64,000 nt of DNA from a virus. The translations under genes and the position numbers were made by a program. Positions 1-64,000 of this stretch are shown here, piece after piece. Under the pieces are notes generated by a model. The model was not told the DNA's origin. It worked only from the letters and a program-made list of their open reading frames with translations, and did no database searches. Position 1 is the stretch's first letter. The number at the start of each line of letters is the position of its first letter. The DNA lies in the IMG/VR virus record IMGVR_UViG_3300006339_000005, positions 1-64,000 of that record; one strand, written 5' to 3'.

Positions 1-8
1 CTTTATTA

Positions 9-175
9 AGATGGTACGCTCATCTCACATGATGGCTATTAAATGCTTCGTCCGAGTACGGGCGAAGTATGGCTCAACTATCTACATGATGCAAAAGTGC
101 TACGCACTTAATTAAACAATTGAGAGAATAGTGTGTTAGAGCGATAGCGAAAACACAGATCAACGCAGTTGATCT
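9..175. ncRNA. Fragment of a putative structured non-coding RNA or terminator region, truncated by the window edge
   Basis: No ORF. Five hairpins in 170 nt: agatg 9-13/catct 21-25; 12-bp stem 43-70 with agta loop; aagtgc/gcactt 95-109; gtgtt 133-137/aacac 152-156; agatcaac/gttgatct 157-175. The motif acatgatg is repeated at 27-34 and 84-91. Confidence 0.4.
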
Positions 176-372
176 TAATGCAGTTCCGGATCACGTCCGT
201 AACGAAATGCTTCTTTATCGTATACTACAACTTCTTCTATAGTATATTCCGAACCAGGATTAGCTTCAACTAATTGCCCTAGTACTTCTGATGCTTCCGC
301 TTCTGAACTACAGTCCATTAACTCTTGCTTCTGAGTAACTTTCTCTATAACCCTATATACTGTTCGAGGCAT
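175..372 (-). CDS. Small hypothetical protein (65 aa)
   Basis: ORF with ordinary composition; a TAAATA late-promoter-like motif lies 6 nt upstream of the ATG on the minus strand (384-379). Confidence 0.6.
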   Translation of the reverse strand: MPRTVYRVIEKVTQKQELMDCSSEAEASEVLGQLVEANPGSEYTIEEVVVYDKEAFRYGRDPELH

Positions 373-416
373 ATTGAATATTTAAGGCCGTACATCTGAG
401 AATTATAGCTAAATAT

Positions 417-425
417 AATAAATAC
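417..425 (+). promoter_or_regulatory. Late promoter (AATAAATA), T4 gp55-type
   Basis: ATAAATA followed by AGGAG and the ATG at 444. Confidence 0.55.
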
Positions 426-443
426 AACTAGGAGTTTACTTTA

Positions 444-1139
444 ATGAAGGTACATCAGATCATAAGCGAAGCAGAAGTCCAAGAAGGTCCATTAAACTGG
501 GCAATGAAAAAACTGGGTAGTAAAGCGGCGGCTAATAGATCAGATATCGGCGATGATGTAGCTAGAATGTATAAGGATTATGAAGGTATTTGGAAAATGG
601 ATCCTGTTGGAGGACCTACTTTTACATCTTTATACAAATATCTACATGATCAAGGACTTCCTGTTGGTACTCCTGATGAATTTAGAAAAATAGCTACAAA
701 GTTTAACAACACAAAATCTATAGGTCAGAAAACATGGAAACACACTAAGACGGCGGCTAAAGGTGTAGGAGCGGCAACGAAGTATGGAGTAGATAAAGCC
801 AAGCAAGGTTATAAAGCAGTAAAAAAAGGACTTGAAGTCGAACCGACGCAAATGAGTTTCGCGGGTATGAATGATTCAGTTAATGAAGCTAATAAACGCG
901 ACATGATTGAGCCTGGAAAAGTAAAAAACATAATTAATCATTTTACAAGACTTGGTTTCGTAGCAGGCGCTAACACTACTGGAACAACATCAAAATTTGG
1001 GGTTAATAATCCAAGTGCAAGTACAGGTACAGATCAACCAAAGAAGAAAAAATCCACGGCAGGCCAGAATCAAGATTCAGACATCAACCGTTCAATAAAA
1101 TTTCTTAAATCACAAGGTTATACAGTAACAAAAGCATAA
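444..1139 (+). CDS. Hypothetical Lys-rich protein, possibly an internal head protein (231 aa)
   Basis: Good SD (aggag). The N-terminus MKVHQIISE resembles the Glu-terminated capsid-targeting leaders of T4 internal proteins. Confidence 0.75.
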   Translation: MKVHQIISEAEVQEGPLNWAMKKLGSKAAANRSDIGDDVARMYKDYEGIWKMDPVGGPTFTSLYKYLHDQGLPVGTPDEFRKIATKFNNTKSIGQKTWKHTKTAAKGVGAATKYGVDKAKQGYKAVKKGLEVEPTQMSFAGMNDSVNEANKRDMIEPGKVKNIINHFTRLGFVAGANTTGTTSKFGVNNPSASTGTDQPKKKKSTAGQNQDSDINRSIKFLKSQGYTVTKA

Positions 1140-1141
1140 TT

Positions 1142-1357
1142 TTAAAAGAATGGCATCTTCGTTTTTTTAGTTGTCTCTAAATTCTCTTTAATCAATTTTG
1201 CCATACAGTCTCGATCTTCGGGACAAGACGCATACATCTCACCTAAGGTTACTCCGCCTCGCATATACCATGCAAGTTTAGTAAGATCCAATTTAAAATT
1301 CTTAGTCTCGTTATCTAGGTTTTCAACCTCTCTTAGGATTTCAGGAAGAGACATCAC
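1142..1357 (-). CDS. Baseplate hub assembly protein, T4 gp51-like (71 aa)
   Basis: Directly downstream of the gp26-like gene; the LAWYMRGG..C.EDR..M..LI.ENLE pattern is typical of gp51-like proteins. Confidence 0.6.
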   Translation of the reverse strand: MMSLPEILREVENLDNETKNFKLDLTKLAWYMRGGVTLGEMYASCPEDRDCMAKLIKENLETTKKTKMPFF

Positions 1358-1365
1358 CGAAATCC

Positions 1366-2292
1366 TTAGACGAAAAAAGCTGAATGATCAAAAGATACTG
1401 GAACTGTATAACTTGCCGGAGCTCCTCTTTTTTGTTCATCCGCTGTAGATTGTACTTTCATAGGTTCTAATTGAAACTTATTTCGATTTACTTCGATATG
1501 TTTAACAAGTGCTGAATAAAAGTCCTTATCAGCTTTTTGAATAAATTCATCAATATGATCTCTATTGACAACAATAGTATCACCATCTTGTATTTGTACA
1601 ATCGATTGTGATACAAGATTAATAGTCAACGCTGTTAGTTTTTTAAACGAGGCTTGGAACCTTGCAAGTTTTTCTTCTTCGTTCATTTCATCATCTGCTA
1701 CAACTTGAAAAAGACGTTGCTCTTCAAATGTTTTAAGAGCGGTTGCTGTAAACTCTCTATACGTCTGAGGACGAATAGTAATTTTCATAGCTCCAATTTC
1801 ACAAACATTTTCATAATTTACATTTGAAAACTTGTCAAGAACTGTTCTAAGATCTAATTCAAAGTCTTTCTTCTCTGCTGGATCAATTCCAGGAACAGTA
1901 CTAGTTATAGTTATTTTTTCGCCATATGTAGCAATCCGTAAAGCAATTAGAACGGTATCTAAATCAATAGATGGCATATCCCACGCATCTTTAATAGACG
2001 GACAACAACTTTGAATAACTTCTGTAGTTGATGCTCCATTTAATAATGCATCTGGTGTTTTTAAAATTAGCTCATCTTTTGCCGTCATTGCATATATAGG
2101 AACTTCACCATTGGATGGTAAGTCAATTGACCCCTTAGCATAGTAATAACCTTTGCTTGGTAAAGCAATATATAACTTTGGTTGCCTAAAGTATTTTTCT
2201 AATGGGTTAGGCGCAGTACCCATTGGGTTAACATTTCCAGAAGGAGAAATTTGTCCTACAGGAATAGAACCCGGCTGTGTTAGTTCTGCCAT
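1366..2292 (-). CDS. gp26: Baseplate hub subunit, T4 gp26-like (308 aa)
   Basis: Motifs P..Y..LPS.G, YAMTAKDE..LKTP, DLD..LIALR.ATYGE; paired with a gp51-like gene; SD ggag upstream. Confidence 0.7.
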   Translation of the reverse strand: MAELTQPGSIPVGQISPSGNVNPMGTAPNPLEKYFRQPKLYIALPSKGYYYAKGSIDLPSNGEVPIYAMTAKDELILKTPDALLNGASTTEVIQSCCPSIKDAWDMPSIDLDTVLIALRIATYGEKITITSTVPGIDPAEKKDFELDLRTVLDKFSNVNYENVCEIGAMKITIRPQTYREFTATALKTFEEQRLFQVVADDEMNEEEKLARFQASFKKLTALTINLVSQSIVQIQDGDTIVVNRDHIDEFIQKADKDFYSALVKHIEVNRNKFQLEPMKVQSTADEQKRGAPASYTVPVSFDHSAFFV

Positions 2293-2303
2293 GTTTTTCT
2301 CCG

Positions 2304-2346
2304 GATAAATATATTATAGTTCATACAAATATTTATAATGAACTAT
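2304..2346. promoter_or_regulatory. Face-to-face late promoters: GATAAATA (+, 2304-2311) and TATAAATA (-, 2337-2330), with a 9-bp inverted repeat
   Basis: Both octamers are visible between divergent genes; atagttcat 2316-2324 pairs with atgaactat 2338-2346. Confidence 0.65.
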
Positions 2347-2394
2347 TAAAGCGGGTTTTAATTATGGTAGCTAAACACAGGATTATTAAAAATT

Positions 2395-5172
2395 ATGGCT
2401 AGAGTAACATATCAAGGTGGAGATATGGAAGGCATCAGTAGTGATGCCGCCAGTGAACAAACACTTAATGAATTACTAAAAGCCTTTAAAGCCCAGGGTG
2501 GTTCTGGTGGCAAATTTAACGATACAGCCGAAAAAGCCCAAAAACAAGCGACAAAAGCCACAAAAACTGGTACAAAAGCCACAGAAGCAGATACTAAACA
2601 AACAAAGGAACATACAGGTACAGTTAAAGATGCTGAAAAAGCCATTGCTACTTTTTCTAAAGCTCTGATGAAGTCGGCGGGACGCGGAATCCTGAATGTA
2701 GGCGAAAGTATAACTGGATTTGCTGGCGACATTCTAGGTGGCAGTCATAGAATATCTGAGCTGTCAAAACACGTAACCGGACTAATTGGTGACTTTCCTG
2801 GCCTTGGCCTAGTTGGGGACACCGCTCAAATGTTTTTTAATATACTTGACGGCCAAATTGATACGTTTAGACAAATGAGTGGCGTAGGTGCTGACTTAGG
2901 TGACGACTTATTTGCATGGACTCAGCAATCAGCAATCGCTAGAGTTTCGCTTGATACATTAACAAATGTTTATGGTGAACATTCTAAAACAATGGCATTA
3001 GCTTTTGGTGGTGCAAGAGAAGGTGTTAATAAATTTACAGCAGTCTTAGGAGGAGTTAGAGATTTATCAGAAGACTTTACAAAACTAGGTTATACAGTTG
3101 AAGAACAAGCTGAATATACTGCTGAATATATAGACCTCCAAAAAAGAACTGGTATGTTGAAGAACAGATCTGATGCATCATTAATCGCAGGCACAAGAAA
3201 ATATATGCTTGAACTAGATAGACTAGCAAGAATTACTGGTCAGTCTAGAAAAGAAACCGCGGATGCAATGAAACAGGCGGCGGATGACAAACGTATAAAA
3301 GCATTAATGCACAACATGGAAGCAAATGCTAGTGAAAGTTTAAGATCAACTATCGCTATATTACACGCTCAAAAGCCTGAACTTGCTGACGCATTTAAAG
3401 AACTAGTTGCAACTGGTGGTGTTCCTATTACTGACGGTGCAAAAGCTATGGCTTTACAAAATAACGAACTGTCAATACTTGCTAAAAAATTCTTTAACAA
3501 AGAAAAAGTAACTATGGGTACTGTAAGAGACACAATTAATCTATCAATAGACAAAGCTAGAGCGATAGTTGAACAAAACGGAGATATTATCGGTGTTTCA
3601 ATGGCAACTGGTGTTACTGGTGTTTGGGATTCAGTATTGGACTTATTGGGAATGGAGAAAATTAAAGCTCATGATGATGCCATAGCTGAACAAACTCAGG
3701 CGATGGCGGCTTCTACAAAAGATTTACTTGAAGTAGAATCAAATTTAGTTAAAGCACAAACTAAAGCAAACAAATTATTTATTGAATCGAAAATTTGGGG
3801 AGAGTTTACTGATGTAATTTCTGAATTTTCAAAAAATCTAAAACCAGGTGGTCCTGTCGAACAAGCTATGTTAGAAGGTGTTAAAACTATTACTGGATCA
3901 ATGTCACAATTTAAAGATTGGCTTTTGGGTGATGGAACTGCTAAAGAAAAAATTAGCGAGGCTTGGGATTATACAAAAAAGATTATGAAAGGGTTTGCTA
4001 CTAAACTAATGGGTTGGTTAGGATTTGATGTTGGTGAGGAAGGCACACCTTCAGCAACATATACAAACGCCGCAAAAAAGTTAGAAGACACAAATAAACA
4101 AATTATAGCCATCCAAGAGAAAATTAAATCAGGCACACTTAATCCAGAGCAGATGGAGAAAGCACTTGCAGAATTAAAAGCATTGAGGGCAGAAGCCGAA
4201 AAATATCAAGCAACCATGGCGCAAGAAACGGCGAAAGGGCAAGGAAAGAAACCAGAAGGCGTAGGCCTGGGTGCTTGGCTGAAAACAAATTGGGATAAGG
4301 TTGCCATTGGTGTCGGAGCCGTCACATTGGCTGTTGGAGCCTTAGTGGCCGCTTTCTATCTTGGGCCAATTATCGTGGCTGGAGTATCAGCTATTATGGG
4401 AATTTTACTTATAGGTGCCGGCGTAGTTACGTTACTTGCCGGAGCACTTTGGCTTGTTTCTGATGCAGTGGGTGGTATTGCTGAGGGATTGACAAAATTA
4501 GGTGAAGTTAAGATATCTCCGTCATTTAAAGATCTTCCAGATGTTATGGGAAACTTGGCAGGACCACTAGCGGCATTAGCCGGAGCTGGTATTCTATCAT
4601 TTCTTGGTGCTGGTGGATTAACAAAACTAGCTGACAATCTTAAAGCATATGAACAACTTAATGTTGATGCACTAACAAAAGTAGGACCTGCACTTACGGG
4701 TTTATACGGAGGTATAAGTGCATTTACTGGTGACGGCTTTATAGAAGGTGCAAGTAAATGGCTTGGTAACTTATTCAGTGGCAACAATTTTGAAGATATG
4801 GCGGACGGTCTTAAACACTTTGACTCTATAGATGCAGTTCAACTCGAAAAAATAGGTGTAGCATTAGAAGGTATTTCGGCTTTTATTAATTCTATGGAAG
4901 CTGATAATATTAGTGATATCGCAGATGCTATTGAAAAATTAACAGACGCAATGGATGTATTTGAATCTAAAATGTCTGATATGAATTCTGACGTTAAAGC
5001 AACATTTAGTACAACAGTTAGTGGTATGACTAGCTCCAGTAAAGGCCAAGGAGAACAGCTATCTAAGTTAAATACTACATTAGGTGAATTGATTACCATA
5101 ACAAGTGAAGGTAATAGGATAGAAACTAAACAACTAGAAGCCATAAAAGAAATTGGCGGAACTGTAGGATAA
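2395..5172 (+). CDS. Tape-measure-like protein (925 aa)
   Basis: Long Ala/Gly/Lys-rich helical protein with a hydrophobic Gly/Ala segment (~aa 630-750), located next to the baseplate hub genes. Confidence 0.7.
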   Translation: MARVTYQGGDMEGISSDAASEQTLNELLKAFKAQGGSGGKFNDTAEKAQKQATKATKTGTKATEADTKQTKEHTGTVKDAEKAIATFSKALMKSAGRGILNVGESITGFAGDILGGSHRISELSKHVTGLIGDFPGLGLVGDTAQMFFNILDGQIDTFRQMSGVGADLGDDLFAWTQQSAIARVSLDTLTNVYGEHSKTMALAFGGAREGVNKFTAVLGGVRDLSEDFTKLGYTVEEQAEYTAEYIDLQKRTGMLKNRSDASLIAGTRKYMLELDRLARITGQSRKETADAMKQAADDKRIKALMHNMEANASESLRSTIAILHAQKPELADAFKELVATGGVPITDGAKAMALQNNELSILAKKFFNKEKVTMGTVRDTINLSIDKARAIVEQNGDIIGVSMATGVTGVWDSVLDLLGMEKIKAHDDAIAEQTQAMAASTKDLLEVESNLVKAQTKANKLFIESKIWGEFTDVISEFSKNLKPGGPVEQAMLEGVKTITGSMSQFKDWLLGDGTAKEKISEAWDYTKKIMKGFATKLMGWLGFDVGEEGTPSATYTNAAKKLEDTNKQIIAIQEKIKSGTLNPEQMEKALAELKALRAEAEKYQATMAQETAKGQGKKPEGVGLGAWLKTNWDKVAIGVGAVTLAVGALVAAFYLGPIIVAGVSAIMGILLIGAGVVTLLAGALWLVSDAVGGIAEGLTKLGEVKISPSFKDLPDVMGNLAGPLAALAGAGILSFLGAGGLTKLADNLKAYEQLNVDALTKVGPALTGLYGGISAFTGDGFIEGASKWLGNLFSGNNFEDMADGLKHFDSIDAVQLEKIGVALEGISAFINSMEADNISDIADAIEKLTDAMDVFESKMSDMNSDVKATFSTTVSGMTSSSKGQGEQLSKLNTTLGELITITSEGNRIETKQLEAIKEIGGTVG

Positions 5173-5182
5173 GGATAAAAAT

Positions 5183-6928
5183 ATGTCGTGGAAGCGATAT
5201 TTTACACCAGTAGAAACTAAACAAGGTAGCGGAGACGGAACGTATAGTCCTTTGGGCGGAAGCATAAGCCAAGGACTAGGACCTGCTCAAGCAAACTATA
5301 GTTCATACTTACCAGACGTATATGTTGGCTCTCCAAATCGTATTGAACGATATGGACAATATAATACTATGGATATGGATTCAGAAGTAAATGCCGCATT
5401 AGATATCCTAGCAGAATTTTGCACACAAAAAAATAAACAAAATCAAACTCCATTTGTAATGGACTTTAAACAAAAAGCAACAAATTCAGAAATTACAGTA
5501 CTTGGACAATACTTACTACAATGGACTAAACTAGAAAAATTCGATACACGTATGTTTAGAATTGTACGTAACATTTTTAAATATGGCGATGCATTTTTTA
5601 TTAGAGATCCTGAAACTAAAAAATGGTTTCATGTTGATCCAGCAAAAGTATCACGTATAATTGTAAACGAATCAGAAGGTAAAAAACCTGAACAATATAT
5701 TATTAGAGATGTAAACTTAAACTTTAGAGAAATGGTTGCTACAACTCCACACCAAACAACAGGTAATGTTACTGGTGGCGGCGATGGATACTTGCAAGGC
5801 GGAGTACGCGGTATGGTTGGTGCTCCTAATCAACAAATGAGTGGAAGCAGGTTTACTAGAGAAGTTAAAGAAACTACTATTGATGCTGAAAACGTTATAC
5901 ACCTTAGTTTATCTGAAGGACTAGATAATAACTTTCCATTTGGTAATTCATTACTAGAAAGTATTTTTAAAGTTTACAAACAAAAAGAATTACTAGAAGA
6001 CGCAATTATAATTTATAGAGTACAAAGAGCTCCGGAACGTAGAGTATTCTACGTTGACGTGGGCAATATGCCGAGCCACTTGGCTATGCAATTTGTTGAA
6101 CGTGTTAAGACTGACATCCACCAAAGAAGAATTCCAAGTCAGACGGGAGGCGGTCAGAACGTTATTGATAGTGCATATAATCCATTATCTATTAATGAAG
6201 ATTATTTCTTCCCTCAAACAGCAGAAGGTAGAGGGTCTAAAGTTGAGACACTACCGGGTGGCACCAATTTGGGTGAGATAGATGACTTAAAATATTTTAC
6301 TAACAAACTTGTACGTGGTTTACGTATTCCAAGTTCATACTTACCAACAGGTCCTGATGATGGACAAAGCAACTACCAAGACGGTAGAGTTGGTACAGCA
6401 TATATTCAAGAATTACGTTTTAATAATTATTGTGAACGCTTACAAAGTTTAATTACAGACGAATTTAATCAAGAGTTCAAACGCTATCTATTAGAAAAAG
6501 GTGTTAACATTGATACAGCGATGTTTGACCTTAGAATGCAACCACCACAAAACTTTGCAAGTTACAGACAAAGTGAACTTGATAATGCTCGCATTGGAAC
6601 ATATACACAAATGTCAGCTGTTCCTTACATTTCAAATAGATTTGCGATGGCAAGGTTCTTAGGATTAACTGATGAAGAAGTTGCTGAAAATGAACGCTTA
6701 TGGAAAGAAGAAAATGATGAAAACTTATCTCCACCACCTACTGACGCCGCAGGCGAAATGAGAGGTGCAGGAGTTAGTGGTGCAGGTATTGGCGCTGATA
6801 TGGGTGACATGGAAGACGAAGATCCCGAAGCTGAAGAACCAGCACCAGTAGATGGTGGTATTGCTCCACCGCCAGATACAGCAACAGGAGGCGCGGCACC
6901 GACAGGCGGAACACCGCCGCCCGCATAA
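5183..6928 (+). CDS. gp20: Portal vertex protein, T4 gp20 family (581 aa)
   Basis: LLEDAIIIYRVQRAPERRVFYVDVGNMP, EDYFFPQ..EGRGSKVETLPGG..LGEIDDLKYF..KL.RGLRIPSS; acidic Pro-rich tail. Confidence 0.95.
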   Translation: MSWKRYFTPVETKQGSGDGTYSPLGGSISQGLGPAQANYSSYLPDVYVGSPNRIERYGQYNTMDMDSEVNAALDILAEFCTQKNKQNQTPFVMDFKQKATNSEITVLGQYLLQWTKLEKFDTRMFRIVRNIFKYGDAFFIRDPETKKWFHVDPAKVSRIIVNESEGKKPEQYIIRDVNLNFREMVATTPHQTTGNVTGGGDGYLQGGVRGMVGAPNQQMSGSRFTREVKETTIDAENVIHLSLSEGLDNNFPFGNSLLESIFKVYKQKELLEDAIIIYRVQRAPERRVFYVDVGNMPSHLAMQFVERVKTDIHQRRIPSQTGGGQNVIDSAYNPLSINEDYFFPQTAEGRGSKVETLPGGTNLGEIDDLKYFTNKLVRGLRIPSSYLPTGPDDGQSNYQDGRVGTAYIQELRFNNYCERLQSLITDEFNQEFKRYLLEKGVNIDTAMFDLRMQPPQNFASYRQSELDNARIGTYTQMSAVPYISNRFAMARFLGLTDEEVAENERLWKEENDENLSPPPTDAAGEMRGAGVSGAGIGADMGDMEDEDPEAEEPAPVDGGIAPPPDTATGGAAPTGGTPPPA

Positions 6929-6936
6929 ATAATAAT

Positions 6937-7188
6937 ATGACAACGTTGAGAGAAATATTTTACTTCGATAAAGAAACACTTGAACCGATTGATAATAAAG
7001 AATATGATCCGGTTGATGATCAATCTATTGTCCAACGAGACGACACTCGTAAAACTCGACTAACCCTACGTCAAATTAATAAAACACGTAAAGCGGCAGA
7101 ACTTCACCAAGAGGAGCAGGCAAAAGAGCTACACTTCGTACGTCAAATGTACGGATTGGCGGCTAATGCTGAAGCGGCGGTTGTCTAA
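6937..7188 (+). CDS. Hypothetical head-module protein (83 aa)
   Basis: ORF directly after the portal; basic-helical C-terminal half (RKTRLTLRQINK.RK..E); no SD; CATAAATA ends 6 nt before the ATG. Confidence 0.75.
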   Translation: MTTLREIFYFDKETLEPIDNKEYDPVDDQSIVQRDDTRKTRLTLRQINKTRKAAELHQEEQAKELHFVRQMYGLAANAEAAVV

Positions 7189-7190
7189 CA

Positions 7191-7802
7191 ATGGCCAGAT
7201 CTACCGTGGCGTTCGTCATAGGTAATGGAACTAGCCGACGAACTATTGACTTACATCAACTAAGAAAAAATATCCCACCCACTGCTAAAATATACGGTTG
7301 TAATGCTGTATATAGAGACTTCGAACCTGATTATCTAGTAGCTGTTGATACTAAAATGGTTACAGAAATTAATCGATCTGGATGGCAACTTACCCACGAA
7401 GTATGGACTAACCCTAATAGAGCATATAAAACATTTAATAAATTTAATTTCTTTGAACCAAGTTTAGGATGGAGTACTGGTCCTACTGCATTAAATTTAG
7501 CTAGTGAAGAAAAGCATAACAATAATGAAATTTATATTTTAGGATTTGACTTTGAAGGAATTAATAAAAAACTGAATAACATATATGCAGATACAGAAAA
7601 CTATAAAAAATCTGAAGCAGTAGCAACATACCATGGAAATTGGGCTAGACAAACAGGTATAATAATTCAAAAAAATCCAACTAAGAGATATATAAGAGTA
7701 ACAGAAGAAAGAGACTCTTTCTTGCCAGACAATTTAAGGGTGTGGGGAAACCTACATCATATGACCGTTCAAGATTTTAAGGACTTATTCAAGATCCTAT
7801 AA
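7191..7802 (+). CDS. Glycosyltransferase-like protein (DUF115/MAF-like Rossmann fold, 203 aa)
   Basis: VIGNG.SR, YGCNAVYR, LVAVD, WSTGPTAL, IYILGFD motifs. Confidence 0.6.
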   Translation: MARSTVAFVIGNGTSRRTIDLHQLRKNIPPTAKIYGCNAVYRDFEPDYLVAVDTKMVTEINRSGWQLTHEVWTNPNRAYKTFNKFNFFEPSLGWSTGPTALNLASEEKHNNNEIYILGFDFEGINKKLNNIYADTENYKKSEAVATYHGNWARQTGIIIQKNPTKRYIRVTEERDSFLPDNLRVWGNLHHMTVQDFKDLFKIL

Positions 7803-7815
7803 TCTTAATGTAAAA

Positions 7816-7832
7816 CGGCTCATAATGAGCCG
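7816..7832. terminator. Hairpin cggctca-taa-tgagccg, possible terminator or processing site
   Basis: Perfect 7-bp GC-rich inverted repeat in the intergenic gap; no clear U-tract. Confidence 0.4.
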
Positions 7833-7910
7833 ATAACCACGTACTTTTCCTGAAAAACCATAAATATTATACGACAGCCTTACCATATCTAAACAAACAG
7901 GAGATTTAAA

Positions 7911-8966
7911 ATGGCAGACAAAAATAAATTTGAGCAAATGTTAGAAAAGCTCATTGCAGAAGATCGTGCTGGAGCGGAAGAACTGTTTCACGAAATAGTT
8001 GTTGATAAATCCAGAACAATTTACGAAAAACTTTTAGACGACGATATGCCTGAAGTTGAAGTTAAAGCTAAAGAGTCTAAAGATGAAAAAGCTGACGAAG
8101 ACGAAAAAGTCGACGAAAAATCAGACGAAAAAGCTGACGAAGACGAAAAAGTAGTTGACGAAAAAGCTAAAGAAAAAGCTGACGAAGGTGATGAAGAAGT
8201 TAAAGAAGAACTTGTAGATATCACTCCAGTTGAAGATGTTCCACAAGAAGCAGACGACGAAATAGGCGGCGATCCAGCAGATGCTATGATTGGCGATATT
8301 GAAGGCGGCGACGAAGTGGACGGTGACGGCGGCGACGATGGTGGCGAAGATCATGAAGATCTTGAAGACCGCGTTGTTGACCTAGAAGATGCACTTGACG
8401 ACCTTAAAGCAGAATTCGATGCCATGATGGGCGACGATGACGGTGGAGACGACAACGGTGACGACGATGCAGATGCAGATGCAGATGCTGATGACGACAA
8501 CGGTGACGACGAAGGTGGTGATGATGCAGAGGGTGGATTTCCATCCGATCTAGAAGCAGAGGAAAAACCTGCATTTGAAGGGAAAGAAGCAGAAGCGAAA
8601 GCAGAAGCTAAAGGTCCAGTTTCAAATACAGAGCTAATGCGAGAGTATGTAACAAAAGTATCTAGTGGACACGGCGCTGAAACAAAAGGCGGTGGTGAAG
8701 ACGGTGGTACTAATACAAAATCTACAGTAGCTGGTAAAAATGACATGGGTGGCACAGCAGGTAATATTGCCAAAGGTGGCGAAGGTGGTGGTTCAAATAC
8801 TGGACTAACTGGCAACGACACTAAAGAAGATTCAGCTGGTAACGTAAATGTTCCAGGTGGAAAAGCTTCTAAGTCATTAAAATCTGATTCTAAAGGCCAT
8901 GGTACTGAGAAAAAAGGACATGGTGAAGAAGGCGGAACGAATACTGATTCAGTAATCGGTTCCTAA
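7911..8966 (+). CDS. Highly acidic prohead core/scaffold-like protein (351 aa)
   Basis: Asp/Glu-rich central region and Gly-rich tail; lies between the portal and the protease, as T4 gp67/gp68 do; SD aggag. Confidence 0.75.
   Translation: MADKNKFEQMLEKLIAEDRAGAEELFHEIVVDKSRTIYEKLLDDDMPEVEVKAKESKDEKADEDEKVDEKSDEKADEDEKVVDEKAKEKADEGDEEVKEELVDITPVEDVPQEADDEIGGDPADAMIGDIEGGDEVDGDGGDDGGEDHEDLEDRVVDLEDALDDLKAEFDAMMGDDDGGDDNGDDDADADADADDDNGDDEGGDDAEGGFPSDLEAEEKPAFEGKEAEAKAEAKGPVSNTELMREYVTKVSSGHGAETKGGGEDGGTNTKSTVAGKNDMGGTAGNIAKGGEGGGSNTGLTGNDTKEDSAGNVNVPGGKASKSLKSDSKGHGTEKKGHGEEGGTNTDSVIGS
8085..8190 (+). repeat. Coding tandem repeats (gaaaaagctgacgaa-type units)
   Basis: EKADEDEKVDEKSDEKADEDEKVVDEKAKEKADE; gaaaaagctgacgaagacgaaaaagt occurs twice. 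Confidence 0.75.
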
Positions 8967-8983
8967 TTTTGTTGAGGAAAAAA

Positions 8984-9619
8984 GTGTTGCTTAACTTAAG
9001 AGAGAACTTAACATTCGACCAAGCTAAAATGGTCATCGAGTCTACCGAGAACGACAAGGGAGGCAAAGACCTTTATTTAAAAGGAATTTGTATCCAAGGT
9101 GGGGTTAAAAATGCCAATATGCGTGTTTACCCTGTTACCGAGATAGGTAGAGCTGTCAATACACTCAATGACCAAATTACAGGTGGATATTCAGTTCTGG
9201 GCGAAGTTGATCATCCTGAAGGACTCAACATAAACTTAGACCGTGTAAGTCATCTAATCACAGAAATGTGGATGGATGGACCAAACGGTTACGGGAAACT
9301 TAAAATATTACCTACGCCGATGGGACAATTGGTTTCAACAATGCTTGAAAGCGGAGTTAAACTAGGCGTCTCATCACGTGGTAGCGGGAACGTCACAGAA
9401 GACGGAACCGGACAAGTAAGCGACTATGAAATAATTACTGTGGATATAGTTGCTCAACCCAGTGCTCCAGGGGCATACCCAACCCCAATATACGAGCATT
9501 TATTAAATACTCGTGGGGGGTATAAGGCAATGAACCTGGCACGTGAGCTAGAAGGCGACAAAAAGGCGCAGAATTATTTAAAGAATTCTTTGGTGAATAT
9601 CATCAAAGGGCTCCAGTAA
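8984..9619 (+). CDS. gp21: Prohead protease, T4 gp21 family (likely GTG start at 8984)
   Basis: GEVDHP catalytic His, GVSSRGSG catalytic Ser, D.VA.PSAPGAY; gagg SD upstream of the in-frame GTG. Confidence 0.95.
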   Translation: MLLNLRENLTFDQAKMVIESTENDKGGKDLYLKGICIQGGVKNANMRVYPVTEIGRAVNTLNDQITGGYSVLGEVDHPEGLNINLDRVSHLITEMWMDGPNGYGKLKILPTPMGQLVSTMLESGVKLGVSSRGSGNVTEDGTGQVSDYEIITVDIVAQPSAPGAYPTPIYEHLLNTRGGYKAMNLARELEGDKKAQNYLKNSLVNIIKGLQ

Positions 9620-9632
9620 TAAGGAGAAAAAT

Positions 9633-10745
9633 ATGTTGGACGCACTGAAATCACTCTTTGAAAACAATGTAATCTCTGAAGAGATCAGAGCTGAAATTCA
9701 AGAAGCATGGGACAAGAAAGTTACGGAAACAAAACTTTCTGTTACTGCTGAACTTCGCGAGGAGTTCGCTTCTAAATATGAACACGATAAAGCACAAATG
9801 GTTGAAGCAATCGATTCTATGGTGAGCGAGAAACTAGCAGAAGAAATTTCCGAGTTCACTGACGATCGCAAACAATTAGCAGAAGCAAGAGCGAAATATG
9901 TAATTGCTATGCGTGATAACGCAGATTTGCTAAAAGAGTTTGTTATGCAGTCTTTGAAGAAGGAAGTAACTGAATTACACGAAGACCAAAAAGGTATGGC
10001 CAGTAAGTTTGGCAAACTTGAGGAATTTGTGGTTGAAGCTTTGGCAAAAGAAATTGCAGAGTTCTACGAAGATAAGAAAGACTTGGCCGAAACTAAGGTA
10101 AAACTTATACGTGAAGCTAAGAAACATCTAAACAAAGTTAAATCAACTTTTGTTGAGAAGAGTGCTAAATTAGTATCAGACGTAGTTGGAAAAGGACTTA
10201 AAAAAGAAATTTCTCAACTTAAAGAAGATATTGACTCAGCACGTAAAAATGATTTTGGTCGCAAAATTTTCGAAACATTCGCTAATGAATATTCCAATAG
10301 CTACCTAAACGAGAAATCAGAAACTGCTAAACTTATGCAAGTTGTTAACATGAAAGATGGACAAATTAAAGAAGTTAAAGCAGAGGTAGATGAGAAATCA
10401 AAAACGATCGCAGAGAAAAATGCAGAAATTTCTAAAATTTCTGATGCGGCTAAGAGAAAAGATGTCATGTCTGAACTAACTGCTCCTTTGAGCAAAGAAC
10501 AGCGTGAAATTATGAACGACTTACTGGAAAGTGTACAAACTGACAAATTGCAAAAACAATTTGACAAGTATATGCCGGCGGTTATCGACGGGAAAACTCC
10601 AGCAAAGAAGAAGGCGACATTAACAGAATCAGAGGCAAAACAAGTAGCAATAACAGGCAACAAAGAAGAATCTAACGTTAGTAGTGTAAGCTCGGAAGCA
10701 ACAAGTAATATTGTTGACATTCGAAGACTTGCAGGATTGAATTAA
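9633..10745 (+). CDS. gp22: Prohead core scaffold, T4 gp22-like (370 aa)
   Basis: Coiled-coil, Glu/Lys-rich protein between the protease and the major capsid gene. Confidence 0.85.
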   Translation: MLDALKSLFENNVISEEIRAEIQEAWDKKVTETKLSVTAELREEFASKYEHDKAQMVEAIDSMVSEKLAEEISEFTDDRKQLAEARAKYVIAMRDNADLLKEFVMQSLKKEVTELHEDQKGMASKFGKLEEFVVEALAKEIAEFYEDKKDLAETKVKLIREAKKHLNKVKSTFVEKSAKLVSDVVGKGLKKEISQLKEDIDSARKNDFGRKIFETFANEYSNSYLNEKSETAKLMQVVNMKDGQIKEVKAEVDEKSKTIAEKNAEISKISDAAKRKDVMSELTAPLSKEQREIMNDLLESVQTDKLQKQFDKYMPAVIDGKTPAKKKATLTESEAKQVAITGNKEESNVSSVSSEATSNIVDIRRLAGLN

Positions 10746-10755
10746 GGAGAAAACA

Positions 10756-11922
10756 ATGTCAGAACTACTAGAAAATCGCTGGCAGGATACCAAAACCGCT
10801 CTTTTAGAAGGCCTTAACGGTAACAAGAAAGCAGTGATGGCAAGTACTCTTGAAAACACACGCAAGTGGTTGAATGAGACTGCTACCGCTGGATCTACAT
10901 CAGCAGGTAATGTTGCAACTCTTAACAGAGTTATCCTTCCGGTAATAAGACGGGTTATGCCGACTGTAATAGCTAATGAATTGGTTGGAGTACAACCAAT
11001 GACTGGCCCAGTTGGACAAATCCACACATTGAGAGTTCGTTACGCGGACTTTTCAGATGGTAACGAAATAGGTGAAGAAGCACTTTCACCATTTAAGATC
11101 GCGGCGGCTTATGCAGGTAATGCCACTGACGCTACCCCTGGTGCGGCTGGTACAGCCAATCTAGAAGGTACGGCTGGCAAACGCTTGAGCATCCAAATCT
11201 TAAAACAAACTGTCGAAGCAAAGACTAGAAAGCTATCAGCTCGCTGGACTTTTGAATCGGCACAAGATGCACAAGCACAGCAAGGCATCGACATCGAAGC
11301 AGAAATTATGGCGGCATTAGCCCAAGAAATTACTGCTGAAATCGATCAAGAAGTTCTTGCATCTTTACGTGCTTTAGCAGGTACTCAGAACCAACAAGCA
11401 TACGATCAAAATGCTGTTAGTGGTACTGCAACATTCGTCGGTGACGAACACGCGGCATTGGCTGTAATGGTCAACCGTGTTGCAAATACTATTGCTCAGC
11501 GTACACGTCGTGGTGCTGGTAACTGGGCTGTGGTTTCACCACACGCTCTAACTGTACTACAATCAGCTACAACTTCAGCGTTCGCAAGAACAACTGAAGG
11601 CACTTTTGAAGCTCCAACAAATACAAAATTCGTTGGAACACTAAACGGTGCAATGAAAGTATATGTTGACTCATATGCGGCTGATACTACAGCAGTACTA
11701 GTTGGTTACAAAGGAACAAGTGAAGCGGACGCTCCGTCATTCTACTGCCCATACATCCCATTGATGTCAAGCGGTGTTGTGTTGGATCCAAGTACATTTG
11801 AACCAGTTGTAAGTTTCATGACTAGATATGGATATGTTGAGTTAAACAACACAGCATCTTCACTAGGTAATGCGGCTGACTACTTGGGTACGGTAACCAT
11901 CGCAAACGTAACATTCTCTTAA
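10756..11922 (+). CDS. gp23: Major capsid protein, T4 gp23 family (388 aa)
   Basis: LPVIRRVMP..IA.ELVGVQPMTGPVGQI, RKLSARWTFE.AQD, EIDQE, YCPYIPL, MTRYG. Confidence 0.96.
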   Translation: MSELLENRWQDTKTALLEGLNGNKKAVMASTLENTRKWLNETATAGSTSAGNVATLNRVILPVIRRVMPTVIANELVGVQPMTGPVGQIHTLRVRYADFSDGNEIGEEALSPFKIAAAYAGNATDATPGAAGTANLEGTAGKRLSIQILKQTVEAKTRKLSARWTFESAQDAQAQQGIDIEAEIMAALAQEITAEIDQEVLASLRALAGTQNQQAYDQNAVSGTATFVGDEHAALAVMVNRVANTIAQRTRRGAGNWAVVSPHALTVLQSATTSAFARTTEGTFEAPTNTKFVGTLNGAMKVYVDSYAADTTAVLVGYKGTSEADAPSFYCPYIPLMSSGVVLDPSTFEPVVSFMTRYGYVELNNTASSLGNAADYLGTVTIANVTFS

Positions 11923-11944
11923 TAGAGATATTACAAGTGATTAT

Positions 11945-11978
11945 GAGAGGGCGGTCTTAGGATCGCCCTTTCTTTTTC
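11945..11978 (+). terminator. Intrinsic terminator after the major capsid gene
   Basis: 12-bp stem gagagggcggtc/gatcgccctttc, ttag loop, then a T-tract. Confidence 0.85.
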
Positions 11979-11981
11979 TAT

Positions 11982-12001
11982 TTTGGATAAACTTATCCAC
12001 A
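11982..12001. promoter_or_regulatory. Inverted pair of DnaA-box-like 9-mers
   Basis: TTATCCACA (perfect) at 11993-12001; tttggataa at 11982-11990 reads TTATCCAAA (1 mismatch) on minus; 2-bp spacer. Confidence 0.55.
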
Positions 12002-12056
12002 AAAAAATAAAGAAAATCGTTGACTTTTAACTATAAGATGTTATTATACATATAAT
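12001..12056 (+). promoter_or_regulatory. Sigma70-type promoter with an A-tract UP element
   Basis: A-rich tract 12001-12016, TTGACT 12020-12025, TGn-TATTAT 12039-12047 (16-bp spacer), second TATAAT at 12051-12056. Confidence 0.7.
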
Positions 12057-12057
12057 A

Positions 12058-12270
12058 CTTAGACGGTAGCTCTGTTTAAGTAGGAAGTGTGCAAGGAAGA
12101 GCCTCTTACCAGAGGGGTGAACTTGACTGTACAGGGGTGGTACCCAGGGTGGGTAGCTGAAAGGCGCTTATCCAAATCGACTTACCAGTCGGGTATAGGT
12201 TTTCCGCAACAATAGATAGGTATCTGTGAGGCGGGATTGTAGGTGTAACCAAGTCCTACCATTTCCACTA
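12058..12270 (+). ncRNA. Putative ~210-nt structured non-coding RNA, family not identified
   Basis: No ORF; about 50% GC (hand count over 12061-12240); has its own promoter and terminator; multiple stems including 5'/3' end pairing and a GAAA tetraloop. Confidence 0.65.
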
Positions 12271-12285
12271 TAAATTTAATGAGTC

Positions 12286-12327
12286 GAGCCCAGGATGGCT
12301 ATTAAACGCTGTTCTGGGCTTTCTCTT
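12286..12327 (+). terminator. Intrinsic terminator closing the putative ncRNA
   Basis: gagcccaggatggc/gctgttctgggctt stem followed by tctctt. Confidence 0.75.
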
Positions 12328-12413
12328 GATAAATAGCTTTAAGTAAACGAGCCCGAAAGGGACTTATGGGGACAACACCCCGTAAACTTAGAACGTTTAA
12401 CAGGAGAAAACAA
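12328..12413 (+). promoter_or_regulatory. Late promoter GATAAATA plus a structured 5' leader
   Basis: GATAAATA 12328-12335; stem taaacg/cgttta (12344-12349/12394-12399) encloses a ccc-gaaa-ggg hairpin and a tatgggg/ccccgta hairpin; SD aggag at 12402. Confidence 0.6.
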
Positions 12414-12785
12414 ATGGGAAGACCAGTAAACAAAAGAATCTTTGGAACAGCCGTTGGTAACGTCGCAGTTACTAGCTATTATTTTTCAGGAGGAGAAGAA
12501 GCTCAAGAACCGCAAGGCTCAATTGTAAAACAAACAGGAACTAATTATTTTTTAGTTACTGATGGCACTACAACTGAAAACTTGCAGTTGGTTAATGGAG
12601 TACAAGATTCCTTAGGCGAAGGCGAATTCATCGTAAATGCTAAAGATGATAGTGGAACGGCTACACAAGTTACAAAGTTCTACAATAGAACAGTTATTAC
12701 TGAAGGAACCGACAAATATCCTTATACATTAAGTGATAGTAACGCGGCTTCTGCCTCAGTAAGAACAGTAGATGTAATTACGTAA
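12414..12785 (+). CDS. Small virion protein, paralog 1 (MGRPVNKR..., true start 12414)
   Basis: aggag SD before the in-frame ATG at 12414; clearly paralogous to 12882-13262. Confidence 0.8.
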   Translation: MGRPVNKRIFGTAVGNVAVTSYYFSGGEEAQEPQGSIVKQTGTNYFLVTDGTTTENLQLVNGVQDSLGEGEFIVNAKDDSGTATQVTKFYNRTVITEGTDKYPYTLSDSNAASASVRTVDVIT

Positions 12786-12818
12786 TCTAGTTTTTAGGAT
12801 TGAATTAACTAGAATTGG

Positions 12819-12860
12819 AAGCCCGGACTATGTTCGGGCTTTCTCTTTTTCTGATAAATA
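12819..12860 (+). terminator. Intrinsic terminator followed by late promoter GATAAATA (12853-12860)
   Basis: aagcccgga/ttcgggctt stem, then tctcttttt. Confidence 0.8.
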
Positions 12861-12881
12861 CATTAAAGCAGGAGATTAAAA

Positions 12882-13262
12882 ATGGGTAGACCAGTAAACA
12901 AACGAAATTTTGGAGAAGGTAATGGAAAACTCCAGGTTACACGCCATTTTTTCACAGGACAAGCTGAAGCATCTACAAAAGCATGGATTTTAGCACAACG
13001 TTCAGTAAATAAATTTAAGGTATCTGATGGTACCACTACTGAAATTTTATTGTTAGTTAATAAAGCCGCTGGAACATTAGTAGCTGGCGAAATGTCAATT
13101 GACGGAGTACTGGATGATTCAACAGTTGTTCAAATTACAAAAATTTGGAATAACGTCGTTCAGTATGAAGGTACGACACGAGGAAAAATGGTCATCGGTG
13201 GAAGTGACGCAGGTGGCGAAGACGATGCAACTGCAAATACTGTAACAGTTGATGGGCAATAA
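12882..13262 (+). CDS. Small virion protein, paralog 2 (126 aa)
   Basis: MGRPVNKR..G....VT..FF.G..EA, F.V.DGTTTE.L.LVN and QVTK/QITK motifs shared with paralog 1. Confidence 0.8.
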   Translation: MGRPVNKRNFGEGNGKLQVTRHFFTGQAEASTKAWILAQRSVNKFKVSDGTTTEILLLVNKAAGTLVAGEMSIDGVLDDSTVVQITKIWNNVVQYEGTTRGKMVIGGSDAGGEDDATANTVTVDGQ

Positions 13263-13264
13263 TA

Positions 13265-14239
13265 ATGTCAAAACACGTAACAACAAGTGGTGATTATACT
13301 TTAAAAGTAGCTGACTCGGGCACAATTACTCTCGACACAGGACTTAATATTGGACAAGTTCATGTTACAGGTGATCTCCTTATTAGTGGAACACAAACTA
13401 CAGTTAATTCAACTGACCTAAATATTAATGATAATATTATTGTTCTTAATGCAAACGAATCAGGCATAGGAGTTACATTAAACGAAGCAGGAATTAGAAT
13501 TGAACGCGGCAGTTTAGCTGACGTACAATTTCTTTTTAATGAAAATGTTATATGGAATGATCCTGTAAGTCAAACAACAAAGACAGGGGCTTTTGTCCTT
13601 AAAGACGAAGCTGGTAGTAACATCGGATTAGAATGTAGAAGTATTTCAACAGGCGGTGGTGACCTATTTTTAATTAATGCTGGCACAGGTGTAATTAGTG
13701 TCAGTGGTACTAACAACTATGAAAATCAAGTTGTAGATGACGACGATTTACCTAATAAAAAATATGTTGATGATGAAATTGTATCAGGACTTGCCACAAT
13801 AAACATTAAGAAAATTAGAGACGGTGTAACAACCAAAACAGATGTTGTTGTAGCTGACATTGAAACTAATCCAGGCACAGCAAGTAATATAAAAGTATCA
13901 GTTGACGGAAATAATCATATAACAGTCTATGATAACAGAACAGAAATTCATGATTTAAGAATACATGGTAGTACAATCGAAACAACTGTTAGTTCAGCAG
14001 ACTTAAGACTTGCGGCACCTGGAACAGGATCAATTATAATTGATGACCAACTACATATTTTAAGTACACCAAGTATTGATGATGCTACAATAGACCCAAC
14101 AGCACCAACTGATGGATTAAAATTATATGCTAAGACTCCTGGAATAGGTAAAACTGGCTTATTTTATGTAAATAGTAGTAACGTTAGAGATGAAATTTTA
14201 AGCAAGAATAGATCTTTACTTTTAAGTATGATCTTTTAA
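13265..14239 (+). CDS. Virion fibre/shaft protein (324 aa)
   Basis: Beta-rich fibre motifs (VTGDL.I.GTQTTVNS..L.I.DN.I.LN; AGI.IERG; NKKYVD) and a hydrophobic C-terminal helix. Confidence 0.7.
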   Translation: MSKHVTTSGDYTLKVADSGTITLDTGLNIGQVHVTGDLLISGTQTTVNSTDLNINDNIIVLNANESGIGVTLNEAGIRIERGSLADVQFLFNENVIWNDPVSQTTKTGAFVLKDEAGSNIGLECRSISTGGGDLFLINAGTGVISVSGTNNYENQVVDDDDLPNKKYVDDEIVSGLATINIKKIRDGVTTKTDVVVADIETNPGTASNIKVSVDGNNHITVYDNRTEIHDLRIHGSTIETTVSSADLRLAAPGTGSIIIDDQLHILSTPSIDDATIDPTAPTDGLKLYAKTPGIGKTGLFYVNSSNVRDEILSKNRSLLLSMIF

Positions 14240-14251
14240 GGATAGGGAAAA

Positions 14252-14584
14252 ATGGCAATAGCACAAGCACTTTTGGTAGCAACAGACGTAACAGTATTAG
14301 AAGTTCCAGCTGGAAAATCATATGCTATTACCACTATTATGGTGGTTAATCATGCAGGATTCGACGCGGCAGGTACAAATGATACATCATTTGATTTACA
14401 CTTTGTAAAAGATACCGAAGCTAAAAGTAATACTAATATGGTTGTAAAAGAACTACCAGTCCCTGGAGGCGAAACATTTACATTTGATAGTGAAAAAATT
14501 ATTTTAGAAGCTGGTGATAAAGTTGTAAGTGTTTCTCAAGCACCTTTGAATTTAGCTATTACTGTTAGTTACTTGGAAGTATAA
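14252..14584 (+). CDS. Small fibre adaptor protein (110 aa)
   Basis: Paralogous to 19071-19400 and 35229-35549 (VP.G, ..L..GD.V.V pattern). Confidence 0.7.
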   Translation: MAIAQALLVATDVTVLEVPAGKSYAITTIMVVNHAGFDAAGTNDTSFDLHFVKDTEAKSNTNMVVKELPVPGGETFTFDSEKIILEAGDKVVSVSQAPLNLAITVSYLEV

Positions 14585-15087
14585 TGAGATTCCTAAGACA
14601 ACAATCCACACAAAATCGCGGTATCTTTGGCAATAAAGATATTCGTAAAAATATTTACGGTTTAGTGACTATTGACAGTACTGATAAAATGCAGATTCCA
14701 AAAGGAACTGCGGCACAGAATATAACAGCATCAGTAGATGGACAAATTCGTTACAATACTGATACTGATGTATTTGAAAATCGTCAAGCTGGTGCTTGGG
14801 CACCTGTTAGACGTTTTGAACCAGCAAGTATTGTTCAACAAGCATTAGGTAACGGAGATGACGTTGAAACAAAATTTGGTCCACTAGTTAATAACGACAC
14901 TTATAATCCAAGCCCAGCCGCGGCTGAAAATTTAATTGTTCTAATTGAAAACGTATTCCAATTAGCAACTACAAACTACACTTTAGAACAAAACCCACCA
15001 GGTAAAGCTGTTGGCTGGTATGTAGTATTTGGAACAGCAGTTCCAGTCGGCAAACCAGTAACAGTCCTCCATAACTTCGATAAGTAA
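14584..15087 (+). CDS. Virion structural protein (167 aa)
   Basis: IPKGT.AQ...GQIRYNTD..VFE knob motif shared with neighbouring fibre genes; TAATG coupling. Confidence 0.7.
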   Translation: MRFLRQQSTQNRGIFGNKDIRKNIYGLVTIDSTDKMQIPKGTAAQNITASVDGQIRYNTDTDVFENRQAGAWAPVRRFEPASIVQQALGNGDDVETKFGPLVNNDTYNPSPAAAENLIVLIENVFQLATTNYTLEQNPPGKAVGWYVVFGTAVPVGKPVTVLHNFDK

Positions 15088-15122
15088 CTTCCGATAAATA
15101 TATAACGTAGAGGGAGTTATAT

Positions 15123-17444
15123 ATGCCACAAGTTGCGAGAATATCAGGTCCGCTATTAGCGGCTAATCTAAAAAGAACACAATCAAACCTATCCGTTGAT
15201 AATGACCTATTATATATAGGACATTTAACTGGTAAGGTTGGTATTAGAACTGCTTCTCAAGCCTCAGAATTAGATATCTTTGGCCAAACTATATCTAATG
15301 ACTTTATGTCTGACAGACTTACTGGGGGTAATCTTAAAGTAGATACAACTGGTGTGACAGCAATAGTTGGTGATATTATTTTAGATTCTCAAGGTACTAT
15401 TCACGCAGATGAATTACACACCGAAAACTTAACATTTAATGACAATTATATAGGAAGTAAAAATAATTCTGATATTGTACTAGATACAAATGGTACAGGA
15501 ACTGTTGAATTCCCTAAAACAAAAGTTACCGGTACTATTAGTACAACTGGAAATATAACTATTCCAGGCAATATTACTGTTGGTGGCACAATGAATCTTG
15601 GAGATGAACCAACAGATACAATTAGTTTTAATTTTGCTGAGCTTTCACAAGACTTTACTCCACATACTACAGCAGGTGCCTATAGTTTAGGAAGTCCAAC
15701 TAGAGTATGGAATAATGTATCTACTAGTCAAGCAACTATTGGTGATATTGAAATAGATAATGATTATATAACAACTAAAACACTTAATAATAACTTAACA
15801 CTTAGACCTAGTGGTACAGGAAGTATTGTTATAGATGATGTAGCTATTAGTGGACATAACTTAATATCTTCAGGATCATCTTGGAATGTAAACACAGGAA
15901 CTTTTTCAGGTTTTGTACAACCAACAAACCCATCATTATCAAATTATAAAACTGGCGGCATTAGTTTTAGTCCGGATGGAACAAAGTGTTTTGTATCTGC
16001 TGAAGTTAATCAAACTATTAGAGCTTATATATGTACTACACCTTGGGACATTTCAAGTATTAATGCTGGTGCAGTTGTTACAGCGTTTGATACATCAACA
16101 GAAACACAAGTAGGTGCATCTCTGTTTAACGGACTTGTTGGTCATTTTTGGAGACCAGATGGAACAAAATTATTTGTATCAGGTGGGTATGGAGATACTG
16201 GTAGTGATCAATCAAGATTTTTTGCATATGAAGTAAGTATCGCTTGGGACATTACACAATGTCAATTTACTGGAGAAGCAAGTTTTCTAGGTATTTCAAA
16301 ATTTGATGCTCCTAACTTTCATATGAGTCCAGATGGTAGATATATATTCTGGATGTACTATGATTCTACATGGAAAATTATTCGATATGAATTATCTACA
16401 CCTTGGGATCTTACTACTACTGGATCGTCACAAAATATACAATTAAGCACTTTCCATTCAGGAACAGAAGGAAATGCTATATGGTTTAATAATTCTGGAA
16501 CTAAACTATACCTTGTTGATTTTGATGAAGTTGTCCATACATTTGTTTTAGCAGTTGGGTTTGACCTTAATACTATAACATCAGTTGGTGTAACTAAAAA
16601 TGTAGGCGCACAAGAAGGGACAATGCCTGGTGCTTGGACTTCAGCAATGGCTATGACATTTAAGCATGATGGGGCTAGATTATATGTAGTTGGGTTAGGT
16701 GCCAGCGGACTTCCTTTACATGGAAGTATTAAACAATTTGACTTAGATATTGCTCGTGATTTAGTAATTACACCCGGTAGTGGAAACATTACAATAAGCT
16801 CTGTAGCGGCATTAAACGTACCAGATGGTACAGAAGCACAAAGACCAAGTTCAAATCGTGATGTTAGATACAATACAACTACTAATTTCTTTGAATTATT
16901 TTCAACTGCTTATACTCCTTTAAGAGGTATATGGAGTGAAGATAGACAAACTTATGTATTAGCAAACGCTGGTAATGATTTTAGCTTTGTTACTAATGGT
17001 GTTACAACTACAACATTATCTACTACTGGATTAACAACTAATAAACTAATATCACAAAATACTGTAGAGATAGATGGAAATACTATTTCTTCTGCAACAA
17101 CAAATGCTGATTTTAATTTAACTGCAACAGGTGTTGTTAATATAGCTAATTTTAAATTTAATGCAAGTACAATACATAACACAGTAGCCCAACCATTTAA
17201 ACTTTCTAAAACAGGTAATACTGGGTATGTCCAATTTGATGCTAATGTTGGAATGGTTATTCCTGCAGGATCAACTGCACAACGTCCAATTGGTATTATA
17301 GGACAAACACGTTTTAATACTGACCTAGCTTACATGGAAACTTACGACGGTACAGACTGGGCCAACATCGCAGGTGTTGGTGGTGGTATCACTGAACAGT
17401 ACATGGAAGAATTGGTTAATATCTATACCATAGCACTCGCATAA
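15123..17444 (+). CDS. Fibre protein with an inserted beta-propeller (773 aa)
   Basis: ISGPLL..NL.R N-terminus shared with the next gene; five xFSxDGTK...LSTPWD-type blades at 15875-16750; preceded by GATAAATA 15093-15100. Confidence 0.8.
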   Translation: MPQVARISGPLLAANLKRTQSNLSVDNDLLYIGHLTGKVGIRTASQASELDIFGQTISNDFMSDRLTGGNLKVDTTGVTAIVGDIILDSQGTIHADELHTENLTFNDNYIGSKNNSDIVLDTNGTGTVEFPKTKVTGTISTTGNITIPGNITVGGTMNLGDEPTDTISFNFAELSQDFTPHTTAGAYSLGSPTRVWNNVSTSQATIGDIEIDNDYITTKTLNNNLTLRPSGTGSIVIDDVAISGHNLISSGSSWNVNTGTFSGFVQPTNPSLSNYKTGGISFSPDGTKCFVSAEVNQTIRAYICTTPWDISSINAGAVVTAFDTSTETQVGASLFNGLVGHFWRPDGTKLFVSGGYGDTGSDQSRFFAYEVSIAWDITQCQFTGEASFLGISKFDAPNFHMSPDGRYIFWMYYDSTWKIIRYELSTPWDLTTTGSSQNIQLSTFHSGTEGNAIWFNNSGTKLYLVDFDEVVHTFVLAVGFDLNTITSVGVTKNVGAQEGTMPGAWTSAMAMTFKHDGARLYVVGLGASGLPLHGSIKQFDLDIARDLVITPGSGNITISSVAALNVPDGTEAQRPSSNRDVRYNTTTNFFELFSTAYTPLRGIWSEDRQTYVLANAGNDFSFVTNGVTTTTLSTTGLTTNKLISQNTVEIDGNTISSATTNADFNLTATGVVNIANFKFNASTIHNTVAQPFKLSKTGNTGYVQFDANVGMVIPAGSTAQRPIGIIGQTRFNTDLAYMETYDGTDWANIAGVGGGITEQYMEELVNIYTIALA

Positions 17445-17455
17445 TTTCCAAAAAC

Positions 17456-17586
17456 GATAAATACAATTGTCATAGTACATGACCAATAGGAGGAGAGAGA
17501 CCTCTTATGTATTATGGGACATACTGCGGTTAACCGGCAATGATATCTAGGTTAGAGGGACAGGATCCCCGTATTAGGAGAGAACA
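17456..17586 (+). promoter_or_regulatory. Late promoter GATAAATA plus a 120-nt structured leader
   Basis: Long hairpin 17472-17515; atac/gtat closing stem around tgc/gca and ggga/tccc hairpins; possible pseudoknot taacc/ggtta; SD aggag 17576-17580. Confidence 0.55.
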
Positions 17587-19065
17587 GTGGCTGTAGGTCG
17601 TATATCAGGTCCGCTACTAAAGTCGAACCTCATCAGAAATGGTGTGGATTTAGCCTTTGAGACGGATTTACTTTATCTGGATGTTAATAACAGCAGAGTA
17701 GGTATCAAAACCGCTTCACCCCAATACGCACTAGACGTTAACGGAACTACAAGATCAACTGATTTAGTTACAACAGGAACAGCATTTATCGGAGATGTAA
17801 GAATTTCTGGTAACACAGTTCATACTGTTGGTAACGTATTAAACCTTACAACTGTCGGCACAGACAAAGTTGTTTCATTAAAAACTTTTGAAATAGATGA
17901 TTTAAGATTTGACACTAACGTAATTTCTACGACAGTATCTAACGCAAACCTTGACATTATACCTAATGGAACAGGTGAAGTTAATATTCAAGCAAATACT
18001 AATATTACTGGTGATTTAGATGTTACAGGAAATGTTACAGCTACAGGAGATGTTACTGTAGGTGGAAATGTCCAACTTGGTGATGAAGCTACGGATACTA
18101 TTAGCATCATAGCTGGAATTACTAGTGATATTAAACCGGCAGAAACAGCAAAATATAATTTAGGAACACCAACACAATCTTGGAATTCTTTACATACTTC
18201 AAGTGCATATATCGATGATATTCAAATTGATACTGGTACTATCCAAAATACAGTATCTAATGCAAACTTAGAATTACGCACAAACGGTTCAGGTGCTATT
18301 ATTATTGATGATTTTGTTATAAAAAATAACAGCATTCAAACAGCTTCTAGCAATATTACAATGACTCCTGGTAGTGGAGTAGTTGATATTAACACTACAG
18401 GAAGTATTAGAATTCCTGCAGGAACAACTGCCCAAAGACCAACTGTACCAGCAGTAGGTATGATACGTTATAATACAACTACAAGTAGATTTGAAGGATA
18501 TGATGGTAACTGGATTGTATTAACAGGTGTATATGACTTAGATGCTGATACGTATATTACAGCAGAATTAACACCAGGTGCTAATGACGATATTATTAGA
18601 TTTTACTCTGCAGGAACTGAAATTGCAAGTATTACACAAACAGAATTTAATGTGTCAAAACTTCTAATAGATGACATCCAAATTGATGGTAATACTATTA
18701 GTACAACTACTTTAAATACAGATTTAAACTTGCTACCAAATGGTACTGGTGGAGTTAACATTGATAATATCCGCATTAGCGGTAGTGAAATAAATAATAG
18801 TGTAAGCGGTGCGGCTACTAGATTTACTGGTACAGGCACTGGTTATGTAGAAATTGAAGGTACTGACGGCGTTGTACTTCCGGTAGGAACTTCAGCAGAA
18901 AGACATCCAGCTCCTCCATTAGGAATGACTCGTTGGAATACTACAGATGGTAGGTTAGAGATTTATAACAGTACAAGTTGGGAATCAGTTGCAGGAACAT
19001 CTGGTTCTGTATCAACAACAGATGCTGAAAATATAGCATTACAGGTTGTGTTAAGTTTAGGATAA
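17587..19065 (+). CDS. Fibre protein, paralog of 15123-17444 (492 aa, GTG start)
   Basis: Repeated IDDI.I..N.I.T...NA.L.L..NG.G.V units and IP.GTTAQRP..GM.RYNTT knobs. Confidence 0.8.
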   Translation: MAVGRISGPLLKSNLIRNGVDLAFETDLLYLDVNNSRVGIKTASPQYALDVNGTTRSTDLVTTGTAFIGDVRISGNTVHTVGNVLNLTTVGTDKVVSLKTFEIDDLRFDTNVISTTVSNANLDIIPNGTGEVNIQANTNITGDLDVTGNVTATGDVTVGGNVQLGDEATDTISIIAGITSDIKPAETAKYNLGTPTQSWNSLHTSSAYIDDIQIDTGTIQNTVSNANLELRTNGSGAIIIDDFVIKNNSIQTASSNITMTPGSGVVDINTTGSIRIPAGTTAQRPTVPAVGMIRYNTTTSRFEGYDGNWIVLTGVYDLDADTYITAELTPGANDDIIRFYSAGTEIASITQTEFNVSKLLIDDIQIDGNTISTTTLNTDLNLLPNGTGGVNIDNIRISGSEINNSVSGAATRFTGTGTGYVEIEGTDGVVLPVGTSAERHPAPPLGMTRWNTTDGRLEIYNSTSWESVAGTSGSVSTTDAENIALQVVLSLG

Positions 19066-19070
19066 TATAG

Positions 19071-19400
19071 ATGGCAACATTTTTTAAAAATAAAGTAATT
19101 AAAAATATAGGAACTGTACCAGTTGAAATAGTATCAGTGCCTTCAGCTTCAAAATGTACAGGAATTGGTTTAAGTGTTGCTAACCTATTAGACGGAAATA
19201 CACGAGTTAGTATTACAGTTAGAGATGATACTAGTGTTACAGGATATTATGTTAAAGATGTTATGATAGCCCCGAATGCAAGTTTACGAGCAATTAATGG
19301 TGGCGAAAAATTAATTCTGCCGGGAGATAATATTTTATATGTTTCGGCGGATCAAGATGACGCAGTTGATGTCATCTTTAGCTTTGTGGAGATTGTATAA
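19071..19400 (+). CDS. Small fibre adaptor protein (109 aa)
   Basis: Paralog of 14252 and 35229 (GGEKLILPGDNILYV). Confidence 0.7.
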   Translation: MATFFKNKVIKNIGTVPVEIVSVPSASKCTGIGLSVANLLDGNTRVSITVRDDTSVTGYYVKDVMIAPNASLRAINGGEKLILPGDNILYVSADQDDAVDVIFSFVEIV

Positions 19401-19786
19401 TGAGTTATGTAGGTTCAGAACCCTTACAAAGACAAACTGGTGAACGTTATTTTTATGCTTTACGCAGAGACGACGATGGACAATTGTTTATAGCTAAAGT
19501 TGATATAGCATCTCCAACAGACTCAGTAGCAATTAATAAACCAGGTGGAACAGTTGATAACTTTCCTGATTTCCAAGATGGTGCAGATTTCTTTGAAGGA
19601 AGAAATCCTAATCATACTTTAGTTTATGAGAATTTACAATTTGAACAAATGCGTTGGGATGATAAAAATATTTATTACTTCGTAAACGAAGAAGGCGAAT
19701 TTGTTTTAAGAATTAATACCCCATATACCTACCCAACAGGTATATCAGGTGAATTTAAGGATGACCAGTTTATAACAGGATACTAA
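19400..19786 (+). CDS. Hypothetical virion protein (128 aa)
   Basis: TAATG-coupled ORF within the structural operon. Confidence 0.7.
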   Translation: MSYVGSEPLQRQTGERYFYALRRDDDGQLFIAKVDIASPTDSVAINKPGGTVDNFPDFQDGADFFEGRNPNHTLVYENLQFEQMRWDDKNIYYFVNEEGEFVLRINTPYTYPTGISGEFKDDQFITGY

Positions 19787-19787
19787 T

Positions 19788-22700
19788 ATGGCTGAATTTA
19801 ATATTGCAAGAATAAGGTATACATGGAAAGACTCCTGGACTGGAGCTACAGTATACATTAAAGATGATATAGTACGAGTTGGTGGTAATACCTATGTTTG
19901 TATGATTGGCCATACTTCTAATGCAACTACTTTCTTAGATGATTTAAATTATACTCCAAAGTCTTATTGGCTATTACATACTGAAGGTTACGAATGGAGA
20001 GGTGACTGGACAGTAGCTACAAGATACGTAAAAAATGATTTAATAAAATATAATGCTGTCGTTTACAGAGTCTTAACTGAACACGTTTCAGGAGGAGTTA
20101 GTATTGAGGGCGACGAAGCTAAACTTCTAGCTTATGCTAAAACACCTAACTGGCGTAACGAATGGTTACCACTAACGATATATAAAATTGATGACATTAT
20201 ACGTTATAGTGGATACGTTTATCAATGTTTAGCAGAACATACATCTTCAACAACAATCGGTGGATTAGAAGTTGACCAAGCTAAATGGCTAATTGTATTT
20301 CGCGGAGACTCTTGGGACGCAGATTGGAATATTAATACAAGATACAAAAAAGATGATGTTATACGTTATGGCGGTATTGTTTATCGAACTACTATAGGAC
20401 ATACATCTGCCGCAACATTTACTTTAGGTTTAGAAAGCAATCAAGCTAACTGGGAAAAAGTAATTGACGGTGTTGATTATAAAGGAACATGGCAAGGAGC
20501 AGATGATTCATCTGGGATTCGTTATAAAGTAGGTGATATCGTAACATACGGACCTACACTATGGCGCTGTAAAGAATATCATACTTCAGAAATAGACTTT
20601 GACGAATCTAACTTTGATATATGGATGCCTGGAACAGGGTTTGAATCGGTATGGGATTCGACTGTAGATTATCAACCAGGTGACATTGTACAATATGGCG
20701 GATATACATATACGTCAATGACAAATAACATAGCTACACCACCAAGTGTTACAGGTGTATTTTATGATGGCGAAAGTTTACAAGGATTATATGACTGGGA
20801 GTTGTTAACTACTGGTTGGAATATGCGTGGCGAATGGCTTACTAACGAGCCTTACAGAACAGGTGACATTGTTAGACGTTACGGATGGTTATACATTTCT
20901 GTTAGAGATAGTCAAGGAGAAGAACCTGATTCATTAGATCCAGAACATCGTTCTTATTATGATCCAGGAGAAACTACAGATCCAAATTCCGTACCAATAT
21001 ATTGGGCACTTGTTAATACTGGAGATTATTATAGAGGCGAATGGACTGATGACGCTGGTACAATTTATACACTAGGTGATGTTACTGTACATAAAAGTAC
21101 TACCTATGTTTGTAAACAAAGACACATGGCAGATGATTCATCACTTGTTGAACCTGATTTAGATGTAACAAATAGTTATTGGGACAAACAAATCCAAGGT
21201 GCTCTAACTAACGTTTTACAATATAAAGGTGATGTAAGAACTCATGACGGTACTGATACAAAAAGACTTGCTTTAGGTAATCCTGGTAATGCATTAAAAG
21301 TTATTGGGAATGAACCTTCATGGGAAGGACTAGGACAAATAAACAAAATCTACTTTGTTTCTGTGTCAGGTAAAGATACAGAAGGAAGTGGATTAAGCAT
21401 TAGTGCTCCATTTAAAACGATAAAATTTTGTTGTCAATATATTTTTGCAGATGAGGCAAATAGAGCCCCTGGAACAATTTATATCTCAACAGGTGTATAT
21501 GAAGAACTTTTACCTATCTCAGTTCCAAAAGGAATGACACTTCATGGTGACGGTAGACGTTCTGTAATAGTTAAACCTGCGGCTGGTTATGAATCAGTAG
21601 ATATGTTTAGACTTAGAGATACTACTGGTATTAGAGGTATGACAATGCAAGGTAAACAAGGGACATTAACTGACAAAGATGTTTATGGAACTCAAAGACC
21701 AACTGGTGGCGCTTATATAGCCTTTGATCCTGGTTCAGGACCAACTGATGAAACTGTATGGATTAAAGAAAGATCACCTTATGTAAAAAATATAAGTTCA
21801 TTTGGTGGTGGATGTGTTGGATTAAGACTTGACGGATCATTACATAATGAGGGACTTAAAACAGTTCTTGCTAATGATATGACAAACTTTCTTGATGATG
21901 GTATTAGTGTATGGCTTTCTGCAGATGCTAGAGCAGAACTTGTTTCTGTATTTTCATACTATTGTCACATAGGATATCTATGTACCGACGGTGGAAAAAT
22001 TAGAGGAACTAATGGAAATAATTCATACGGAAAATATGGATCATGTGCAATTGGAGTACTTGCAAGTGAAACACCGTTAACTGCAAAAACACATAATCAA
22101 TATTACCAAGCATCGGCCCCTGAAGTTTACAATAATGCAGATAACATTTTTGCTATAGGATATAGTCATGCAGGACAAGATTACGTTAATGCAAACTTTA
22201 GTATAACTGGATCAGGATTAGGTGTTGCTGTTGATAATACATATACAGACAAACGTAATGGTGGAATTAGTGAAATTAGATTATTAAGTCCAAGTGATTC
22301 GACTGCGGCTGGAGGTTTAGGACATTTAAGTGGTGTAAGAAACTCTGCACAAACTGGTGATACTATTTCAATTACTATTGCTCAATCAGATATTAATAAT
22401 GCATCACATTATGTCGGTAGAGCTTTTCAAACATTTACTAATGTTAGTGCGGCAGAGGCTGGTCGTCCAGCAGGTATATATCCTAATGTGCCAGCAACAA
22501 CAAACGGTAGAGGATATATTCCACAACAAGCATTTTCAATTACTGTTGACGGAACTGGAGCAGTAACACAAATTATTCCTTTAGATGGAAGTCATAGTCA
22601 TAGAGTTGGTGATACAATTACTATTTCTAATGTTAACCTTGGTAATCAAGGTGGCGTGAATAACGTAACATTTGAGGTTGCATCTATAACCGGCGGAATG

Positions 22701-25046
22701 AGAATTTATTTAGAAGAAGGTAAAGGGCGAGGACAATTTGGTATTGTTGATGAATATTTTCCAGCAACAAAACTTATTAACGTACTAAGAGAAAGCGACG
22801 GAAAGCGTGGCTGGGATCATGTTGTTTCAGGATGGACTATTGCACTTGTACTAGATGGAACTACAACTTATAGAATTGAACCTCAAGTTACAGTTGCTGA
22901 TCCAACATATACAACTGATATAGTTAATACTGGAGTAGGAGGAATATTCCAAGCGGCTTCAGGTCACGGCAATACACTAATTGCATTTACGAACGCAACT
23001 GAAAAAGCAGTATTTTCAAACTTACAAGGAGCTACTTGGGAATCGGCACCAACTGATGCTAATTGGGTTACTCCACAAGCAGTCATAAAATGTAAAGGTA
23101 AAGGAAAATATTATATTGCTGTTGGTAACGGAGCATACGTTAACTTGTCAACGGCAGGCACAGCATGGGGTAGTTCACCTTTTTCAATACCAACAGCAAA
23201 CTATGTTGATATTTGTGAAGGACCACATAATACTACATCTAATACAGTAATTGCACTTGCAGATGATTCAAATTTTGTTCAAATTAGTAGTACTGACGGA
23301 ACAACATGGCAGGCTGTCGCTATTACTGGAGGTGGTACAGGTTTTAAATGGATTGCTTACGGTAACGGTAAATGGATGGTTGTTAAACCAGATGGTACAG
23401 CTTATGAAAGTATTAATAATGGAGTAAGTTGGACGGCCGCAGTTAATGTTTGTCCAACAACTTATGACGTAACAGGATTTACTTGGGGTAATAATAGATT
23501 TGTAGCCGCTTGTAAACCTAATGGATCATTTACAGTTACTGATTTAGATCCTTCAACTACAATGATTAGTGATGGAACATCTAGTACTACTGCAACGTAT
23601 GGGTTATCATCAACGTTCTTCTTTAGCTTTACAGATTATTCAACTACAAATAGTGTATGGACTGAATCAGATAAAACAAATATTCTTGATGTGAATGAAT
23701 GGTATCTTGACTGCCAAGAAGGATTATTTATAGCAGTAAGTAGTATAGGTAAAGTAAGAACAAGTAATGGTGGTCATGTATGGATTGCACAAGCTGATCT
23801 TACACCTGGAATAGCTTTTAAATCTAACTTTAAAGGATTTACCACAGACGAAGGACCAGGATGGCCAATATTAGATACTGCTGAACAAACAACTTATGTT
23901 CATTTAAAATATGGAGCAACACCACAAGTTAGAGCAGTTGTATCCGGAGGTAGAATTTCAAAATTATTAATGACTGAACCTGGAAGCGGTTATGATGCAA
24001 GTAATCCTCCTGCTGTACAAATTATAGATACACAAAAAACACAAGATGCAGATATTGCCGTAAGAATTAATAACGGTGTATTAGGTCAACCTATATTTAG
24101 AGATAGAGGTGCTAGTTATACTAAATTTAATCAAGTAGCAATTACTGGTGACGGGTTTGCTGATCAATTCCAAACTGGTTTACATTTTATTGTTAAAGAT
24201 TTAACAGGAATACCAGGACCTGGAGATAACTTAACATTAAGTACTATTGCTGATGTAATTTATAAAATTGGAAGTGCTGAAGTATTAAGTGGAGAAGCAC
24301 CTAATATTATTGCAAAAATTTCTCTTGCACCTACTATGGGGGGTCAAGAATCGCCAGTACATGAAGAAGATATAATTATTAGACAAAATTATAGCCAAGT
24401 TAGATTAACTGGACACGATTTCTTAGATGTTGGTACTGGCACAACTACTACTTCAAATTATCCTGACATATATAAAGAAGGATATTCGTCAGTTTATCCA
24501 CCAGAACAGCAAAATGAAACTTTGGAATTTGCTGGTGGTAGGGTATTTTATGCTTCAACAGATCAAGATGGTAACTTTAGAGTTGGTGAACTATTTAAAG
24601 TTCAACAAAGTACTGGTGTTGTAACAATTAATGCTTCACAATTTGATTTACAAGGATTACAGGAACTACGATTAGGGGCTATTATTATTGGTGGAACACA
24701 AGCAGTTGTTAGAGAATTTTCTAAAGAAAATACATTTGTTGCAAACTCAAATAATATTGTTCCAACACAAAAAGCTATAGCTAGTTACATAACAAGCAGA
24801 ATTAGTGGAGGTGGTTCAAATGTAGCCGCTAACGCCATTTTAGCAGGTGTAATTAAAGTTCATAATTTAAACGAGCTTACACACGTTGGGGGGTCAAGTA
24901 TTATTGTTGACGTAATCATGCACATGGATGGTGTAAGTGGATATCCACTAGCGATGGCATATTTTAATAACGGGATCTTTTCAAGTAACTTCCAAGAAGT
25001 TTATGAGGATCCAGATGGACATTATGATGAATTGTCGTCAGGTTAA
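19788..25046 (+). CDS. Large tail fibre/appendage protein (1752 aa)
   Basis: N-terminal W..T.Y..DIV.YGG..Y.C..HTS repeats (CBM5/12-like), a pectin-lyase-like beta-helix and a WxA/YGN propeller region; collinear paralog of the 3372-aa gene. Confidence 0.85.
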   Translation: MAEFNIARIRYTWKDSWTGATVYIKDDIVRVGGNTYVCMIGHTSNATTFLDDLNYTPKSYWLLHTEGYEWRGDWTVATRYVKNDLIKYNAVVYRVLTEHVSGGVSIEGDEAKLLAYAKTPNWRNEWLPLTIYKIDDIIRYSGYVYQCLAEHTSSTTIGGLEVDQAKWLIVFRGDSWDADWNINTRYKKDDVIRYGGIVYRTTIGHTSAATFTLGLESNQANWEKVIDGVDYKGTWQGADDSSGIRYKVGDIVTYGPTLWRCKEYHTSEIDFDESNFDIWMPGTGFESVWDSTVDYQPGDIVQYGGYTYTSMTNNIATPPSVTGVFYDGESLQGLYDWELLTTGWNMRGEWLTNEPYRTGDIVRRYGWLYISVRDSQGEEPDSLDPEHRSYYDPGETTDPNSVPIYWALVNTGDYYRGEWTDDAGTIYTLGDVTVHKSTTYVCKQRHMADDSSLVEPDLDVTNSYWDKQIQGALTNVLQYKGDVRTHDGTDTKRLALGNPGNALKVIGNEPSWEGLGQINKIYFVSVSGKDTEGSGLSISAPFKTIKFCCQYIFADEANRAPGTIYISTGVYEELLPISVPKGMTLHGDGRRSVIVKPAAGYESVDMFRLRDTTGIRGMTMQGKQGTLTDKDVYGTQRPTGGAYIAFDPGSGPTDETVWIKERSPYVKNISSFGGGCVGLRLDGSLHNEGLKTVLANDMTNFLDDGISVWLSADARAELVSVFSYYCHIGYLCTDGGKIRGTNGNNSYGKYGSCAIGVLASETPLTAKTHNQYYQASAPEVYNNADNIFAIGYSHAGQDYVNANFSITGSGLGVAVDNTYTDKRNGGISEIRLLSPSDSTAAGGLGHLSGVRNSAQTGDTISITIAQSDINNASHYVGRAFQTFTNVSAAEAGRPAGIYPNVPATTNGRGYIPQQAFSITVDGTGAVTQIIPLDGSHSHRVGDTITISNVNLGNQGGVNNVTFEVASITGGMRIYLEEGKGRGQFGIVDEYFPATKLINVLRESDGKRGWDHVVSGWTIALVLDGTTTYRIEPQVTVADPTYTTDIVNTGVGGIFQAASGHGNTLIAFTNATEKAVFSNLQGATWESAPTDANWVTPQAVIKCKGKGKYYIAVGNGAYVNLSTAGTAWGSSPFSIPTANYVDICEGPHNTTSNTVIALADDSNFVQISSTDGTTWQAVAITGGGTGFKWIAYGNGKWMVVKPDGTAYESINNGVSWTAAVNVCPTTYDVTGFTWGNNRFVAACKPNGSFTVTDLDPSTTMISDGTSSTTATYGLSSTFFFSFTDYSTTNSVWTESDKTNILDVNEWYLDCQEGLFIAVSSIGKVRTSNGGHVWIAQADLTPGIAFKSNFKGFTTDEGPGWPILDTAEQTTYVHLKYGATPQVRAVVSGGRISKLLMTEPGSGYDASNPPAVQIIDTQKTQDADIAVRINNGVLGQPIFRDRGASYTKFNQVAITGDGFADQFQTGLHFIVKDLTGIPGPGDNLTLSTIADVIYKIGSAEVLSGEAPNIIAKISLAPTMGGQESPVHEEDIIIRQNYSQVRLTGHDFLDVGTGTTTTSNYPDIYKEGYSSVYPPEQQNETLEFAGGRVFYASTDQDGNFRVGELFKVQQSTGVVTINASQFDLQGLQELRLGAIIIGGTQAVVREFSKENTFVANSNNIVPTQKAIASYITSRISGGGSNVAANAILAGVIKVHNLNELTHVGGSSIIVDVIMHMDGVSGYPLAMAYFNNGIFSSNFQEVYEDPDGHYDELSSG

Positions 25047-25097
25047 AGGAATTGAATGATATGATAAATACTAACAACGTGCATTTAGGAAGAAAAA

Positions 25098-28000
25098 ATG
25101 GCTGAATTTAAACTAGGTAGAATAAGATTTATATGGAAAGGTGCTTGGGTTACAAGTACCGAATATTTCCGTGATGATATAATTCGCTACGGCGGACGAA
25201 CATATATCTGTATTTCAGGGCATACATCAGCGGTATTATTTGTAACAGACGAAGACACTAAATGGCAGAAATTTTCCGACGGTTCAGAATGGCAAAGCGA
25301 CTGGAATTCAGGCGCTGTTTACAAAGTTAATGACATTGTAAAATACGGCGGATATCTATATATTTGTAACACAGGACATACATCAGAAACTCCGGGTGGT
25401 AAATTAGAAACAGACCAAGCAAAATGGGATCTATTTTCTGAAGGGTTTGACTGGAAAGATATTTGGGAAACTAGTACACATTATAAAGTTAATGACATTG
25501 TAAAATATGGCGGAACACTTTACCTATGTACAGTCCCACATACATCTTCAGGAACATTTCAATCTGATGAAGATGGATTAGAAGCAGACAGTGACAAATG
25601 GGATATTTTTGCACAAGGTCAAGATTGGAAAACTGATTGGGTTCAAGCAACAAGATATAAAAAACACGACGAAGTAAAATACGGTGGACAACTTTATATT
25701 TGTAATGAAGGACACATTTCCGGATCAACAGTAGAAGGTTTAGAAGCAGACCAAACTAAATGGGACTACTTACATAAAGGTATAGAATATAAATCAGTTC
25801 ACGCAGGAACAACAAGATATAAAGTTAATGATGTTGTTAAGTCAGGCGGCGGACTATGGATTTGTAATAATTACCACACATCAACAACAACGTTAGCCGC
25901 AGATGTAACAGTATCAGGTAGCGTAGCAACTATTGGTACTATTAGTGGTCCTGATGCAACACGTACTGCTGGAACTTATAATGACGTAAAAGGTACAACA
26001 AGTGGTTCAGGTGATGTAGCAAACACAAGATTTAATATTGTTATTGATGGCGCAGGCGCGGCAACATCAGTTACAGTCGTTCACGGAGGTACTGGCCACG
26101 TAGCAACAGACGTAATTTCAATTCCTAATACACAAATTGGTGGATCGGGTGCAACACTTACATTTAACGTTGCATCAATTGAAAATACTACACAATGGTA
26201 TGAATTTGTTGCAGGTTTAGAATTTGAAGACAGTTGGTCAGGTGCAACAAGTTACCAACCAGGTGACTTTGTAACTTACGGTGGTTACTCTTACATTTCA
26301 AAAACAAATAATACTAACATTCTTCCGTTTGGTAACGCAGGCGACTGGGATTTATTTACAACTGGATTTAACTTACAAGGTGATTACAATAACGGTACTG
26401 CTTATAAAGTAGGTGATGTTATTAGACTTGGTGGTTACACATATCTTGCTAAAGCAAATACAACAGGTAATAGACCACCTAACTTAACTTATTGGGAAAG
26501 ATTAAACCAAGGTATTGAATGGAAAGATGCCTGGGCAGATGCAACACTTTATGATGCCGGCGATGCTGTACGAGGTATAGGAAATGTTAACTCTTATATT
26601 TGTATACTAGCACACACATCAGATGAAATTAGTGTACAAAATAGACCAGACCAAGACGTAGCAGGAACTTACTGGCAATTATTAAGTGGTGGTGTTGAAT
26701 CAGGAAACTTAACTACTGTTGGTGATTTAGTTTACTACGGTGGGTCAGGTCCTGTTAGACTACCAATTGGTACTCCTGGACAAGTATTAAAAGTTAATGC
26801 GGCTGGCGATGCTCCTGAATGGGCATACTTTGGATCAGTTGATGGTGTTTACTATGTGTCTCCAAATGGAACAGATGGTGTTGCACCAGTAGACGGAATT
26901 ACACTTGATAAACCTTGGAGATCAGTTAGATATGCATTAAATGAAATTAGAAAAGGGCCTAGAAATCCAGACGGTGCAAATTTATTAAAACGTAATAAAG
27001 CATTCTTAATGGAAGAAGCTGGTATACAATATGTTGCTTGGAAAATAGCAAATAACTCAGCACCTTTCAGTACAGGTTATACACATGACGCGGCAAAATG
27101 TAGTCGTGATATGGGAATTATTATTGATGGTTTTCTTTACGACATTGGTCATGGTGACAATCGACGTAGTGTAGCAAATGCTTTATCATTCTTTTCACTT
27201 GCTGGAGCAAGTTATATTGAAGGACAAGCATTACAAAACGTTGATGTAATTAATTACATGGTATCAGTTATTGATACTACACTTAGAAATTTAGCACCAG
27301 CAACAAATTATCAAACAACAAATGGTATTGCAGGTGGATCACAAGTTATACAAAAAATTGATGCAACAAAGAATGTTGAAGCAGGTGTTTATGCACGTAT
27401 TCAAGAATTAGCGGCAATAATTACTGATGCAATCTCGGCGGGTAGTATTTCTACTATACCACCAGAAGCATTTGCATACAATACATTATTTGTAAAAACA
27501 GGAATATACAAAGAAACATTACCAATGATTGTTCCAGAAGGAACAGCAGTTATTGGTGACGAATTACGTTCAACGGAAATTAATGCATTAGGTTCAGAAG
27601 ATTCTGTAACTACTCTTGAGCATACAACATTAACACTTAATGGATTGTTACATATTAAATCTATTATTGATAACATTTGTGTTAACGGTGCAATTACAAA
27701 AACTCCGGCAGGTGCCCACTTAACAATGGATTCATTTAGTGGCGCAGATGCTTTAAGAACAGCAGGAACATATACAGGTGTAACAGGTACAAGTTCTGGA
27801 ACAGGTACTGTAGGAACATTTGATATTGTTGTTGATGGTTCAGGTGCAGTTACAAGTATTACAGTTATTACAGCTGGGCACGGACACGTAATTAATAATA
27901 CAATTACAATTGATGATGCTAACTTAGGTGGTGGCGCCGCGGCAAACTTTACAATGGATGTTGCAACAATTGCCGCAGGTAATACACTTACACAAGATGT

Positions 28001-31000
28001 AGCATTACCGGCAGGTACTGCAACGGCAGGTACACGAGCACAAGAATTATTCCAAGACATTCATGATAAAATTAATAATGAAGTATTTGGTGTAGGTACA
28101 GCGCCAGAAACAACAGGTAAAACTGGAAGAGATTCAACACAAGGTTATGTTGATGCAAGATTAAGAATTTTTGAGAATTTAGATTTTATTGCTGAAGAAG
28201 TTGTAGCATACTTACAAACAACTTATACTAGCAAATATGATTTTACTAAAGATGCAAAATGCAAAAGTGATATGAAAGCATATCTAGATGCAGTTATACA
28301 TGACTTAGAAAATTATGGAAATTATAAATCAATTTTATACGGACGATGGTCTTCAAATGCTGTTAAAGGTTCGAAGCACGAAGATATGTATTATTGCCAA
28401 AATGCAACTGGCGTAAGAAATCAAACAGTTCAAGGACTAAAAGGTACATTTTATAGAGCAAGTGCTACAACGGCAATTCAACACGGTAAAGAAGAAGGTG
28501 ATATAATTGAACTTAGAGATATTAATGTTAATTGTTCATTAGCAAATAAAATATATCCGCTAGTTAATTCACTTCATACTCCAACAGCGGCAACATATTC
28601 ACCGTCGACGGGACTAATGGAATTAACTATTGGTCAGCACGGTTATAGAGCTAATCAATATGTTAGTATTGCTACAGATAGTTTAACTTTTAGTTGTACA
28701 TTCGATAATAATGCAACAAATCATACATATCCAAGAGCAACAGGATCATCCCATCCAGGTGGCGCCGATCCTGCTTACAATACACCAGTTGAAATTACAA
28801 CTGTCGGCGGAACAACAATTACTGTAGATGTTGGTACAGGAAGTGCTGATTCTCATAGTGTATCAGCCGCAACATATACACCTGCAACAGGAGTAATGGA
28901 ACTAACTATTGGGTCACATACTTTAGTAACTGGTAATTATGTTGATCTTGTTACAGATAGCTTAACTTTTACTTGTGCTTTAGATAGTCATGCAACAAAT
29001 CATACATATCCAAGAGCAACAGGTTCATCTGCTTCTTATAGTGTATCAGCGGCAACATATACACCAGCAACGGGAGTAATGGAACTAACTATTGGCTCAC
29101 ATCAATATGAAACTGGCAAATTTGTTAATATTGCTATGGATAGTTTAACGTTTACTTGTGCTTTAGATAGTCATGCAACAAATCATACATATCCAAGAGC
29201 AAGTGGATCATCTGCTCCAGGTGGATATGATTATGCTTATAATACACCAGTAGAAATTACAAGTAAAACAGCAACAACAATTACAATAAATGTTGGTATA
29301 TCAAGTAATACGTCAGCACATACATTTGTAAGTGCTACTGCTGATTGTATAACAAATCCAGGATCTGTAGTTGATACTCCAACAGCGGCAACATATGATG
29401 CGGCAACTGGTTTAATGACATTAACTATTGGATCACATGGTTATAAAGTTGGTCATTATGTTAATATTGCTACAGATAGTTTAACGTTTACTTGTACATT
29501 CGATAATAATGCAACAAATCATACATATCCAAGAGCAAGTGGATCATCCTATGCAGGTGGCGCCGACCCAGCTTACAATATATCAGTGCCAATTACGGCA
29601 GTAGGAGCAACAACGATTACAATGAATGTTGGTACAGGAAGTGCTGACACTCATAGTGTATCAGCGGCAACATATACACCAACAACGGGAGTAATGGAAC
29701 TAACTATTGGCTCACATACTTTAGTAACTGGTAATTATGTTGATCTTGCTACAGATAGCTTAACATTTACTTGTACATTCGATAATAATGCAACAAATCA
29801 TACATATCCAAGAGCAAGTGGATCAGCGGCTTCTTATAGTGTATCAGCCGCAACATATACACCTGCAACAGGAGTAATGGAACTAACTATTGGATCACAT
29901 CAATATGAAACTGGCAAATTTATTAAGATTGCTACAGATAGCTTAACATTTACTTGTGCTTTAGATAGTCATGCAACAAATCATACATATCCAAGAGCAA
30001 CAGGTTCATCTGCTCCAGGCGGAGCTGACTATGCCTACGATACACCAGTAGAAATTACTGGAGTAACAGCAACAACAATTACAATGAATGTTGGTATATC
30101 AAGTGATACGTCAGTACATACATTTGTAAGTGCTACTGCTGATTGTATAACAAATCCAGGCGGAGCAGACTATGTACACAATACACCAATTGCAATTACT
30201 GGAGTAACAGCAACAACAATTACAATGAATGTCGGTACAGGAAACATTACCTCTTATACTCCATCAGCGGCAACATATACACCAGCAACGGGAGTAATGG
30301 AACTAACTATTGGGTCACATACTTTAGTGGCTGGTAATTATGTTGATCTTGCTACAGATAGCTTAACATTTACTTGTGCTTTAGATAGTCATGCAACAAA
30401 TCATACATATCCAAGAGCATCAGGAAGTGCCGCACCAGGTGGTGCTGACTATGCCTACGCTACACCAGTAGAAATTACTGGAGTAACAGCAACAACAATT
30501 ACAATGAACGTAGGTGTATCAAGTGATACGTCAGCACATACATTTGTAAGTGCTACTGCTGATTGTGTAACGAATTCAACGGCACATACATTTGTAAGTG
30601 CTACTGCTGATTGTGTAGCAAATTCAACGGCACATACATTTGTAAGTGCAACCGCTGGTGCGATCACAGGCGGAGGTGACTATGTACACAATACACCAAT
30701 TGCAATTACTGGAGTAACAGCAACAACAATTACAATGAACGTAGGTGTATCAAGTGATCTATCGGCACATACATTTGTAAGTGCTACTGCTGATTGTGTA
30801 ACAAATTCAATGGCACATACATTTATAAGTGCTACTGCTGATTGTATATCAAGTGAAGAAACAACATTTAAGATGTTGGCATCTAATGCAACAGCAACAA
30901 CATTTGATGTAGATCTTGGAACAAGTACAATTGCTCAAACTTATGTTAAGGGTGGCGTAGCTATTCCTCAAACAGGAACACAAGAAGGTAATAGACTTGA

Positions 31001-34000
31001 TATTCGAAACTTCGATTATGACACAGGAACTGGTATTGCTACAATTACAACAATGGGCGGTGCTACTGTTCAAGCTATAAACCATGGTAAAAGTTATGGT
31101 GATTTAATTGAGATAGATAGTGTACTAATGAGTTGTGCTCAAGGTAATAAAACGTATCCAGTAAATACTTTTTCAACAGCACATTCAACTGCTCAACAAT
31201 TTACAGTTTTAGCTTCAGGCTTAACTGCAACGGAATTTGAAATTGATATTGGAACAAGTACAACTGCAACAACTTATGTTAGTGGTGGTACAGTTGTTAA
31301 AACTGGTAATGTTAGATTAACAATTACAGGTTTTGCTTATGACATAGGAACTGGTATTGCTACAGTTACTACAGGAACTCACAGTTTATCAGCAAGTGAT
31401 AATGTACAAATACGCGGCGTTGTTATGACGTGTGCTCACGGAACTAAAGTATACCCAGCAATACCTCATGCAGGAATTTATCCAGTAACAAGCGTACCTG
31501 ATGATGATACATTAGACTTTTTCCTACCACCTAGTGCTATTGCACATACTTACGTTAGTGGTGGAACAGTAAAATCAGTAACGATATCTAATGTTGGTAG
31601 TTCAACAGGAATTACAAATTTAGTTTATGTTAACGACACAGGACTTGCTACTGTTACTTCAGCAACACATGGACTAGCTGTAGGTGATAGAGTTAAAATA
31701 TCAAGCGTTACACTTTCTTGTTCAACTGGAAATAAAGTATATCCAGATGCAAATGTATCTTCAGGTGTATTTTATGTTTATGATGTACCTGATGGTAACA
31801 CATTTATTTTTGGTATGGATAGAAGTGATGTCGCACTTACTTACGTTAGTGGTGGGTCAGCACAAAAAGTTACACCGAATTTAACTAATACTGTTAATAT
31901 AACTAGTTTTGTATTTGACACACACTCAGGACATGGATTGGTTGCAACTAATCTTGTTAAGTTACGAGGTATAGAAACAACTTGTTCATATGGAAGTAAA
32001 ATTTATCCACAAATGCCGTTCTCAGGAACGTTTCCGATTACTAGAAAAGTTAGTGATACAGAATTTAACTTCTTCTTACCAGATAGTAATATCGACCACA
32101 CTTATGTTAGTGGTGGTACAGTTAAAACAGTTACAGTTACTAATGTAGGTAATTCAACAAACATTACAGCATTTGATTATAACAACACAACTGGATACAC
32201 AACTGTTGACTCTACGGCTCACGGATTAGCTGTAAATGATTATGTAAGAATTCAAAGTGTAAAAGTTTCTTGTACACAAGGAGAAAAGGTTTATCCTGAT
32301 GCTCATTCAAGTTCAGCAATCTTTGTAGTTTACGATGTTCTTGGTCCTAATAGATTTGTTTATGCTATGGATAAGAGTACATTTGTTCACACTTATGTTA
32401 GTGGTGGTATTGTACAAAAAATTACATACACAGCAACAGATTCTAAACCTATAAGTGCTTTTAGGTATGAACCAAAAGGACTTGTAAATGAGTACGGAAC
32501 AAAACGTCCAAATTCAGGAGCATTTTTATCCTTAGATCCAAGTTGGGGACCAAATGATAACGAAGCGTTCATTCACTTAAAATCTCCTTACATTCAAAAC
32601 GTTACTACAATAGGTGAAAAATGTGTTGGTTGTAAGATTGATGGTGACTTACACGCAGGCGGACTTGACTCTTTTGTTTGTAATGACTTTACGCAAATTG
32701 TTGACGAAGGTATTTCTATATGGTGTACTAATTTAGGTAGAGTAGAACTTGTTTCGGTCTTTACATACTATGGACACATTGGATACTTTGCAGAAAACGG
32801 TGGAAAAATTCGTGCTACAAACGGAAACAACTCCTATGGAGACTTTGGTTCAGTAGCAGAAGGTATTGACTTAACAGAAGAGGCAATTATAGCATACGTT
32901 GACAATAGATCATATCAAGCAGTTATTGGTAATGTTATCGTTAACAACAATAGTATTATTGCAATTGAATACACTAATTGTGGACGAGATTATGTTTCAG
33001 CAAATACAAGTTATACATTTACAGGAGATGGTTACGGTATAACAGGAGCAACTGCGGTAACTGTTACTGGCGGTGTTTCACAAGTTAGACTACTTGGTAC
33101 TTCAAGTACATTTGGTGGTGCAGATTATATTACAGCTACTAATACAATTCAAGCTGGAACTGATACACAAATTACATTATCAAATACAGATACTGCTATA
33201 AGTTCAGCATACTTAGGAATGGCGATTGTACTTACAAGTGGTAAAGGTGCAGGACAAATTGCATACATTGATACATATGACGCGGCTACAAAAGTTGCTA
33301 CAGTTCTAAAACCAAACGACGATACTGCTGGTTGGAATCATATGACTGGTGCAACGATTGAAACATTATTAGATAATACAACAACATATAGTATTGAACC
33401 AAGAGTAACAATTACTGCTCCTAGCGGTGACGGATCAACAGCTACAGGTACTGCAAAAGGTAGAGCAAAAGTTGTAGATGGAAAAATAATTGAAGTTAGA
33501 CTTTATGATCCAGGTGCAAGTTATATTACTAAACCTACAGTAACATTTACTGATCCTAACAATACAGCAGAAGCATTATACGAAGTTTATCTTGGTGATG
33601 GTGCATTAACACAACCTACATTTACTGATCCAGGGACAGGATGGACAAGTGTAAGTGCTACTGTACTTGACGTAGGAGTAACTAAAAATATTACAGGTGT
33701 AACATATACAGCTAACCCATTTGCAGTATCATTACTTGAAGGAAATAAAGAATATATTAAAGACGAAGTTACTGCTTGGATTGATAATCAAATTGCAGGC
33801 GGTACTAATCCAAGTCTATGGCTTAACTTTGTACATGATAAAGTTAAATGTGAAAGAGATATTGGATTCTTAATTGATGCATTCGTTCACGATTTAAAAT
33901 ACGGAAGTAACAGAGATACAGTTACAGCCGCTCGAAGATATTGGATTGGATCTACCTTTGTTGGTGGTGAAACAACTCAAATAATTGCGGCATATGAACA

Positions 34001-35216
34001 AATGAGAATTATTATTTTAGATTATATCTTAGATAATACTTTATATGCTTCGTTACAAACTGTAACAACACAAATTACATATGGTAACAACGGTGAAGCA
34101 GGAGCTCAAACTAGATGTGCTGAATTAATTTCTATTATTACACACGTTGTTGCACACGGACTAGCAGTAATACCAGAAAGTGGCGGCGAAGGTTATGTAG
34201 ATATTACTGTTACAGGACATAATATTTTAAGTCAAACAAAAGTTAAAGTTGATGGTATTGTAGGAACACATCAATTAAATAACAATACTTTCTATGTTAA
34301 TGTTGTTGACGTTGATACTTTAAGATTATATATTGACGAAAACTTATTACATCCAGCAGTCGGAGATAACTTCACTACATATATTTCAGATGGTACAATT
34401 GTTCACGGTGCTGGTTATAGAGATGAAAAACAAAACGGAAAATATTTACAAGTTGAATCAATGTTAGCAATTCCTCAATCAGGAGCAAACATTGAATTTG
34501 CTACTGTACCAAATACGTGGTTTAAACTAGTTTCGGTTACAAACTTAACAGGAAGTAACCCTTATTCTGCACTATTACAATTGAGTCCAGATTTAACTAT
34601 TCCACAAGCACCACTACATGGTGAAAAGGTAACAATTAGAATTAGATACAGTCAAGTTCGACTAACAGGACACGACTTCTTACACGTTGGTACTGGTAAC
34701 TTTGTTAGCACAAACTATCCAGGACAACCTGCTGTATTAACAGATCAACTTGACGAAGCTGTTGATAGTGGTGGCGGGCGTGTATTCCTAACATCAACGG
34801 ATCAATCTGGTAACTTTAGAGTTGGTGATTTATTTACGGTTGAACAAGCTACAGGTATAGCAACCCTAAATGCAGATGCATTTAGTATTTCAGGATTACA
34901 AGAATTACAATTAGGTAGTGTTGAACTTGGTACTGCTGGTGCTACTATTAATGAGTTTAGTACAGATGGCACATTTACAGCAAATAGTGATCAAATTGTT
35001 CCTACGCAACGTGCAATTAAGACATTTATTACGTCCCAAATTGGTGGCGGTGCATCGGAATTGAACGTAAATAGTGTAACAGCAGGTATTATTAATATTC
35101 AAGGCAACACAATCACTACAACGACGGGTGCTAGAATAAATACAACTGCAACAATGCATTTCTCAGCTGGAGTAAGTGGAGCCCCTGTAGCGATGCAACA
35201 GTTTTTACTGAGTTAA
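25098..35216 (+). CDS. Giant modular tail fibre/appendage protein (3372 aa)
   Basis: Same scaffold as the 1752-aa gene (MAEF...RIR..WK..W; YSQVRLTGHDFL.VGTG; STDQ.GNFRVG.LF.V.Q.TG) plus about 1600 aa of inserted repeat modules; preceded by GATAAATA 25063-25070. Confidence 0.9.
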   Translation: MAEFKLGRIRFIWKGAWVTSTEYFRDDIIRYGGRTYICISGHTSAVLFVTDEDTKWQKFSDGSEWQSDWNSGAVYKVNDIVKYGGYLYICNTGHTSETPGGKLETDQAKWDLFSEGFDWKDIWETSTHYKVNDIVKYGGTLYLCTVPHTSSGTFQSDEDGLEADSDKWDIFAQGQDWKTDWVQATRYKKHDEVKYGGQLYICNEGHISGSTVEGLEADQTKWDYLHKGIEYKSVHAGTTRYKVNDVVKSGGGLWICNNYHTSTTTLAADVTVSGSVATIGTISGPDATRTAGTYNDVKGTTSGSGDVANTRFNIVIDGAGAATSVTVVHGGTGHVATDVISIPNTQIGGSGATLTFNVASIENTTQWYEFVAGLEFEDSWSGATSYQPGDFVTYGGYSYISKTNNTNILPFGNAGDWDLFTTGFNLQGDYNNGTAYKVGDVIRLGGYTYLAKANTTGNRPPNLTYWERLNQGIEWKDAWADATLYDAGDAVRGIGNVNSYICILAHTSDEISVQNRPDQDVAGTYWQLLSGGVESGNLTTVGDLVYYGGSGPVRLPIGTPGQVLKVNAAGDAPEWAYFGSVDGVYYVSPNGTDGVAPVDGITLDKPWRSVRYALNEIRKGPRNPDGANLLKRNKAFLMEEAGIQYVAWKIANNSAPFSTGYTHDAAKCSRDMGIIIDGFLYDIGHGDNRRSVANALSFFSLAGASYIEGQALQNVDVINYMVSVIDTTLRNLAPATNYQTTNGIAGGSQVIQKIDATKNVEAGVYARIQELAAIITDAISAGSISTIPPEAFAYNTLFVKTGIYKETLPMIVPEGTAVIGDELRSTEINALGSEDSVTTLEHTTLTLNGLLHIKSIIDNICVNGAITKTPAGAHLTMDSFSGADALRTAGTYTGVTGTSSGTGTVGTFDIVVDGSGAVTSITVITAGHGHVINNTITIDDANLGGGAAANFTMDVATIAAGNTLTQDVALPAGTATAGTRAQELFQDIHDKINNEVFGVGTAPETTGKTGRDSTQGYVDARLRIFENLDFIAEEVVAYLQTTYTSKYDFTKDAKCKSDMKAYLDAVIHDLENYGNYKSILYGRWSSNAVKGSKHEDMYYCQNATGVRNQTVQGLKGTFYRASATTAIQHGKEEGDIIELRDINVNCSLANKIYPLVNSLHTPTAATYSPSTGLMELTIGQHGYRANQYVSIATDSLTFSCTFDNNATNHTYPRATGSSHPGGADPAYNTPVEITTVGGTTITVDVGTGSADSHSVSAATYTPATGVMELTIGSHTLVTGNYVDLVTDSLTFTCALDSHATNHTYPRATGSSASYSVSAATYTPATGVMELTIGSHQYETGKFVNIAMDSLTFTCALDSHATNHTYPRASGSSAPGGYDYAYNTPVEITSKTATTITINVGISSNTSAHTFVSATADCITNPGSVVDTPTAATYDAATGLMTLTIGSHGYKVGHYVNIATDSLTFTCTFDNNATNHTYPRASGSSYAGGADPAYNISVPITAVGATTITMNVGTGSADTHSVSAATYTPTTGVMELTIGSHTLVTGNYVDLATDSLTFTCTFDNNATNHTYPRASGSAASYSVSAATYTPATGVMELTIGSHQYETGKFIKIATDSLTFTCALDSHATNHTYPRATGSSAPGGADYAYDTPVEITGVTATTITMNVGISSDTSVHTFVSATADCITNPGGADYVHNTPIAITGVTATTITMNVGTGNITSYTPSAATYTPATGVMELTIGSHTLVAGNYVDLATDSLTFTCALDSHATNHTYPRASGSAAPGGADYAYATPVEITGVTATTITMNVGVSSDTSAHTFVSATADCVTNSTAHTFVSATADCVANSTAHTFVSATAGAITGGGDYVHNTPIAITGVTATTITMNVGVSSDLSAHTFVSATADCVTNSMAHTFISATADCISSEETTFKMLASNATATTFDVDLGTSTIAQTYVKGGVAIPQTGTQEGNRLDIRNFDYDTGTGIATITTMGGATVQAINHGKSYGDLIEIDSVLMSCAQGNKTYPVNTFSTAHSTAQQFTVLASGLTATEFEIDIGTSTTATTYVSGGTVVKTGNVRLTITGFAYDIGTGIATVTTGTHSLSASDNVQIRGVVMTCAHGTKVYPAIPHAGIYPVTSVPDDDTLDFFLPPSAIAHTYVSGGTVKSVTISNVGSSTGITNLVYVNDTGLATVTSATHGLAVGDRVKISSVTLSCSTGNKVYPDANVSSGVFYVYDVPDGNTFIFGMDRSDVALTYVSGGSAQKVTPNLTNTVNITSFVFDTHSGHGLVATNLVKLRGIETTCSYGSKIYPQMPFSGTFPITRKVSDTEFNFFLPDSNIDHTYVSGGTVKTVTVTNVGNSTNITAFDYNNTTGYTTVDSTAHGLAVNDYVRIQSVKVSCTQGEKVYPDAHSSSAIFVVYDVLGPNRFVYAMDKSTFVHTYVSGGIVQKITYTATDSKPISAFRYEPKGLVNEYGTKRPNSGAFLSLDPSWGPNDNEAFIHLKSPYIQNVTTIGEKCVGCKIDGDLHAGGLDSFVCNDFTQIVDEGISIWCTNLGRVELVSVFTYYGHIGYFAENGGKIRATNGNNSYGDFGSVAEGIDLTEEAIIAYVDNRSYQAVIGNVIVNNNSIIAIEYTNCGRDYVSANTSYTFTGDGYGITGATAVTVTGGVSQVRLLGTSSTFGGADYITATNTIQAGTDTQITLSNTDTAISSAYLGMAIVLTSGKGAGQIAYIDTYDAATKVATVLKPNDDTAGWNHMTGATIETLLDNTTTYSIEPRVTITAPSGDGSTATGTAKGRAKVVDGKIIEVRLYDPGASYITKPTVTFTDPNNTAEALYEVYLGDGALTQPTFTDPGTGWTSVSATVLDVGVTKNITGVTYTANPFAVSLLEGNKEYIKDEVTAWIDNQIAGGTNPSLWLNFVHDKVKCERDIGFLIDAFVHDLKYGSNRDTVTAARRYWIGSTFVGGETTQIIAAYEQMRIIILDYILDNTLYASLQTVTTQITYGNNGEAGAQTRCAELISIITHVVAHGLAVIPESGGEGYVDITVTGHNILSQTKVKVDGIVGTHQLNNNTFYVNVVDVDTLRLYIDENLLHPAVGDNFTTYISDGTIVHGAGYRDEKQNGKYLQVESMLAIPQSGANIEFATVPNTWFKLVSVTNLTGSNPYSALLQLSPDLTIPQAPLHGEKVTIRIRYSQVRLTGHDFLHVGTGNFVSTNYPGQPAVLTDQLDEAVDSGGGRVFLTSTDQSGNFRVGDLFTVEQATGIATLNADAFSISGLQELQLGSVELGTAGATINEFSTDGTFTANSDQIVPTQRAIKTFITSQIGGGASELNVNSVTAGIINIQGNTITTTTGARINTTATMHFSAGVSGAPVAMQQFLLS
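28572..30854 (+). repeat. Seven nested copies of the ~105-aa 'YTPATG-TFTC-YPRA-HTFVSATADC' module
   Basis: Near-identical DNA copies, for example a 420-bp register between 29881 and 30301. Confidence 0.9.
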
Positions 35217-35228
35217 AGGAGAGAATAA

Positions 35229-35549
35229 ATGGCCACAGGACGATTAGGAATAGCAGATTTGGCGGCAGGCGCAAATACGTCTCTTTATACCGTTCCGGCT
35301 AACACTTTTTCAATTGTTAGTTTAAATATGGTAAACAGAGGATATTCTGCTTTAGCCGTTAGAGTTGCAGTTTGTAGTACAGCTACACCAACTGATGCTG
35401 AATGGATAGAGTATGATGTTGAGCTTCTGTCAAAAGGAGTGCTAGAAAGAACAGGTATTGCATTGGCGGCAGGGCAAATACTTGTAGTATATGCGAGTGC
35501 CGTAAGTGTAAGTGCAGTTTGTTTCGGAATTGAAACTTCGACTGCATAA
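35229..35549 (+). CDS. Small fibre adaptor protein (106 aa)
   Basis: Paralog of 14252 and 19071 (YTVPA; GI.LAAGQ.LVV). Confidence 0.7.
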   Translation: MATGRLGIADLAAGANTSLYTVPANTFSIVSLNMVNRGYSALAVRVAVCSTATPTDAEWIEYDVELLSKGVLERTGIALAAGQILVVYASAVSVSAVCFGIETSTA

Positions 35550-35580
35550 GATAAATATAAACAGTTAAAGGATAAACACA

Positions 35581-35913
35581 ATGGGAAGATACATATCAAC
35601 AACAGGAACGTCGAGTGCGGTACTTGTGGAGAAATCTACTACGTACACGGCCAAAGTTAATGAAAGAGTCTTAGCCAATACATCAGGCGGAGCGTGGACT
35701 TTAACGCTTCCAGTTAGTACTTCGTTGTTGATAAACGACGTTGTGCAAGTCATTGATCCTACAGGTAATTTTGCAACAAACAATTTAACCGTAGCGAGAA
35801 ATGGGGCGAAGATCCAAAACCTGAATGAAGATTTGACCATGAACATTAACAACGTAGCTATTACCTTTATATACACAGGTAGTACTTATGGTTGGGTAAT
35901 GTCTGGTACATAA
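35581..35913 (+). CDS. Fibre-base protein (110 aa)
   Basis: LANTSGGAWTLTLP...ND.V..ID..GNF.TNNLTVARNG.KI...EDL motif common at phage fibre termini; preceded by GATAAATA 35550-35557. Confidence 0.7.
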   Translation: MGRYISTTGTSSAVLVEKSTTYTAKVNERVLANTSGGAWTLTLPVSTSLLINDVVQVIDPTGNFATNNLTVARNGAKIQNLNEDLTMNINNVAITFIYTGSTYGWVMSGT

Positions 35914-35935
35914 TATAAAGAAGAGGACGCTTTAG

Positions 35936-36682
35936 ATGTCAGACTTGAGATCGTTAATGTCAGATATTATAGGAGGTGGTGGAACACCCACTAAAATCTT
36001 CTATGTCTACAATAACAATAGAGGTATGAGCAACGGTGGTTGTTGTTGCTACTGGACTGTTCCGGTTGGTATTAAAAACGCTACGTTTGAAGTATGGGGC
36101 GGCGGCGGTGCTGGCAGTGGAGCGTGTTGTTGCCAATGGGGTCAAGATGGAGCTGGAACAGGTGCGTATGCAATTACACACGTTACATCTTCAACACTAG
36201 AAGGTAATACATATACAATTTGTGCGGCAGGTAACGGAAGTTGTTGTCAAGCTCATTGTTTAGGATATACAGGTTACAAAAGTTATGTTACAGGCTCAAG
36301 CATTCCGGCTACTTGTGCGAATGGTGGTTGCGGTGGAACAACTATGTGTCACGCTCACCATGCCTACAATTGCTGTTATGGATGGAATTGTATAGAAACA
36401 GGAACTGCAGGTACTTTTAAATTGGGTATAGGACGTGATCATACAATGAACACGCAATATTGTCACAATCAAATGTGGGACCAAGTTGGTGGTGGAGTTA
36501 AGTCAAGTATGAGTAGAAAAGGACGAGATCTTTGCCACGGTCCAATGGTTTGTTCAGGATGTGGTTGGGGTTGTTCAGATGACTATCCATCAGGCGGAAG
36601 TTTTAATGCAACTGTTTGTGGAAATCCATGTTGCTGGGGACAATGGTCCTCAGGAGGAATGGTCAAAATTAGCTATAGTTAA
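35936..36682 (+). CDS. Cys/Gly-rich fibre-tip protein 1 (248 aa, 24 Cys)
   Basis: CCC.W.VP...FEVWGGGG.G.G.CCC glycine-rich domain. Confidence 0.75.
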   Translation: MSDLRSLMSDIIGGGGTPTKIFYVYNNNRGMSNGGCCCYWTVPVGIKNATFEVWGGGGAGSGACCCQWGQDGAGTGAYAITHVTSSTLEGNTYTICAAGNGSCCQAHCLGYTGYKSYVTGSSIPATCANGGCGGTTMCHAHHAYNCCYGWNCIETGTAGTFKLGIGRDHTMNTQYCHNQMWDQVGGGVKSSMSRKGRDLCHGPMVCSGCGWGCSDDYPSGGSFNATVCGNPCCWGQWSSGGMVKISYS

Positions 36683-36729
36683 ATTATGGACCTAATAAAG
36701 AAGGATAAATATTAAAAAGGAAAAGACTT

Positions 36730-37455
36730 ATGAAGCAAATTACAAAAGATTTTACATACGATATAGCCGATGGTTATTTGGAGCAAACAAATACTAACGG
36801 TGATACCGCGACTGCTTCTTATACAGGTCCAGAAAAGTTGTGGGTCTTTGTAGCAGAAGCAACAGGCGAGAATAAAAGCGATGCTATGCCGATCGATGAA
36901 AACTGGGAAGATAATGGAATGCCAGCACCAGACGGTGAAACGAAAGTTGAACTAGATTGTGCCGGAGAAGACACTTTGATATGTGCAATATTCCTACCAC
37001 ACACAGTTACACTTACACAAGAAGGTATTGAACGAGCATTACCAGAAGGTTATGGAAAATACGTTCACCCGTGGCCTCCATATCCAGATCACGCTTACGA
37101 AAGAGAATTAATTAAATATAAAGCCGACACAGCAGATGTTTCAGATAGTACTGATGCTGTACATAAAAACGGTGACTGGGAATTAACATGGAAGCAACCG
37201 TGGATGACTTGGGCTACAATGACCGAACTTAGAGACGGTTTATTAGATATGAGTGATGCTAAAGTATCATTCGATCAACCAGCAAGTGTTAAAGATCCGT
37301 GGGTTGAATGGCGTCAAAAACTTAGAGAGATTCCAGTAACGTTTAAAAGAGGCGAAGCTGACGAATATCCAGCACACATGGTTAAATTTCCACCAGAACC
37401 AACAAAAGGTGGATATGCTGAACCACCACACCCTGATGGCGAAGGAATAGGTTAA
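36730..37455 (+). CDS. Tail-fibre assembly/chaperone-like protein 1 (241 aa)
   Basis: C-terminal W.EWRQKLREIP..FP..P motif typical of fibre assembly chaperones; preceded by GATAAATA 36704-36711. Confidence 0.6.
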   Translation: MKQITKDFTYDIADGYLEQTNTNGDTATASYTGPEKLWVFVAEATGENKSDAMPIDENWEDNGMPAPDGETKVELDCAGEDTLICAIFLPHTVTLTQEGIERALPEGYGKYVHPWPPYPDHAYERELIKYKADTADVSDSTDAVHKNGDWELTWKQPWMTWATMTELRDGLLDMSDAKVSFDQPASVKDPWVEWRQKLREIPVTFKRGEADEYPAHMVKFPPEPTKGGYAEPPHPDGEGIG

Positions 37456-37469
37456 GGAGAATATAATTA

Positions 37470-38240
37470 ATGTCCGCATTAAGAACTTTACTTGAATTAG
37501 GAACCGACATCGGAGCAAAAGCGTTCAAATCAATTTACGTTTTTCACTCTAGCTTCGATACTACTAGAGATAGTAATCCAGGATGTTGTTGTCTATGGAC
37601 AGTTCCAGCAGATACACCTTGGGCGGCATTTGAAGTTTGGGGAGCAGGCGGAGACGGCGGCGGAGTATGTTGCTGTATGCAAGGCTTTGCCGGAGGTGCA
37701 GGAAGTTACGGACGTAAAATGCTTGAAACCACAGCAGGTGCAACCTTTACATTATGTTCAGGCTCAGCAGGATGTTGCCGACCAACTAATACAGGATGTC
37801 CAGGTTGTGGAAGTTACGCTTGTTCGGCAACTGGTTGTTGTGATGGAACATACTTTTGTTTATGTGCATCAGGCGGTGCTTACGGTCGTTCAGACTGTCA
37901 CTTTGGAGCGGCTTCAGGAACATATTGTGGATGCCCAACTTACGTTTGCGGATGTGTAAACGGATCAGACTTTTCAGTTTGTGGACACAATGGCGGCGGA
38001 GCAGGTACATCAATGTGTGCAAGTTCGTCCTTTCAATTAATACAATCTGCACCGATGGCACAAACAGGTGCAAGAATGAGCAGAGACCAGTGTTATAAAA
38101 CATATGGTAGAGAACAAGGCGGTCCAGCTACTTTCCCAGGCGGCGGTGGCGCAACAGGAAATACACACGATGGTACTTGTTACTGTGGTGGACCAGGAGC
38201 AGGAGGATTGGTTGTTGTATACTATACATCCGATCTATAA
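37470..38240 (+). CDS. Cys/Gly-rich fibre-tip protein 2 (256 aa, 26 Cys)
   Basis: Paralog of 35936. Confidence 0.75.
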   Translation: MSALRTLLELGTDIGAKAFKSIYVFHSSFDTTRDSNPGCCCLWTVPADTPWAAFEVWGAGGDGGGVCCCMQGFAGGAGSYGRKMLETTAGATFTLCSGSAGCCRPTNTGCPGCGSYACSATGCCDGTYFCLCASGGAYGRSDCHFGAASGTYCGCPTYVCGCVNGSDFSVCGHNGGGAGTSMCASSSFQLIQSAPMAQTGARMSRDQCYKTYGREQGGPATFPGGGGATGNTHDGTCYCGGPGAGGLVVVYYTSDL

Positions 38241-38250
38241 GGGATAAACT

Positions 38251-39051
38251 ATGTCAGAATTAAAACAATTTTTACCAGGCTATGCTGTTTCGACAACACC
38301 GCCACAAGCATTTACAGTATCCTATGAATGGAACTGGGATCATAATGAATCGTGGCCACGCCAAGCACACGGAACACCTCCTACATCAAGATATTGTTGT
38401 CCAGGCAACGGCGGAAAATGTTGTTATTGGGCGGCGCCGGCAGGATCAAGTTACGTAGTTTTTGAAATGTGGGGCGGAGGTTCGTCAGGCTCTGGTGCGT
38501 GTTGCTGTATGGAAGGTTATTCGGCAGACTCAGGAAGTTATGGTGTTAAAAGTACTCCAATAGTAGCAGGTGATATGTTCACAATTTGTGCAGGAGCTTC
38601 AACTTGTTGTAGACCTAATGAAACAAATTATCCCGGATGTAACAGTTATGTTATGGGAACTCCGACAGGATTAAGTTGCTTTTGTGCAACTGCTTGTGGA
38701 GGACTATGTACAAACTGTTCTCAATGTCATGGATACTATGGATGTTATAGTTGTTGTATGAACTGTTATAACTGTTCGCAACAACCTAATAATGTTGACT
38801 TTGGAATTTCAGGAATTAAAGGATCAGCACAACGCTCACAGCATTGTGGTGATAGAGGATTACAATATATACCAGTTGCACCAATGGCTTCATCAGGACC
38901 AAGAATGGCCGGAAATGGTTGTTGCGTAAGAGGCGGCGATATGTTTGGCTCATGGCCAGGTGGGGCAGGAGCATCATCTCAAGCACAAGGTGGTGGATGT
39001 TGCTGTGGTTCACCAGGAGCAGGCGGGGCAGTTTATGTCTTGTACTACTAG
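38251..39051 (+). CDS. Cys/Gly-rich fibre-tip protein 3 (266 aa, 28 Cys)
   Basis: Paralog of 35936 and 37470. Confidence 0.75.
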   Translation: MSELKQFLPGYAVSTTPPQAFTVSYEWNWDHNESWPRQAHGTPPTSRYCCPGNGGKCCYWAAPAGSSYVVFEMWGGGSSGSGACCCMEGYSADSGSYGVKSTPIVAGDMFTICAGASTCCRPNETNYPGCNSYVMGTPTGLSCFCATACGGLCTNCSQCHGYYGCYSCCMNCYNCSQQPNNVDFGISGIKGSAQRSQHCGDRGLQYIPVAPMASSGPRMAGNGCCVRGGDMFGSWPGGAGASSQAQGGGCCCGSPGAGGAVYVLYY

Positions 39052-39059
39052 GATAAACA

Positions 39060-40547
39060 ATGGCTTATAAACAAATAGAACTTAAATTTTCATATGATAT
39101 GCCAGATGCATATCTTTCACAATCTTTTAGTGAAGGTAAAAAAGGAAGTCATACATATAAAGGTCCAGAAAAATTATGGATTTTTATGGACAAGATGACA
39201 AACGTAAGAGCTGGCTCTCCCGGAAAAAACGATATAGAACCTGATTATGTACCACCAGCACATACTTACAAAGTATTAATTGATTGTGTTACAGATCCTT
39301 TAATTTGTGAATTACTAGAAACTGATGTTGATGATTTATTTTTAGACAACAGACCTTATATTGAAGAAACATTACCAGTAAAAAGAAAAAATGGTGAATT
39401 CTTTACACACGCAGAACCAGAATTTCCAACACCAGATCATACTTATGAAATAGCAAAGATAGAATTTAATCCAACCGGGCATGATACTAAAACAGGAGTA
39501 GGCGGAACTTGGGTTTATCCTTTACCTTTAAAAAAGCCACACGTTAGTTGGTACTCATTAAAGAAAACTCGCTGGAGTAGATTAAGTGGAAGTGATGGGC
39601 ACGTACACGATGATATGCCAGCGGCTTTACAAGAGGCATGGATTGACTATAGAAAAATTCTTAGGGAAATTCCACAACTATATGGGGCTTCATTTGATAT
39701 AAGCATTGATGCAGGCGGAACAGATTATGCTAAAGGCGATAAATTTGTTGTACCAGCATCAGTATTTGGATTTAAAGAAGGCGATCTTGGAGAACCAGAT
39801 GACCTTTGCCAACCTAGGGGATGGCGACCAGGATTTGATCACTATGATGAATCATTAACACACCGTGGAGATATTCCAAAAAAGACAGATGCCAAAACAG
39901 CTATTTTGGAAGTACCAGGTATAAGAATGGTAGGTGATAATCCAGAAATTCCAGAAGGTATTATTGCAGAAGTTCCACTAACAGAAGCAACACCAGGTAT
40001 TAAACTAGGTGAAGCTATTAGTGGTGAAAAAATGACACTTGACCTTACAGTTATTGTTGAAGCAGTAGATGGTGATGGTGCTATTACTGAAGTAAGAACA
40101 CGTAATGCATTTATGGGCAGACATATTAAAGAAGCACAAACACACGATACACCAACATATACTACAGAAGCTACAGGAACCGGCTTTAAATTTACTTTAT
40201 CTAAAGTAAAACGCATTGAACCTTGGAAATGTAGATTTCCAGATGCTCCTAATGATAGAGAAGCACAATGGGAAGGTAAACGAATTCATCATTATATGAG
40301 TGATGAAGAACGTGATGATCCTAGTGATGGACGTTTTATGGAACACAGATATCACCCTTTGACACACCACTTTATTCCACCAGAACAGGATGGTAATTAT
40401 TTTGCTAAAGACCTAAAACGCTTAGGTTTAAGCACCAACGACACATCATTTGATGATGGCATCACTGATGCACTACCAGCCGCACCTTCAAGCCCTTCAG
40501 GCAAAATTAGGGTAGCTGGAACTATTACAGCCAGAAAACAATCCTAA
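39060..40547 (+). CDS. Tail-fibre assembly/chaperone-like protein 2 with an inserted domain (495 aa)
   Basis: N-terminus aligns with 36730 (KQI...F.YD..D.YL.Q...Y.GPEKLW.F); YRKILREIP motif. Confidence 0.6.
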   Translation: MAYKQIELKFSYDMPDAYLSQSFSEGKKGSHTYKGPEKLWIFMDKMTNVRAGSPGKNDIEPDYVPPAHTYKVLIDCVTDPLICELLETDVDDLFLDNRPYIEETLPVKRKNGEFFTHAEPEFPTPDHTYEIAKIEFNPTGHDTKTGVGGTWVYPLPLKKPHVSWYSLKKTRWSRLSGSDGHVHDDMPAALQEAWIDYRKILREIPQLYGASFDISIDAGGTDYAKGDKFVVPASVFGFKEGDLGEPDDLCQPRGWRPGFDHYDESLTHRGDIPKKTDAKTAILEVPGIRMVGDNPEIPEGIIAEVPLTEATPGIKLGEAISGEKMTLDLTVIVEAVDGDGAITEVRTRNAFMGRHIKEAQTHDTPTYTTEATGTGFKFTLSKVKRIEPWKCRFPDAPNDREAQWEGKRIHHYMSDEERDDPSDGRFMEHRYHPLTHHFIPPEQDGNYFAKDLKRLGLSTNDTSFDDGITDALPAAPSSPSGKIRVAGTITARKQS

Positions 40548-40569
40548 TAAACCTAAATCCTTTAAATAT

Positions 40570-40597
40570 TTGAACGTACACTTACCAAGTGTATTAT
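40570..40597 (+). promoter_or_regulatory. Possible sigma70 promoter with a palindromic operator in the spacer
   Basis: TTGAAC 40570-40575 and TATTAT 40592-40597; tacactt-acc-aagtgta inverted repeat at 40577-40593. Confidence 0.45.
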
Positions 40598-40619
40598 ACT
40601 CTATTATAAAGGATAACGG

Positions 40620-41597
40620 ATGTCAGAAAAACGAAATACAGCTATTTTTATTAACGGCGGTGCCGGTCGTGTAATAGCATCTATTCCAGCTTTAGAAAAA
40701 TTTGCAGAAGAAAATCCTGATGATGATTTTGTAATAGTTTGTGAAGGTGGTACAGACTTCTATAAAGGACATTCAACTCTTCACGCTAGAGCATACGATG
40801 TTTGGCACAAAAATTTATTCCAAGAAAAATTAATTAATATGACATTATGTACACCCGAACCATATCGTGTTTGGGAGTATTATAATCAACAATGCAGTAT
40901 TGCTGAAGCATATGATATCGGCATTAACAATAAAGGCTTACGAGAACTCCCACGTCCAAGAATTAAACTTAATAGACAAGAACAAATGTTTGGACAACAA
41001 CTTATTAATGAAGTTAAAGAAAAAACTAAAAAAGATAAAGTTATAGTCTTTCAACCATATGGTAGGGCAGTTCAAAACCAAGATGGCATGGTATCAGACT
41101 TTAGTGGACGAAGTTTTGAAGCTGATAATGCCGTAAGTCTTGTTAGAACTCTGTCAGAGAAAGTTGGAATAATTCATATGGCAGAATTTCATATGGATTT
41201 TAGTAAACATAATGTAAAAAATCCTATTGCTTGTCCACAAGGTGCAGACTTAAGAGCATGGGCTGGTATAATATGGGCGGCTGATTATTTCTTAGGTTGT
41301 GATAGTGCTGGACAACATATAGTTCATGCATTAGAGAAAAAATGTACAGTTGTTATAGGATCGACTTTTTCTAAAAATGTTTCTTATCCAGACGATAAAA
41401 ACTTTGACATTTTAGATATGGGATCAGGAAAAAGAGTTTATTCTCCTATTCGTATTACTACAGATGAATATTCAGATAGAGTCAACGATGGTATTATGGC
41501 AATGAATGATAAAATAGAAAATGTTATTATAGAATCTGTAATGAACGGTATTAAAGGAAAAAAGAAAGTCGGTTCTAAATACACAAAGGAAAAATAG
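40620..41597 (+). CDS. GT-B glycosyltransferase, GT9/heptosyltransferase-like (325 aa)
   Basis: GGAGRVIASIPAL start motif and FLGCDSAGQHIVHAL, matching the GT9 IG.DSG..H.A.AL signature. Confidence 0.65.
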   Translation: MSEKRNTAIFINGGAGRVIASIPALEKFAEENPDDDFVIVCEGGTDFYKGHSTLHARAYDVWHKNLFQEKLINMTLCTPEPYRVWEYYNQQCSIAEAYDIGINNKGLRELPRPRIKLNRQEQMFGQQLINEVKEKTKKDKVIVFQPYGRAVQNQDGMVSDFSGRSFEADNAVSLVRTLSEKVGIIHMAEFHMDFSKHNVKNPIACPQGADLRAWAGIIWAADYFLGCDSAGQHIVHALEKKCTVVIGSTFSKNVSYPDDKNFDILDMGSGKRVYSPIRITTDEYSDRVNDGIMAMNDKIENVIIESVMNGIKGKKKVGSKYTKEK

Positions 41598-42499
41598 TGA
41601 AAAGGTTATTCGCATTTGGCTGTTCGTTCACTAATTATGCGTGGCCTACTTATGCAGATTTTTTAGGTTATGAATTTGACAAATACGAAAATTGGGGATT
41701 CCCAGGATTTGGAAATCGTGCTATAGCAGAACGTGTAGCTGAATGTCACGCAAAAAATAATTTTAATAAAGACGATACTGTTTTAGTTCAATGGACTAGT
41801 CATACTCGTAATGACTTTCATACCTTTAAAGAAATAAAATATAGCAAAGAAAAATTTATTCATGGTTACTTTAGACCTACGAATAAAATAGGTTGGAAAA
41901 CACAAGGTAATATTTTCGGAGGTGGCAACTTAGAATTAAATTATGATTCTAAATGGATTAATAATTTCTGGGATGAATATAGTTATTTTATGTATTCTAT
42001 GAATGAAATATTACTTACCCAAGGATTATTAGATTCAACTAGTTGCAAATGGCGTATGATTACTATTAGTGATATAGCAAAACTAGGAAGTGATACGCCA
42101 GTAACTGCGGGTGAAACAGTTAATAATAACAAAAAAACTGCTTGGGAAGAAAAGCCTGAATTTAATTGTTATCGTGAAACAATATTTGAAGGAAAATATA
42201 AAAATAACTGGCTTGCACCTTTAGGATTATTTGCTTGGGAAAGAAAAGAAGATTTATATACTTTTAGAGGGCCAAATGATCCAGAACCTTACGAAGACTT
42301 TCATCCTAGTAATAAGCATCATTATGATTATATGAATGAAGTTGTACGTCCTAGTTTGGGCCATACAAAATATAATAATACTAAACAACAAAGTATGTAC
42401 GAAAAAATTACAAGACTTAAAGAACAAACTAATGATTTTATTAGTTTTGAAGAACAAATAATACATAATAAACCACACGAAGGATATATAGGATTTTAA
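41597..42499 (+). CDS. SGNH/GDSL-like hydrolase or acyltransferase (300 aa, GTG start)
   Basis: FGCSFT block I, G.PG.GN block II, DFHP...H block V. Confidence 0.55.
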   Translation: MKRLFAFGCSFTNYAWPTYADFLGYEFDKYENWGFPGFGNRAIAERVAECHAKNNFNKDDTVLVQWTSHTRNDFHTFKEIKYSKEKFIHGYFRPTNKIGWKTQGNIFGGGNLELNYDSKWINNFWDEYSYFMYSMNEILLTQGLLDSTSCKWRMITISDIAKLGSDTPVTAGETVNNNKKTAWEEKPEFNCYRETIFEGKYKNNWLAPLGLFAWERKEDLYTFRGPNDPEPYEDFHPSNKHHYDYMNEVVRPSLGHTKYNNTKQQSMYEKITRLKEQTNDFISFEEQIIHNKPHEGYIGF

Positions 42500-42500
42500 G

Positions 42501-44342
42501 ATGGACAAAAAACCCGTATGGATTGCCGGAATAGCTAGAGGACATAACTCTGGTGTATGTTTGTTAAAAGACGGCGAAGTTGTTTTTGCAATTGAAGAAG
42601 AAAGATTAACTCGTAGAAAATACGACGGTGGTCCTCTTGCTTCTATGGTTAAAATTTTAGAGTATACTGATAAAATTGACTTTTTAGTTGTAGCACATAC
42701 ACAAAATTTAAAGCATACAGCTGGAAAAATAGACTTTAGTGGTGATGATGTTTATACAGGATTAGCAAGAAAGTTAGGCTTAATAAGTAGGAGTGACTAT
42801 GATATCTACGGTGATGGACATCCCCAAGTAATAGATTTAAGCCATCTTCATCATAAGTTACACGCCGCTTGTGCATTTTATAGAAGTGGGTTTGATAGTG
42901 CCGCGGCACTTATTATTGATGGAGCAGGAACATTTCTTGAGTTTAACTTCTATGGGGCTCATAAAACTTTTCGACTTAATGATGAAGGAACATTATGTTT
43001 TGAAACTGAAAGTATTTTTAAATGCGACTATCCTAGTAATTTTAGAACTGTTTATAAACACGTTGGCGTTAGAGGTCCAATGACTACTAGTATACATGAA
43101 AATTGTAGTAGTAAAATGTATGATGAACATGAAAATGATACTCATATATTACATATGACAGAAAATGCAGGCATTGTAAAAGCATACGAGGCAGTAACAG
43201 AATACTGTGGTTTTCAGTTTATTGAAGCTGGCAAAACTATGGGGCTATTTCCTTACGGAAAAGAAAATCCTGATTGTCCAAAAATATTTAGACACGATAC
43301 AAAATTCCCTATTGCAGATAGACAAGTTATTGTACCACAATACCCAAATGGTGCGAACGTTAATTATCGCTCCTTTGATTATCTTTCTCCAGGAGAAGAA
43401 GGATGGAATGTTGATGTAACTGAATATGATAATCGTCGAGATTTAGCGTATACTGTACAAACAGAAACACAAGAAGAAGTTGTAAAACTTATAAGAAAAA
43501 CTGTTGAATTAACTAAAAGAAATAAAGTAGTTATTAGTGGAGGTTATGGATTAAATTGTGTTGCAAACTATCATTACTTAGGCGCACTAAAAGATGAAGA
43601 CATCGAAGTTTATGTTGAACCAGTTTCAAATGATGCTGGAACGGCAATGGGTGCGGCACTTTATTTTTATAGACAATTAACTAAAGATAATACTGTACAT
43701 CCACAAGTAGATACATTATTTGAAGGTCCAGCATACTGTTATTCTGAAGATGAAATCCAAAAACTTGCAACAAAATATAAGGCTTCAGTTAAGGCTTGTG
43801 ATGATGAAAAAGTTGTAGACTTATTAACAACTAAAAATATTGTTACTATTTTTCAAGGTAAATCAGAAAACGGTCCTAGAGCATTAGGAAATAGAAGTAT
43901 TATTTTTGATCCTACTTATGAAGATGGTAAGGACTATGTTAATAAAGTAAAACGTAGAGAATATTTTAGACCTTTTGCTGGATCTATTTTAGAAGAATAT
44001 GGTCAAGAATGGTTTGATTTACGAGGCATGAAAAATTCACCAACAATGATGTATGCTGTAAATTGTCAACCAGGAATTGCTGAAAAAATTCCAAGTATTA
44101 TTCACGTAGATGGTACGTGTCGTATTCAAACTGTTAACGAAAAACAGAATAAAAACTATTATAATTTAATTAAAGCATTCCACAAAAGAACTGAAATTCC
44201 AATAGTGTTTAATACTAGTTTTAATTTAGCTGGAGAACCACTAGTTGAAACACTTGATGATGCCGTAAGAACCCTTGCTAATAGCGAAATTGAGTACCTA
44301 TACTTGCCTGAATATAACAAATTAATAACACTTAGGAACTAA
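42501..44342 (+). CDS. O-carbamoyltransferase, NodU/CmcH family (613 aa)
   Basis: GHNSGVCL..EEERLTRRKY, HH..HA..AFY.S, DGAG, GKTMGL.PYG, GG..LNCVAN, E.GPRALG.RS, RPFA, HVDGTCR.QTV, NTSFN..GEPLV. Confidence 0.93.
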   Translation: MDKKPVWIAGIARGHNSGVCLLKDGEVVFAIEEERLTRRKYDGGPLASMVKILEYTDKIDFLVVAHTQNLKHTAGKIDFSGDDVYTGLARKLGLISRSDYDIYGDGHPQVIDLSHLHHKLHAACAFYRSGFDSAAALIIDGAGTFLEFNFYGAHKTFRLNDEGTLCFETESIFKCDYPSNFRTVYKHVGVRGPMTTSIHENCSSKMYDEHENDTHILHMTENAGIVKAYEAVTEYCGFQFIEAGKTMGLFPYGKENPDCPKIFRHDTKFPIADRQVIVPQYPNGANVNYRSFDYLSPGEEGWNVDVTEYDNRRDLAYTVQTETQEEVVKLIRKTVELTKRNKVVISGGYGLNCVANYHYLGALKDEDIEVYVEPVSNDAGTAMGAALYFYRQLTKDNTVHPQVDTLFEGPAYCYSEDEIQKLATKYKASVKACDDEKVVDLLTTKNIVTIFQGKSENGPRALGNRSIIFDPTYEDGKDYVNKVKRREYFRPFAGSILEEYGQEWFDLRGMKNSPTMMYAVNCQPGIAEKIPSIIHVDGTCRIQTVNEKQNKNYYNLIKAFHKRTEIPIVFNTSFNLAGEPLVETLDDAVRTLANSEIEYLYLPEYNKLITLRN

Positions 44343-44400
44343 ATCCCCGTCCTAGCTGATCCTATGTTTTTAGGTAAATATATAAAACAAGAGGATTATA

Positions 44401-44823
44401 ATGTTTGATATTAGTCGATACTTTCGTAAAGGTGGAAATAACTCCATTGAGTTTAAAAATGGAGCTAATCTCAGTTACGCAGGTCCCTCACATACCTTGG
44501 TTAATTCCGGTACAGAAATAGACCGTTGGTATGTAGGTCAGTTTATGGGTGCAGAATATACTGTTACGTGTGATGTAGATACGGCACGTAAAGAAGTTAT
44601 AAAGGCCCTAGTTACTGCTAGTCCAAATAAAGCTAATGTTGTGATCTATGGTAGAAGTAATTTAGGTGATGATTTACTTCAATTAGAAGCTACAGTTACT
44701 GACTCGTTTTTTAGTTTAATAGCATATCCTAGAGAACAAGCAGACTCTACTGTGATCCAAGGTGCAAAATTAATCTTCAGTGCAAATTATTACAAAACAC
44801 TAAATGAGGCCACAGCAACTTAA
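44401..44823 (+). CDS. Virion structural protein (140 aa)
   Basis: gagg SD with GTAAATA upstream; beta-sandwich-like pattern (AEY.V..D....KEV). Confidence 0.7.
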   Translation: MFDISRYFRKGGNNSIEFKNGANLSYAGPSHTLVNSGTEIDRWYVGQFMGAEYTVTCDVDTARKEVIKALVTASPNKANVVIYGRSNLGDDLLQLEATVTDSFFSLIAYPREQADSTVIQGAKLIFSANYYKTLNEATAT

Positions 44824-44851
44824 TGTCGATAAATACGTATGGAGAAGATAA

Positions 44852-45880
44852 ATGCCTGTAATTAAATCGCCTTTTGAAGCACAACACGGATATAAGAGCC
44901 CAGGATTTACTGTTGATGAGCTCGGTAATGTTACTGTTCGTACACTATCATATACTTCACAAGAAGAAGCAACAATTAGCGGCGATTTTATTATGCGCCA
45001 GACAGGTTACGGAGCTTTCACGGCTTTTACTATTGATGGGTACTATATTGAAGGTTCAACTTCTACCTTAGATAGTAATCCAGGAATTGCTTTAGTTAGA
45101 GGTGAAGCATATACATTTACTTTACTGCTAACTGAAAGCGGCGGAGACATTACCTTTAACGTTTATCAGGATGATTCAGCTAATCCAGAGGGGCAAAAAT
45201 TAGCTTACAATGAAGGACTTAAATGGACAAACGACGGTGGTACAACTGAATCAGAAGAAGGCGATGCACAAGGACAAGGAGTTGGTAAACTAACATTTAC
45301 AGTTCCAGCTAACGCACCGTCAACTTTATACTATGCAGATGCTGATCAAGTTCCACTAGGTAATATAGTAGTTACAGATCCAACCATTTCAGGGATTGGA
45401 TCTTTTAGTACTATTCTTACTACAGGTAACTTAACTGCACAAGGTGAAGGTGCAAATATAACATTATCACCAACAGGATTAGGAACAGTTGTTATTAATC
45501 CAGTTGGCGGCGGATCATTGAGTAACATGGACGTTAATGCTGTAAAGTTAACTTCAACTGGTGATGTTACACTAGGTGGAGTAAATTCTACAATAAAAAT
45601 GATTCCAACAGGATCAGGAACAGTTGATATAAGGCCAGAAGGAACTGGCAGTATGAATAATATAATAATAGGTGAATCAACTGCTCAAAATGGTAATTTT
45701 TTAGGTATAACTTCTACGTCTGGAACGTTAAATAATACAGTGATAGGAAATGTAACACCAGCAACTGCATCATTTACAACTGCAACGGCGTCACAAAATC
45801 CTACAGGAGCAACAGAAGTTACTAATAAGAAATATGTAGATATGACGGCATCAGCATTAGCGATTGCGTTAGGGGTATAA
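44852..45880 (+). CDS. Fibre protein with a cupredoxin-like module (342 aa)
   Basis: NP.I.LVRG..YTF...LTFTVP.NAPSTLYY; I.N..IG..TPA..FT repeats; NKKYVD...ALAIALG C-terminus; preceded by GATAAATA 44828-44835. Confidence 0.75.
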   Translation: MPVIKSPFEAQHGYKSPGFTVDELGNVTVRTLSYTSQEEATISGDFIMRQTGYGAFTAFTIDGYYIEGSTSTLDSNPGIALVRGEAYTFTLLLTESGGDITFNVYQDDSANPEGQKLAYNEGLKWTNDGGTTESEEGDAQGQGVGKLTFTVPANAPSTLYYADADQVPLGNIVVTDPTISGIGSFSTILTTGNLTAQGEGANITLSPTGLGTVVINPVGGGSLSNMDVNAVKLTSTGDVTLGGVNSTIKMIPTGSGTVDIRPEGTGSMNNIIIGESTAQNGNFLGITSTSGTLNNTVIGNVTPATASFTTATASQNPTGATEVTNKKYVDMTASALAIALGV

Positions 45881-45885
45881 TTTAA

Positions 45886-48800
45886 ATGGCAAAAACAAAA
45901 GTAGAACAGTATATATTTCAACCAGGTATTCCGGTTAATGAAAATCGCTATGGTATGGCGCATGATTTAATTAAGAATAACGTTGAATTTATCTGCGACG
46001 AAGTAACGGCTTGGATTGCTGAACAAGTTAAGATGGAGCCTGTCTATCCAGATGCTGTCACATCCATTACAGCAAATAAAGAATTTTTAAAAGATGAAGT
46101 AATGGCTTGGTTTGATATAGCCTATCCAGGAGCTCACGATCTAACTTATAGTGTAACAAATGCAATATACACACCAGCAACAGGAGTAATGGTATTAACT
46201 ATCGGCTCACACGGTTTCTTAGTTGGTAATACTATTAGAATTGCCACAGATAGCTTAACATTTACTTGTGCTTTAGATAGTCATGCAACAAATCATACAT
46301 ATCCAAGAGCAACCGGATCAGCCGCACCTGGTGGTTACGATTTTGTTTATAATAAACCAATTGCAGTTACAGAATTTTCTTCAACAACAATTACTGTAAA
46401 TATCGGTATATCAAGTGATGTATCAGCACACTCATACGTAACTTCTACTGCTGATTGTATAGCAAGTAACGAACGTCATGAAAAATGTGCTCGAGACACA
46501 GGATTTAATATTGATGCCATTACAACAGATTTATATAGTGGTGGTAACTTTGAAACTAGAAGAATAGCACAAAAATATTGGGAAGGTACTAATACAAACC
46601 TTGGTAGTGGCTCTGAACAAACGTATGCTACTTTAGTTAATGATAAATTAAAAGAAATAATTAACGGTTATATTTTATCAAATACAGCTTGGACAACTGC
46701 ACAAGACCCGGTAGTTACTACACAAAACGTTAGTAATCCAGTTGGTGAATCTAATTCGACTAATAGAGTAACAGAGTTACATAAGATTCTTAATGATGTT
46801 ACTGTAAACGGAATAGGGGCACTTCCAGAGGTAACACCTTCTTGGTCACATTATACTTACGATGGAGAATTATGCGAAAGAGATACACGTCTTAATTTAC
46901 AAGGTGATGATGGAACTGGCGGAATACTTTATGATTTAAGATATGGCGGTAACGAAAAAACACGTTATACTGCTAGTAAATATTGGATTAATGCAACACC
47001 ACAAGTTGATGGTGACAGAACCACTGAAAGATTTGCTAAAAATTATGTCCGTGATTTAATTAATAATTTTATTTTACCACAACCGACAACGGCACAAGTA
47101 TATCCTTATGCTATAGCATTACTTGAAGCAAATAAACAATATATAGCAGACGAGGCTACAGAATGGTTTGATGCAAACTATCCAGGAGTTCATACCGGTA
47201 CACGTCATGCAAAATGTATAAGAGATACAATATTTAATATTGAAGCACTTACATCAGATATCTATACTGGTAGTAATTTTCAAACTATTGAAATGGTTCA
47301 CAGATACTGGAGTGGAACTGCATCACAACTTCCAGGTGGTGAAACAGTTCTTACAACGGCAACCGCTCACGGTAGATCTGTAGATGATGTAGTTGAAATA
47401 CGAGGTCTAGTATTAGGTTGTCCTATGGGTTCTAAAACGTATCCAGTATCTGACTTTACGCAAGGACATTCAGCTAATCAATCATTTGCAGTCAGATCAC
47501 AAAACTTAACTGCTTCAACATTTGAAATTTTCCTTGGAACAAGTGCAATTGCTCAAACTTATGTTAAGGGCGGTACAGTTATTCCTCAAGCAGGATTACA
47601 ACAAGATAATAGACTAGATATTCGAAACTTCGATTATGATACAGGATCAGGGGTTGCTACAATTACAACTATGGGTGGTGCTACTATTACAGCGGAAGCA
47701 CATGGTAAAAGTAAAGGTGACTTAATTGCAGTAGATGGTGCTGTATTAAGTTGTGATATGGGTTCTAAAACATATCCAGTAAATAGTTTTTCAACAGCAC
47801 ATTCAACTGCTCAACAATTTACAGTTAGAGCAACTAATTTAACTGCAAACACGTTTGAAGTTTTCTTTGGAACAAGTGCAATTGCAACAACTTATGTTAG
47901 TGGTGGTACAATTGTTAAAGATAATAATGTTAGACAAGCAATTACAGATTTTGCTTATGACATAGGACCAAGTCATAGTGTAACGGCGGCAACATATACA
48001 CCTGCAACAGGAGAAATGCAGTTAACTATTGGAGCACACAATTTCGAAATTGGTCATTATGTTAAGATTGCTACAAATAGTTTAACTTTTACTTGTGCTT
48101 TAGATGGTCATGCAACAAATCATAGCTATCCAAGAGCAACTGGATCAGCGGCTCCAGGTGGCTACGATTATTTCTACAATAAACCAGTAGAAATTATAGG
48201 GGCAGGTGCAACAACAATTACAATGAACGTAGGTGTATCAAGTGATGTATCGGAACATACATTTGTAAGTGCTACTGCTGATTGTATATCACCAGTACCG
48301 GCGGCTAATAGTGTAACAAATGCAGTATACACACCAGCAACGGGAGTAATGGTATTAACTATTGGGGCACACGATTTACAACTTGGTAATCAAATTAGAA
48401 TTGCTACAGGGAGTCTAAAATTCACTTGTGAAATGGACAGTCATGCTACAACTACAGCATACCCAAGAGCATCAGGAAGTGCCGCACCAGGTGGATATGA
48501 TTATGCTTATAATACGGCAGTTACAATTACGGCAATAGATTCAACAACAATTACTTGTAATGTTGGTACATCAACTAATACATCAATACATACATTTGTA
48601 AGTGCTACTCCTAACTGTATAGCAAATGATATAGGATCAGCAGGTAAGTGTACTATTACTACTTCAGGCAGTCATAATTTATCAATAAATGATACTATAG
48701 ACATACGTGGTGTTATTATGGATTGTGAATTTGGAACTAAAGTATATCCAGCAATTCCTCATGCAGGAATTTTTCCGGTAACAAAAGTTACTGACACTAA

Positions 48801-51800
48801 TACATTAGATTTTTACTTACCACCTAGTGAAATTGATCATACTTATGTTAGTGGTGGAACAATAAAATCAGCAACGCTAACTAACGTTGGTAGTTCAACA
48901 ATCATTACAGCTTTTGCTTATAATAATGATCAAGCACTTATTACTATTACTTCAGGAAACCACGGACTTGTTGTAGGTGACCTTGTTAAATTAACTGGCA
49001 TTGTACTTTCTTGTTCAACTGGTACTAAAACATATCCAGATACAAGTGTATCTTCAGGTGTATATTATGTTTATGATGTACCTGATATTGATACGTTTAT
49101 TTTTGGTATGGATAGAAGTAATGTTGTACATACTTACGTTAGTGGTGGTACTTGTCAGAAAGTTACAACTGCTACAAATAGTACTGTTAATATAAGTAAT
49201 TTTGTATTTGACACACACGCAGGACATGGATTATCAGCAACTGATAATGTAATATTACGTGGTATTGTAACAGATTGTATTTACGGAACTAAAATATATC
49301 CAGCATTAGTACACGCAGGACTTTATCCTATAACCAAAACAGATACTGCTGATACATTTGAATTTTTCTTAAATCCTAGTAATATCGCTCACACTTACAC
49401 TAGTGGTGGTACAGTAAAAGACATAGATGTTACAAACGTTGGTGATGCAGTAGATATTACAAATTTTATTTACGACAATGACCTAGCAACATTTACTGTT
49501 ACTACTTCAGGAATTGATAATCCTTATAATGTGGCAGGAGCAACATACATACCTACAACAGGAGTAATGGAATTAACTATTGGAACACATGATTTAGAAG
49601 TTGGTAACAAAGTTAATATTGAAGCAACAAGTCTAACTTTTACTTGTGCCTTTGATAATAATGTTAGCCAACATAGCTATCCAAGAGCAACCGGATCAGC
49701 CGCACCTGGTGGTTACGATTATTTCTACAATAAACCAGTAGAAATTACGGCAATCAGTGCAGATACAATAACAATGAACATTGGTACCGGTAATATTAAA
49801 ACTTATACTCCAACAGCGGTAACATACATACCTACAACAGGAGTAATGGAATTAACTATTGGAACACATACTTTAGTAACTGGTAATTATGTTGACATTG
49901 ACGCAGGATGTTTAAATTTCACTTGTACTTTTGATAATAATGCTACTCAATCTAGCTATCCAAGAGCAACTGGGTCAGCGGCTCCAGGTGGTGCAGATTA
50001 TTTTTATGATACACCATGTAGAATTGACTCCACTTCAGCAACAACAATTACATTGAATGTTGGTGCTGGTAATGTTAAAACTTATAATGTATCAGCGGCA
50101 ACATATACACCAACAACAGGAGTGATGCAATTAACTATTGGATCACATAGTTTAGTAGCTGGTAATTATATTGATATTGCGGCAAATAGTATAGTGTTTA
50201 CTTGTGCCTTAGATGGTCACGCAACAACTACAGGATATCCAAGAGCAACAGGAAGTGCCGCACCAGGTGGTGCTGACTATGCCTACAATACACCAGTAGT
50301 AATTGCATCAGTAGGTGCAACAACTATTACAATAAATGTTGGTGTATCAAGTAATACATCAACACATACATACGTAAGTTCTACTGCTAACTGTATATCA
50401 AATTCAAATTCACATACATTTACAAGTGCTACTGCTAATTGTATAAAAAATGCAGAAGCACATACATTTGTAAGTGCTACTGCTGATTGTGTATCAAAAG
50501 CAGGACACGGACTAACTGTAGGTGATAAAGTTAAATTAGCTGGTATTGGTATGTCTTGTGAATTTGGTAGTAAAATATATCCTGAAAATAATGCAGGATA
50601 TTTTGTAGTTTATGATGTGCCTGATGTTAGTACATTTATTCTTGGTACAGATAAGAGTGCCGTTGTCCATACTTGGACAGGTGGTGGTACTTGGCAAAAA
50701 ATTACATATACTGTTCTTAATCAAACCGACGTAGCTGATTTTGCCTTTGGTCCAAGTGAAAGAACTTATGCAGTTGCAGTTAACCAGAAAACAGAATCAA
50801 TAATTAAAGATTACATTTTTACTAATACTACATATCCGTCAGTACAATCAGGTAGTACACAAACTATTACTGCCAACGCCGCAGAATCAGGAGCATCTGG
50901 TAGAATAACAACATTGATGGATGCTATTAATAATGTTACTGTAAATGGATTAGACTATCTACCAACGGCGGGATATGCCTCGGTAGGATATACACCTTTA
51001 CAAACAGCAACTTCACAATATTTTAATTCATCTAGTGTTTCAGAAAGTGCCGCTAGTGCAGTTATTACAGATAGATTTGGTATTATTACTGATGTAATCG
51101 AAAACGGACTTGATAATGTTCCTGCACTTGATAGAGCACAAGTTAGTTCTATTAGATTACAAACTCGTGTACCAACAAATGACTTATTACTCATTACAGA
51201 TACAACTGTTAATGAAGTATTGTTTAACTTTACTGACTCTGAAAAAGGTGCTAGTTGTCAATTTATAACAGACGATCAGGAAAAATTAACAAAAGGTGTT
51301 GATGATGATTTTCCAAAATTCTTAGAAAGAACTGGAACAATCACAACTATTTACTTAGATGTAAATACAGATTCACCTACATACAGTCCTAATGCTCGTG
51401 TTCAATTAGAAGCAAATAAAGAATTTTTACAAAAAGAAACTGTAGCTTGGATTGGTAATAAAATCTCAACTGCTATTACATATCCTTATGCTAAAACATT
51501 AATTGATGCAAATAAAGAATGGTTAGCAGATGAAGTAATGGCTTGGTTTGACTTAACATATCCAAATGCTCACAGTACTATACAACATGAAAAATGTGAA
51601 AGAGATACAAAATTTAATATTGATGCACTTGCTTATGATATCTATCATGGTAGTAATACTCAAACTAGAGAAACTGCAAAAAAATATTGGGAAGGTACTA
51701 ATTCATTATTAGCTAATTCCGGCGGAGCATTTACTGAAACTACTAATGCTGAAATTGGTTATGCACTTGCTGTTAATAATAAATTAAGAGATTTAATTAT

Positions 51801-54800
51801 TAATAATGTATTAACAAATACTGTATATGTAACACACCAATCACCTATTATAACAGTACAAATAACAAATAACAATGATGGTGAAACAAAAACTGTATCT
51901 AGAGTAACAGACTTAATGGGAATCATTACAAGCGTTATACAAAGTGGAATTTCAGCATTACCAAATTCTATTCCAGCATGGACTGATTATACATATAATG
52001 GTCCAAAATGTGAAAGAGATGTCGGTTTCCAACTTGATGCTCTTATTCATGATATTAAGTATGGCGGTAATGCTGAAACTTATAGGAATGCTAAAAAGTA
52101 TTGGATCCAATCAACACCACAAATTGATGGTGATCGTTCACATGAAACATTTGCTAAAGATCATGTAAGATTTTTAATTAATGATTATGTATTTAAAAAT
52201 GTAACTTATCCTACATTACAAGTAGGGGCACAAGCAGTTAGTCAAGTTACAGTTTATACAGCGGCTGAAGCCGGTGTTGATGATAGAGTTAGTGACCTCT
52301 TTGCAATTATTAATAATGTTATTACAAATGGCACTAGTTCGTTGCCTGTTAAAGACGAACCTAAGATATTTTCTGACACTGACGATATTCAAATCTTTAT
52401 TGACCAAGGTGATTTAAAAGTTAGACCATATGACTTTGGTACTGATGCTATTGAACGTATGCGTGTCGCAACTGCTCAGTCAATGCTTGACGCTGACTTT
52501 GAGTATGGCCTACAGCCTACGAAGTGGCAAGCGATTGCTACACAAAGAGGTTATCCATCAATTTACGAAGTACCAGGTACTGATAAACAGGTTTCAACTG
52601 TTCAAACAGACGCTTCAACAGGAACCGGTGGAATTGGTCAATCATTAATTACTGTTACTACAATTGGTGCTCATAGTATTGAACCAGGGTCACCTATTAC
52701 ACTTAAAGCATTAGAAAATTCTGTAGCAGGGGCGGCAAGAGCTGAAGGTTCGTTTATTGTTTCAACAGTACCTACTATTAATACATTTACATATTTTGCA
52801 AAATCAAAAGTTGGTACAGCTAACGGACAAATACTTTCAACATTTTATACGCAATTACGACAAGCAGGATTTTATACAGGTTCATCAATTGGTAATCCAA
52901 CGTTTTCTATCATATCACAAGGTTCCGCAGGAGTATTATATAATCCATTAGGTTCATTAAGTGGAGCTGATAAAATAACTTGGTTAGGCGAACAACCAGA
53001 AGTTGGTGCTCCGATGTTAATTGAAGATGGTATGGCGACAGCACTTTATACATATTCAGGGGCAGACGTTTTAAGAACAGCAGGAGTTTATACTAATATT
53101 CTTGGTACAACAAGTAGCGTAGTAGGAGACGTAATTGCTCCAACAGTTAATATTACAGTTGACGGCAGTGGCGCCGCACTTGCAACTATTGTAACTGGTG
53201 GACGACGTAATGCAGTTGACGATACTATTACAGTTTTAGATTCACTATTAGGTGGTGGCGGAGCCGCAGACTTAACATTTAACATTCAAGCAGTTGTAGA
53301 TGGTGCAACTCAAATACCATCAGGTGCCCAAGTTACATCCATACTAGGTAGTGGTGGAGCCATTCAAACTATTCAAACAACGGCAGATGTTCCTATCGGT
53401 TCTAATTCAATTCCAGTTGTTAACACAGCTGGTGTTTTAGCAGGACACGGAATAGATAGAGGTGATGGTACAGCAGTATTTGTAAGTAGCGTTATTGGAA
53501 ATAATATTAACATAGATGGAAACACTACAAACACACTTGTTGGTAACGTTGTAACATATACTGGCGTAGGAGGAGTAAATTACTCATCCTTAGGATATGG
53601 TTCAACATTTGATATTAGTAGAACCGGTGGCGTTTATACTGTCGTAATAAACGAAGACGGTGATCAATATGAAACTGGCGATGTTATTATAGCTTTAGGT
53701 AATTCCTTAGGTGGTACTACTCCTGAACATGATTGTAGAATTGAAATTACTGAAGCAGATACTAGTGGAGATATAGTTACAATTCTTTCATCAGGTGCGG
53801 CATTTGACGGTAGTGCTAATTACAATGCTATAGTAGGAACAAATTCCAATGGTGTTGGTACCGGATCATTATTTGATATTTCATATACTAATAATACTTA
53901 CAGCGTTAGTTTAGCACAACCATCATATATTAATTTAACAGGAACAAACTTAGGTGGTATTGGTCTTGGTGCTAGTGTTGATATTACAATGACAAACAAT
54001 GCTTATTCAGTTGCAATTAATAATGCAGAAGATAATAGTTTAGACTATGTTGTTAGCGATAGAATTAGAATTAACGGAACACAATTAGGTGGTACAACAC
54101 CAGTTAATGATGCTGAAGTTGTAGTTACATCAGTTGACGTAAGTACAGGCGAAATAACAGGAGTAAGCGTTACTGGTACAGCCGTAGATGCAGATGTAAC
54201 TTATATAAATGTAACATATACTACAGGATCAATTGGTGGTGTTACTGCAAACATTAATATTAGAAGAGTAGGTACTACTTATGAAGTTAATATTATTGGC
54301 GGTGGTTCAGGTTATACAGCTTCTGAAACATTAAACATTGTAGGTACAGAGTTGGGTGGAGCGGCACCGACTAACAATGCATCAGTAACAATTCAAACAG
54401 TTGACGGAAGTGGTTCAATTTTAACAGCCACTATTGGAGGAGTAGCCGTTAATGTACAAGAACATACAAATATTCAAAGCGGCCTTAACCAATTAGGAAC
54501 TGCCGCTCTATTAACTGTTACTGTAAATTATAATAATAGCTACAATGTTGTTATAGGAAATACTGGTGGTTTTAATTACGGTGTTGGTCAAAAAATACAA
54601 CTATTAGGAACAGTATTTGGTAATGGTGCAACTCCAGTTAATGATATTACTGTTACAATTAGTGCGGTAACCGTTACTGGAGAAATAACAAACCTTAGTC
54701 ATACTGGTACATCCGCAGATGCAACAAAAAATTATGTACTTGGTGATAGATTAGAAGTTATTGGATCATTTCTAGGCGGTCTTGATGAAACTAATGATGC

Positions 54801-57800
54801 CGGAATTAATATTACTGGTATAGGTGTAGGCGGAACAATTACTACACTTACTATTGATGGTGCGGCACCTGATGCTTCACAAACGTATGTTGATCCAGCG
54901 TATACTACAAATTCAAGTGCTGGAGCAGATGCTTCATTCACTATAACAAGACTAGACGTAGCTTATTCGGCTTTAATTGTTGTTCCAGGATCAGGTTATT
55001 TGGCCGCAGAATTCTTTGATATTGATGGTGCTTTATTAGGTGGTTCAACAGGAACAAACGATTGTCGAGTTACAGTTGCAACAGTTGGTGGATCAGGTGA
55101 AATTTTAACTGTTACAGTAAGTGGTACAGCATTAGACCAACAAACTTATTATGGAATCAGCCAAGTATTAGGCCAGGCTGTTATGAAAATTGGTGCAGGT
55201 GCTACTTGGAATGTAATATTAAGTGGTGGTGCTTTTACAGTAACTAATGCGAATCCAGGAACAGATTATAATGCATCACAAGAACTTAAAGTTCTTGGTA
55301 CACAAATGGGCGGAGTAAGTCCAACTAATGATTTAACAATTACAATTACTGGTGTTTCAGGTACAGGCGGAATTACTACTTTTAGTCATAGTGGTACAGC
55401 ACCTGGTGGAACTGCTAGTTATACTGATATTGGCGGAACAAACTTACCTAATTCAGGTACTTTAGCAACATTTGATGTTGTACGAAGCTCAGGAACATAT
55501 AATTCTATTCTTATAAATGACGACGGTGTTAACTATGTCGACGGTAATAAAATTAAAATTTTAGGAACATCTTTAGGCGGAGTTGATGTAACTAATGACC
55601 TTATTATTACTATTACTGGTGCAACAACAGATGGTAGTATAACTAGTATTACAGGAATAGGAACAGCTCTTACAGGAACAGTTGTTCAAACGTATTCATC
55701 ACTTACTATGTCTGAAGCAACAACTGTAGCTGTCGCGCCGAATAGTACAATTGCATTTGCGGCGTTGGCTACTGCTGAAATTACATTTGGTACTGCTCAC
55801 GGATTAGTTCCAGGTGATTCATTTATTATAACCATAGCTAGTGATAGTGGATCAAATAATCATACACTTTGTGAAGGACCTTTCTTTGCACAGCAAGTTC
55901 CAACAATTTATAAACTTAGATACCAATGTAGAGCACCAGGAACAATTGGTGATGTTGACGATATTGTTGGAAACATTTATCCAAGACCAGATTCGTTCTT
56001 TGTACATAGACCATATGATGGTGGTGTTATGTTAGGAACAGGTGGACCACAACACGGTGCACAGGCAATTAGACAAAGTAAAAAATATATTAGATACCAA
56101 TCAGGTAAAGGTATTATGTATACAACAGGTGCCTTATTTGCACCAAGTTACGATTTGCTTAATGTAGTAGCAAATGGACTTGAAATTGGATCATTTATTA
56201 CTGTTACTACAGATGATGTTGACCATGGACTACAAATTGGTGGACGTATTAGATTACTCGGAATTGAAACTCCAGGATTCAATGGTGACTATACCGTTGC
56301 ATCTATTACATCAGAACGTGTATTTAAAGTTGTTGCTGATTTTAAATTAGGTGCTTTAATACCAACATTAAGTGCAAGAGCTCAAGTTTCATTACTTACA
56401 TGGCACGGTGCAACTGTACGTTCAGGTGCATTTGATGATCAAAACGGTATCTTTATAGAATATGATGGTGCAAACTTTACTTGTGTACAACGTACTGGAA
56501 CACTACAATTAGCAGGTGTAGTAAGTATGGCTGTTGACAGTAACTTATGTACTGGAGTAGGAACAAGATTTAGAGATCAAATTAAAGCAGGTGATAGAAT
56601 TATTATTAAAGGAATGACTCACGTTATTTCTCAAATTACAGATGATACAAATATGTTTGTTACACCTGACTTTCGCGGTGTAACTCCAGCATCAGCTTGT
56701 AAGATATGTTTGGTTTATGATAAGAAAACTAAACAAGATGAATTTAATAGAGATAAACTTGACGGCAAAGGTAGTAGTGGATATATTGTTGATGTATCTA
56801 AGATGCAGATGATGGGAATCCAATACAGTTGGTACGGTGCAGGATTTATTGACTGGATGTTACGTGGTGATAATGGTGAGTTTGCATTCTTCCATAGAAT
56901 GAGAAACAGTAATATAAACACAGAAGCATTTATGCGTACTGGTAATATGCCAGTTAGGTATGAAATTACTAACGAAGGACCAAATGGTAAACTTGCAAAA
57001 GATATTGATGATAACCAAACATCTATTCCACTAACAGATGCAAAATATTTTCCAAGTAGTGGAACAGTATATATTGATGGTGAAATGATTGGATTTACAG
57101 GTGTTGTAGGTGATACACTTACAGGATGTACTAGAGCGGCACCAATGTCAAATTATGCATCAGGAGCCAACAGAACATATACAGCAGGTATTGCCGAGTC
57201 ACATACAGCAAAAACCGGTGTGCCACTAATTAGTAATACTATATCACCAATTATATCACACTGGGGATCAGCGTTCTTAACAGATGGCGGGTTTGATACT
57301 GATCGTGGTTACATCTTCTCATACGCATCAACTGGTAACGAAATTAGTACAACAAGAAATACAGTTTTCATGCTTAGACTAGCACCTAGTGTTTCTAACG
57401 CTATTGTTGGTGACTTAGGAGAACGTGAACTACTTAACAGAGCCCAGTTGCTACTTGAAGGTGTTGAAGTTACATCAGATACAAGTACAGGTGGTATTGT
57501 TGTTGAAGGTGTGTTGAATCCACAAAACTATCCACTTGATCCAGGTAACATTGGTTGGGGTGGATTATCAGGACTAGCGGCAGGTGGACAACCTAGCTTT
57601 GCACAGGTGGCACCAGGTGGATCTGTTACATGGAGTACAGGTGCTACACAGGTAGTTAGAAATGCAACTACAACATCACAATTATCAGCGTCAGCTGATT
57701 CATTGTATAATAGAACTTATCCTACAACATATCACTATTTCTCAACTACAGAATGGGATGGTTTAGATGATAATGTTGTTTCTGGTACAGAAATTATTGC

Positions 57801-58413
57801 AACAGGTAGTCCAAGTTCAGGCGCTTCAGACTTTCCAGCAGGAACAACAATTTACGACATTTATGAAGAAACTTGGTATAACAGGGTACGTATTAGAACT
57901 ACTAATAATAACCATAGTCCAATTACTGCTGGTGAAGCCATTACATTTGGTATTGGTGGTGATTTAACTTATACTAACTATTTGTACTTTACAAAAACAA
58001 GTTGGGAAACAACTCAAGCAGTTTCTGGTACAGAAGTAAGTGATGCAAAATTTCCGGCAGGTACTGCGGTATCAAATGTTCAAGGACCATTAGAATTTAG
58101 TGGAACAGAATACTATAAAGTAACGTTTTCACAAACGTCAATTGCAACTGTAACTGCTGGTGCCAATGTAGGGTTCTTATTTGGACAACCACCGTATGCA
58201 CAGCCAGGTGAAACTGTATTTTCGTTTATTGCAAACCCAGGTGAACTTGCAAACTTAGACTTAACAGGATTGAAAGAATTAACGAATACTACATTAGGTG
58301 GACGAGGAACTTATCCTAACGGTCCTGATGTATTAGCAATTAATGTTTATAAGACGTCGGGTGCGGCAGTTAACGCAAACCTTATTCTAAGGTGGGGCGA
58401 AGCTCAAGCCTAA
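45886..58413 (+). CDS. Giant modular virion protein (4175 aa)
   Basis: Helical KC.RD...D...GN...YW repeats, inserted beta modules, Gly/Thr-rich repeats and a C-terminal lectin-like region (MMGIQYSWYGAGFI). Confidence 0.9.
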   Translation: MAKTKVEQYIFQPGIPVNENRYGMAHDLIKNNVEFICDEVTAWIAEQVKMEPVYPDAVTSITANKEFLKDEVMAWFDIAYPGAHDLTYSVTNAIYTPATGVMVLTIGSHGFLVGNTIRIATDSLTFTCALDSHATNHTYPRATGSAAPGGYDFVYNKPIAVTEFSSTTITVNIGISSDVSAHSYVTSTADCIASNERHEKCARDTGFNIDAITTDLYSGGNFETRRIAQKYWEGTNTNLGSGSEQTYATLVNDKLKEIINGYILSNTAWTTAQDPVVTTQNVSNPVGESNSTNRVTELHKILNDVTVNGIGALPEVTPSWSHYTYDGELCERDTRLNLQGDDGTGGILYDLRYGGNEKTRYTASKYWINATPQVDGDRTTERFAKNYVRDLINNFILPQPTTAQVYPYAIALLEANKQYIADEATEWFDANYPGVHTGTRHAKCIRDTIFNIEALTSDIYTGSNFQTIEMVHRYWSGTASQLPGGETVLTTATAHGRSVDDVVEIRGLVLGCPMGSKTYPVSDFTQGHSANQSFAVRSQNLTASTFEIFLGTSAIAQTYVKGGTVIPQAGLQQDNRLDIRNFDYDTGSGVATITTMGGATITAEAHGKSKGDLIAVDGAVLSCDMGSKTYPVNSFSTAHSTAQQFTVRATNLTANTFEVFFGTSAIATTYVSGGTIVKDNNVRQAITDFAYDIGPSHSVTAATYTPATGEMQLTIGAHNFEIGHYVKIATNSLTFTCALDGHATNHSYPRATGSAAPGGYDYFYNKPVEIIGAGATTITMNVGVSSDVSEHTFVSATADCISPVPAANSVTNAVYTPATGVMVLTIGAHDLQLGNQIRIATGSLKFTCEMDSHATTTAYPRASGSAAPGGYDYAYNTAVTITAIDSTTITCNVGTSTNTSIHTFVSATPNCIANDIGSAGKCTITTSGSHNLSINDTIDIRGVIMDCEFGTKVYPAIPHAGIFPVTKVTDTNTLDFYLPPSEIDHTYVSGGTIKSATLTNVGSSTIITAFAYNNDQALITITSGNHGLVVGDLVKLTGIVLSCSTGTKTYPDTSVSSGVYYVYDVPDIDTFIFGMDRSNVVHTYVSGGTCQKVTTATNSTVNISNFVFDTHAGHGLSATDNVILRGIVTDCIYGTKIYPALVHAGLYPITKTDTADTFEFFLNPSNIAHTYTSGGTVKDIDVTNVGDAVDITNFIYDNDLATFTVTTSGIDNPYNVAGATYIPTTGVMELTIGTHDLEVGNKVNIEATSLTFTCAFDNNVSQHSYPRATGSAAPGGYDYFYNKPVEITAISADTITMNIGTGNIKTYTPTAVTYIPTTGVMELTIGTHTLVTGNYVDIDAGCLNFTCTFDNNATQSSYPRATGSAAPGGADYFYDTPCRIDSTSATTITLNVGAGNVKTYNVSAATYTPTTGVMQLTIGSHSLVAGNYIDIAANSIVFTCALDGHATTTGYPRATGSAAPGGADYAYNTPVVIASVGATTITINVGVSSNTSTHTYVSSTANCISNSNSHTFTSATANCIKNAEAHTFVSATADCVSKAGHGLTVGDKVKLAGIGMSCEFGSKIYPENNAGYFVVYDVPDVSTFILGTDKSAVVHTWTGGGTWQKITYTVLNQTDVADFAFGPSERTYAVAVNQKTESIIKDYIFTNTTYPSVQSGSTQTITANAAESGASGRITTLMDAINNVTVNGLDYLPTAGYASVGYTPLQTATSQYFNSSSVSESAASAVITDRFGIITDVIENGLDNVPALDRAQVSSIRLQTRVPTNDLLLITDTTVNEVLFNFTDSEKGASCQFITDDQEKLTKGVDDDFPKFLERTGTITTIYLDVNTDSPTYSPNARVQLEANKEFLQKETVAWIGNKISTAITYPYAKTLIDANKEWLADEVMAWFDLTYPNAHSTIQHEKCERDTKFNIDALAYDIYHGSNTQTRETAKKYWEGTNSLLANSGGAFTETTNAEIGYALAVNNKLRDLIINNVLTNTVYVTHQSPIITVQITNNNDGETKTVSRVTDLMGIITSVIQSGISALPNSIPAWTDYTYNGPKCERDVGFQLDALIHDIKYGGNAETYRNAKKYWIQSTPQIDGDRSHETFAKDHVRFLINDYVFKNVTYPTLQVGAQAVSQVTVYTAAEAGVDDRVSDLFAIINNVITNGTSSLPVKDEPKIFSDTDDIQIFIDQGDLKVRPYDFGTDAIERMRVATAQSMLDADFEYGLQPTKWQAIATQRGYPSIYEVPGTDKQVSTVQTDASTGTGGIGQSLITVTTIGAHSIEPGSPITLKALENSVAGAARAEGSFIVSTVPTINTFTYFAKSKVGTANGQILSTFYTQLRQAGFYTGSSIGNPTFSIISQGSAGVLYNPLGSLSGADKITWLGEQPEVGAPMLIEDGMATALYTYSGADVLRTAGVYTNILGTTSSVVGDVIAPTVNITVDGSGAALATIVTGGRRNAVDDTITVLDSLLGGGGAADLTFNIQAVVDGATQIPSGAQVTSILGSGGAIQTIQTTADVPIGSNSIPVVNTAGVLAGHGIDRGDGTAVFVSSVIGNNINIDGNTTNTLVGNVVTYTGVGGVNYSSLGYGSTFDISRTGGVYTVVINEDGDQYETGDVIIALGNSLGGTTPEHDCRIEITEADTSGDIVTILSSGAAFDGSANYNAIVGTNSNGVGTGSLFDISYTNNTYSVSLAQPSYINLTGTNLGGIGLGASVDITMTNNAYSVAINNAEDNSLDYVVSDRIRINGTQLGGTTPVNDAEVVVTSVDVSTGEITGVSVTGTAVDADVTYINVTYTTGSIGGVTANINIRRVGTTYEVNIIGGGSGYTASETLNIVGTELGGAAPTNNASVTIQTVDGSGSILTATIGGVAVNVQEHTNIQSGLNQLGTAALLTVTVNYNNSYNVVIGNTGGFNYGVGQKIQLLGTVFGNGATPVNDITVTISAVTVTGEITNLSHTGTSADATKNYVLGDRLEVIGSFLGGLDETNDAGINITGIGVGGTITTLTIDGAAPDASQTYVDPAYTTNSSAGADASFTITRLDVAYSALIVVPGSGYLAAEFFDIDGALLGGSTGTNDCRVTVATVGGSGEILTVTVSGTALDQQTYYGISQVLGQAVMKIGAGATWNVILSGGAFTVTNANPGTDYNASQELKVLGTQMGGVSPTNDLTITITGVSGTGGITTFSHSGTAPGGTASYTDIGGTNLPNSGTLATFDVVRSSGTYNSILINDDGVNYVDGNKIKILGTSLGGVDVTNDLIITITGATTDGSITSITGIGTALTGTVVQTYSSLTMSEATTVAVAPNSTIAFAALATAEITFGTAHGLVPGDSFIITIASDSGSNNHTLCEGPFFAQQVPTIYKLRYQCRAPGTIGDVDDIVGNIYPRPDSFFVHRPYDGGVMLGTGGPQHGAQAIRQSKKYIRYQSGKGIMYTTGALFAPSYDLLNVVANGLEIGSFITVTTDDVDHGLQIGGRIRLLGIETPGFNGDYTVASITSERVFKVVADFKLGALIPTLSARAQVSLLTWHGATVRSGAFDDQNGIFIEYDGANFTCVQRTGTLQLAGVVSMAVDSNLCTGVGTRFRDQIKAGDRIIIKGMTHVISQITDDTNMFVTPDFRGVTPASACKICLVYDKKTKQDEFNRDKLDGKGSSGYIVDVSKMQMMGIQYSWYGAGFIDWMLRGDNGEFAFFHRMRNSNINTEAFMRTGNMPVRYEITNEGPNGKLAKDIDDNQTSIPLTDAKYFPSSGTVYIDGEMIGFTGVVGDTLTGCTRAAPMSNYASGANRTYTAGIAESHTAKTGVPLISNTISPIISHWGSAFLTDGGFDTDRGYIFSYASTGNEISTTRNTVFMLRLAPSVSNAIVGDLGERELLNRAQLLLEGVEVTSDTSTGGIVVEGVLNPQNYPLDPGNIGWGGLSGLAAGGQPSFAQVAPGGSVTWSTGATQVVRNATTTSQLSASADSLYNRTYPTTYHYFSTTEWDGLDDNVVSGTEIIATGSPSSGASDFPAGTTIYDIYEETWYNRVRIRTTNNNHSPITAGEAITFGIGGDLTYTNYLYFTKTSWETTQAVSGTEVSDAKFPAGTAVSNVQGPLEFSGTEYYKVTFSQTSIATVTAGANVGFLFGQPPYAQPGETVFSFIANPGELANLDLTGLKELTNTTLGGRGTYPNGPDVLAINVYKTSGAAVNANLILRWGEAQA
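53590..55660 (+). repeat. About eight Gly/Thr-rich ~85-aa repeats (F.I......Y.V....G..Y...D.I...G..LGG..P.ND)
   Basis: Visible in the translation of the 4175-aa ORF. Confidence 0.8.
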
Positions 58414-59000
58414 AAGTTAAAAGCAATTGTTGAACGTATTACACCTTCTTGGCTAGGTAATACTGTATGCTTTAAGTATGAAGGAAACATTAACATTCTT
58501 CCTTTAATAGGTTGGTATACACTTCCTTGCCAAGACCATATAGCATTAATATCATAATCTTGTGAATATTCAGTAAATGGATTAGGAGTTTTAAACATTA
58601 AACCTCCGGCGTGTTCGTTTGCTCTAACCCAGTATATTCCAGAAATACGTCCTATACCATGTTCATGTTCATTGTGATGATCGTTTTCAATATAATCTTG
58701 CACCCAATATTCGAATTCATTTAAATTATTTTTTATTTGTCTATTAATTGCTTTGTAATTACAACCTTCTTGATATAGGTCTTTACAGTCACGTATCTCA
58801 CGCCATAACTCAGGAAGCTCTTTTGGTAAGTCTGCTATTATTTTTTCAGGTTCAAAATAATCTGTAGAGTGCGGAGCAGGGCCTTCACGAGAAGGCATCT
58901 TATCTAAATTTTTAACTACAACTTCTTCTACTTTATCAGCTACATCAGGTTGTACATCATGAATTAATAATCCTACAGGAAACAACGGTTCTATATGCAT
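58410..59000 (-). CDS. 2OG-Fe(II) oxygenase, TIGR02466-like (196 aa)
   Basis: H.H.H..ISGIYWV, G.MLMFPSYL.H.V and RSTIAFN motifs. Confidence 0.8.
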   Translation of the reverse strand: MHIEPLFPVGLLIHDVQPDVADKVEEVVVKNLDKMPSREGPAPHSTDYFEPEKIIADLPKELPELWREIRDCKDLYQEGCNYKAINRQIKNNLNEFEYWVQDYIENDHHNEHEHGIGRISGIYWVRANEHAGGLMFKTPNPFTEYSQDYDINAIWSWQGSVYQPIKGRMLMFPSYLKHTVLPSQEGVIRSTIAFNF

Positions 59001-59431
59001 TAAATAACCTTTGCAGTAGTTTGTGAAGTTGCATCACTAATTGTCGGGTTAACACCAGTATCTTTATCCATGACTTGACTATCTCCAGGTATAACACGAT
59101 AATTATCTTCAACTGAATCAGCTGTACTAACTTCAGTTATACTACCTGGTTCTATGCATACTAATTGATGAGGTTGTAAAGGTGGATTATGCCAAGTGCT
59201 TCCTGCTACTAAATCTTTTTGCAAAAGCTGGGCAGTTGTAGTATCAATCCAAAGTAATTTAAATTGACCATCATTAACAAACCATGTTTCATCTTTTTCT
59301 TTATGAAAATGCATAGAAAATTTTGCTTCACGCTTTTCAAAAACTAAAATTTTGCCACAATACTTTTCAGTAGAAGCCCAGATTAATTCATAACCCCAAC
59401 CCTTTTCTACTTTACCTTTCAATTGCGTCAT
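59000..59431 (-). CDS. Cupin sugar-isomerase-like protein (143 aa)
   Basis: KGWGYE, SMHFH..KDETW, PP...HQL cupin metal motifs. Confidence 0.8.
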   Translation of the reverse strand: MTQLKGKVEKGWGYELIWASTEKYCGKILVFEKREAKFSMHFHKEKDETWFVNDGQFKLLWIDTTTAQLLQKDLVAGSTWHNPPLQPHQLVCIEPGSITEVSTADSVEDNYRVIPGDSQVMDKDTGVNPTISDATSQTTAKVI

Positions 59432-60240
59432 AATATAAAATGCTCCACTGGTCTAAATTTATGTTCACCTATAGTATTACTTAACTTTTCTATGTTTGCT
59501 TTAGTATAATATTGGTATTGAAGTCTTAACTCATCTGGTACTGGAATCTCTATAACTTCAGCACTATATTTTTTAGCCATTAAATCTGCTATATGTCTAA
59601 ATGATGTTGCTTTTCCTGTACCAATATTCCAAATATCTGTTGAATCAACTGTTAAAAACTTTACCAAAATATCACATACATCGCCAACATGAATAAAATC
59701 TCTATAAATGTCTTGACTACCTTCAAATACTTTTATCTTTCCAGTCTCAATTGCTTGTTTTTTAAACTTATGAAAGACACTCATTTGGTCACCTTTATGA
59801 TCTTCTCCTGGTCCATATACATTAAAAAATCTAAAACCTTGAACATTAATTTGGTATTCAGTTACTGACTTAACAAATCTATCAAATAAGTACTTGCTCC
59901 AAGCATATGGCGACTGTGGTGCTACAGGTGAGTTTTCTTTAAACTCTTTACCGTTTCCGTACACGCTGGCACTTGAAGCATACATAAATGTTACACCAGA
60001 CATATCACATAATTCTAACATTTTAATACTAAACTCATAATTTTGTTTTAAAACTTTATCAATATCTGTTTCTGTTGTGTCACTAATTGCTCCTAAATGA
60101 ATTACTCTATCATATTCTTTTGGATCTGGAAAACGATTTTCACGATAATCATATCCTTCTATTGTATGCCCTTTATAGTCAAGATAAGAAGCTAAATTTT
60201 TACCTATAAACCCATTTGGACCTGTAATTAAAATTCTCAT
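59428..60240 (-). CDS. hldD: ADP-L-glycero-D-manno-heptose 6-epimerase-like SDR (likely start 60240)
   Basis: G..GFIG, HLGAISDTTE, YASSASVYG, Y.WSK, RFFNVYGPGE.HKG, RDFIHV.D; ATGA overlap with the upstream gene places the start at MRILITG. Confidence 0.85.
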   Translation of the reverse strand: MRILITGPNGFIGKNLASYLDYKGHTIEGYDYRENRFPDPKEYDRVIHLGAISDTTETDIDKVLKQNYEFSIKMLELCDMSGVTFMYASSASVYGNGKEFKENSPVAPQSPYAWSKYLFDRFVKSVTEYQINVQGFRFFNVYGPGEDHKGDQMSVFHKFKKQAIETGKIKVFEGSQDIYRDFIHVGDVCDILVKFLTVDSTDIWNIGTGKATSFRHIADLMAKKYSAEVIEIPVPDELRLQYQYYTKANIEKLSNTIGEHKFRPVEHFIL

Positions 60241-60881
60241 ATATTGTTCGGTTCTATTTTTATCCAAGACATACTGCCTTGTCCTGTATTATTTTTATCT
60301 TGTCTTCTTATAGTTGTCAAAGAAAAATTATGCCCTTCAATAAACTTTTTATGCATTAATAAAAAGTTAGGTATATTATTTTCATTTAACTTATTAACTA
60401 AAAGTTTTGTGTAATAAAACCCTTCAAGATAATTACCTAATCCATCTATAAAAATAGACGAATAATCATTTATACTGGACAAAGCCCATGTTATTAATTT
60501 TTCAATAGTAACAACCTCTCTATCAAAATCAGAAAATACACAATCGACATTACTAATTGTTCTAAACCCTATTTCTTGGTTCAACAAAGTAAAATGATTT
60601 TGTATTTCTATTTTTTCAGCCATAGAATTAATAAACTCTGAATAAGTTTCACCAACTTGAGATACATATTCCATACCATTATCAATGGTTATACATTTAC
60701 CTACTCCATTTTCTTTCATTGCAGATGCAACGGCAAACGCAGTACAACCTAGTCCAGTGCCAAACTCTACAAAAGTGTTATAATGTTTCATTTTAGTTAA
60801 TGCATAAAAAAATAGTGAACTATCTTTAGTATTATATGCATCTCCAAAACGTTCTAAGTGAGTTAGTAATTCTAAGTTCAT
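60237..60881 (-). CDS. Class I SAM-dependent methyltransferase (214 aa)
   Basis: VEFGTGLGCT motif I and an acidic motif II (ITIDNG). Confidence 0.7.
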   Translation of the reverse strand: MNLELLTHLERFGDAYNTKDSSLFFYALTKMKHYNTFVEFGTGLGCTAFAVASAMKENGVGKCITIDNGMEYVSQVGETYSEFINSMAEKIEIQNHFTLLNQEIGFRTISNVDCVFSDFDREVVTIEKLITWALSSINDYSSIFIDGLGNYLEGFYYTKLLVNKLNENNIPNFLLMHKKFIEGHNFSLTTIRRQDKNNTGQGSMSWIKIEPNNI

Positions 60882-62140
60882 TGTTTAATTTTCTTTATTA
60901 ATTCTGTTGTTGAATGTCCTTCTACTTTTGGAAATATAATAACATTAGCTAGTTCATGTCCTACAGTTGTTTCAACAGTATAGTCACCACCTTTTACAAT
61001 AACATCAGGATTAACTTTCTTGATAGCATTTAATGGTGTATCGTCATCAAAGATTACAACGGCATCTACCCATGGTAATATTTGTAATTGTTCAAGTCGT
61101 TTATCTTGATCATTAATTGGTCTATCATCACCTTTTAATTTTTTAACACTAGTATCACTATTAATTCCAACAATTAATTTTTTACCTTGCTTTTTTGCAA
61201 ACTTTAAAAGTTCCATATGACCCGTATGCAATATATCAAATACTCCATTAGTCCATACTATACCACGATTTAAATCTGCAGGTGTAACTGGAACTACACC
61301 ACGCTTTTCTACGCTACGAGTGGCGGCATAACAAGCAAGTTCACAAGCATGAGGTATATCTATACCCTTATTAAATGCATGAACAATAACTGCTAAAACA
61401 ATATCTCCAGCACCTGTAACATCTGCTACTTCTTTTGTATCTTCTTTAAAATAATTATATTCACCATCTGTATTTAAAACATGAATTCCATTAGCACCAT
61501 CAGTTACGACTAACCAAGTCCAATAATGATCTCGCATATATTCTAATGCATTAGTTTTATTATATTTGCCATTCCATTTTTCATATTCTTTCATATTAGG
61601 TTTAACTAAAAATGCAGAATCATAAAATCGTGCGTCTTGTTTTGGATCAACAAATATTTTGGTATTAAAAACATCTGCTTTAACTATTAACTCATAAACA
61701 GTATCTTCAGTAACGCTTCCTTTATTGTAATCACTAATTATAACAATATCATTATCTTTGTAATTCGTTTTTAGTCGTTGCCACGCTTCATCTCCATGAT
61801 GTGTTGTTTCTTTATCCCAACGTAAAAGATGTTGTCCTGTATTTCCTACTAATCTTGTTTTGGTTGTTGTAGTTTCAGAATCATTAGTTAAATTAACATC
61901 TATATTTGTATATGCTAATAGCTTAAGAATACGAAGACCTTCTTTATCCTTACCTATTGATCCATATAATTCTACATCATCATCAAGATGCTTTAAGTTA
62001 ACTGCTAAATTGGCGGCTCCGCCTAAATTAAATTTTTGATGCTTTTCATTTAAAACTAAAACATCTGCTTCCGGCGATACTCTTTCAGCAGTCCCAATAA
62101 TCCATCGATCAAGCATAATATCGCCATATACTTTAATCAT
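60878..62140 (-). CDS. hldE: Bifunctional heptose-7-phosphate kinase / heptose-1-phosphate adenylyltransferase (420 aa)
   Basis: GD.MLD.W..G...R.SPEA, GGAANLA.N, SDY.KG, DVTGAGD (PfkB domain); TNG.FDILH.GH, GINSD.SV..LKG..RPI, KGGDY (nucleotidyltransferase domain). Confidence 0.92.
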   Translation of the reverse strand: MIKVYGDIMLDRWIIGTAERVSPEADVLVLNEKHQKFNLGGAANLAVNLKHLDDDVELYGSIGKDKEGLRILKLLAYTNIDVNLTNDSETTTTKTRLVGNTGQHLLRWDKETTHHGDEAWQRLKTNYKDNDIVIISDYNKGSVTEDTVYELIVKADVFNTKIFVDPKQDARFYDSAFLVKPNMKEYEKWNGKYNKTNALEYMRDHYWTWLVVTDGANGIHVLNTDGEYNYFKEDTKEVADVTGAGDIVLAVIVHAFNKGIDIPHACELACYAATRSVEKRGVVPVTPADLNRGIVWTNGVFDILHTGHMELLKFAKKQGKKLIVGINSDTSVKKLKGDDRPINDQDKRLEQLQILPWVDAVVIFDDDTPLNAIKKVNPDVIVKGGDYTVETTVGHELANVIIFPKVEGHSTTELIKKIKQ

Positions 62141-62576
62141 TTTTTTCCATCAACGATACTAATTTAAATACTGTTTCTAATTTTGTTAAATTTGCTTTAT
62201 TTTGTAATGTATTACGTAGCCCTTGATGTAATGGTTTGGGCCAATTATTAAAACTTACCCAAGCATATCCATTATGCTCTTCATTTAATTTTGGAATAAA
62301 TTCATTTTTTACAACACAAAGATAGGTATGGAAATTAAATTTATCATCTCTACTAACAAATGTTTCTAAAGGAATAGACTTTACGAGTTCAGGAAGAGAC
62401 CCGAGTTCTTCTTTTATTTCTCTTTGTAATGCTTGAAATGGAATTTCTTCACTTTCATTAGTACCACCAACAAGACCCCAAACGTTATTTTGTTTACTTT
62501 GGACTCTATGTAAAAATAAAAATCTTTGTGTATCTAATGTGTAAAAGAGAGCACCACTACATATTATATTAGCCAT
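62133..62576 (-). CDS. NUDIX hydrolase (147 aa)
   Basis: WGLVGG...E.P..AL.REI.EELG Nudix box; LNEEH.GYAW. Confidence 0.9.
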   Translation of the reverse strand: MANIICSGALFYTLDTQRFLFLHRVQSKQNNVWGLVGGTNESEEIPFQALQREIKEELGSLPELVKSIPLETFVSRDDKFNFHTYLCVVKNEFIPKLNEEHNGYAWVSFNNWPKPLHQGLRNTLQNKANLTKLETVFKLVSLMEKND

Positions 62577-62589
62577 ACTAATAATTATG

Positions 62590-63999
62590 CTAAAGTGCTA
62601 GTCGCCAAGTGCCTTCCCGGTATTCACCTTCGAAGCTTAATGTCCATGCTGTACCGTCCCATTTATATTGGATACCGGTATTAAGGTTGGTTGTATATTT
62701 GATATCTACAGTTGAATCAGATCCATCATTATCACTAGCATTGAATACAATAGTCCACACATTACCATCCCATTCGATTATATCATTTTCTGATGCAATG
62801 AAATCATCACCAGCTGTACTTTTCCAAGCATCTGCACCATCTTGGTTTACCTCAGCACCAATATCACCTAATAATAAGATTCTAATACCACTTACTTTAA
62901 CATCTGTAGGATTGGTTCTTGTTGGATCAATTATATAATCAATAGTTCCTTTAGTAATTGCTGGTCCGTCAAATACTGAATTAGTTGGAATAGTATCTGT
63001 ATCCCAGTTTACAATAAGTTGTGTTTCGTCTAATTCATTAAGTGCAAATGTTCCTATAACACTTCCTAAATCTAACCTGCTTAAATAAATTTTACTTAAT
63101 CCTGCTATGTACTCTCCAGGTAATACATCTAAAACTATACGCCAATTTAATTCACCAGCAATACCTTTGTCACCTAATACAACAATATTATTAGTTACTA
63201 TTATATCATAATCTTTAAATGTAGTAATTGCTAATGAAGTTGTATCAGTTCTACTAGCTGTTCCATGTTTCTCAGTATCAACTGTTGTGTCATCATCACC
63301 TTTAACATCTTGTCCTGGTGAGTCATCGTGTTTTACAAGTTCAGGTGTTGCTGAACCTAAATTAATTGTACCTTGGCTTTCATCAAAAATACTCATTACA
63401 ATAGCTGTTATAACACCTAACTTTTTAACCTTAGCAGGAGGTGATAACCAAATAGGAGTACTAAACCCTAGTTGTCCAACATCAATCATACTTTCTGTAC
63501 CTATAGGAATACTTCTAGTTGAGAACTGAATGTTTTCTAAATCTACTACACTTAAACTAGTCCAGTCAATATAATTATCAGTTGTTTGAATTTCTAAACT
63601 TGGGTTAAACAAAGTTAATATTTGTTCTATTATTTGTAATTTTTGTTCTGTATTAGTTGACCAAATATCACAATTTATACCTAACTTAAATGGTGTTGGT
63701 GCTAATCGTTCTACGGTGTAATTTTGTCCTTGCGTATTTAAATATTCATTATTTTCACTATCATATGTACGTTCACGTAAATGAATTTTACCTATATACG
63801 ATGCATCTATAGTTCTTTGTCTATCCATTTCTAAAGTAGTTACATAAACACTTATTCTAGGAGCACTAGGTATTTTATTTTCACTATTATCACGTATGAT
63901 ATGACCAACCTGACGGGTGATGTCGCCATACATTACAGGTATTTGTGTTAAGTTACCCTTGCCATCTTTATAAGAAAAGTTACTAAACAACCTTATAAG
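62590..63999 (-). CDS. Tail sheath stabiliser/terminator, T4 gp15-like, with a C-terminal extension; 5' end beyond the window
   Basis: QIPVMYGD..R, PRIS, P.PF.L......W..NTEQKLQI.EQIL.LFNP, DWTSLS motifs; the reading frame is open to the window edge. Confidence 0.65.
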   Translation of the reverse strand, partial: LIRLFSNFSYKDGKGNLTQIPVMYGDITRQVGHIIRDNSENKIPSAPRISVYVTTLEMDRQRTIDASYIGKIHLRERTYDSENNEYLNTQGQNYTVERLAPTPFKLGINCDIWSTNTEQKLQIIEQILTLFNPSLEIQTTDNYIDWTSLSVVDLENIQFSTRSIPIGTESMIDVGQLGFSTPIWLSPPAKVKKLGVITAIVMSIFDESQGTINLGSATPELVKHDDSPGQDVKGDDDTTVDTEKHGTASRTDTTSLAITTFKDYDIIVTNNIVVLGDKGIAGELNWRIVLDVLPGEYIAGLSKIYLSRLDLGSVIGTFALNELDETQLIVNWDTDTIPTNSVFDGPAITKGTIDYIIDPTRTNPTDVKVSGIRILLLGDIGAEVNQDGADAWKSTAGDDFIASENDIIEWDGNVWTIVFNASDNDGSDSTVDIKYTTNLNTGIQYKWDGTAWTLSFEGEYREGTWRLAL

Positions 64000-64000
64000 C

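Follow-up and report, generated by a model that had tools for sequence, protein, structure and literature searches.

A manA-family RNA gene with its own predicted promoter and terminator, 3' of the capsid gene in an uncultured jumbo phage

We analysed a stretch of 64,000 nucleotides of viral DNA, hereafter called the window, which forms the first 64 kb of the IMG/VR viral contig IMGVR_UViG_3300006339_000005 (126.6 kb, 35.9% GC, ~33% complete). Its + strand is ~88% coding and carries a gene for a major capsid protein of the T4 gp23 type. The DNA of this gene is ~68% identical to that of ~350-kb jumbo phages, e.g. Vibrio phage 2.275.O and Yersinia phage fHe-Yen9-04, which identifies the carrier as an uncultured jumbo T4-like phage. 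The capsid gene is separated from the following ORF, named orfA here, by 491 nt in which there is no credible ORF. The features of the locus are the following.

10756–11922, + strand: major capsid protein gene, T4 gp23 type (Pfam Gp23, 4.7e-98; PHROG 138, major head protein)
11945–11982, + strand: predicted intrinsic terminator ending the capsid transcript (12-bp stem with 7 GC pairs, then a T-run)
12000–12019, + strand: A-rich tract 5' of the -35 box, read from the sequence; putative UP-like element
12020–12047, + strand: predicted sigma70-type promoter, near-consensus (TTGACT, 16-nt spacer, TG-extended -10 TATTAT)
12056–12269, + strand: manA-family RNA, helices P1 to P9 (RF01745 match, minimum free energy [MFE] fold and covariation)
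12286–12327, + strand: predicted intrinsic terminator of the RNA gene (-21.1 kcal/mol; 14-bp stem with arms 12286–12299/12308–12321, 8-nt loop, then a U-rich tail)
12328–12335, + strand: GATAAATA, putative late-type promoter of orfA, analogous to the T4 late promoter TATAAATA
12349–12416, + strand: freshwater-2-like leader (RF02980; 43.3 bits, i.e. below the cut-off of 49.9)
12414–12785, + strand: orfA, 123 aa, ATG at 12414, paralogue of orfB
12882–13262, + strand: orfB, paralogue of orfA

When the whole 64-kb window was scanned with Rfam, a single match above cut-off was obtained. Positions 12056–12269 of the + strand correspond to the manA RNA (RF01745). The score of 66.5 bits (E 1e-14) exceeds the gathering score of 55.2, and the match is full length (model positions 1–192). 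The manA motif was described by Weinberg et al. in 2010 (PMC2864571), and its alignment was updated in Rfam 14.3 (PMC7779021). The RNA of the window is an ordinary member of this catalogued family. An initial annotation made from the letters alone had flagged a structured RNA at this place, which the E-value and the folding statistics bear out, and had added that it could not be assigned to a known family and that an Rfam hit would remove its novelty. RF01745 supplies the family, and novelty at that level is accordingly gone. The description of an ORF-free island of about 50% GC was accurate, the GC content of the RNA being 0.486 as compared with 0.359 for the 126.6-kb contig.

The MFE of the segment 12054–12325 is -103 kcal/mol (z = -4.45), and none of 200 shuffled sequences folded as well in this single-sequence analysis. 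The same fold contains every helix of the family, including the four-way junction P4-P5-P6-P7 together with P3, P8 and P9. The helices are listed below for the + strand as found in the MFE fold, followed by the loops. Their numbering is that of the supplement to a recent preprint on manA RNAs (10.64898/2026.07.01.735769).

12056–12066/12072–12082: P1
12083–12089/12260–12266: P2, the closing stem
12092–12095/12122–12125: P3a
12101–12107/12112–12118: P3b (cctct/agagg)
12127–12132/12193–12198: P4
12134–12136/12143–12145: P5
12147–12158/12163–12173: P6, with a GAAA loop
12177–12182/12187–12192: P7
12202–12207/12231–12236: P8a
12212–12217/12222–12227: P8b
12239–12243/12255–12259: P9
12107–12110: loop L3
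12137–12142: loop L5
12159–12162: loop L6 (GAAA)
12182–12187: loop L7
12217–12222: loop L8
12244–12254: loop L9

Among the six helices drawn in the initial annotation, P1, P2, P3b, P6 with its GAAA loop and P9 are found in this fold. The sixth, 12123–12129/12187–12193, is not, as its letters belong to P3a, P4 and P7, and P4, P5, P7 and P8 had been missed. The conserved loops of the family are present, namely L5 GUGGUA, the GNRA tetraloop L6 GAAA, and L7 UUACCA with its ACCA. Mimicry of a tRNA 3'-CCA end and T-box-like UGGN pairing were considered for L5 and L7 and excluded, since these loops covary to UAGU/ACUA.

We retrieved 80 related IMG/VR loci with the capsid protein (79–94% identity). 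The Rfam model detected the RNA in 16 of them, locus L005 being among those that it missed. With a clade-specific covariance model built from these 16 copies and the Rfam-derived structure, the RNA was found in 25 of the 80 loci, six of the 25 copies being cut by a contig end. In these 25 relatives the RNA is always on the same strand as the capsid gene, 106 to 1110 nt 3' of its stop codon. RNAalifold applied to an unfitted MAFFT alignment recovered P2, P4, P5, P6, P8 and P9, with compensation at 19 of 24 pairs. In the model-fitted alignment of 26 sequences, which is biased toward the structure, 80.5% of the cells are paired, versus 62% after column shuffling and 36–51% when the strands are slid by one to three columns. 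Double, compensatory changes affect 43 of its 50 pairs, which none of 500 shuffles matched. The unfitted result and the published covariation of the family, with 48 significant pairs (PMC7779021), concur with the fitted one. The two conformers proposed in the initial annotation, on the basis of a pairing between 12080–12085 and 12254–12259, are not supported, as the equivalent region of the relatives is not complementary to the 3' strands of P9.

We collected 80 further viral contigs that share the same 16-nt core around L5. The same capsid gene is present 120 to 1090 nt upstream in 57 of them, and 19 lack it there. The sigma70-type promoter is found at the expected spot in 68 of the 79 contigs with enough upstream sequence, non-capsid neighbourhoods included, and most of the inspected non-capsid copies carry a terminator as well.

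The promoter of the window places the predicted transcription start at ~12053–12056, just 5' of P1. A strict pattern consisting of the -35 box and the extended -10 box has one match in the 64-kb window, at 12020–12047. The same pattern is located 39–43 nt 5' of the RNA match in 20 of the 25 relatives, with slight variants in the remainder, and it has only six other matches across all 80 loci. The A-tract that precedes GGTTGAC is also found in most relatives. A generic scan for promoters and terminators was not significant, with nine promoter-like sites for 5.9 expected, so that the evidence for the promoter comes from its conservation in relatives. A second strict sigma70 promoter was detected at contig position 107385, in a different module. 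No Rfam match was found at that site, which lies in front of a protein gene rather than another RNA; this is consistent with host-type promoters driving non-late genes in the phage.

The 14-bp terminator begins 17 nt after P2; a simple scan missed it because of its 8-nt loop and the G-U pairs of its stem. Terminators of 10–14 bp, whose stem sequences vary, are found a few to ~17 nt after the end of the RNA in 16 of the 19 relatives with enough sequence. The exceptions are L005, which is the closest relative, L008 and L059. The initial annotation had already read the locus as a stand-alone RNA unit, bounded by a host-type promoter and a terminator of its own and embedded among late genes, and the conservation of these flanking signals upholds this reading.

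The gene that follows has regulatory elements of its own. The GATAAATA motif occurs at nine sites in the window (2304, 12328, 12853, 15093, 17456, 25063, 35550, 36704 and 44828), all of them on the + strand, intergenic and 24–131 nt 5' of a + strand ORF. It also follows the terminator in most relatives. The late promoter of T4 is TATAAATA, and judging from its position and from T4 biology, GATAAATA is probably the counterpart of that promoter in this clade. The motif is also present upstream of a single + strand ORF of ~3370 aa that spans positions 25098–35216, in a structural block.

Between the GATAAATA motif and orfA, the window harbours the freshwater-2-like leader. Above-cut-off matches to freshwater-2 were obtained at the same place in four relatives (L014:4981-5066, L032:4287-4360, L060:4160-4235 and L065:3357-3431). 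The leader is preceded by a GATAAATA motif, and its 3' end is formed by the Shine-Dalgarno sequence and initiation codon of the orfA-family gene. Freshwater-2 (RF02980), a family recorded from metagenomes only, turns out to be the leader of orfA-family genes in this jumbo-phage clade. orfA and orfB are tandem paralogues that match the same region in relatives; both proteins start with MGRP and each gene has its own GATAAATA motif. Neither has a match in Pfam, in PHROG or, using tblastn, in cultured phages, so the neighbouring gene provides no functional clue. The RNA is 120–175 nt 5' of an orfA-family gene in most relatives, and the gene after the cassette differs in L008, L044, L059 and L075.

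With a terminator placed upstream of orfA's own late promoter and separate leader, the RNA is insulated on both sides. We regard it as a separate transcription unit, whose start, 3' end and abundance are predictions from the sequence. As orfA has its own late promoter and leader, the RNA itself would be the product of the gene. None of the papers that we found describes such a stand-alone layout for manA.

The cassette is patchily distributed. It is present in 26 of the 57 informative rows of the capsid-protein tree, in which well-supported branches force at least eight gains or losses; the parsimony score over these 57 rows is 16, as compared with a mean of 19.1 after shuffling. The window belongs to a fully supported clade of six members, five of which have the RNA. 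Sister phages with near-identical capsids lack the cassette (L009, L073, L033, L057 and L069), no manA copy was found anywhere in five related contigs of 160–215 kb, and in two cultured relatives merely 120–150 nt follow the capsid gene. In the sister phage L009, whose capsid protein is 91% identical, the promoter, a P1-like 5' hairpin and a terminator are kept (L009:4248-4400), and ~100 nt of unrelated sequence replace the manA core. What is left in L009 may be a remnant; alternatively, the cassette may encode another small RNA there.

In several relatives, the interval between the capsid gene and the cassette harbours other genes, coding for a NifU/IscU-like protein (1.5e-54), an AdoMet decarboxylase (1.7e-11) and a CHAP/NlpC-P60 protein (L056:4831-5223, L058:4291-4662 and L045:3132-3674). 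These genes mark the site as a hot spot for accessory genes, and a patchy cassette in such a hot spot speaks against an indispensable function in structure or packaging. A small basic ORF of 50–63 aa that ends in RPRCEKNILSDDPRLQKI immediately precedes the manA promoter in several relatives (L058:4736-4888, L043:4268-4459, L036:4005-4196 and L029:4730-4882). The window lacks this ORF, for which Pfam gave no match.

The RNA resembles the manA family as described in its P1–P9 architecture with a four-way junction, its GNRA L6, its GUGGU-type L5 and ACCA-type L7 and its occurrence in an aquatic phage. The complementarity of L5 and L7 corresponds to the 'pseudoknot?' of the 2010 description (PMC2864571). 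The setting is different, however. RF01745 is filed as cis-regulatory, in 5' UTRs of metabolic genes, in cyanophages and Photobacterium, whereas the RNA described here has its own sigma70-type promoter and terminator. Its carrier, a jumbo phage with a gp23-type capsid, and its fixed site behind the capsid gene also depart from the family descriptions. Rfam's Cis-reg is a contextual label that lies outside the RF01745 model; the context that it denotes, the 5' UTR of a protein gene, is not what we found, as a terminator and a late promoter precede orfA. This suggests that the label is at best incomplete for the manA family.

The closest copy in a cultured phage is that of Pelagibacter phage Mosig EXVC030M, which is 72% identical over 83% of the RNA; we found no other carrier among cultured phages. 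This unannotated copy scores 64 bits against RF01745 and is found on the minus strand (L100:2974-3181, i.e. MT647606 ~108164–108371). Like that of the window, it is directly preceded by a promoter with TTGACA and an extended -10 box. In contrast with the window, it is located in a region of replication genes rather than behind the capsid gene, it has no terminator, and the start codon of a rubrerythrin gene comes 22 nt after the RNA. A few IMG/VR contigs resemble this leader layout, with a start codon 14–35 nt after the RNA.

A cryo-EM study of five manA RNAs reported that all of them form pentamer-based assemblies, either decamers or a 60-subunit T=1 cage (10.64898/2026.07.01.735769). A0F1 forms the 60-mer, and 67AA, pho_A28C and pho34_A767 form decamers (Ren et al. 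2026, 10.64898/2026.07.01.735769). The pentamers are held by intermolecular L5-L7' kissing loops, in addition to L8-L9' or L3-L8' contacts and a contact of the GNRA loop L6 with P6' (10.64898/2026.07.01.735769). The work, a preprint, was performed in vitro with refolded RNA at mg/ml concentrations (10.64898/2026.07.01.735769). The interface loops of these assemblies are present in the phage RNA, where they are complementary and covary within the clade. The comparison is between sequences different from ours, observed in vitro, and an RNA known from its sequence, in which L8 and L9 can form only 3 bp.

L5 of the window (GUGGUA) is complementary to L7 (UUACCA) over 5 bp (UGGUA/UACCA). L8 (AGGU) can pair with L9 by GGU/ACC, 3 bp only, or with L3 by UACC/GGUA, 4 bp, which makes the latter an equal candidate, so that more than one set of interfaces and more than one stoichiometry would fit this RNA. 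Among the relatives, the five L5-L7 columns, counted as fixed columns, are 81.7% paired versus 28–59% when slid, and one of the pairs swaps between G-C (n=11) and A-U (n=8). L8 and L9 change in concert, with the combinations GGU/ACC, AGGAU/AUCCU, GAGA/UCUC, AUGA/UCAU, AAUGAU/AUCAUU, CUGAU/AUCAG and GUG/CAC, and the place of the match in L9 is fixed across relatives. Counting strict Watson-Crick matches, the mean L8-L9 match is 3.56 for cognate loops and 2.71 for non-cognate loops, and the observed total was reached in none of 20,000 permutations, a test in which kinship is ignored. When G-U pairs were allowed in the score, cognate and non-cognate loops could not be told apart. Covariation is blind to whether a contact is intra- or intermolecular. 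That the loops contact each other between molecules is suggested by the preprint and by the different heights at which they would sit on the long P8 and the short P9.

Taken together, these observations lead us to favour a free-standing, accessory manA-family RNA gene behind the capsid gene, whose product probably self-associates and is not a riboswitch. The host RNA polymerase with sigma70 would start transcription at ~12054 from the near-consensus promoter. As the model match, the MFE fold and the covariation show, the transcript folds into the 5' hairpin P1, the closing stem P2, P3, the P4-P5-P6-P7 junction, P8 and P9, and it should stop at the 12286–12327 terminator, as judged from sequence and conservation. 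Since orfA has a late promoter and a leader to itself, the RNA would be the end product. Its copies most likely pair via L5-L7 and L8-L9 (or L3-L8), yielding pentamer-based closed particles, a step for which the complementarity and covariation of the loops provide the grounds here, the in vitro reports being concerned with other manA RNAs.

Other explanations have to be weighed against this one. The RNA might be a cis-acting leader or riboswitch, in which metabolite sensing controls read-through of the terminator into orfA. The manA motif was rated a probable riboswitch of 5' UTRs (Weinberg et al. 2010, PMC2864571), an aptamer with a terminator behind it is a classic layout, and both the usual orfA-family gene at 120–175 nt and the lack of a terminator in L005 agree with it. 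The 14–35 nt between RNA and start codon in Mosig and some contigs also indicate that a leader arrangement exists in the family. Nevertheless, the terminators start 3–17 nt past P2 without overlapping the fold, and a joint MFE prediction keeps both structures. Blocking the 3' arm of the terminator in the window costs 21.6 kcal/mol, compared with -21.1 for the hairpin itself, and this penalty reaches 80% or more of the terminator energy in 14 of 16 loci; as the loss goes uncompensated in these 14 loci, no competing antiterminator is available. Thus, the hallmark of an expression platform, a terminator that competes with the aptamer or with an antiterminator, is not found. Together with the GATAAATA promoter and separate conserved leader of orfA, the variable downstream gene, and the fact that in the literature that we found 16 years have brought no ligand and homo-oligomers have been reported instead, this makes a riboswitch unlikely. 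We consider similarly doubtful a monomeric RNA that acts in trans without self-assembly, as a base-pairing regulator or as a decoy titrating a host protein or defence sensor. Such an RNA would be in keeping with an independent gene in an accessory hot spot, driven by a strong host-type promoter and distributed as patchily as a moron-type accessory gene. However, its exposed loops covary with each other, whereas a constant external target would require them to be fixed, and no target has been identified.

The decoy and the structural RNA named in the initial annotation may still apply, though as guesses at function. Proximity to the capsid gene raises the possibility of a virion or packaging component. 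In phi29, the pRNA is an essential, prohead-bound phage RNA made from a host-type promoter; its copies form a ring through intermolecular loop-loop pairs, and its loop identities diversify between relatives. By analogy, a loop-paired manA pentamer could dock on a five-fold capsid vertex or on the portal. The adjoining capsid gene, the host-type promoter and the diversified loops fit this idea, as does a pentameric unit held by kissing loops (10.64898/2026.07.01.735769). Yet, unlike pRNA, the manA RNA is missing from sister phages, including the five with near-identical capsids, and from large related contigs; other members of the family are found in bacteria and at sites that are not next to a capsid gene. 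Furthermore, no match to the phi29 pRNA model (RF00044) was obtained at E-values up to 10, meaning that there is no similarity in sequence or model. We therefore find a packaging ring very improbable. Least credible of all is a primer RNA or R-loop at a replication origin, aided by G-runs or a quadruplex, as proposed in the initial annotation on account of four G-runs at 12114–12153 and a promoter within the late region. Those G-runs form part of the covarying helices P3b, P5 and P6, and many relatives have sequence there that is not G-rich, which leaves the quadruplex unsupported as well. The transcript would be highly structured and terminated 17 nt past the fold. The cumulative GC skew climbs steadily from 1 to 30 kb with no turn at 12 kb, which speaks against an origin there, although weakly, as the test covers a genome fragment only.

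A stronger version of the self-association that we favour is that the manA RNA is abundant in the infected cell and forms RNA-only pentamers or cages which are themselves the functional agent; they might dock on five-fold capsid vertices or on the machinery of packaging, or else a host factor or defence sensor might be enclosed or sequestered by them. We see this as a long shot. If true, it would be the first case of a natural RNA cage that has a biological role.

From 2010 on, the manA RNA has stood as an orphan among 'riboswitch candidates'; in 2026, it was reported to assemble in vitro into a natural RNA-only icosahedral cage, the first of its kind. Beyond the catalogue entry, our analysis adds the free-standing gene layout, a fixed post-capsid site in a clade of jumbo phages and covariation, in nature, at the interfaces seen by cryo-EM. 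That the gene is insulated and has a strong host-type promoter, and that its interface loops covary, argues that it is the RNA particle, rather than gene regulation, that is under selection. The presence or absence of the cassette between sister phages offers a concrete genetic setting in which the function of the RNA may be tested.

What the first reader, a model, noticed from the sequence alone, without database searches (positions are those of the whole stretch)
28572..30854. Recursively nested protein modules that parse as a branched tree inside one fibre gene
The ~105-aa module has three parts: OPEN (AATYTPATG.MELTIG.H...DSLTFTC..D...TNHTYPRA.GS), MID (PGG.D..YNTPVEIT..TTIT.NVG) and CLOSE (S.AHTFVSATADC). 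In the 3372-aa ORF the order is O1 M1 [O2 [O3 M3 C3] [O4 M4 [O5 [O6 M6 C6] M5 [O7 M7 C7] C5] C4] M2 C2] C1: seven of each part, perfectly balanced like parentheses. The pile of orphan-looking CLOSE segments at about 30535-30845 is the unwinding of the nest. Copies are inserted only at two loops (GS|PGG and VGTG|S), so the chain should fold as a branched, dendritic array rather than as beads on a string. The parse is read directly from the sequence; the branched 3D shape is inference. I do not know of a described phage fibre built this way.
Basis: partly seen in the sequence, partly recalled or inferred. Interest (0 to 1): 0.92.

Follow-up and report, generated by a model that had tools for sequence, protein, structure and literature searches.

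The report
Self-nested barrel domains, cyanophage fibre
A 3,372-residue tail-fibre-type protein of a marine cyanophage-like virus carries seven copies of one small beta-barrel domain inserted into each other's loops like Russian dolls, a design solved so far for the cyanobacterial RNA polymerase Si3 arm and not found described for phage fibres in the papers searched.

Summary
In ORF 25098..35216 the OPEN/MID/CLOSE pieces run O M O O M C O M O O M C M O M C C C M C C (aa 1160-1918). The whole nest also sits in a loop of an eighth, more distant barrel, giving six levels.

The module is an about 100-residue beta-barrel. It has no Pfam family and structurally resembles the E1 FCCH barrel and the inserted barrel of phage phi92 endosialidase.

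AlphaFold2 folds two natural two-module nests confidently, one for each loop used here (pLDDT 94.6 and 94.3, pTM 0.82 and 0.73). The split outer copy shows the same strand pattern as the contiguous inner one. The seven-module nest itself was not modelled, and no coordinates were available.

The architecture is family-wide: 445 of 1,259 modules in 188 related giant proteins are split, up to eight rounds deep. An 87%-identical orthologue has three modules at the same site.

Recursive self-insertion is already known from cyanobacterial RNA polymerase Si3, so this is a new variant of a known kind. This scan has noted the same nested barrel in six other cyanophage genomes.

The parts
25098..35216 (+). 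Giant tail-fibre-type ORF (3372 aa) that holds the nest. The N-terminal region carries CBM_5_12-like repeats.
   Evidence: ORF list. Pfam CBM_5_12 at 120 bits, 6 stretches. PHROG tail fibre families 9851, 5342 and 17885.
28470..28568 (+). Host type-2 barrel, first half (aa 1125-1157, ends '...KIYP'). The nest is inserted just after it.
   Evidence: Type-2 profile hit to positions 19-53. Flank windows scored alone give 24.1 and 27.5 bits; joined they give one 55.6-bit hit.
28578..28856 (+). Module 1, OPEN+MID (aa 1161-1253)
   Evidence: Excision test round 5, 110 bits together with aa 1902-1917.
28857..29039 (+). Module 2, OPEN (aa 1254-1314)
   Evidence: Excision test round 4, 115 bits together with aa 1419-1426 and 1857-1901.
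29040..29351 (+). Module 3, contiguous leaf (aa 1315-1418)
   Evidence: Round 1 full-length hit, 124 bits.
29376..29654 (+). Module 4, OPEN+MID (aa 1427-1519)
   Evidence: Round 3, 111 bits together with aa 1841-1856.
29655..29837 (+). Module 5, OPEN (aa 1520-1580)
   Evidence: Round 2, 107 bits together with aa 1685-1720 and 1825-1840.
29838..30149 (+). Module 6, contiguous leaf (aa 1581-1684)
   Evidence: Round 1, 126 bits.
30150..30257 (+). Module 5, MID (aa 1685-1720)
   Evidence: The MID subtype 'DYVHNTPIAI' is shared only with module 2.
30258..30569 (+). Module 7, contiguous leaf (aa 1721-1824)
   Evidence: Round 1, 127 bits.
30570..30665 (+). CLOSE strands of modules 5 and 4 (aa 1825-1840 and 1841-1856), with no linker between them
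30666..30800 (+). Module 2, MID+CLOSE (aa 1857-1901)
30801..30848 (+). Module 1, CLOSE (aa 1902-1917)
30861..30956 (+). Host type-2 barrel, second half (aa 1922-1953)
   Evidence: Right flank window scored alone gives 27.5 bits to profile positions 58-88.
30993..32414 (+). Five type-2 barrels in plain tandem (aa 1966-2439), the beads-on-a-string part that follows the nest
   Evidence: Type-2 profile hits of 59-95 bits. Weak Pfam E1_FCCH match at 28.9 bits against a cut-off of 29.5.
49447..50694 (+). Second nest in the window, in the 4175-aa ORF 45886..58413. A type-2 host split at another loop (aa 1188-1214 + 1537-1603) holds O M [O M [OMC] C] C.
   Evidence: Token scan. Excision test rounds 1-4. 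AlphaFold2 model of its inner two levels.

Best explanation
**What it is.** The stretch encodes a tree of eight small beta-barrel domains made by recursive domain insertion. One type-2 barrel of the fibre's bead array carries module 1 in a surface loop. Module 1 carries module 2. Module 2 carries modules 3 and 4 side by side. Module 4 carries module 5. Module 5 carries modules 6 and 7 in two different loops.

**How it folds (inferred).**
- Each child enters through a 3-6 residue linker and returns through 0-2 residues. Its two ends must therefore lie side by side, as in other inserted barrels of this fold.
- The three contiguous leaves can fold first.
- Their closed ends then bring the parent's pieces together.
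- The run of CLOSE strands completes the open barrels in last-in-first-out order.
- The product is a branched side arm on the fibre, not a linear string.

**How it evolves.**
- The tree grows and shrinks by gain and loss of whole modules or sub-trees at a few permissive loops.
- Close relatives therefore differ in tree size while every barrel stays complete.

**Function.** Function is inferred only. The arm most likely multiplies and projects putative ligand-binding barrels near the host surface.
For: **Shown in this gene**
- Exact balanced order of the pieces, with a chance probability of 1e-5.
- The automatic excision test rebuilds every split module at 107-115 bits, against 124-127 bits for contiguous ones.
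- The host barrel re-forms when the nest is removed, at 55.6 bits here and 58.0 bits in the orthologue.

**Subtypes co-vary across the gaps**
- Modules 1 and 4, 2 and 5, and 3 and 6 are each other's nearest copies in OPEN and again in MID (O2-O5 ties with O2-O7 at 91%, and M6 is nearer M7 at 91%).
- This holds although O2 and M2 lie about 545 residues apart.

**Orthologue P0017**
- P0017 is 84-86% identical in the first 1,340 residues.
- It has O M [O [OMC] M C] C at the same residue, so the two differ by four whole modules.

**Structure prediction**
- Two natural simple nests, one per loop, fold at pLDDT 94.6 and 94.3 with pTM 0.82 and 0.73.
- The strand patterns of the split and contiguous copies are identical.
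- FNR-type barrels align to the inner copy, for example 8qq7_A on residues 60-171.
- They also align to a range that only the split outer copy can fill: 8qq5_A on residues 1-218, 82 aligned, Z 5.6 (likewise).

**Fold**
- Best matches are the E1 FCCH barrel (4p22_B, Z 8.3, rmsd 2.5, 77 aligned) and the phi92 endosialidase barrel (4hiz_A residues 256-338, Z 8.2).
- Both are themselves inserted domains, from established knowledge.

**Family-wide**
- 445 of 1,259 modules in 188 proteins are split.
- Split modules appear in up to eight excision rounds.
- A segment-order-shuffled control gives 145-151.
- Junctions cluster at four positions of the module.
- Six of the seven possible three-module trees occur.

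**Not an assembly accident**
- The exact protein lies on three JGI contigs.
- A variant with nine differing residues and the same order lies on an ENA contig of 237 kb.
- The copies are only 76-93% identical in DNA.
Against: - The seven-module nest itself was not modelled.
- One of those nests is from another ORF of the window and the other is from the orthologue.
- No coordinates or contact maps were returned, so OPEN-CLOSE pairing is inferred from confidence, strand pattern and alignment ranges.
- Monomer prediction cannot exclude exchange of pieces between chains of an oligomeric fibre.
- The shuffled control in the family test is not near zero (about 148 against 445). About 860 partial hits stay unresolved, most likely because two profiles do not cover the family's diversity.
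- Two relatives, P0081 and P0011, appear unbalanced.
- Function and folding order have no direct evidence.
Confidence: 0.85

Rival explanations
1. The pieces do complete barrels, but by exchange between chains of an oligomeric (for example trimeric) fibre, or by pairing with the nearest neighbour. The result would be an intertwined linear shaft rather than a monomeric branched tree.
For: - Many phage fibres are intertwined trimers (established knowledge).
- Only monomer predictions were run, and no contact map was available.
Against: - A swapped shaft has no need for the strict last-in-first-out order found here and in relatives.
- It also has no need for return linkers of 0-2 residues.
- The monomeric nests fold at pLDDT above 94.
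- The nearest structural relatives are monomeric inserted barrels.
Confidence: 0.07
2. The orphan-looking pieces are debris. They would be remnants of tandem repeats broken by unequal recombination, tolerated as unfolded linkers, with the balance being accidental or superficial.
For: - The copies recombine. The ENA variant carries an O6-type patch in O2.
- Some relatives look unbalanced.
Against: - The counts are exactly 7/7/7 and the order is tree-like, with P = 1e-5.
- The pieces are as conserved as the contiguous modules and rejoin at 107-115 bits without gaps.
- The same grammar recurs in 143 of 188 related proteins.
- Split outer modules are predicted with the same confidence as inner ones.
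Confidence: 0.04
3. The repeat order is an artefact of assembling short reads across similar repeats.
For: - The sequence is metagenomic.
- The copies are 76-93% identical.
- The only differences between the two full-length versions sit inside a repeat.
- Reads could not be checked.
Against: - The same 3372-aa product appears on three JGI contigs, and the same order on an independent ENA contig.
- No two copies are identical.
- An artefact would not yield a perfectly balanced tree or keep the reading frame.
- Related genes from many samples obey the same grammar.
Confidence: 0.02

Closest known systems
Si3 insertion of cyanobacterial RNA polymerase beta' (RpoC2): nested sandwich-barrel hybrid motifs
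   Same: - Copies of one small beta domain are inserted into loops of other copies.
- Some copies are continuous and others are built from distant stretches of the chain. This was solved by crystallography and cryo-EM (PMC10895346).
- It has been described as eight domains in a six-level recursive insertion with bifurcating nodes (PMC13114784).
- Number of domains, depth and branching are about the same as here.
   Different: - The fold is different: no RNA polymerase chain appears among the 50 rows listed for each model.
- The host protein and its role differ. Si3 is a single conserved cellular insertion in the trigger loop.
- Here the module fills hundreds of fast-varying virion proteins, with 35% of 1,259 copies split, four insertion hot spots and differing tree shapes in close relatives.
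E1 FCCH domain and the inserted beta-barrel of phage endosialidases (phi92, PDB 4hiz)
   Same: - These are the best structural matches of the module: Z 8.3 and 8.2, rmsd 2.5 and 2.1 over 77 residues.
- Both are themselves domains inserted into a loop of another domain, so their ends are adjacent (established knowledge).
- There is a weak Pfam E1_FCCH match on the type-2 copies.
   Different: - These are single insertions into an unrelated host domain, not self-nesting.
- Sequence identity is 15-20%.
- The Pfam score lies below the curated cut-off.
- Z values near 8 are in the range the tool calls common, so the shared fold is likely but homology is not shown.
Split domains of RTX adhesins that project ligand-binding domains (AhLap; PMC12077191)
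   Same: A bead of a fibrillar surface protein is split by an inserted domain, which is thereby held out sideways from the fibre axis. This is the likeliest functional analogy.
   Different: - There the insertion is one level deep and the inserts are unrelated ligand-binding domains.
- The protein is a bacterial adhesin, not a virion protein.
- No ligand is known here.
Giant 'gp7-like / baseplate wedge / structural' proteins of T4-like cyanophages (for example S-SSM7, P-SSM4, Syn30)
   Same: - They carry the same module: 330 phage records, all cyanophage or marine.
- Predicted structures of S-SSM7 and related proteins match the nest model, with TM 0.59-0.61.
   Different: - They are annotated only as structural, baseplate or fibre proteins.
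- I found no description of the nesting in the papers searched.

Membership tests
Recursive homotypic domain insertion (architecture class exemplified by RNA polymerase Si3) | A domain is interrupted by a complete copy of the same domain type, repeatedly | tested here: met
   Five rounds of excision rebuild modules 5, 4, 2 and 1 from 2-3 pieces each. The type-2 host re-forms around the whole nest.
Recursive homotypic domain insertion (architecture class exemplified by RNA polymerase Si3) | Split copies fold as whole domains | tested here: inconclusive
   The feature is met in AlphaFold2 models of two natural two-module nests (pLDDT 94.6 and 94.3; alignment ranges). It was not modelled for this seven-module nest, and no coordinates or experimental structure exist.
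Si3 / sandwich-barrel hybrid motif family itself | SBHM fold and location in the trigger loop of RNA polymerase beta' | tested here: inconclusive
   No RNA polymerase chain appears among the 50 rows listed for each model. The protein is a virion fibre. It is treated as an analogue, not as a member.
Pfam PF16190 E1_FCCH | Profile score at or above the gathering cut-off (29.5 bits) | tested here: not met
   Type-2 region: 28.9 bits. Whole protein: 15.5 bits. Type-1 leaf module: no Pfam hit at all.
FCCH-like / EF-Tu domain II-like small beta-barrel fold | Structural superposition over most of the domain | tested here: met
   4p22_B Z 8.3, 9mc4_A Z 8.2, 2v31 Z 6.7, 4hiz_A Z 8.2, with 77-79 of about 105 residues aligned at rmsd 2.1-2.5. 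This is fold level only, because the Z values lie in the range the tool calls common.
Phage tail fibre proteins (PHROG 9851, 5342, 17885) | Significant profile matches and a position in the structural gene block | tested here: met
   E-values of 9e-180, 1e-109 and 1e-54. Portal and major head genes lie upstream in the window.
Pfam PF02839 CBM_5_12 | Score above the cut-off (26.2 bits) | tested here: met
   120.3 bits in six stretches in the N-terminal region of the protein, outside the nest.

The most novel reading that the evidence does not exclude
The nested barrels may be a fast-evolving, branched display organ.
- Each barrel would be a small ligand-binding unit whose OPEN and CLOSE pieces are clasped by a metal site. 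The candidate residues are the invariant Cys of 'TFTC' and His of 'HTF', plus the near-invariant His of 'GSH'.
- Gain, loss and gene conversion of whole sub-trees at four permissive loops would tune the valency and reach of the fibre, and so adsorption and host range.
- That would make tree topology itself a selectable trait of marine cyanophages.
Probability: 0.2. Interest if true: 0.8.

Novelty: new variant of a known kind. Interest (0 to 1): 0.62.

Why it matters
**Protein architecture**
- It shows that deep recursive self-insertion is not a one-off of RNA polymerase Si3.
- It is a general building mode of a whole family of virion proteins.
- It comes with hundreds of natural variants of tree shape.
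- That gives a large natural data set for three questions:
  - which loops tolerate insertion;
  - how discontinuous domains fold;
  - how far nesting can go.

**Phage biology**
- It changes how the giant, unannotated cyanophage 'structural' proteins should be read.
- They are branched arrays rather than long rods.
- Domain finders that expect contiguous domains will miss a third of the copies.

**Host interaction**
- If the barrels bind host-surface ligands, changes in tree size between close relatives would be a new route of host-range evolution.
- The example here is three against seven modules at 87% identity.

Tried and rejected
**Modelling the finding's own nest**
- MAFFT mis-registers every homologue on the sub-nest aa 1514-1843. 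It puts the outer OPEN on the inner OPEN, or splits MID between copies.
- I therefore did not fold that sub-nest with a misleading alignment.
- The only other proteins first called as the same O[L]M[L]C topology, P0078 and P0132, turned out to carry the second insert inside the MID hairpin.

**Other structure and sequence searches**
- The model files are not exposed in the script box, so no contacts could be measured.
- Foldseek against the PDB gave nothing at E <= 0.001.
- A sequence search of the PDB gave only chance-level hits.
- P0092 was too long for a contig look-up.

**Family-wide grammar tests**
- My first test split proteins into token runs. It gave 37 well-formed runs against 0.6 expected, but 450 runs were not well formed.
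- That run-splitting and three-token scheme was too crude for a family with four insertion sites, so I replaced it with the excision test.
- The first excision run wrongly accepted type-2 profile hits on OPEN+MID pieces and broke the parse of this gene. It was corrected.

**Reads and complex prediction**

**History of the expansion**
- I could not settle whether one self-insertion of a three-module nest plus a leaf, or several recombinations, produced the expansion relative to the orthologue.
- Alignment paths through near-identical copies are ambiguous.
Full report
**Setting**

The window is the structural block of a large marine phage.
- It holds a portal gene (5183-6928) and a major head gene (10756-11922).
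- It holds a 1752-aa fibre-like ORF and the 3372-aa ORF 25098..35216.
- A row of small paralogous ORFs follows, then a second giant ORF of 4175 aa at 45886..58413.
- G+C content is about 36%.
- The 3372-aa protein matches PHROG tail fibre families and carries CBM_5_12 repeats in its N-terminal region.
- All 330 phage records that contain its repeat module are Synechococcus or Prochlorococcus phages or marine isolates.

- Simple motifs find seven OPEN, seven MID and seven CLOSE pieces between aa 1160 and 1918. Their order is O M O O M C O M O O M C M O M C C C M C C. Profile scans agree.
The method finds full-length profile hits, removes them and searches again.
  - Round 1 removes the three contiguous leaves (aa 1315-1418, 1581-1684, 1721-1824; 124-127 bits).
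  - Round 2 yields module 5 from three pieces, round 3 module 4 from two, round 4 module 2 from three and round 5 module 1 from two.
  - These rebuilt modules score 107-115 bits.
  - This is exactly O1 M1 [O2 [3] [O4 M4 [O5 [6] M5 [7] C5] C4] M2 C2] C1.
- Only 3,876 of 399 million orders of the 21 pieces form a single tree.
- Insertions use two junctions only, three events each. Entry linkers are 3-6 residues and return linkers 0-2.

**One more level**

- Downstream of the nest lie five more distant copies of the same domain in plain tandem. I call them type 2. They span aa 1966-2439, and their profile also hits the type-1 modules at 35-52 bits.
- The residues just before the nest (ending '...KIYP') and just after it are the two halves of another type-2 copy.
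  - The flanking windows aa 1096-1160 and 1918-1965 score 24 and 27 bits alone.
  - Joined, they score 55.6 bits as one hit.
  - The orthologue gives 58.0 bits.
- The tree therefore has eight barrels and six levels. It hangs from the first bead of a bead array.

**What the module is**

- It has no Pfam family and no sequence relative in the PDB.
- In the AlphaFold2 models it is an eight-strand beta domain.
- Its best structural matches are the E1 FCCH barrel (4p22_B, Z 8.3, rmsd 2.5, 77 residues) and the barrel of phi92 endosialidase (4hiz_A 256-338, Z 8.2).
- Further matches are a phage FCWL1 head-to-tail protein, N4 tail proteins, FNR and EF-Tu domain II type barrels, and the P22/Sf6 coat I-domain.
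- Z values near 8 are in the range the tool calls common, so I claim fold resemblance only.
- Several of these are themselves inserted domains (established knowledge), which fits the need for adjacent ends.
- The type-2 copies give a sub-threshold Pfam E1_FCCH match (28.9 against 29.5 bits).

**Do split copies fold?**

I could not build a correctly registered alignment for the seven-module nest or its three-module sub-nest. I therefore tested each insertion loop in a natural two-module nest with a verified alignment.
- M|C loop.
  - The target was window 49792-50451, from the second giant ORF, with topology O M [OMC] C.
  - The outer copy had 11-12 same-topology rows and the inner copy about 118 rows.
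  - The model has mean pLDDT 94.6 and pTM 0.82.
- O|M loop.
  - The target was the orthologue's O [OMC] M C (L084:4745-5398).
  - Its pieces are about 88-98% identical to the window's O5/O2, module 6, M5 and C5, so it is in effect the window's sub-nest without module 7.
  - The outer copy had 11 same-topology rows.
  - The model has pLDDT 94.3 and pTM 0.73.
- In both models the split copy shows the same strands as the contiguous copy, at fixed offsets of 93 and 61 residues.
- The same PDB barrels that align to the inner copy also align, with 62-82 residues, to ranges 1-220 or 1-218. Only the outer split copy can fill those ranges.

**Relatives**

- The closest other protein, P0017, is 84-86% identical over the first 1,340 residues. 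It has O M [O [OMC] M C] C starting at the same residue and enclosed by the same type-2 host.
- The two orthologues thus differ by four whole modules.
- Within the window's nest, modules 1 and 4, 2 and 5, and 3 and 6 are nearest copies in OPEN and again in MID. O2-O5 ties with O2-O7, and M6 is nearer M7.
- That pattern is what duplication of a whole three-module nest into itself would give, followed by one more leaf. The exact path is ambiguous.
- Other relatives carry other well-formed trees. Six of the seven possible three-module shapes occur.
- In 188 related proteins of 600 aa or more, the excision test finds 1,259 modules.
  - 445 are split into 2-5 pieces.
  - 143 proteins contain at least one split module.
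  - Split modules appear in up to eight rounds.
  - Two controls with shuffled segment order give 145 and 151.
  - Junctions cluster at about 20-31%, 52-59%, 64-75% and 80-87% of the module length.
- The window's second giant ORF uses the first of these sites for its own nest.
- About 860 partial hits remain unresolved, and two relatives look unbalanced. I attribute this to limited profile coverage and possibly collapsed metagenome assemblies, but that is not shown.

**Artefact check**

- The exact 3372-aa product is on three JGI contigs.
- A variant of the same length and order is on an ENA contig of 237 kb.
- The nine differing residues all lie in aa 1275-1285. There the ENA version carries the hairpin of module 6, a patch that looks like gene conversion between copies.
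- The copies are 76-93% identical in DNA.
- Read mapping was not possible.

**Comparison with what is known**

- Recursive insertion of one domain type into itself is solved for the Si3 arm of cyanobacterial RNA polymerase.
  - It has eight sandwich-barrel hybrid motifs, four continuous and four built from distant stretches (PMC10895346).
  - It has been called a six-level recursive insertion with bifurcating nodes (PMC13114784).
- The present case has another fold and another kind of protein. Unlike Si3, it is a variable, family-wide building mode.
- Split beads that project inserted domains are also known in RTX adhesins (PMC12077191).
- Seven literature searches found no description of this architecture in phage fibres.
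- This scan's own notes record the same nested barrel in six other cyanophage genomes. They agree with what I found here independently.

**Verdict**

- The thing is a self-nested beta-barrel tree on a cyanophage fibre: a new variant of a known architectural principle.
- Function, folding order and the three-dimensional shape of the full tree remain inferences.

Noticed in passing
window 45886-58413 (+), nest at 49447-50694: A second giant ORF (4175 aa) has its own nest. A type-2 barrel is split at a different loop (between its second and third strands, aa 1188-1214 + 1537-1603). It holds O M [O M [OMC] C] C.
   Followed up: yes
window 28920-28952 (aa 1275-1285 of the fibre): The only nine differences between the window's protein and an independent ENA version are clustered here. 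They replace the hairpin of OPEN 2 by that of module 6. This looks like gene conversion between copies, or repeat mixing in one assembly.
   Followed up: partly
every module, for example aa 1721-1824 (window 30258-30569): Over about 118 diverse copies the Cys of 'TFTC', the Pro of 'YPR' and the His of 'HTF' are invariant. The His of 'GSH', an Arg and an Asp are nearly so. This may be a metal site that ties the CLOSE strand to the OPEN piece. It was not tested.
   Followed up: no
L091:4988-5935 and L092:1040-1987 (relatives P0078, P0132): In these relatives a whole module is inserted inside the MID hairpin. This is a fourth insertion site that the window's fibre does not use.
   Followed up: partly
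relatives P0081 and P0011 (metagenome contigs of 13 and 12 kb): Their token orders are O M C C C and O M O M O M C M O M C C, which are not balanced. They may be collapsed repeat assemblies or truly broken nests.
   Followed up: no
window 35936-40547 (+): Five adjacent small ORFs belong to two alternating PHROG families (4205 and 9740, the latter with a weak tail fibre assembly match). They form a tandem paralogue array between the two giant genes.
   Followed up: no
window 19788-25046 (+): The upstream 1752-aa ORF shares the N-terminal fibre region (PHROG 9851, E = 5e-180) with the 3372-aa fibre but has no type-1 module. The two look like a pair of fibres with a common attachment end.
   Followed up: no
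window 42501-44342 (+) and 60878-62140 (-): A Nol-like carbamoyltransferase and a heptose kinase/adenylyltransferase-like gene sit next to the fibre genes. They are sugar-modifying auxiliary genes.
   Followed up: no
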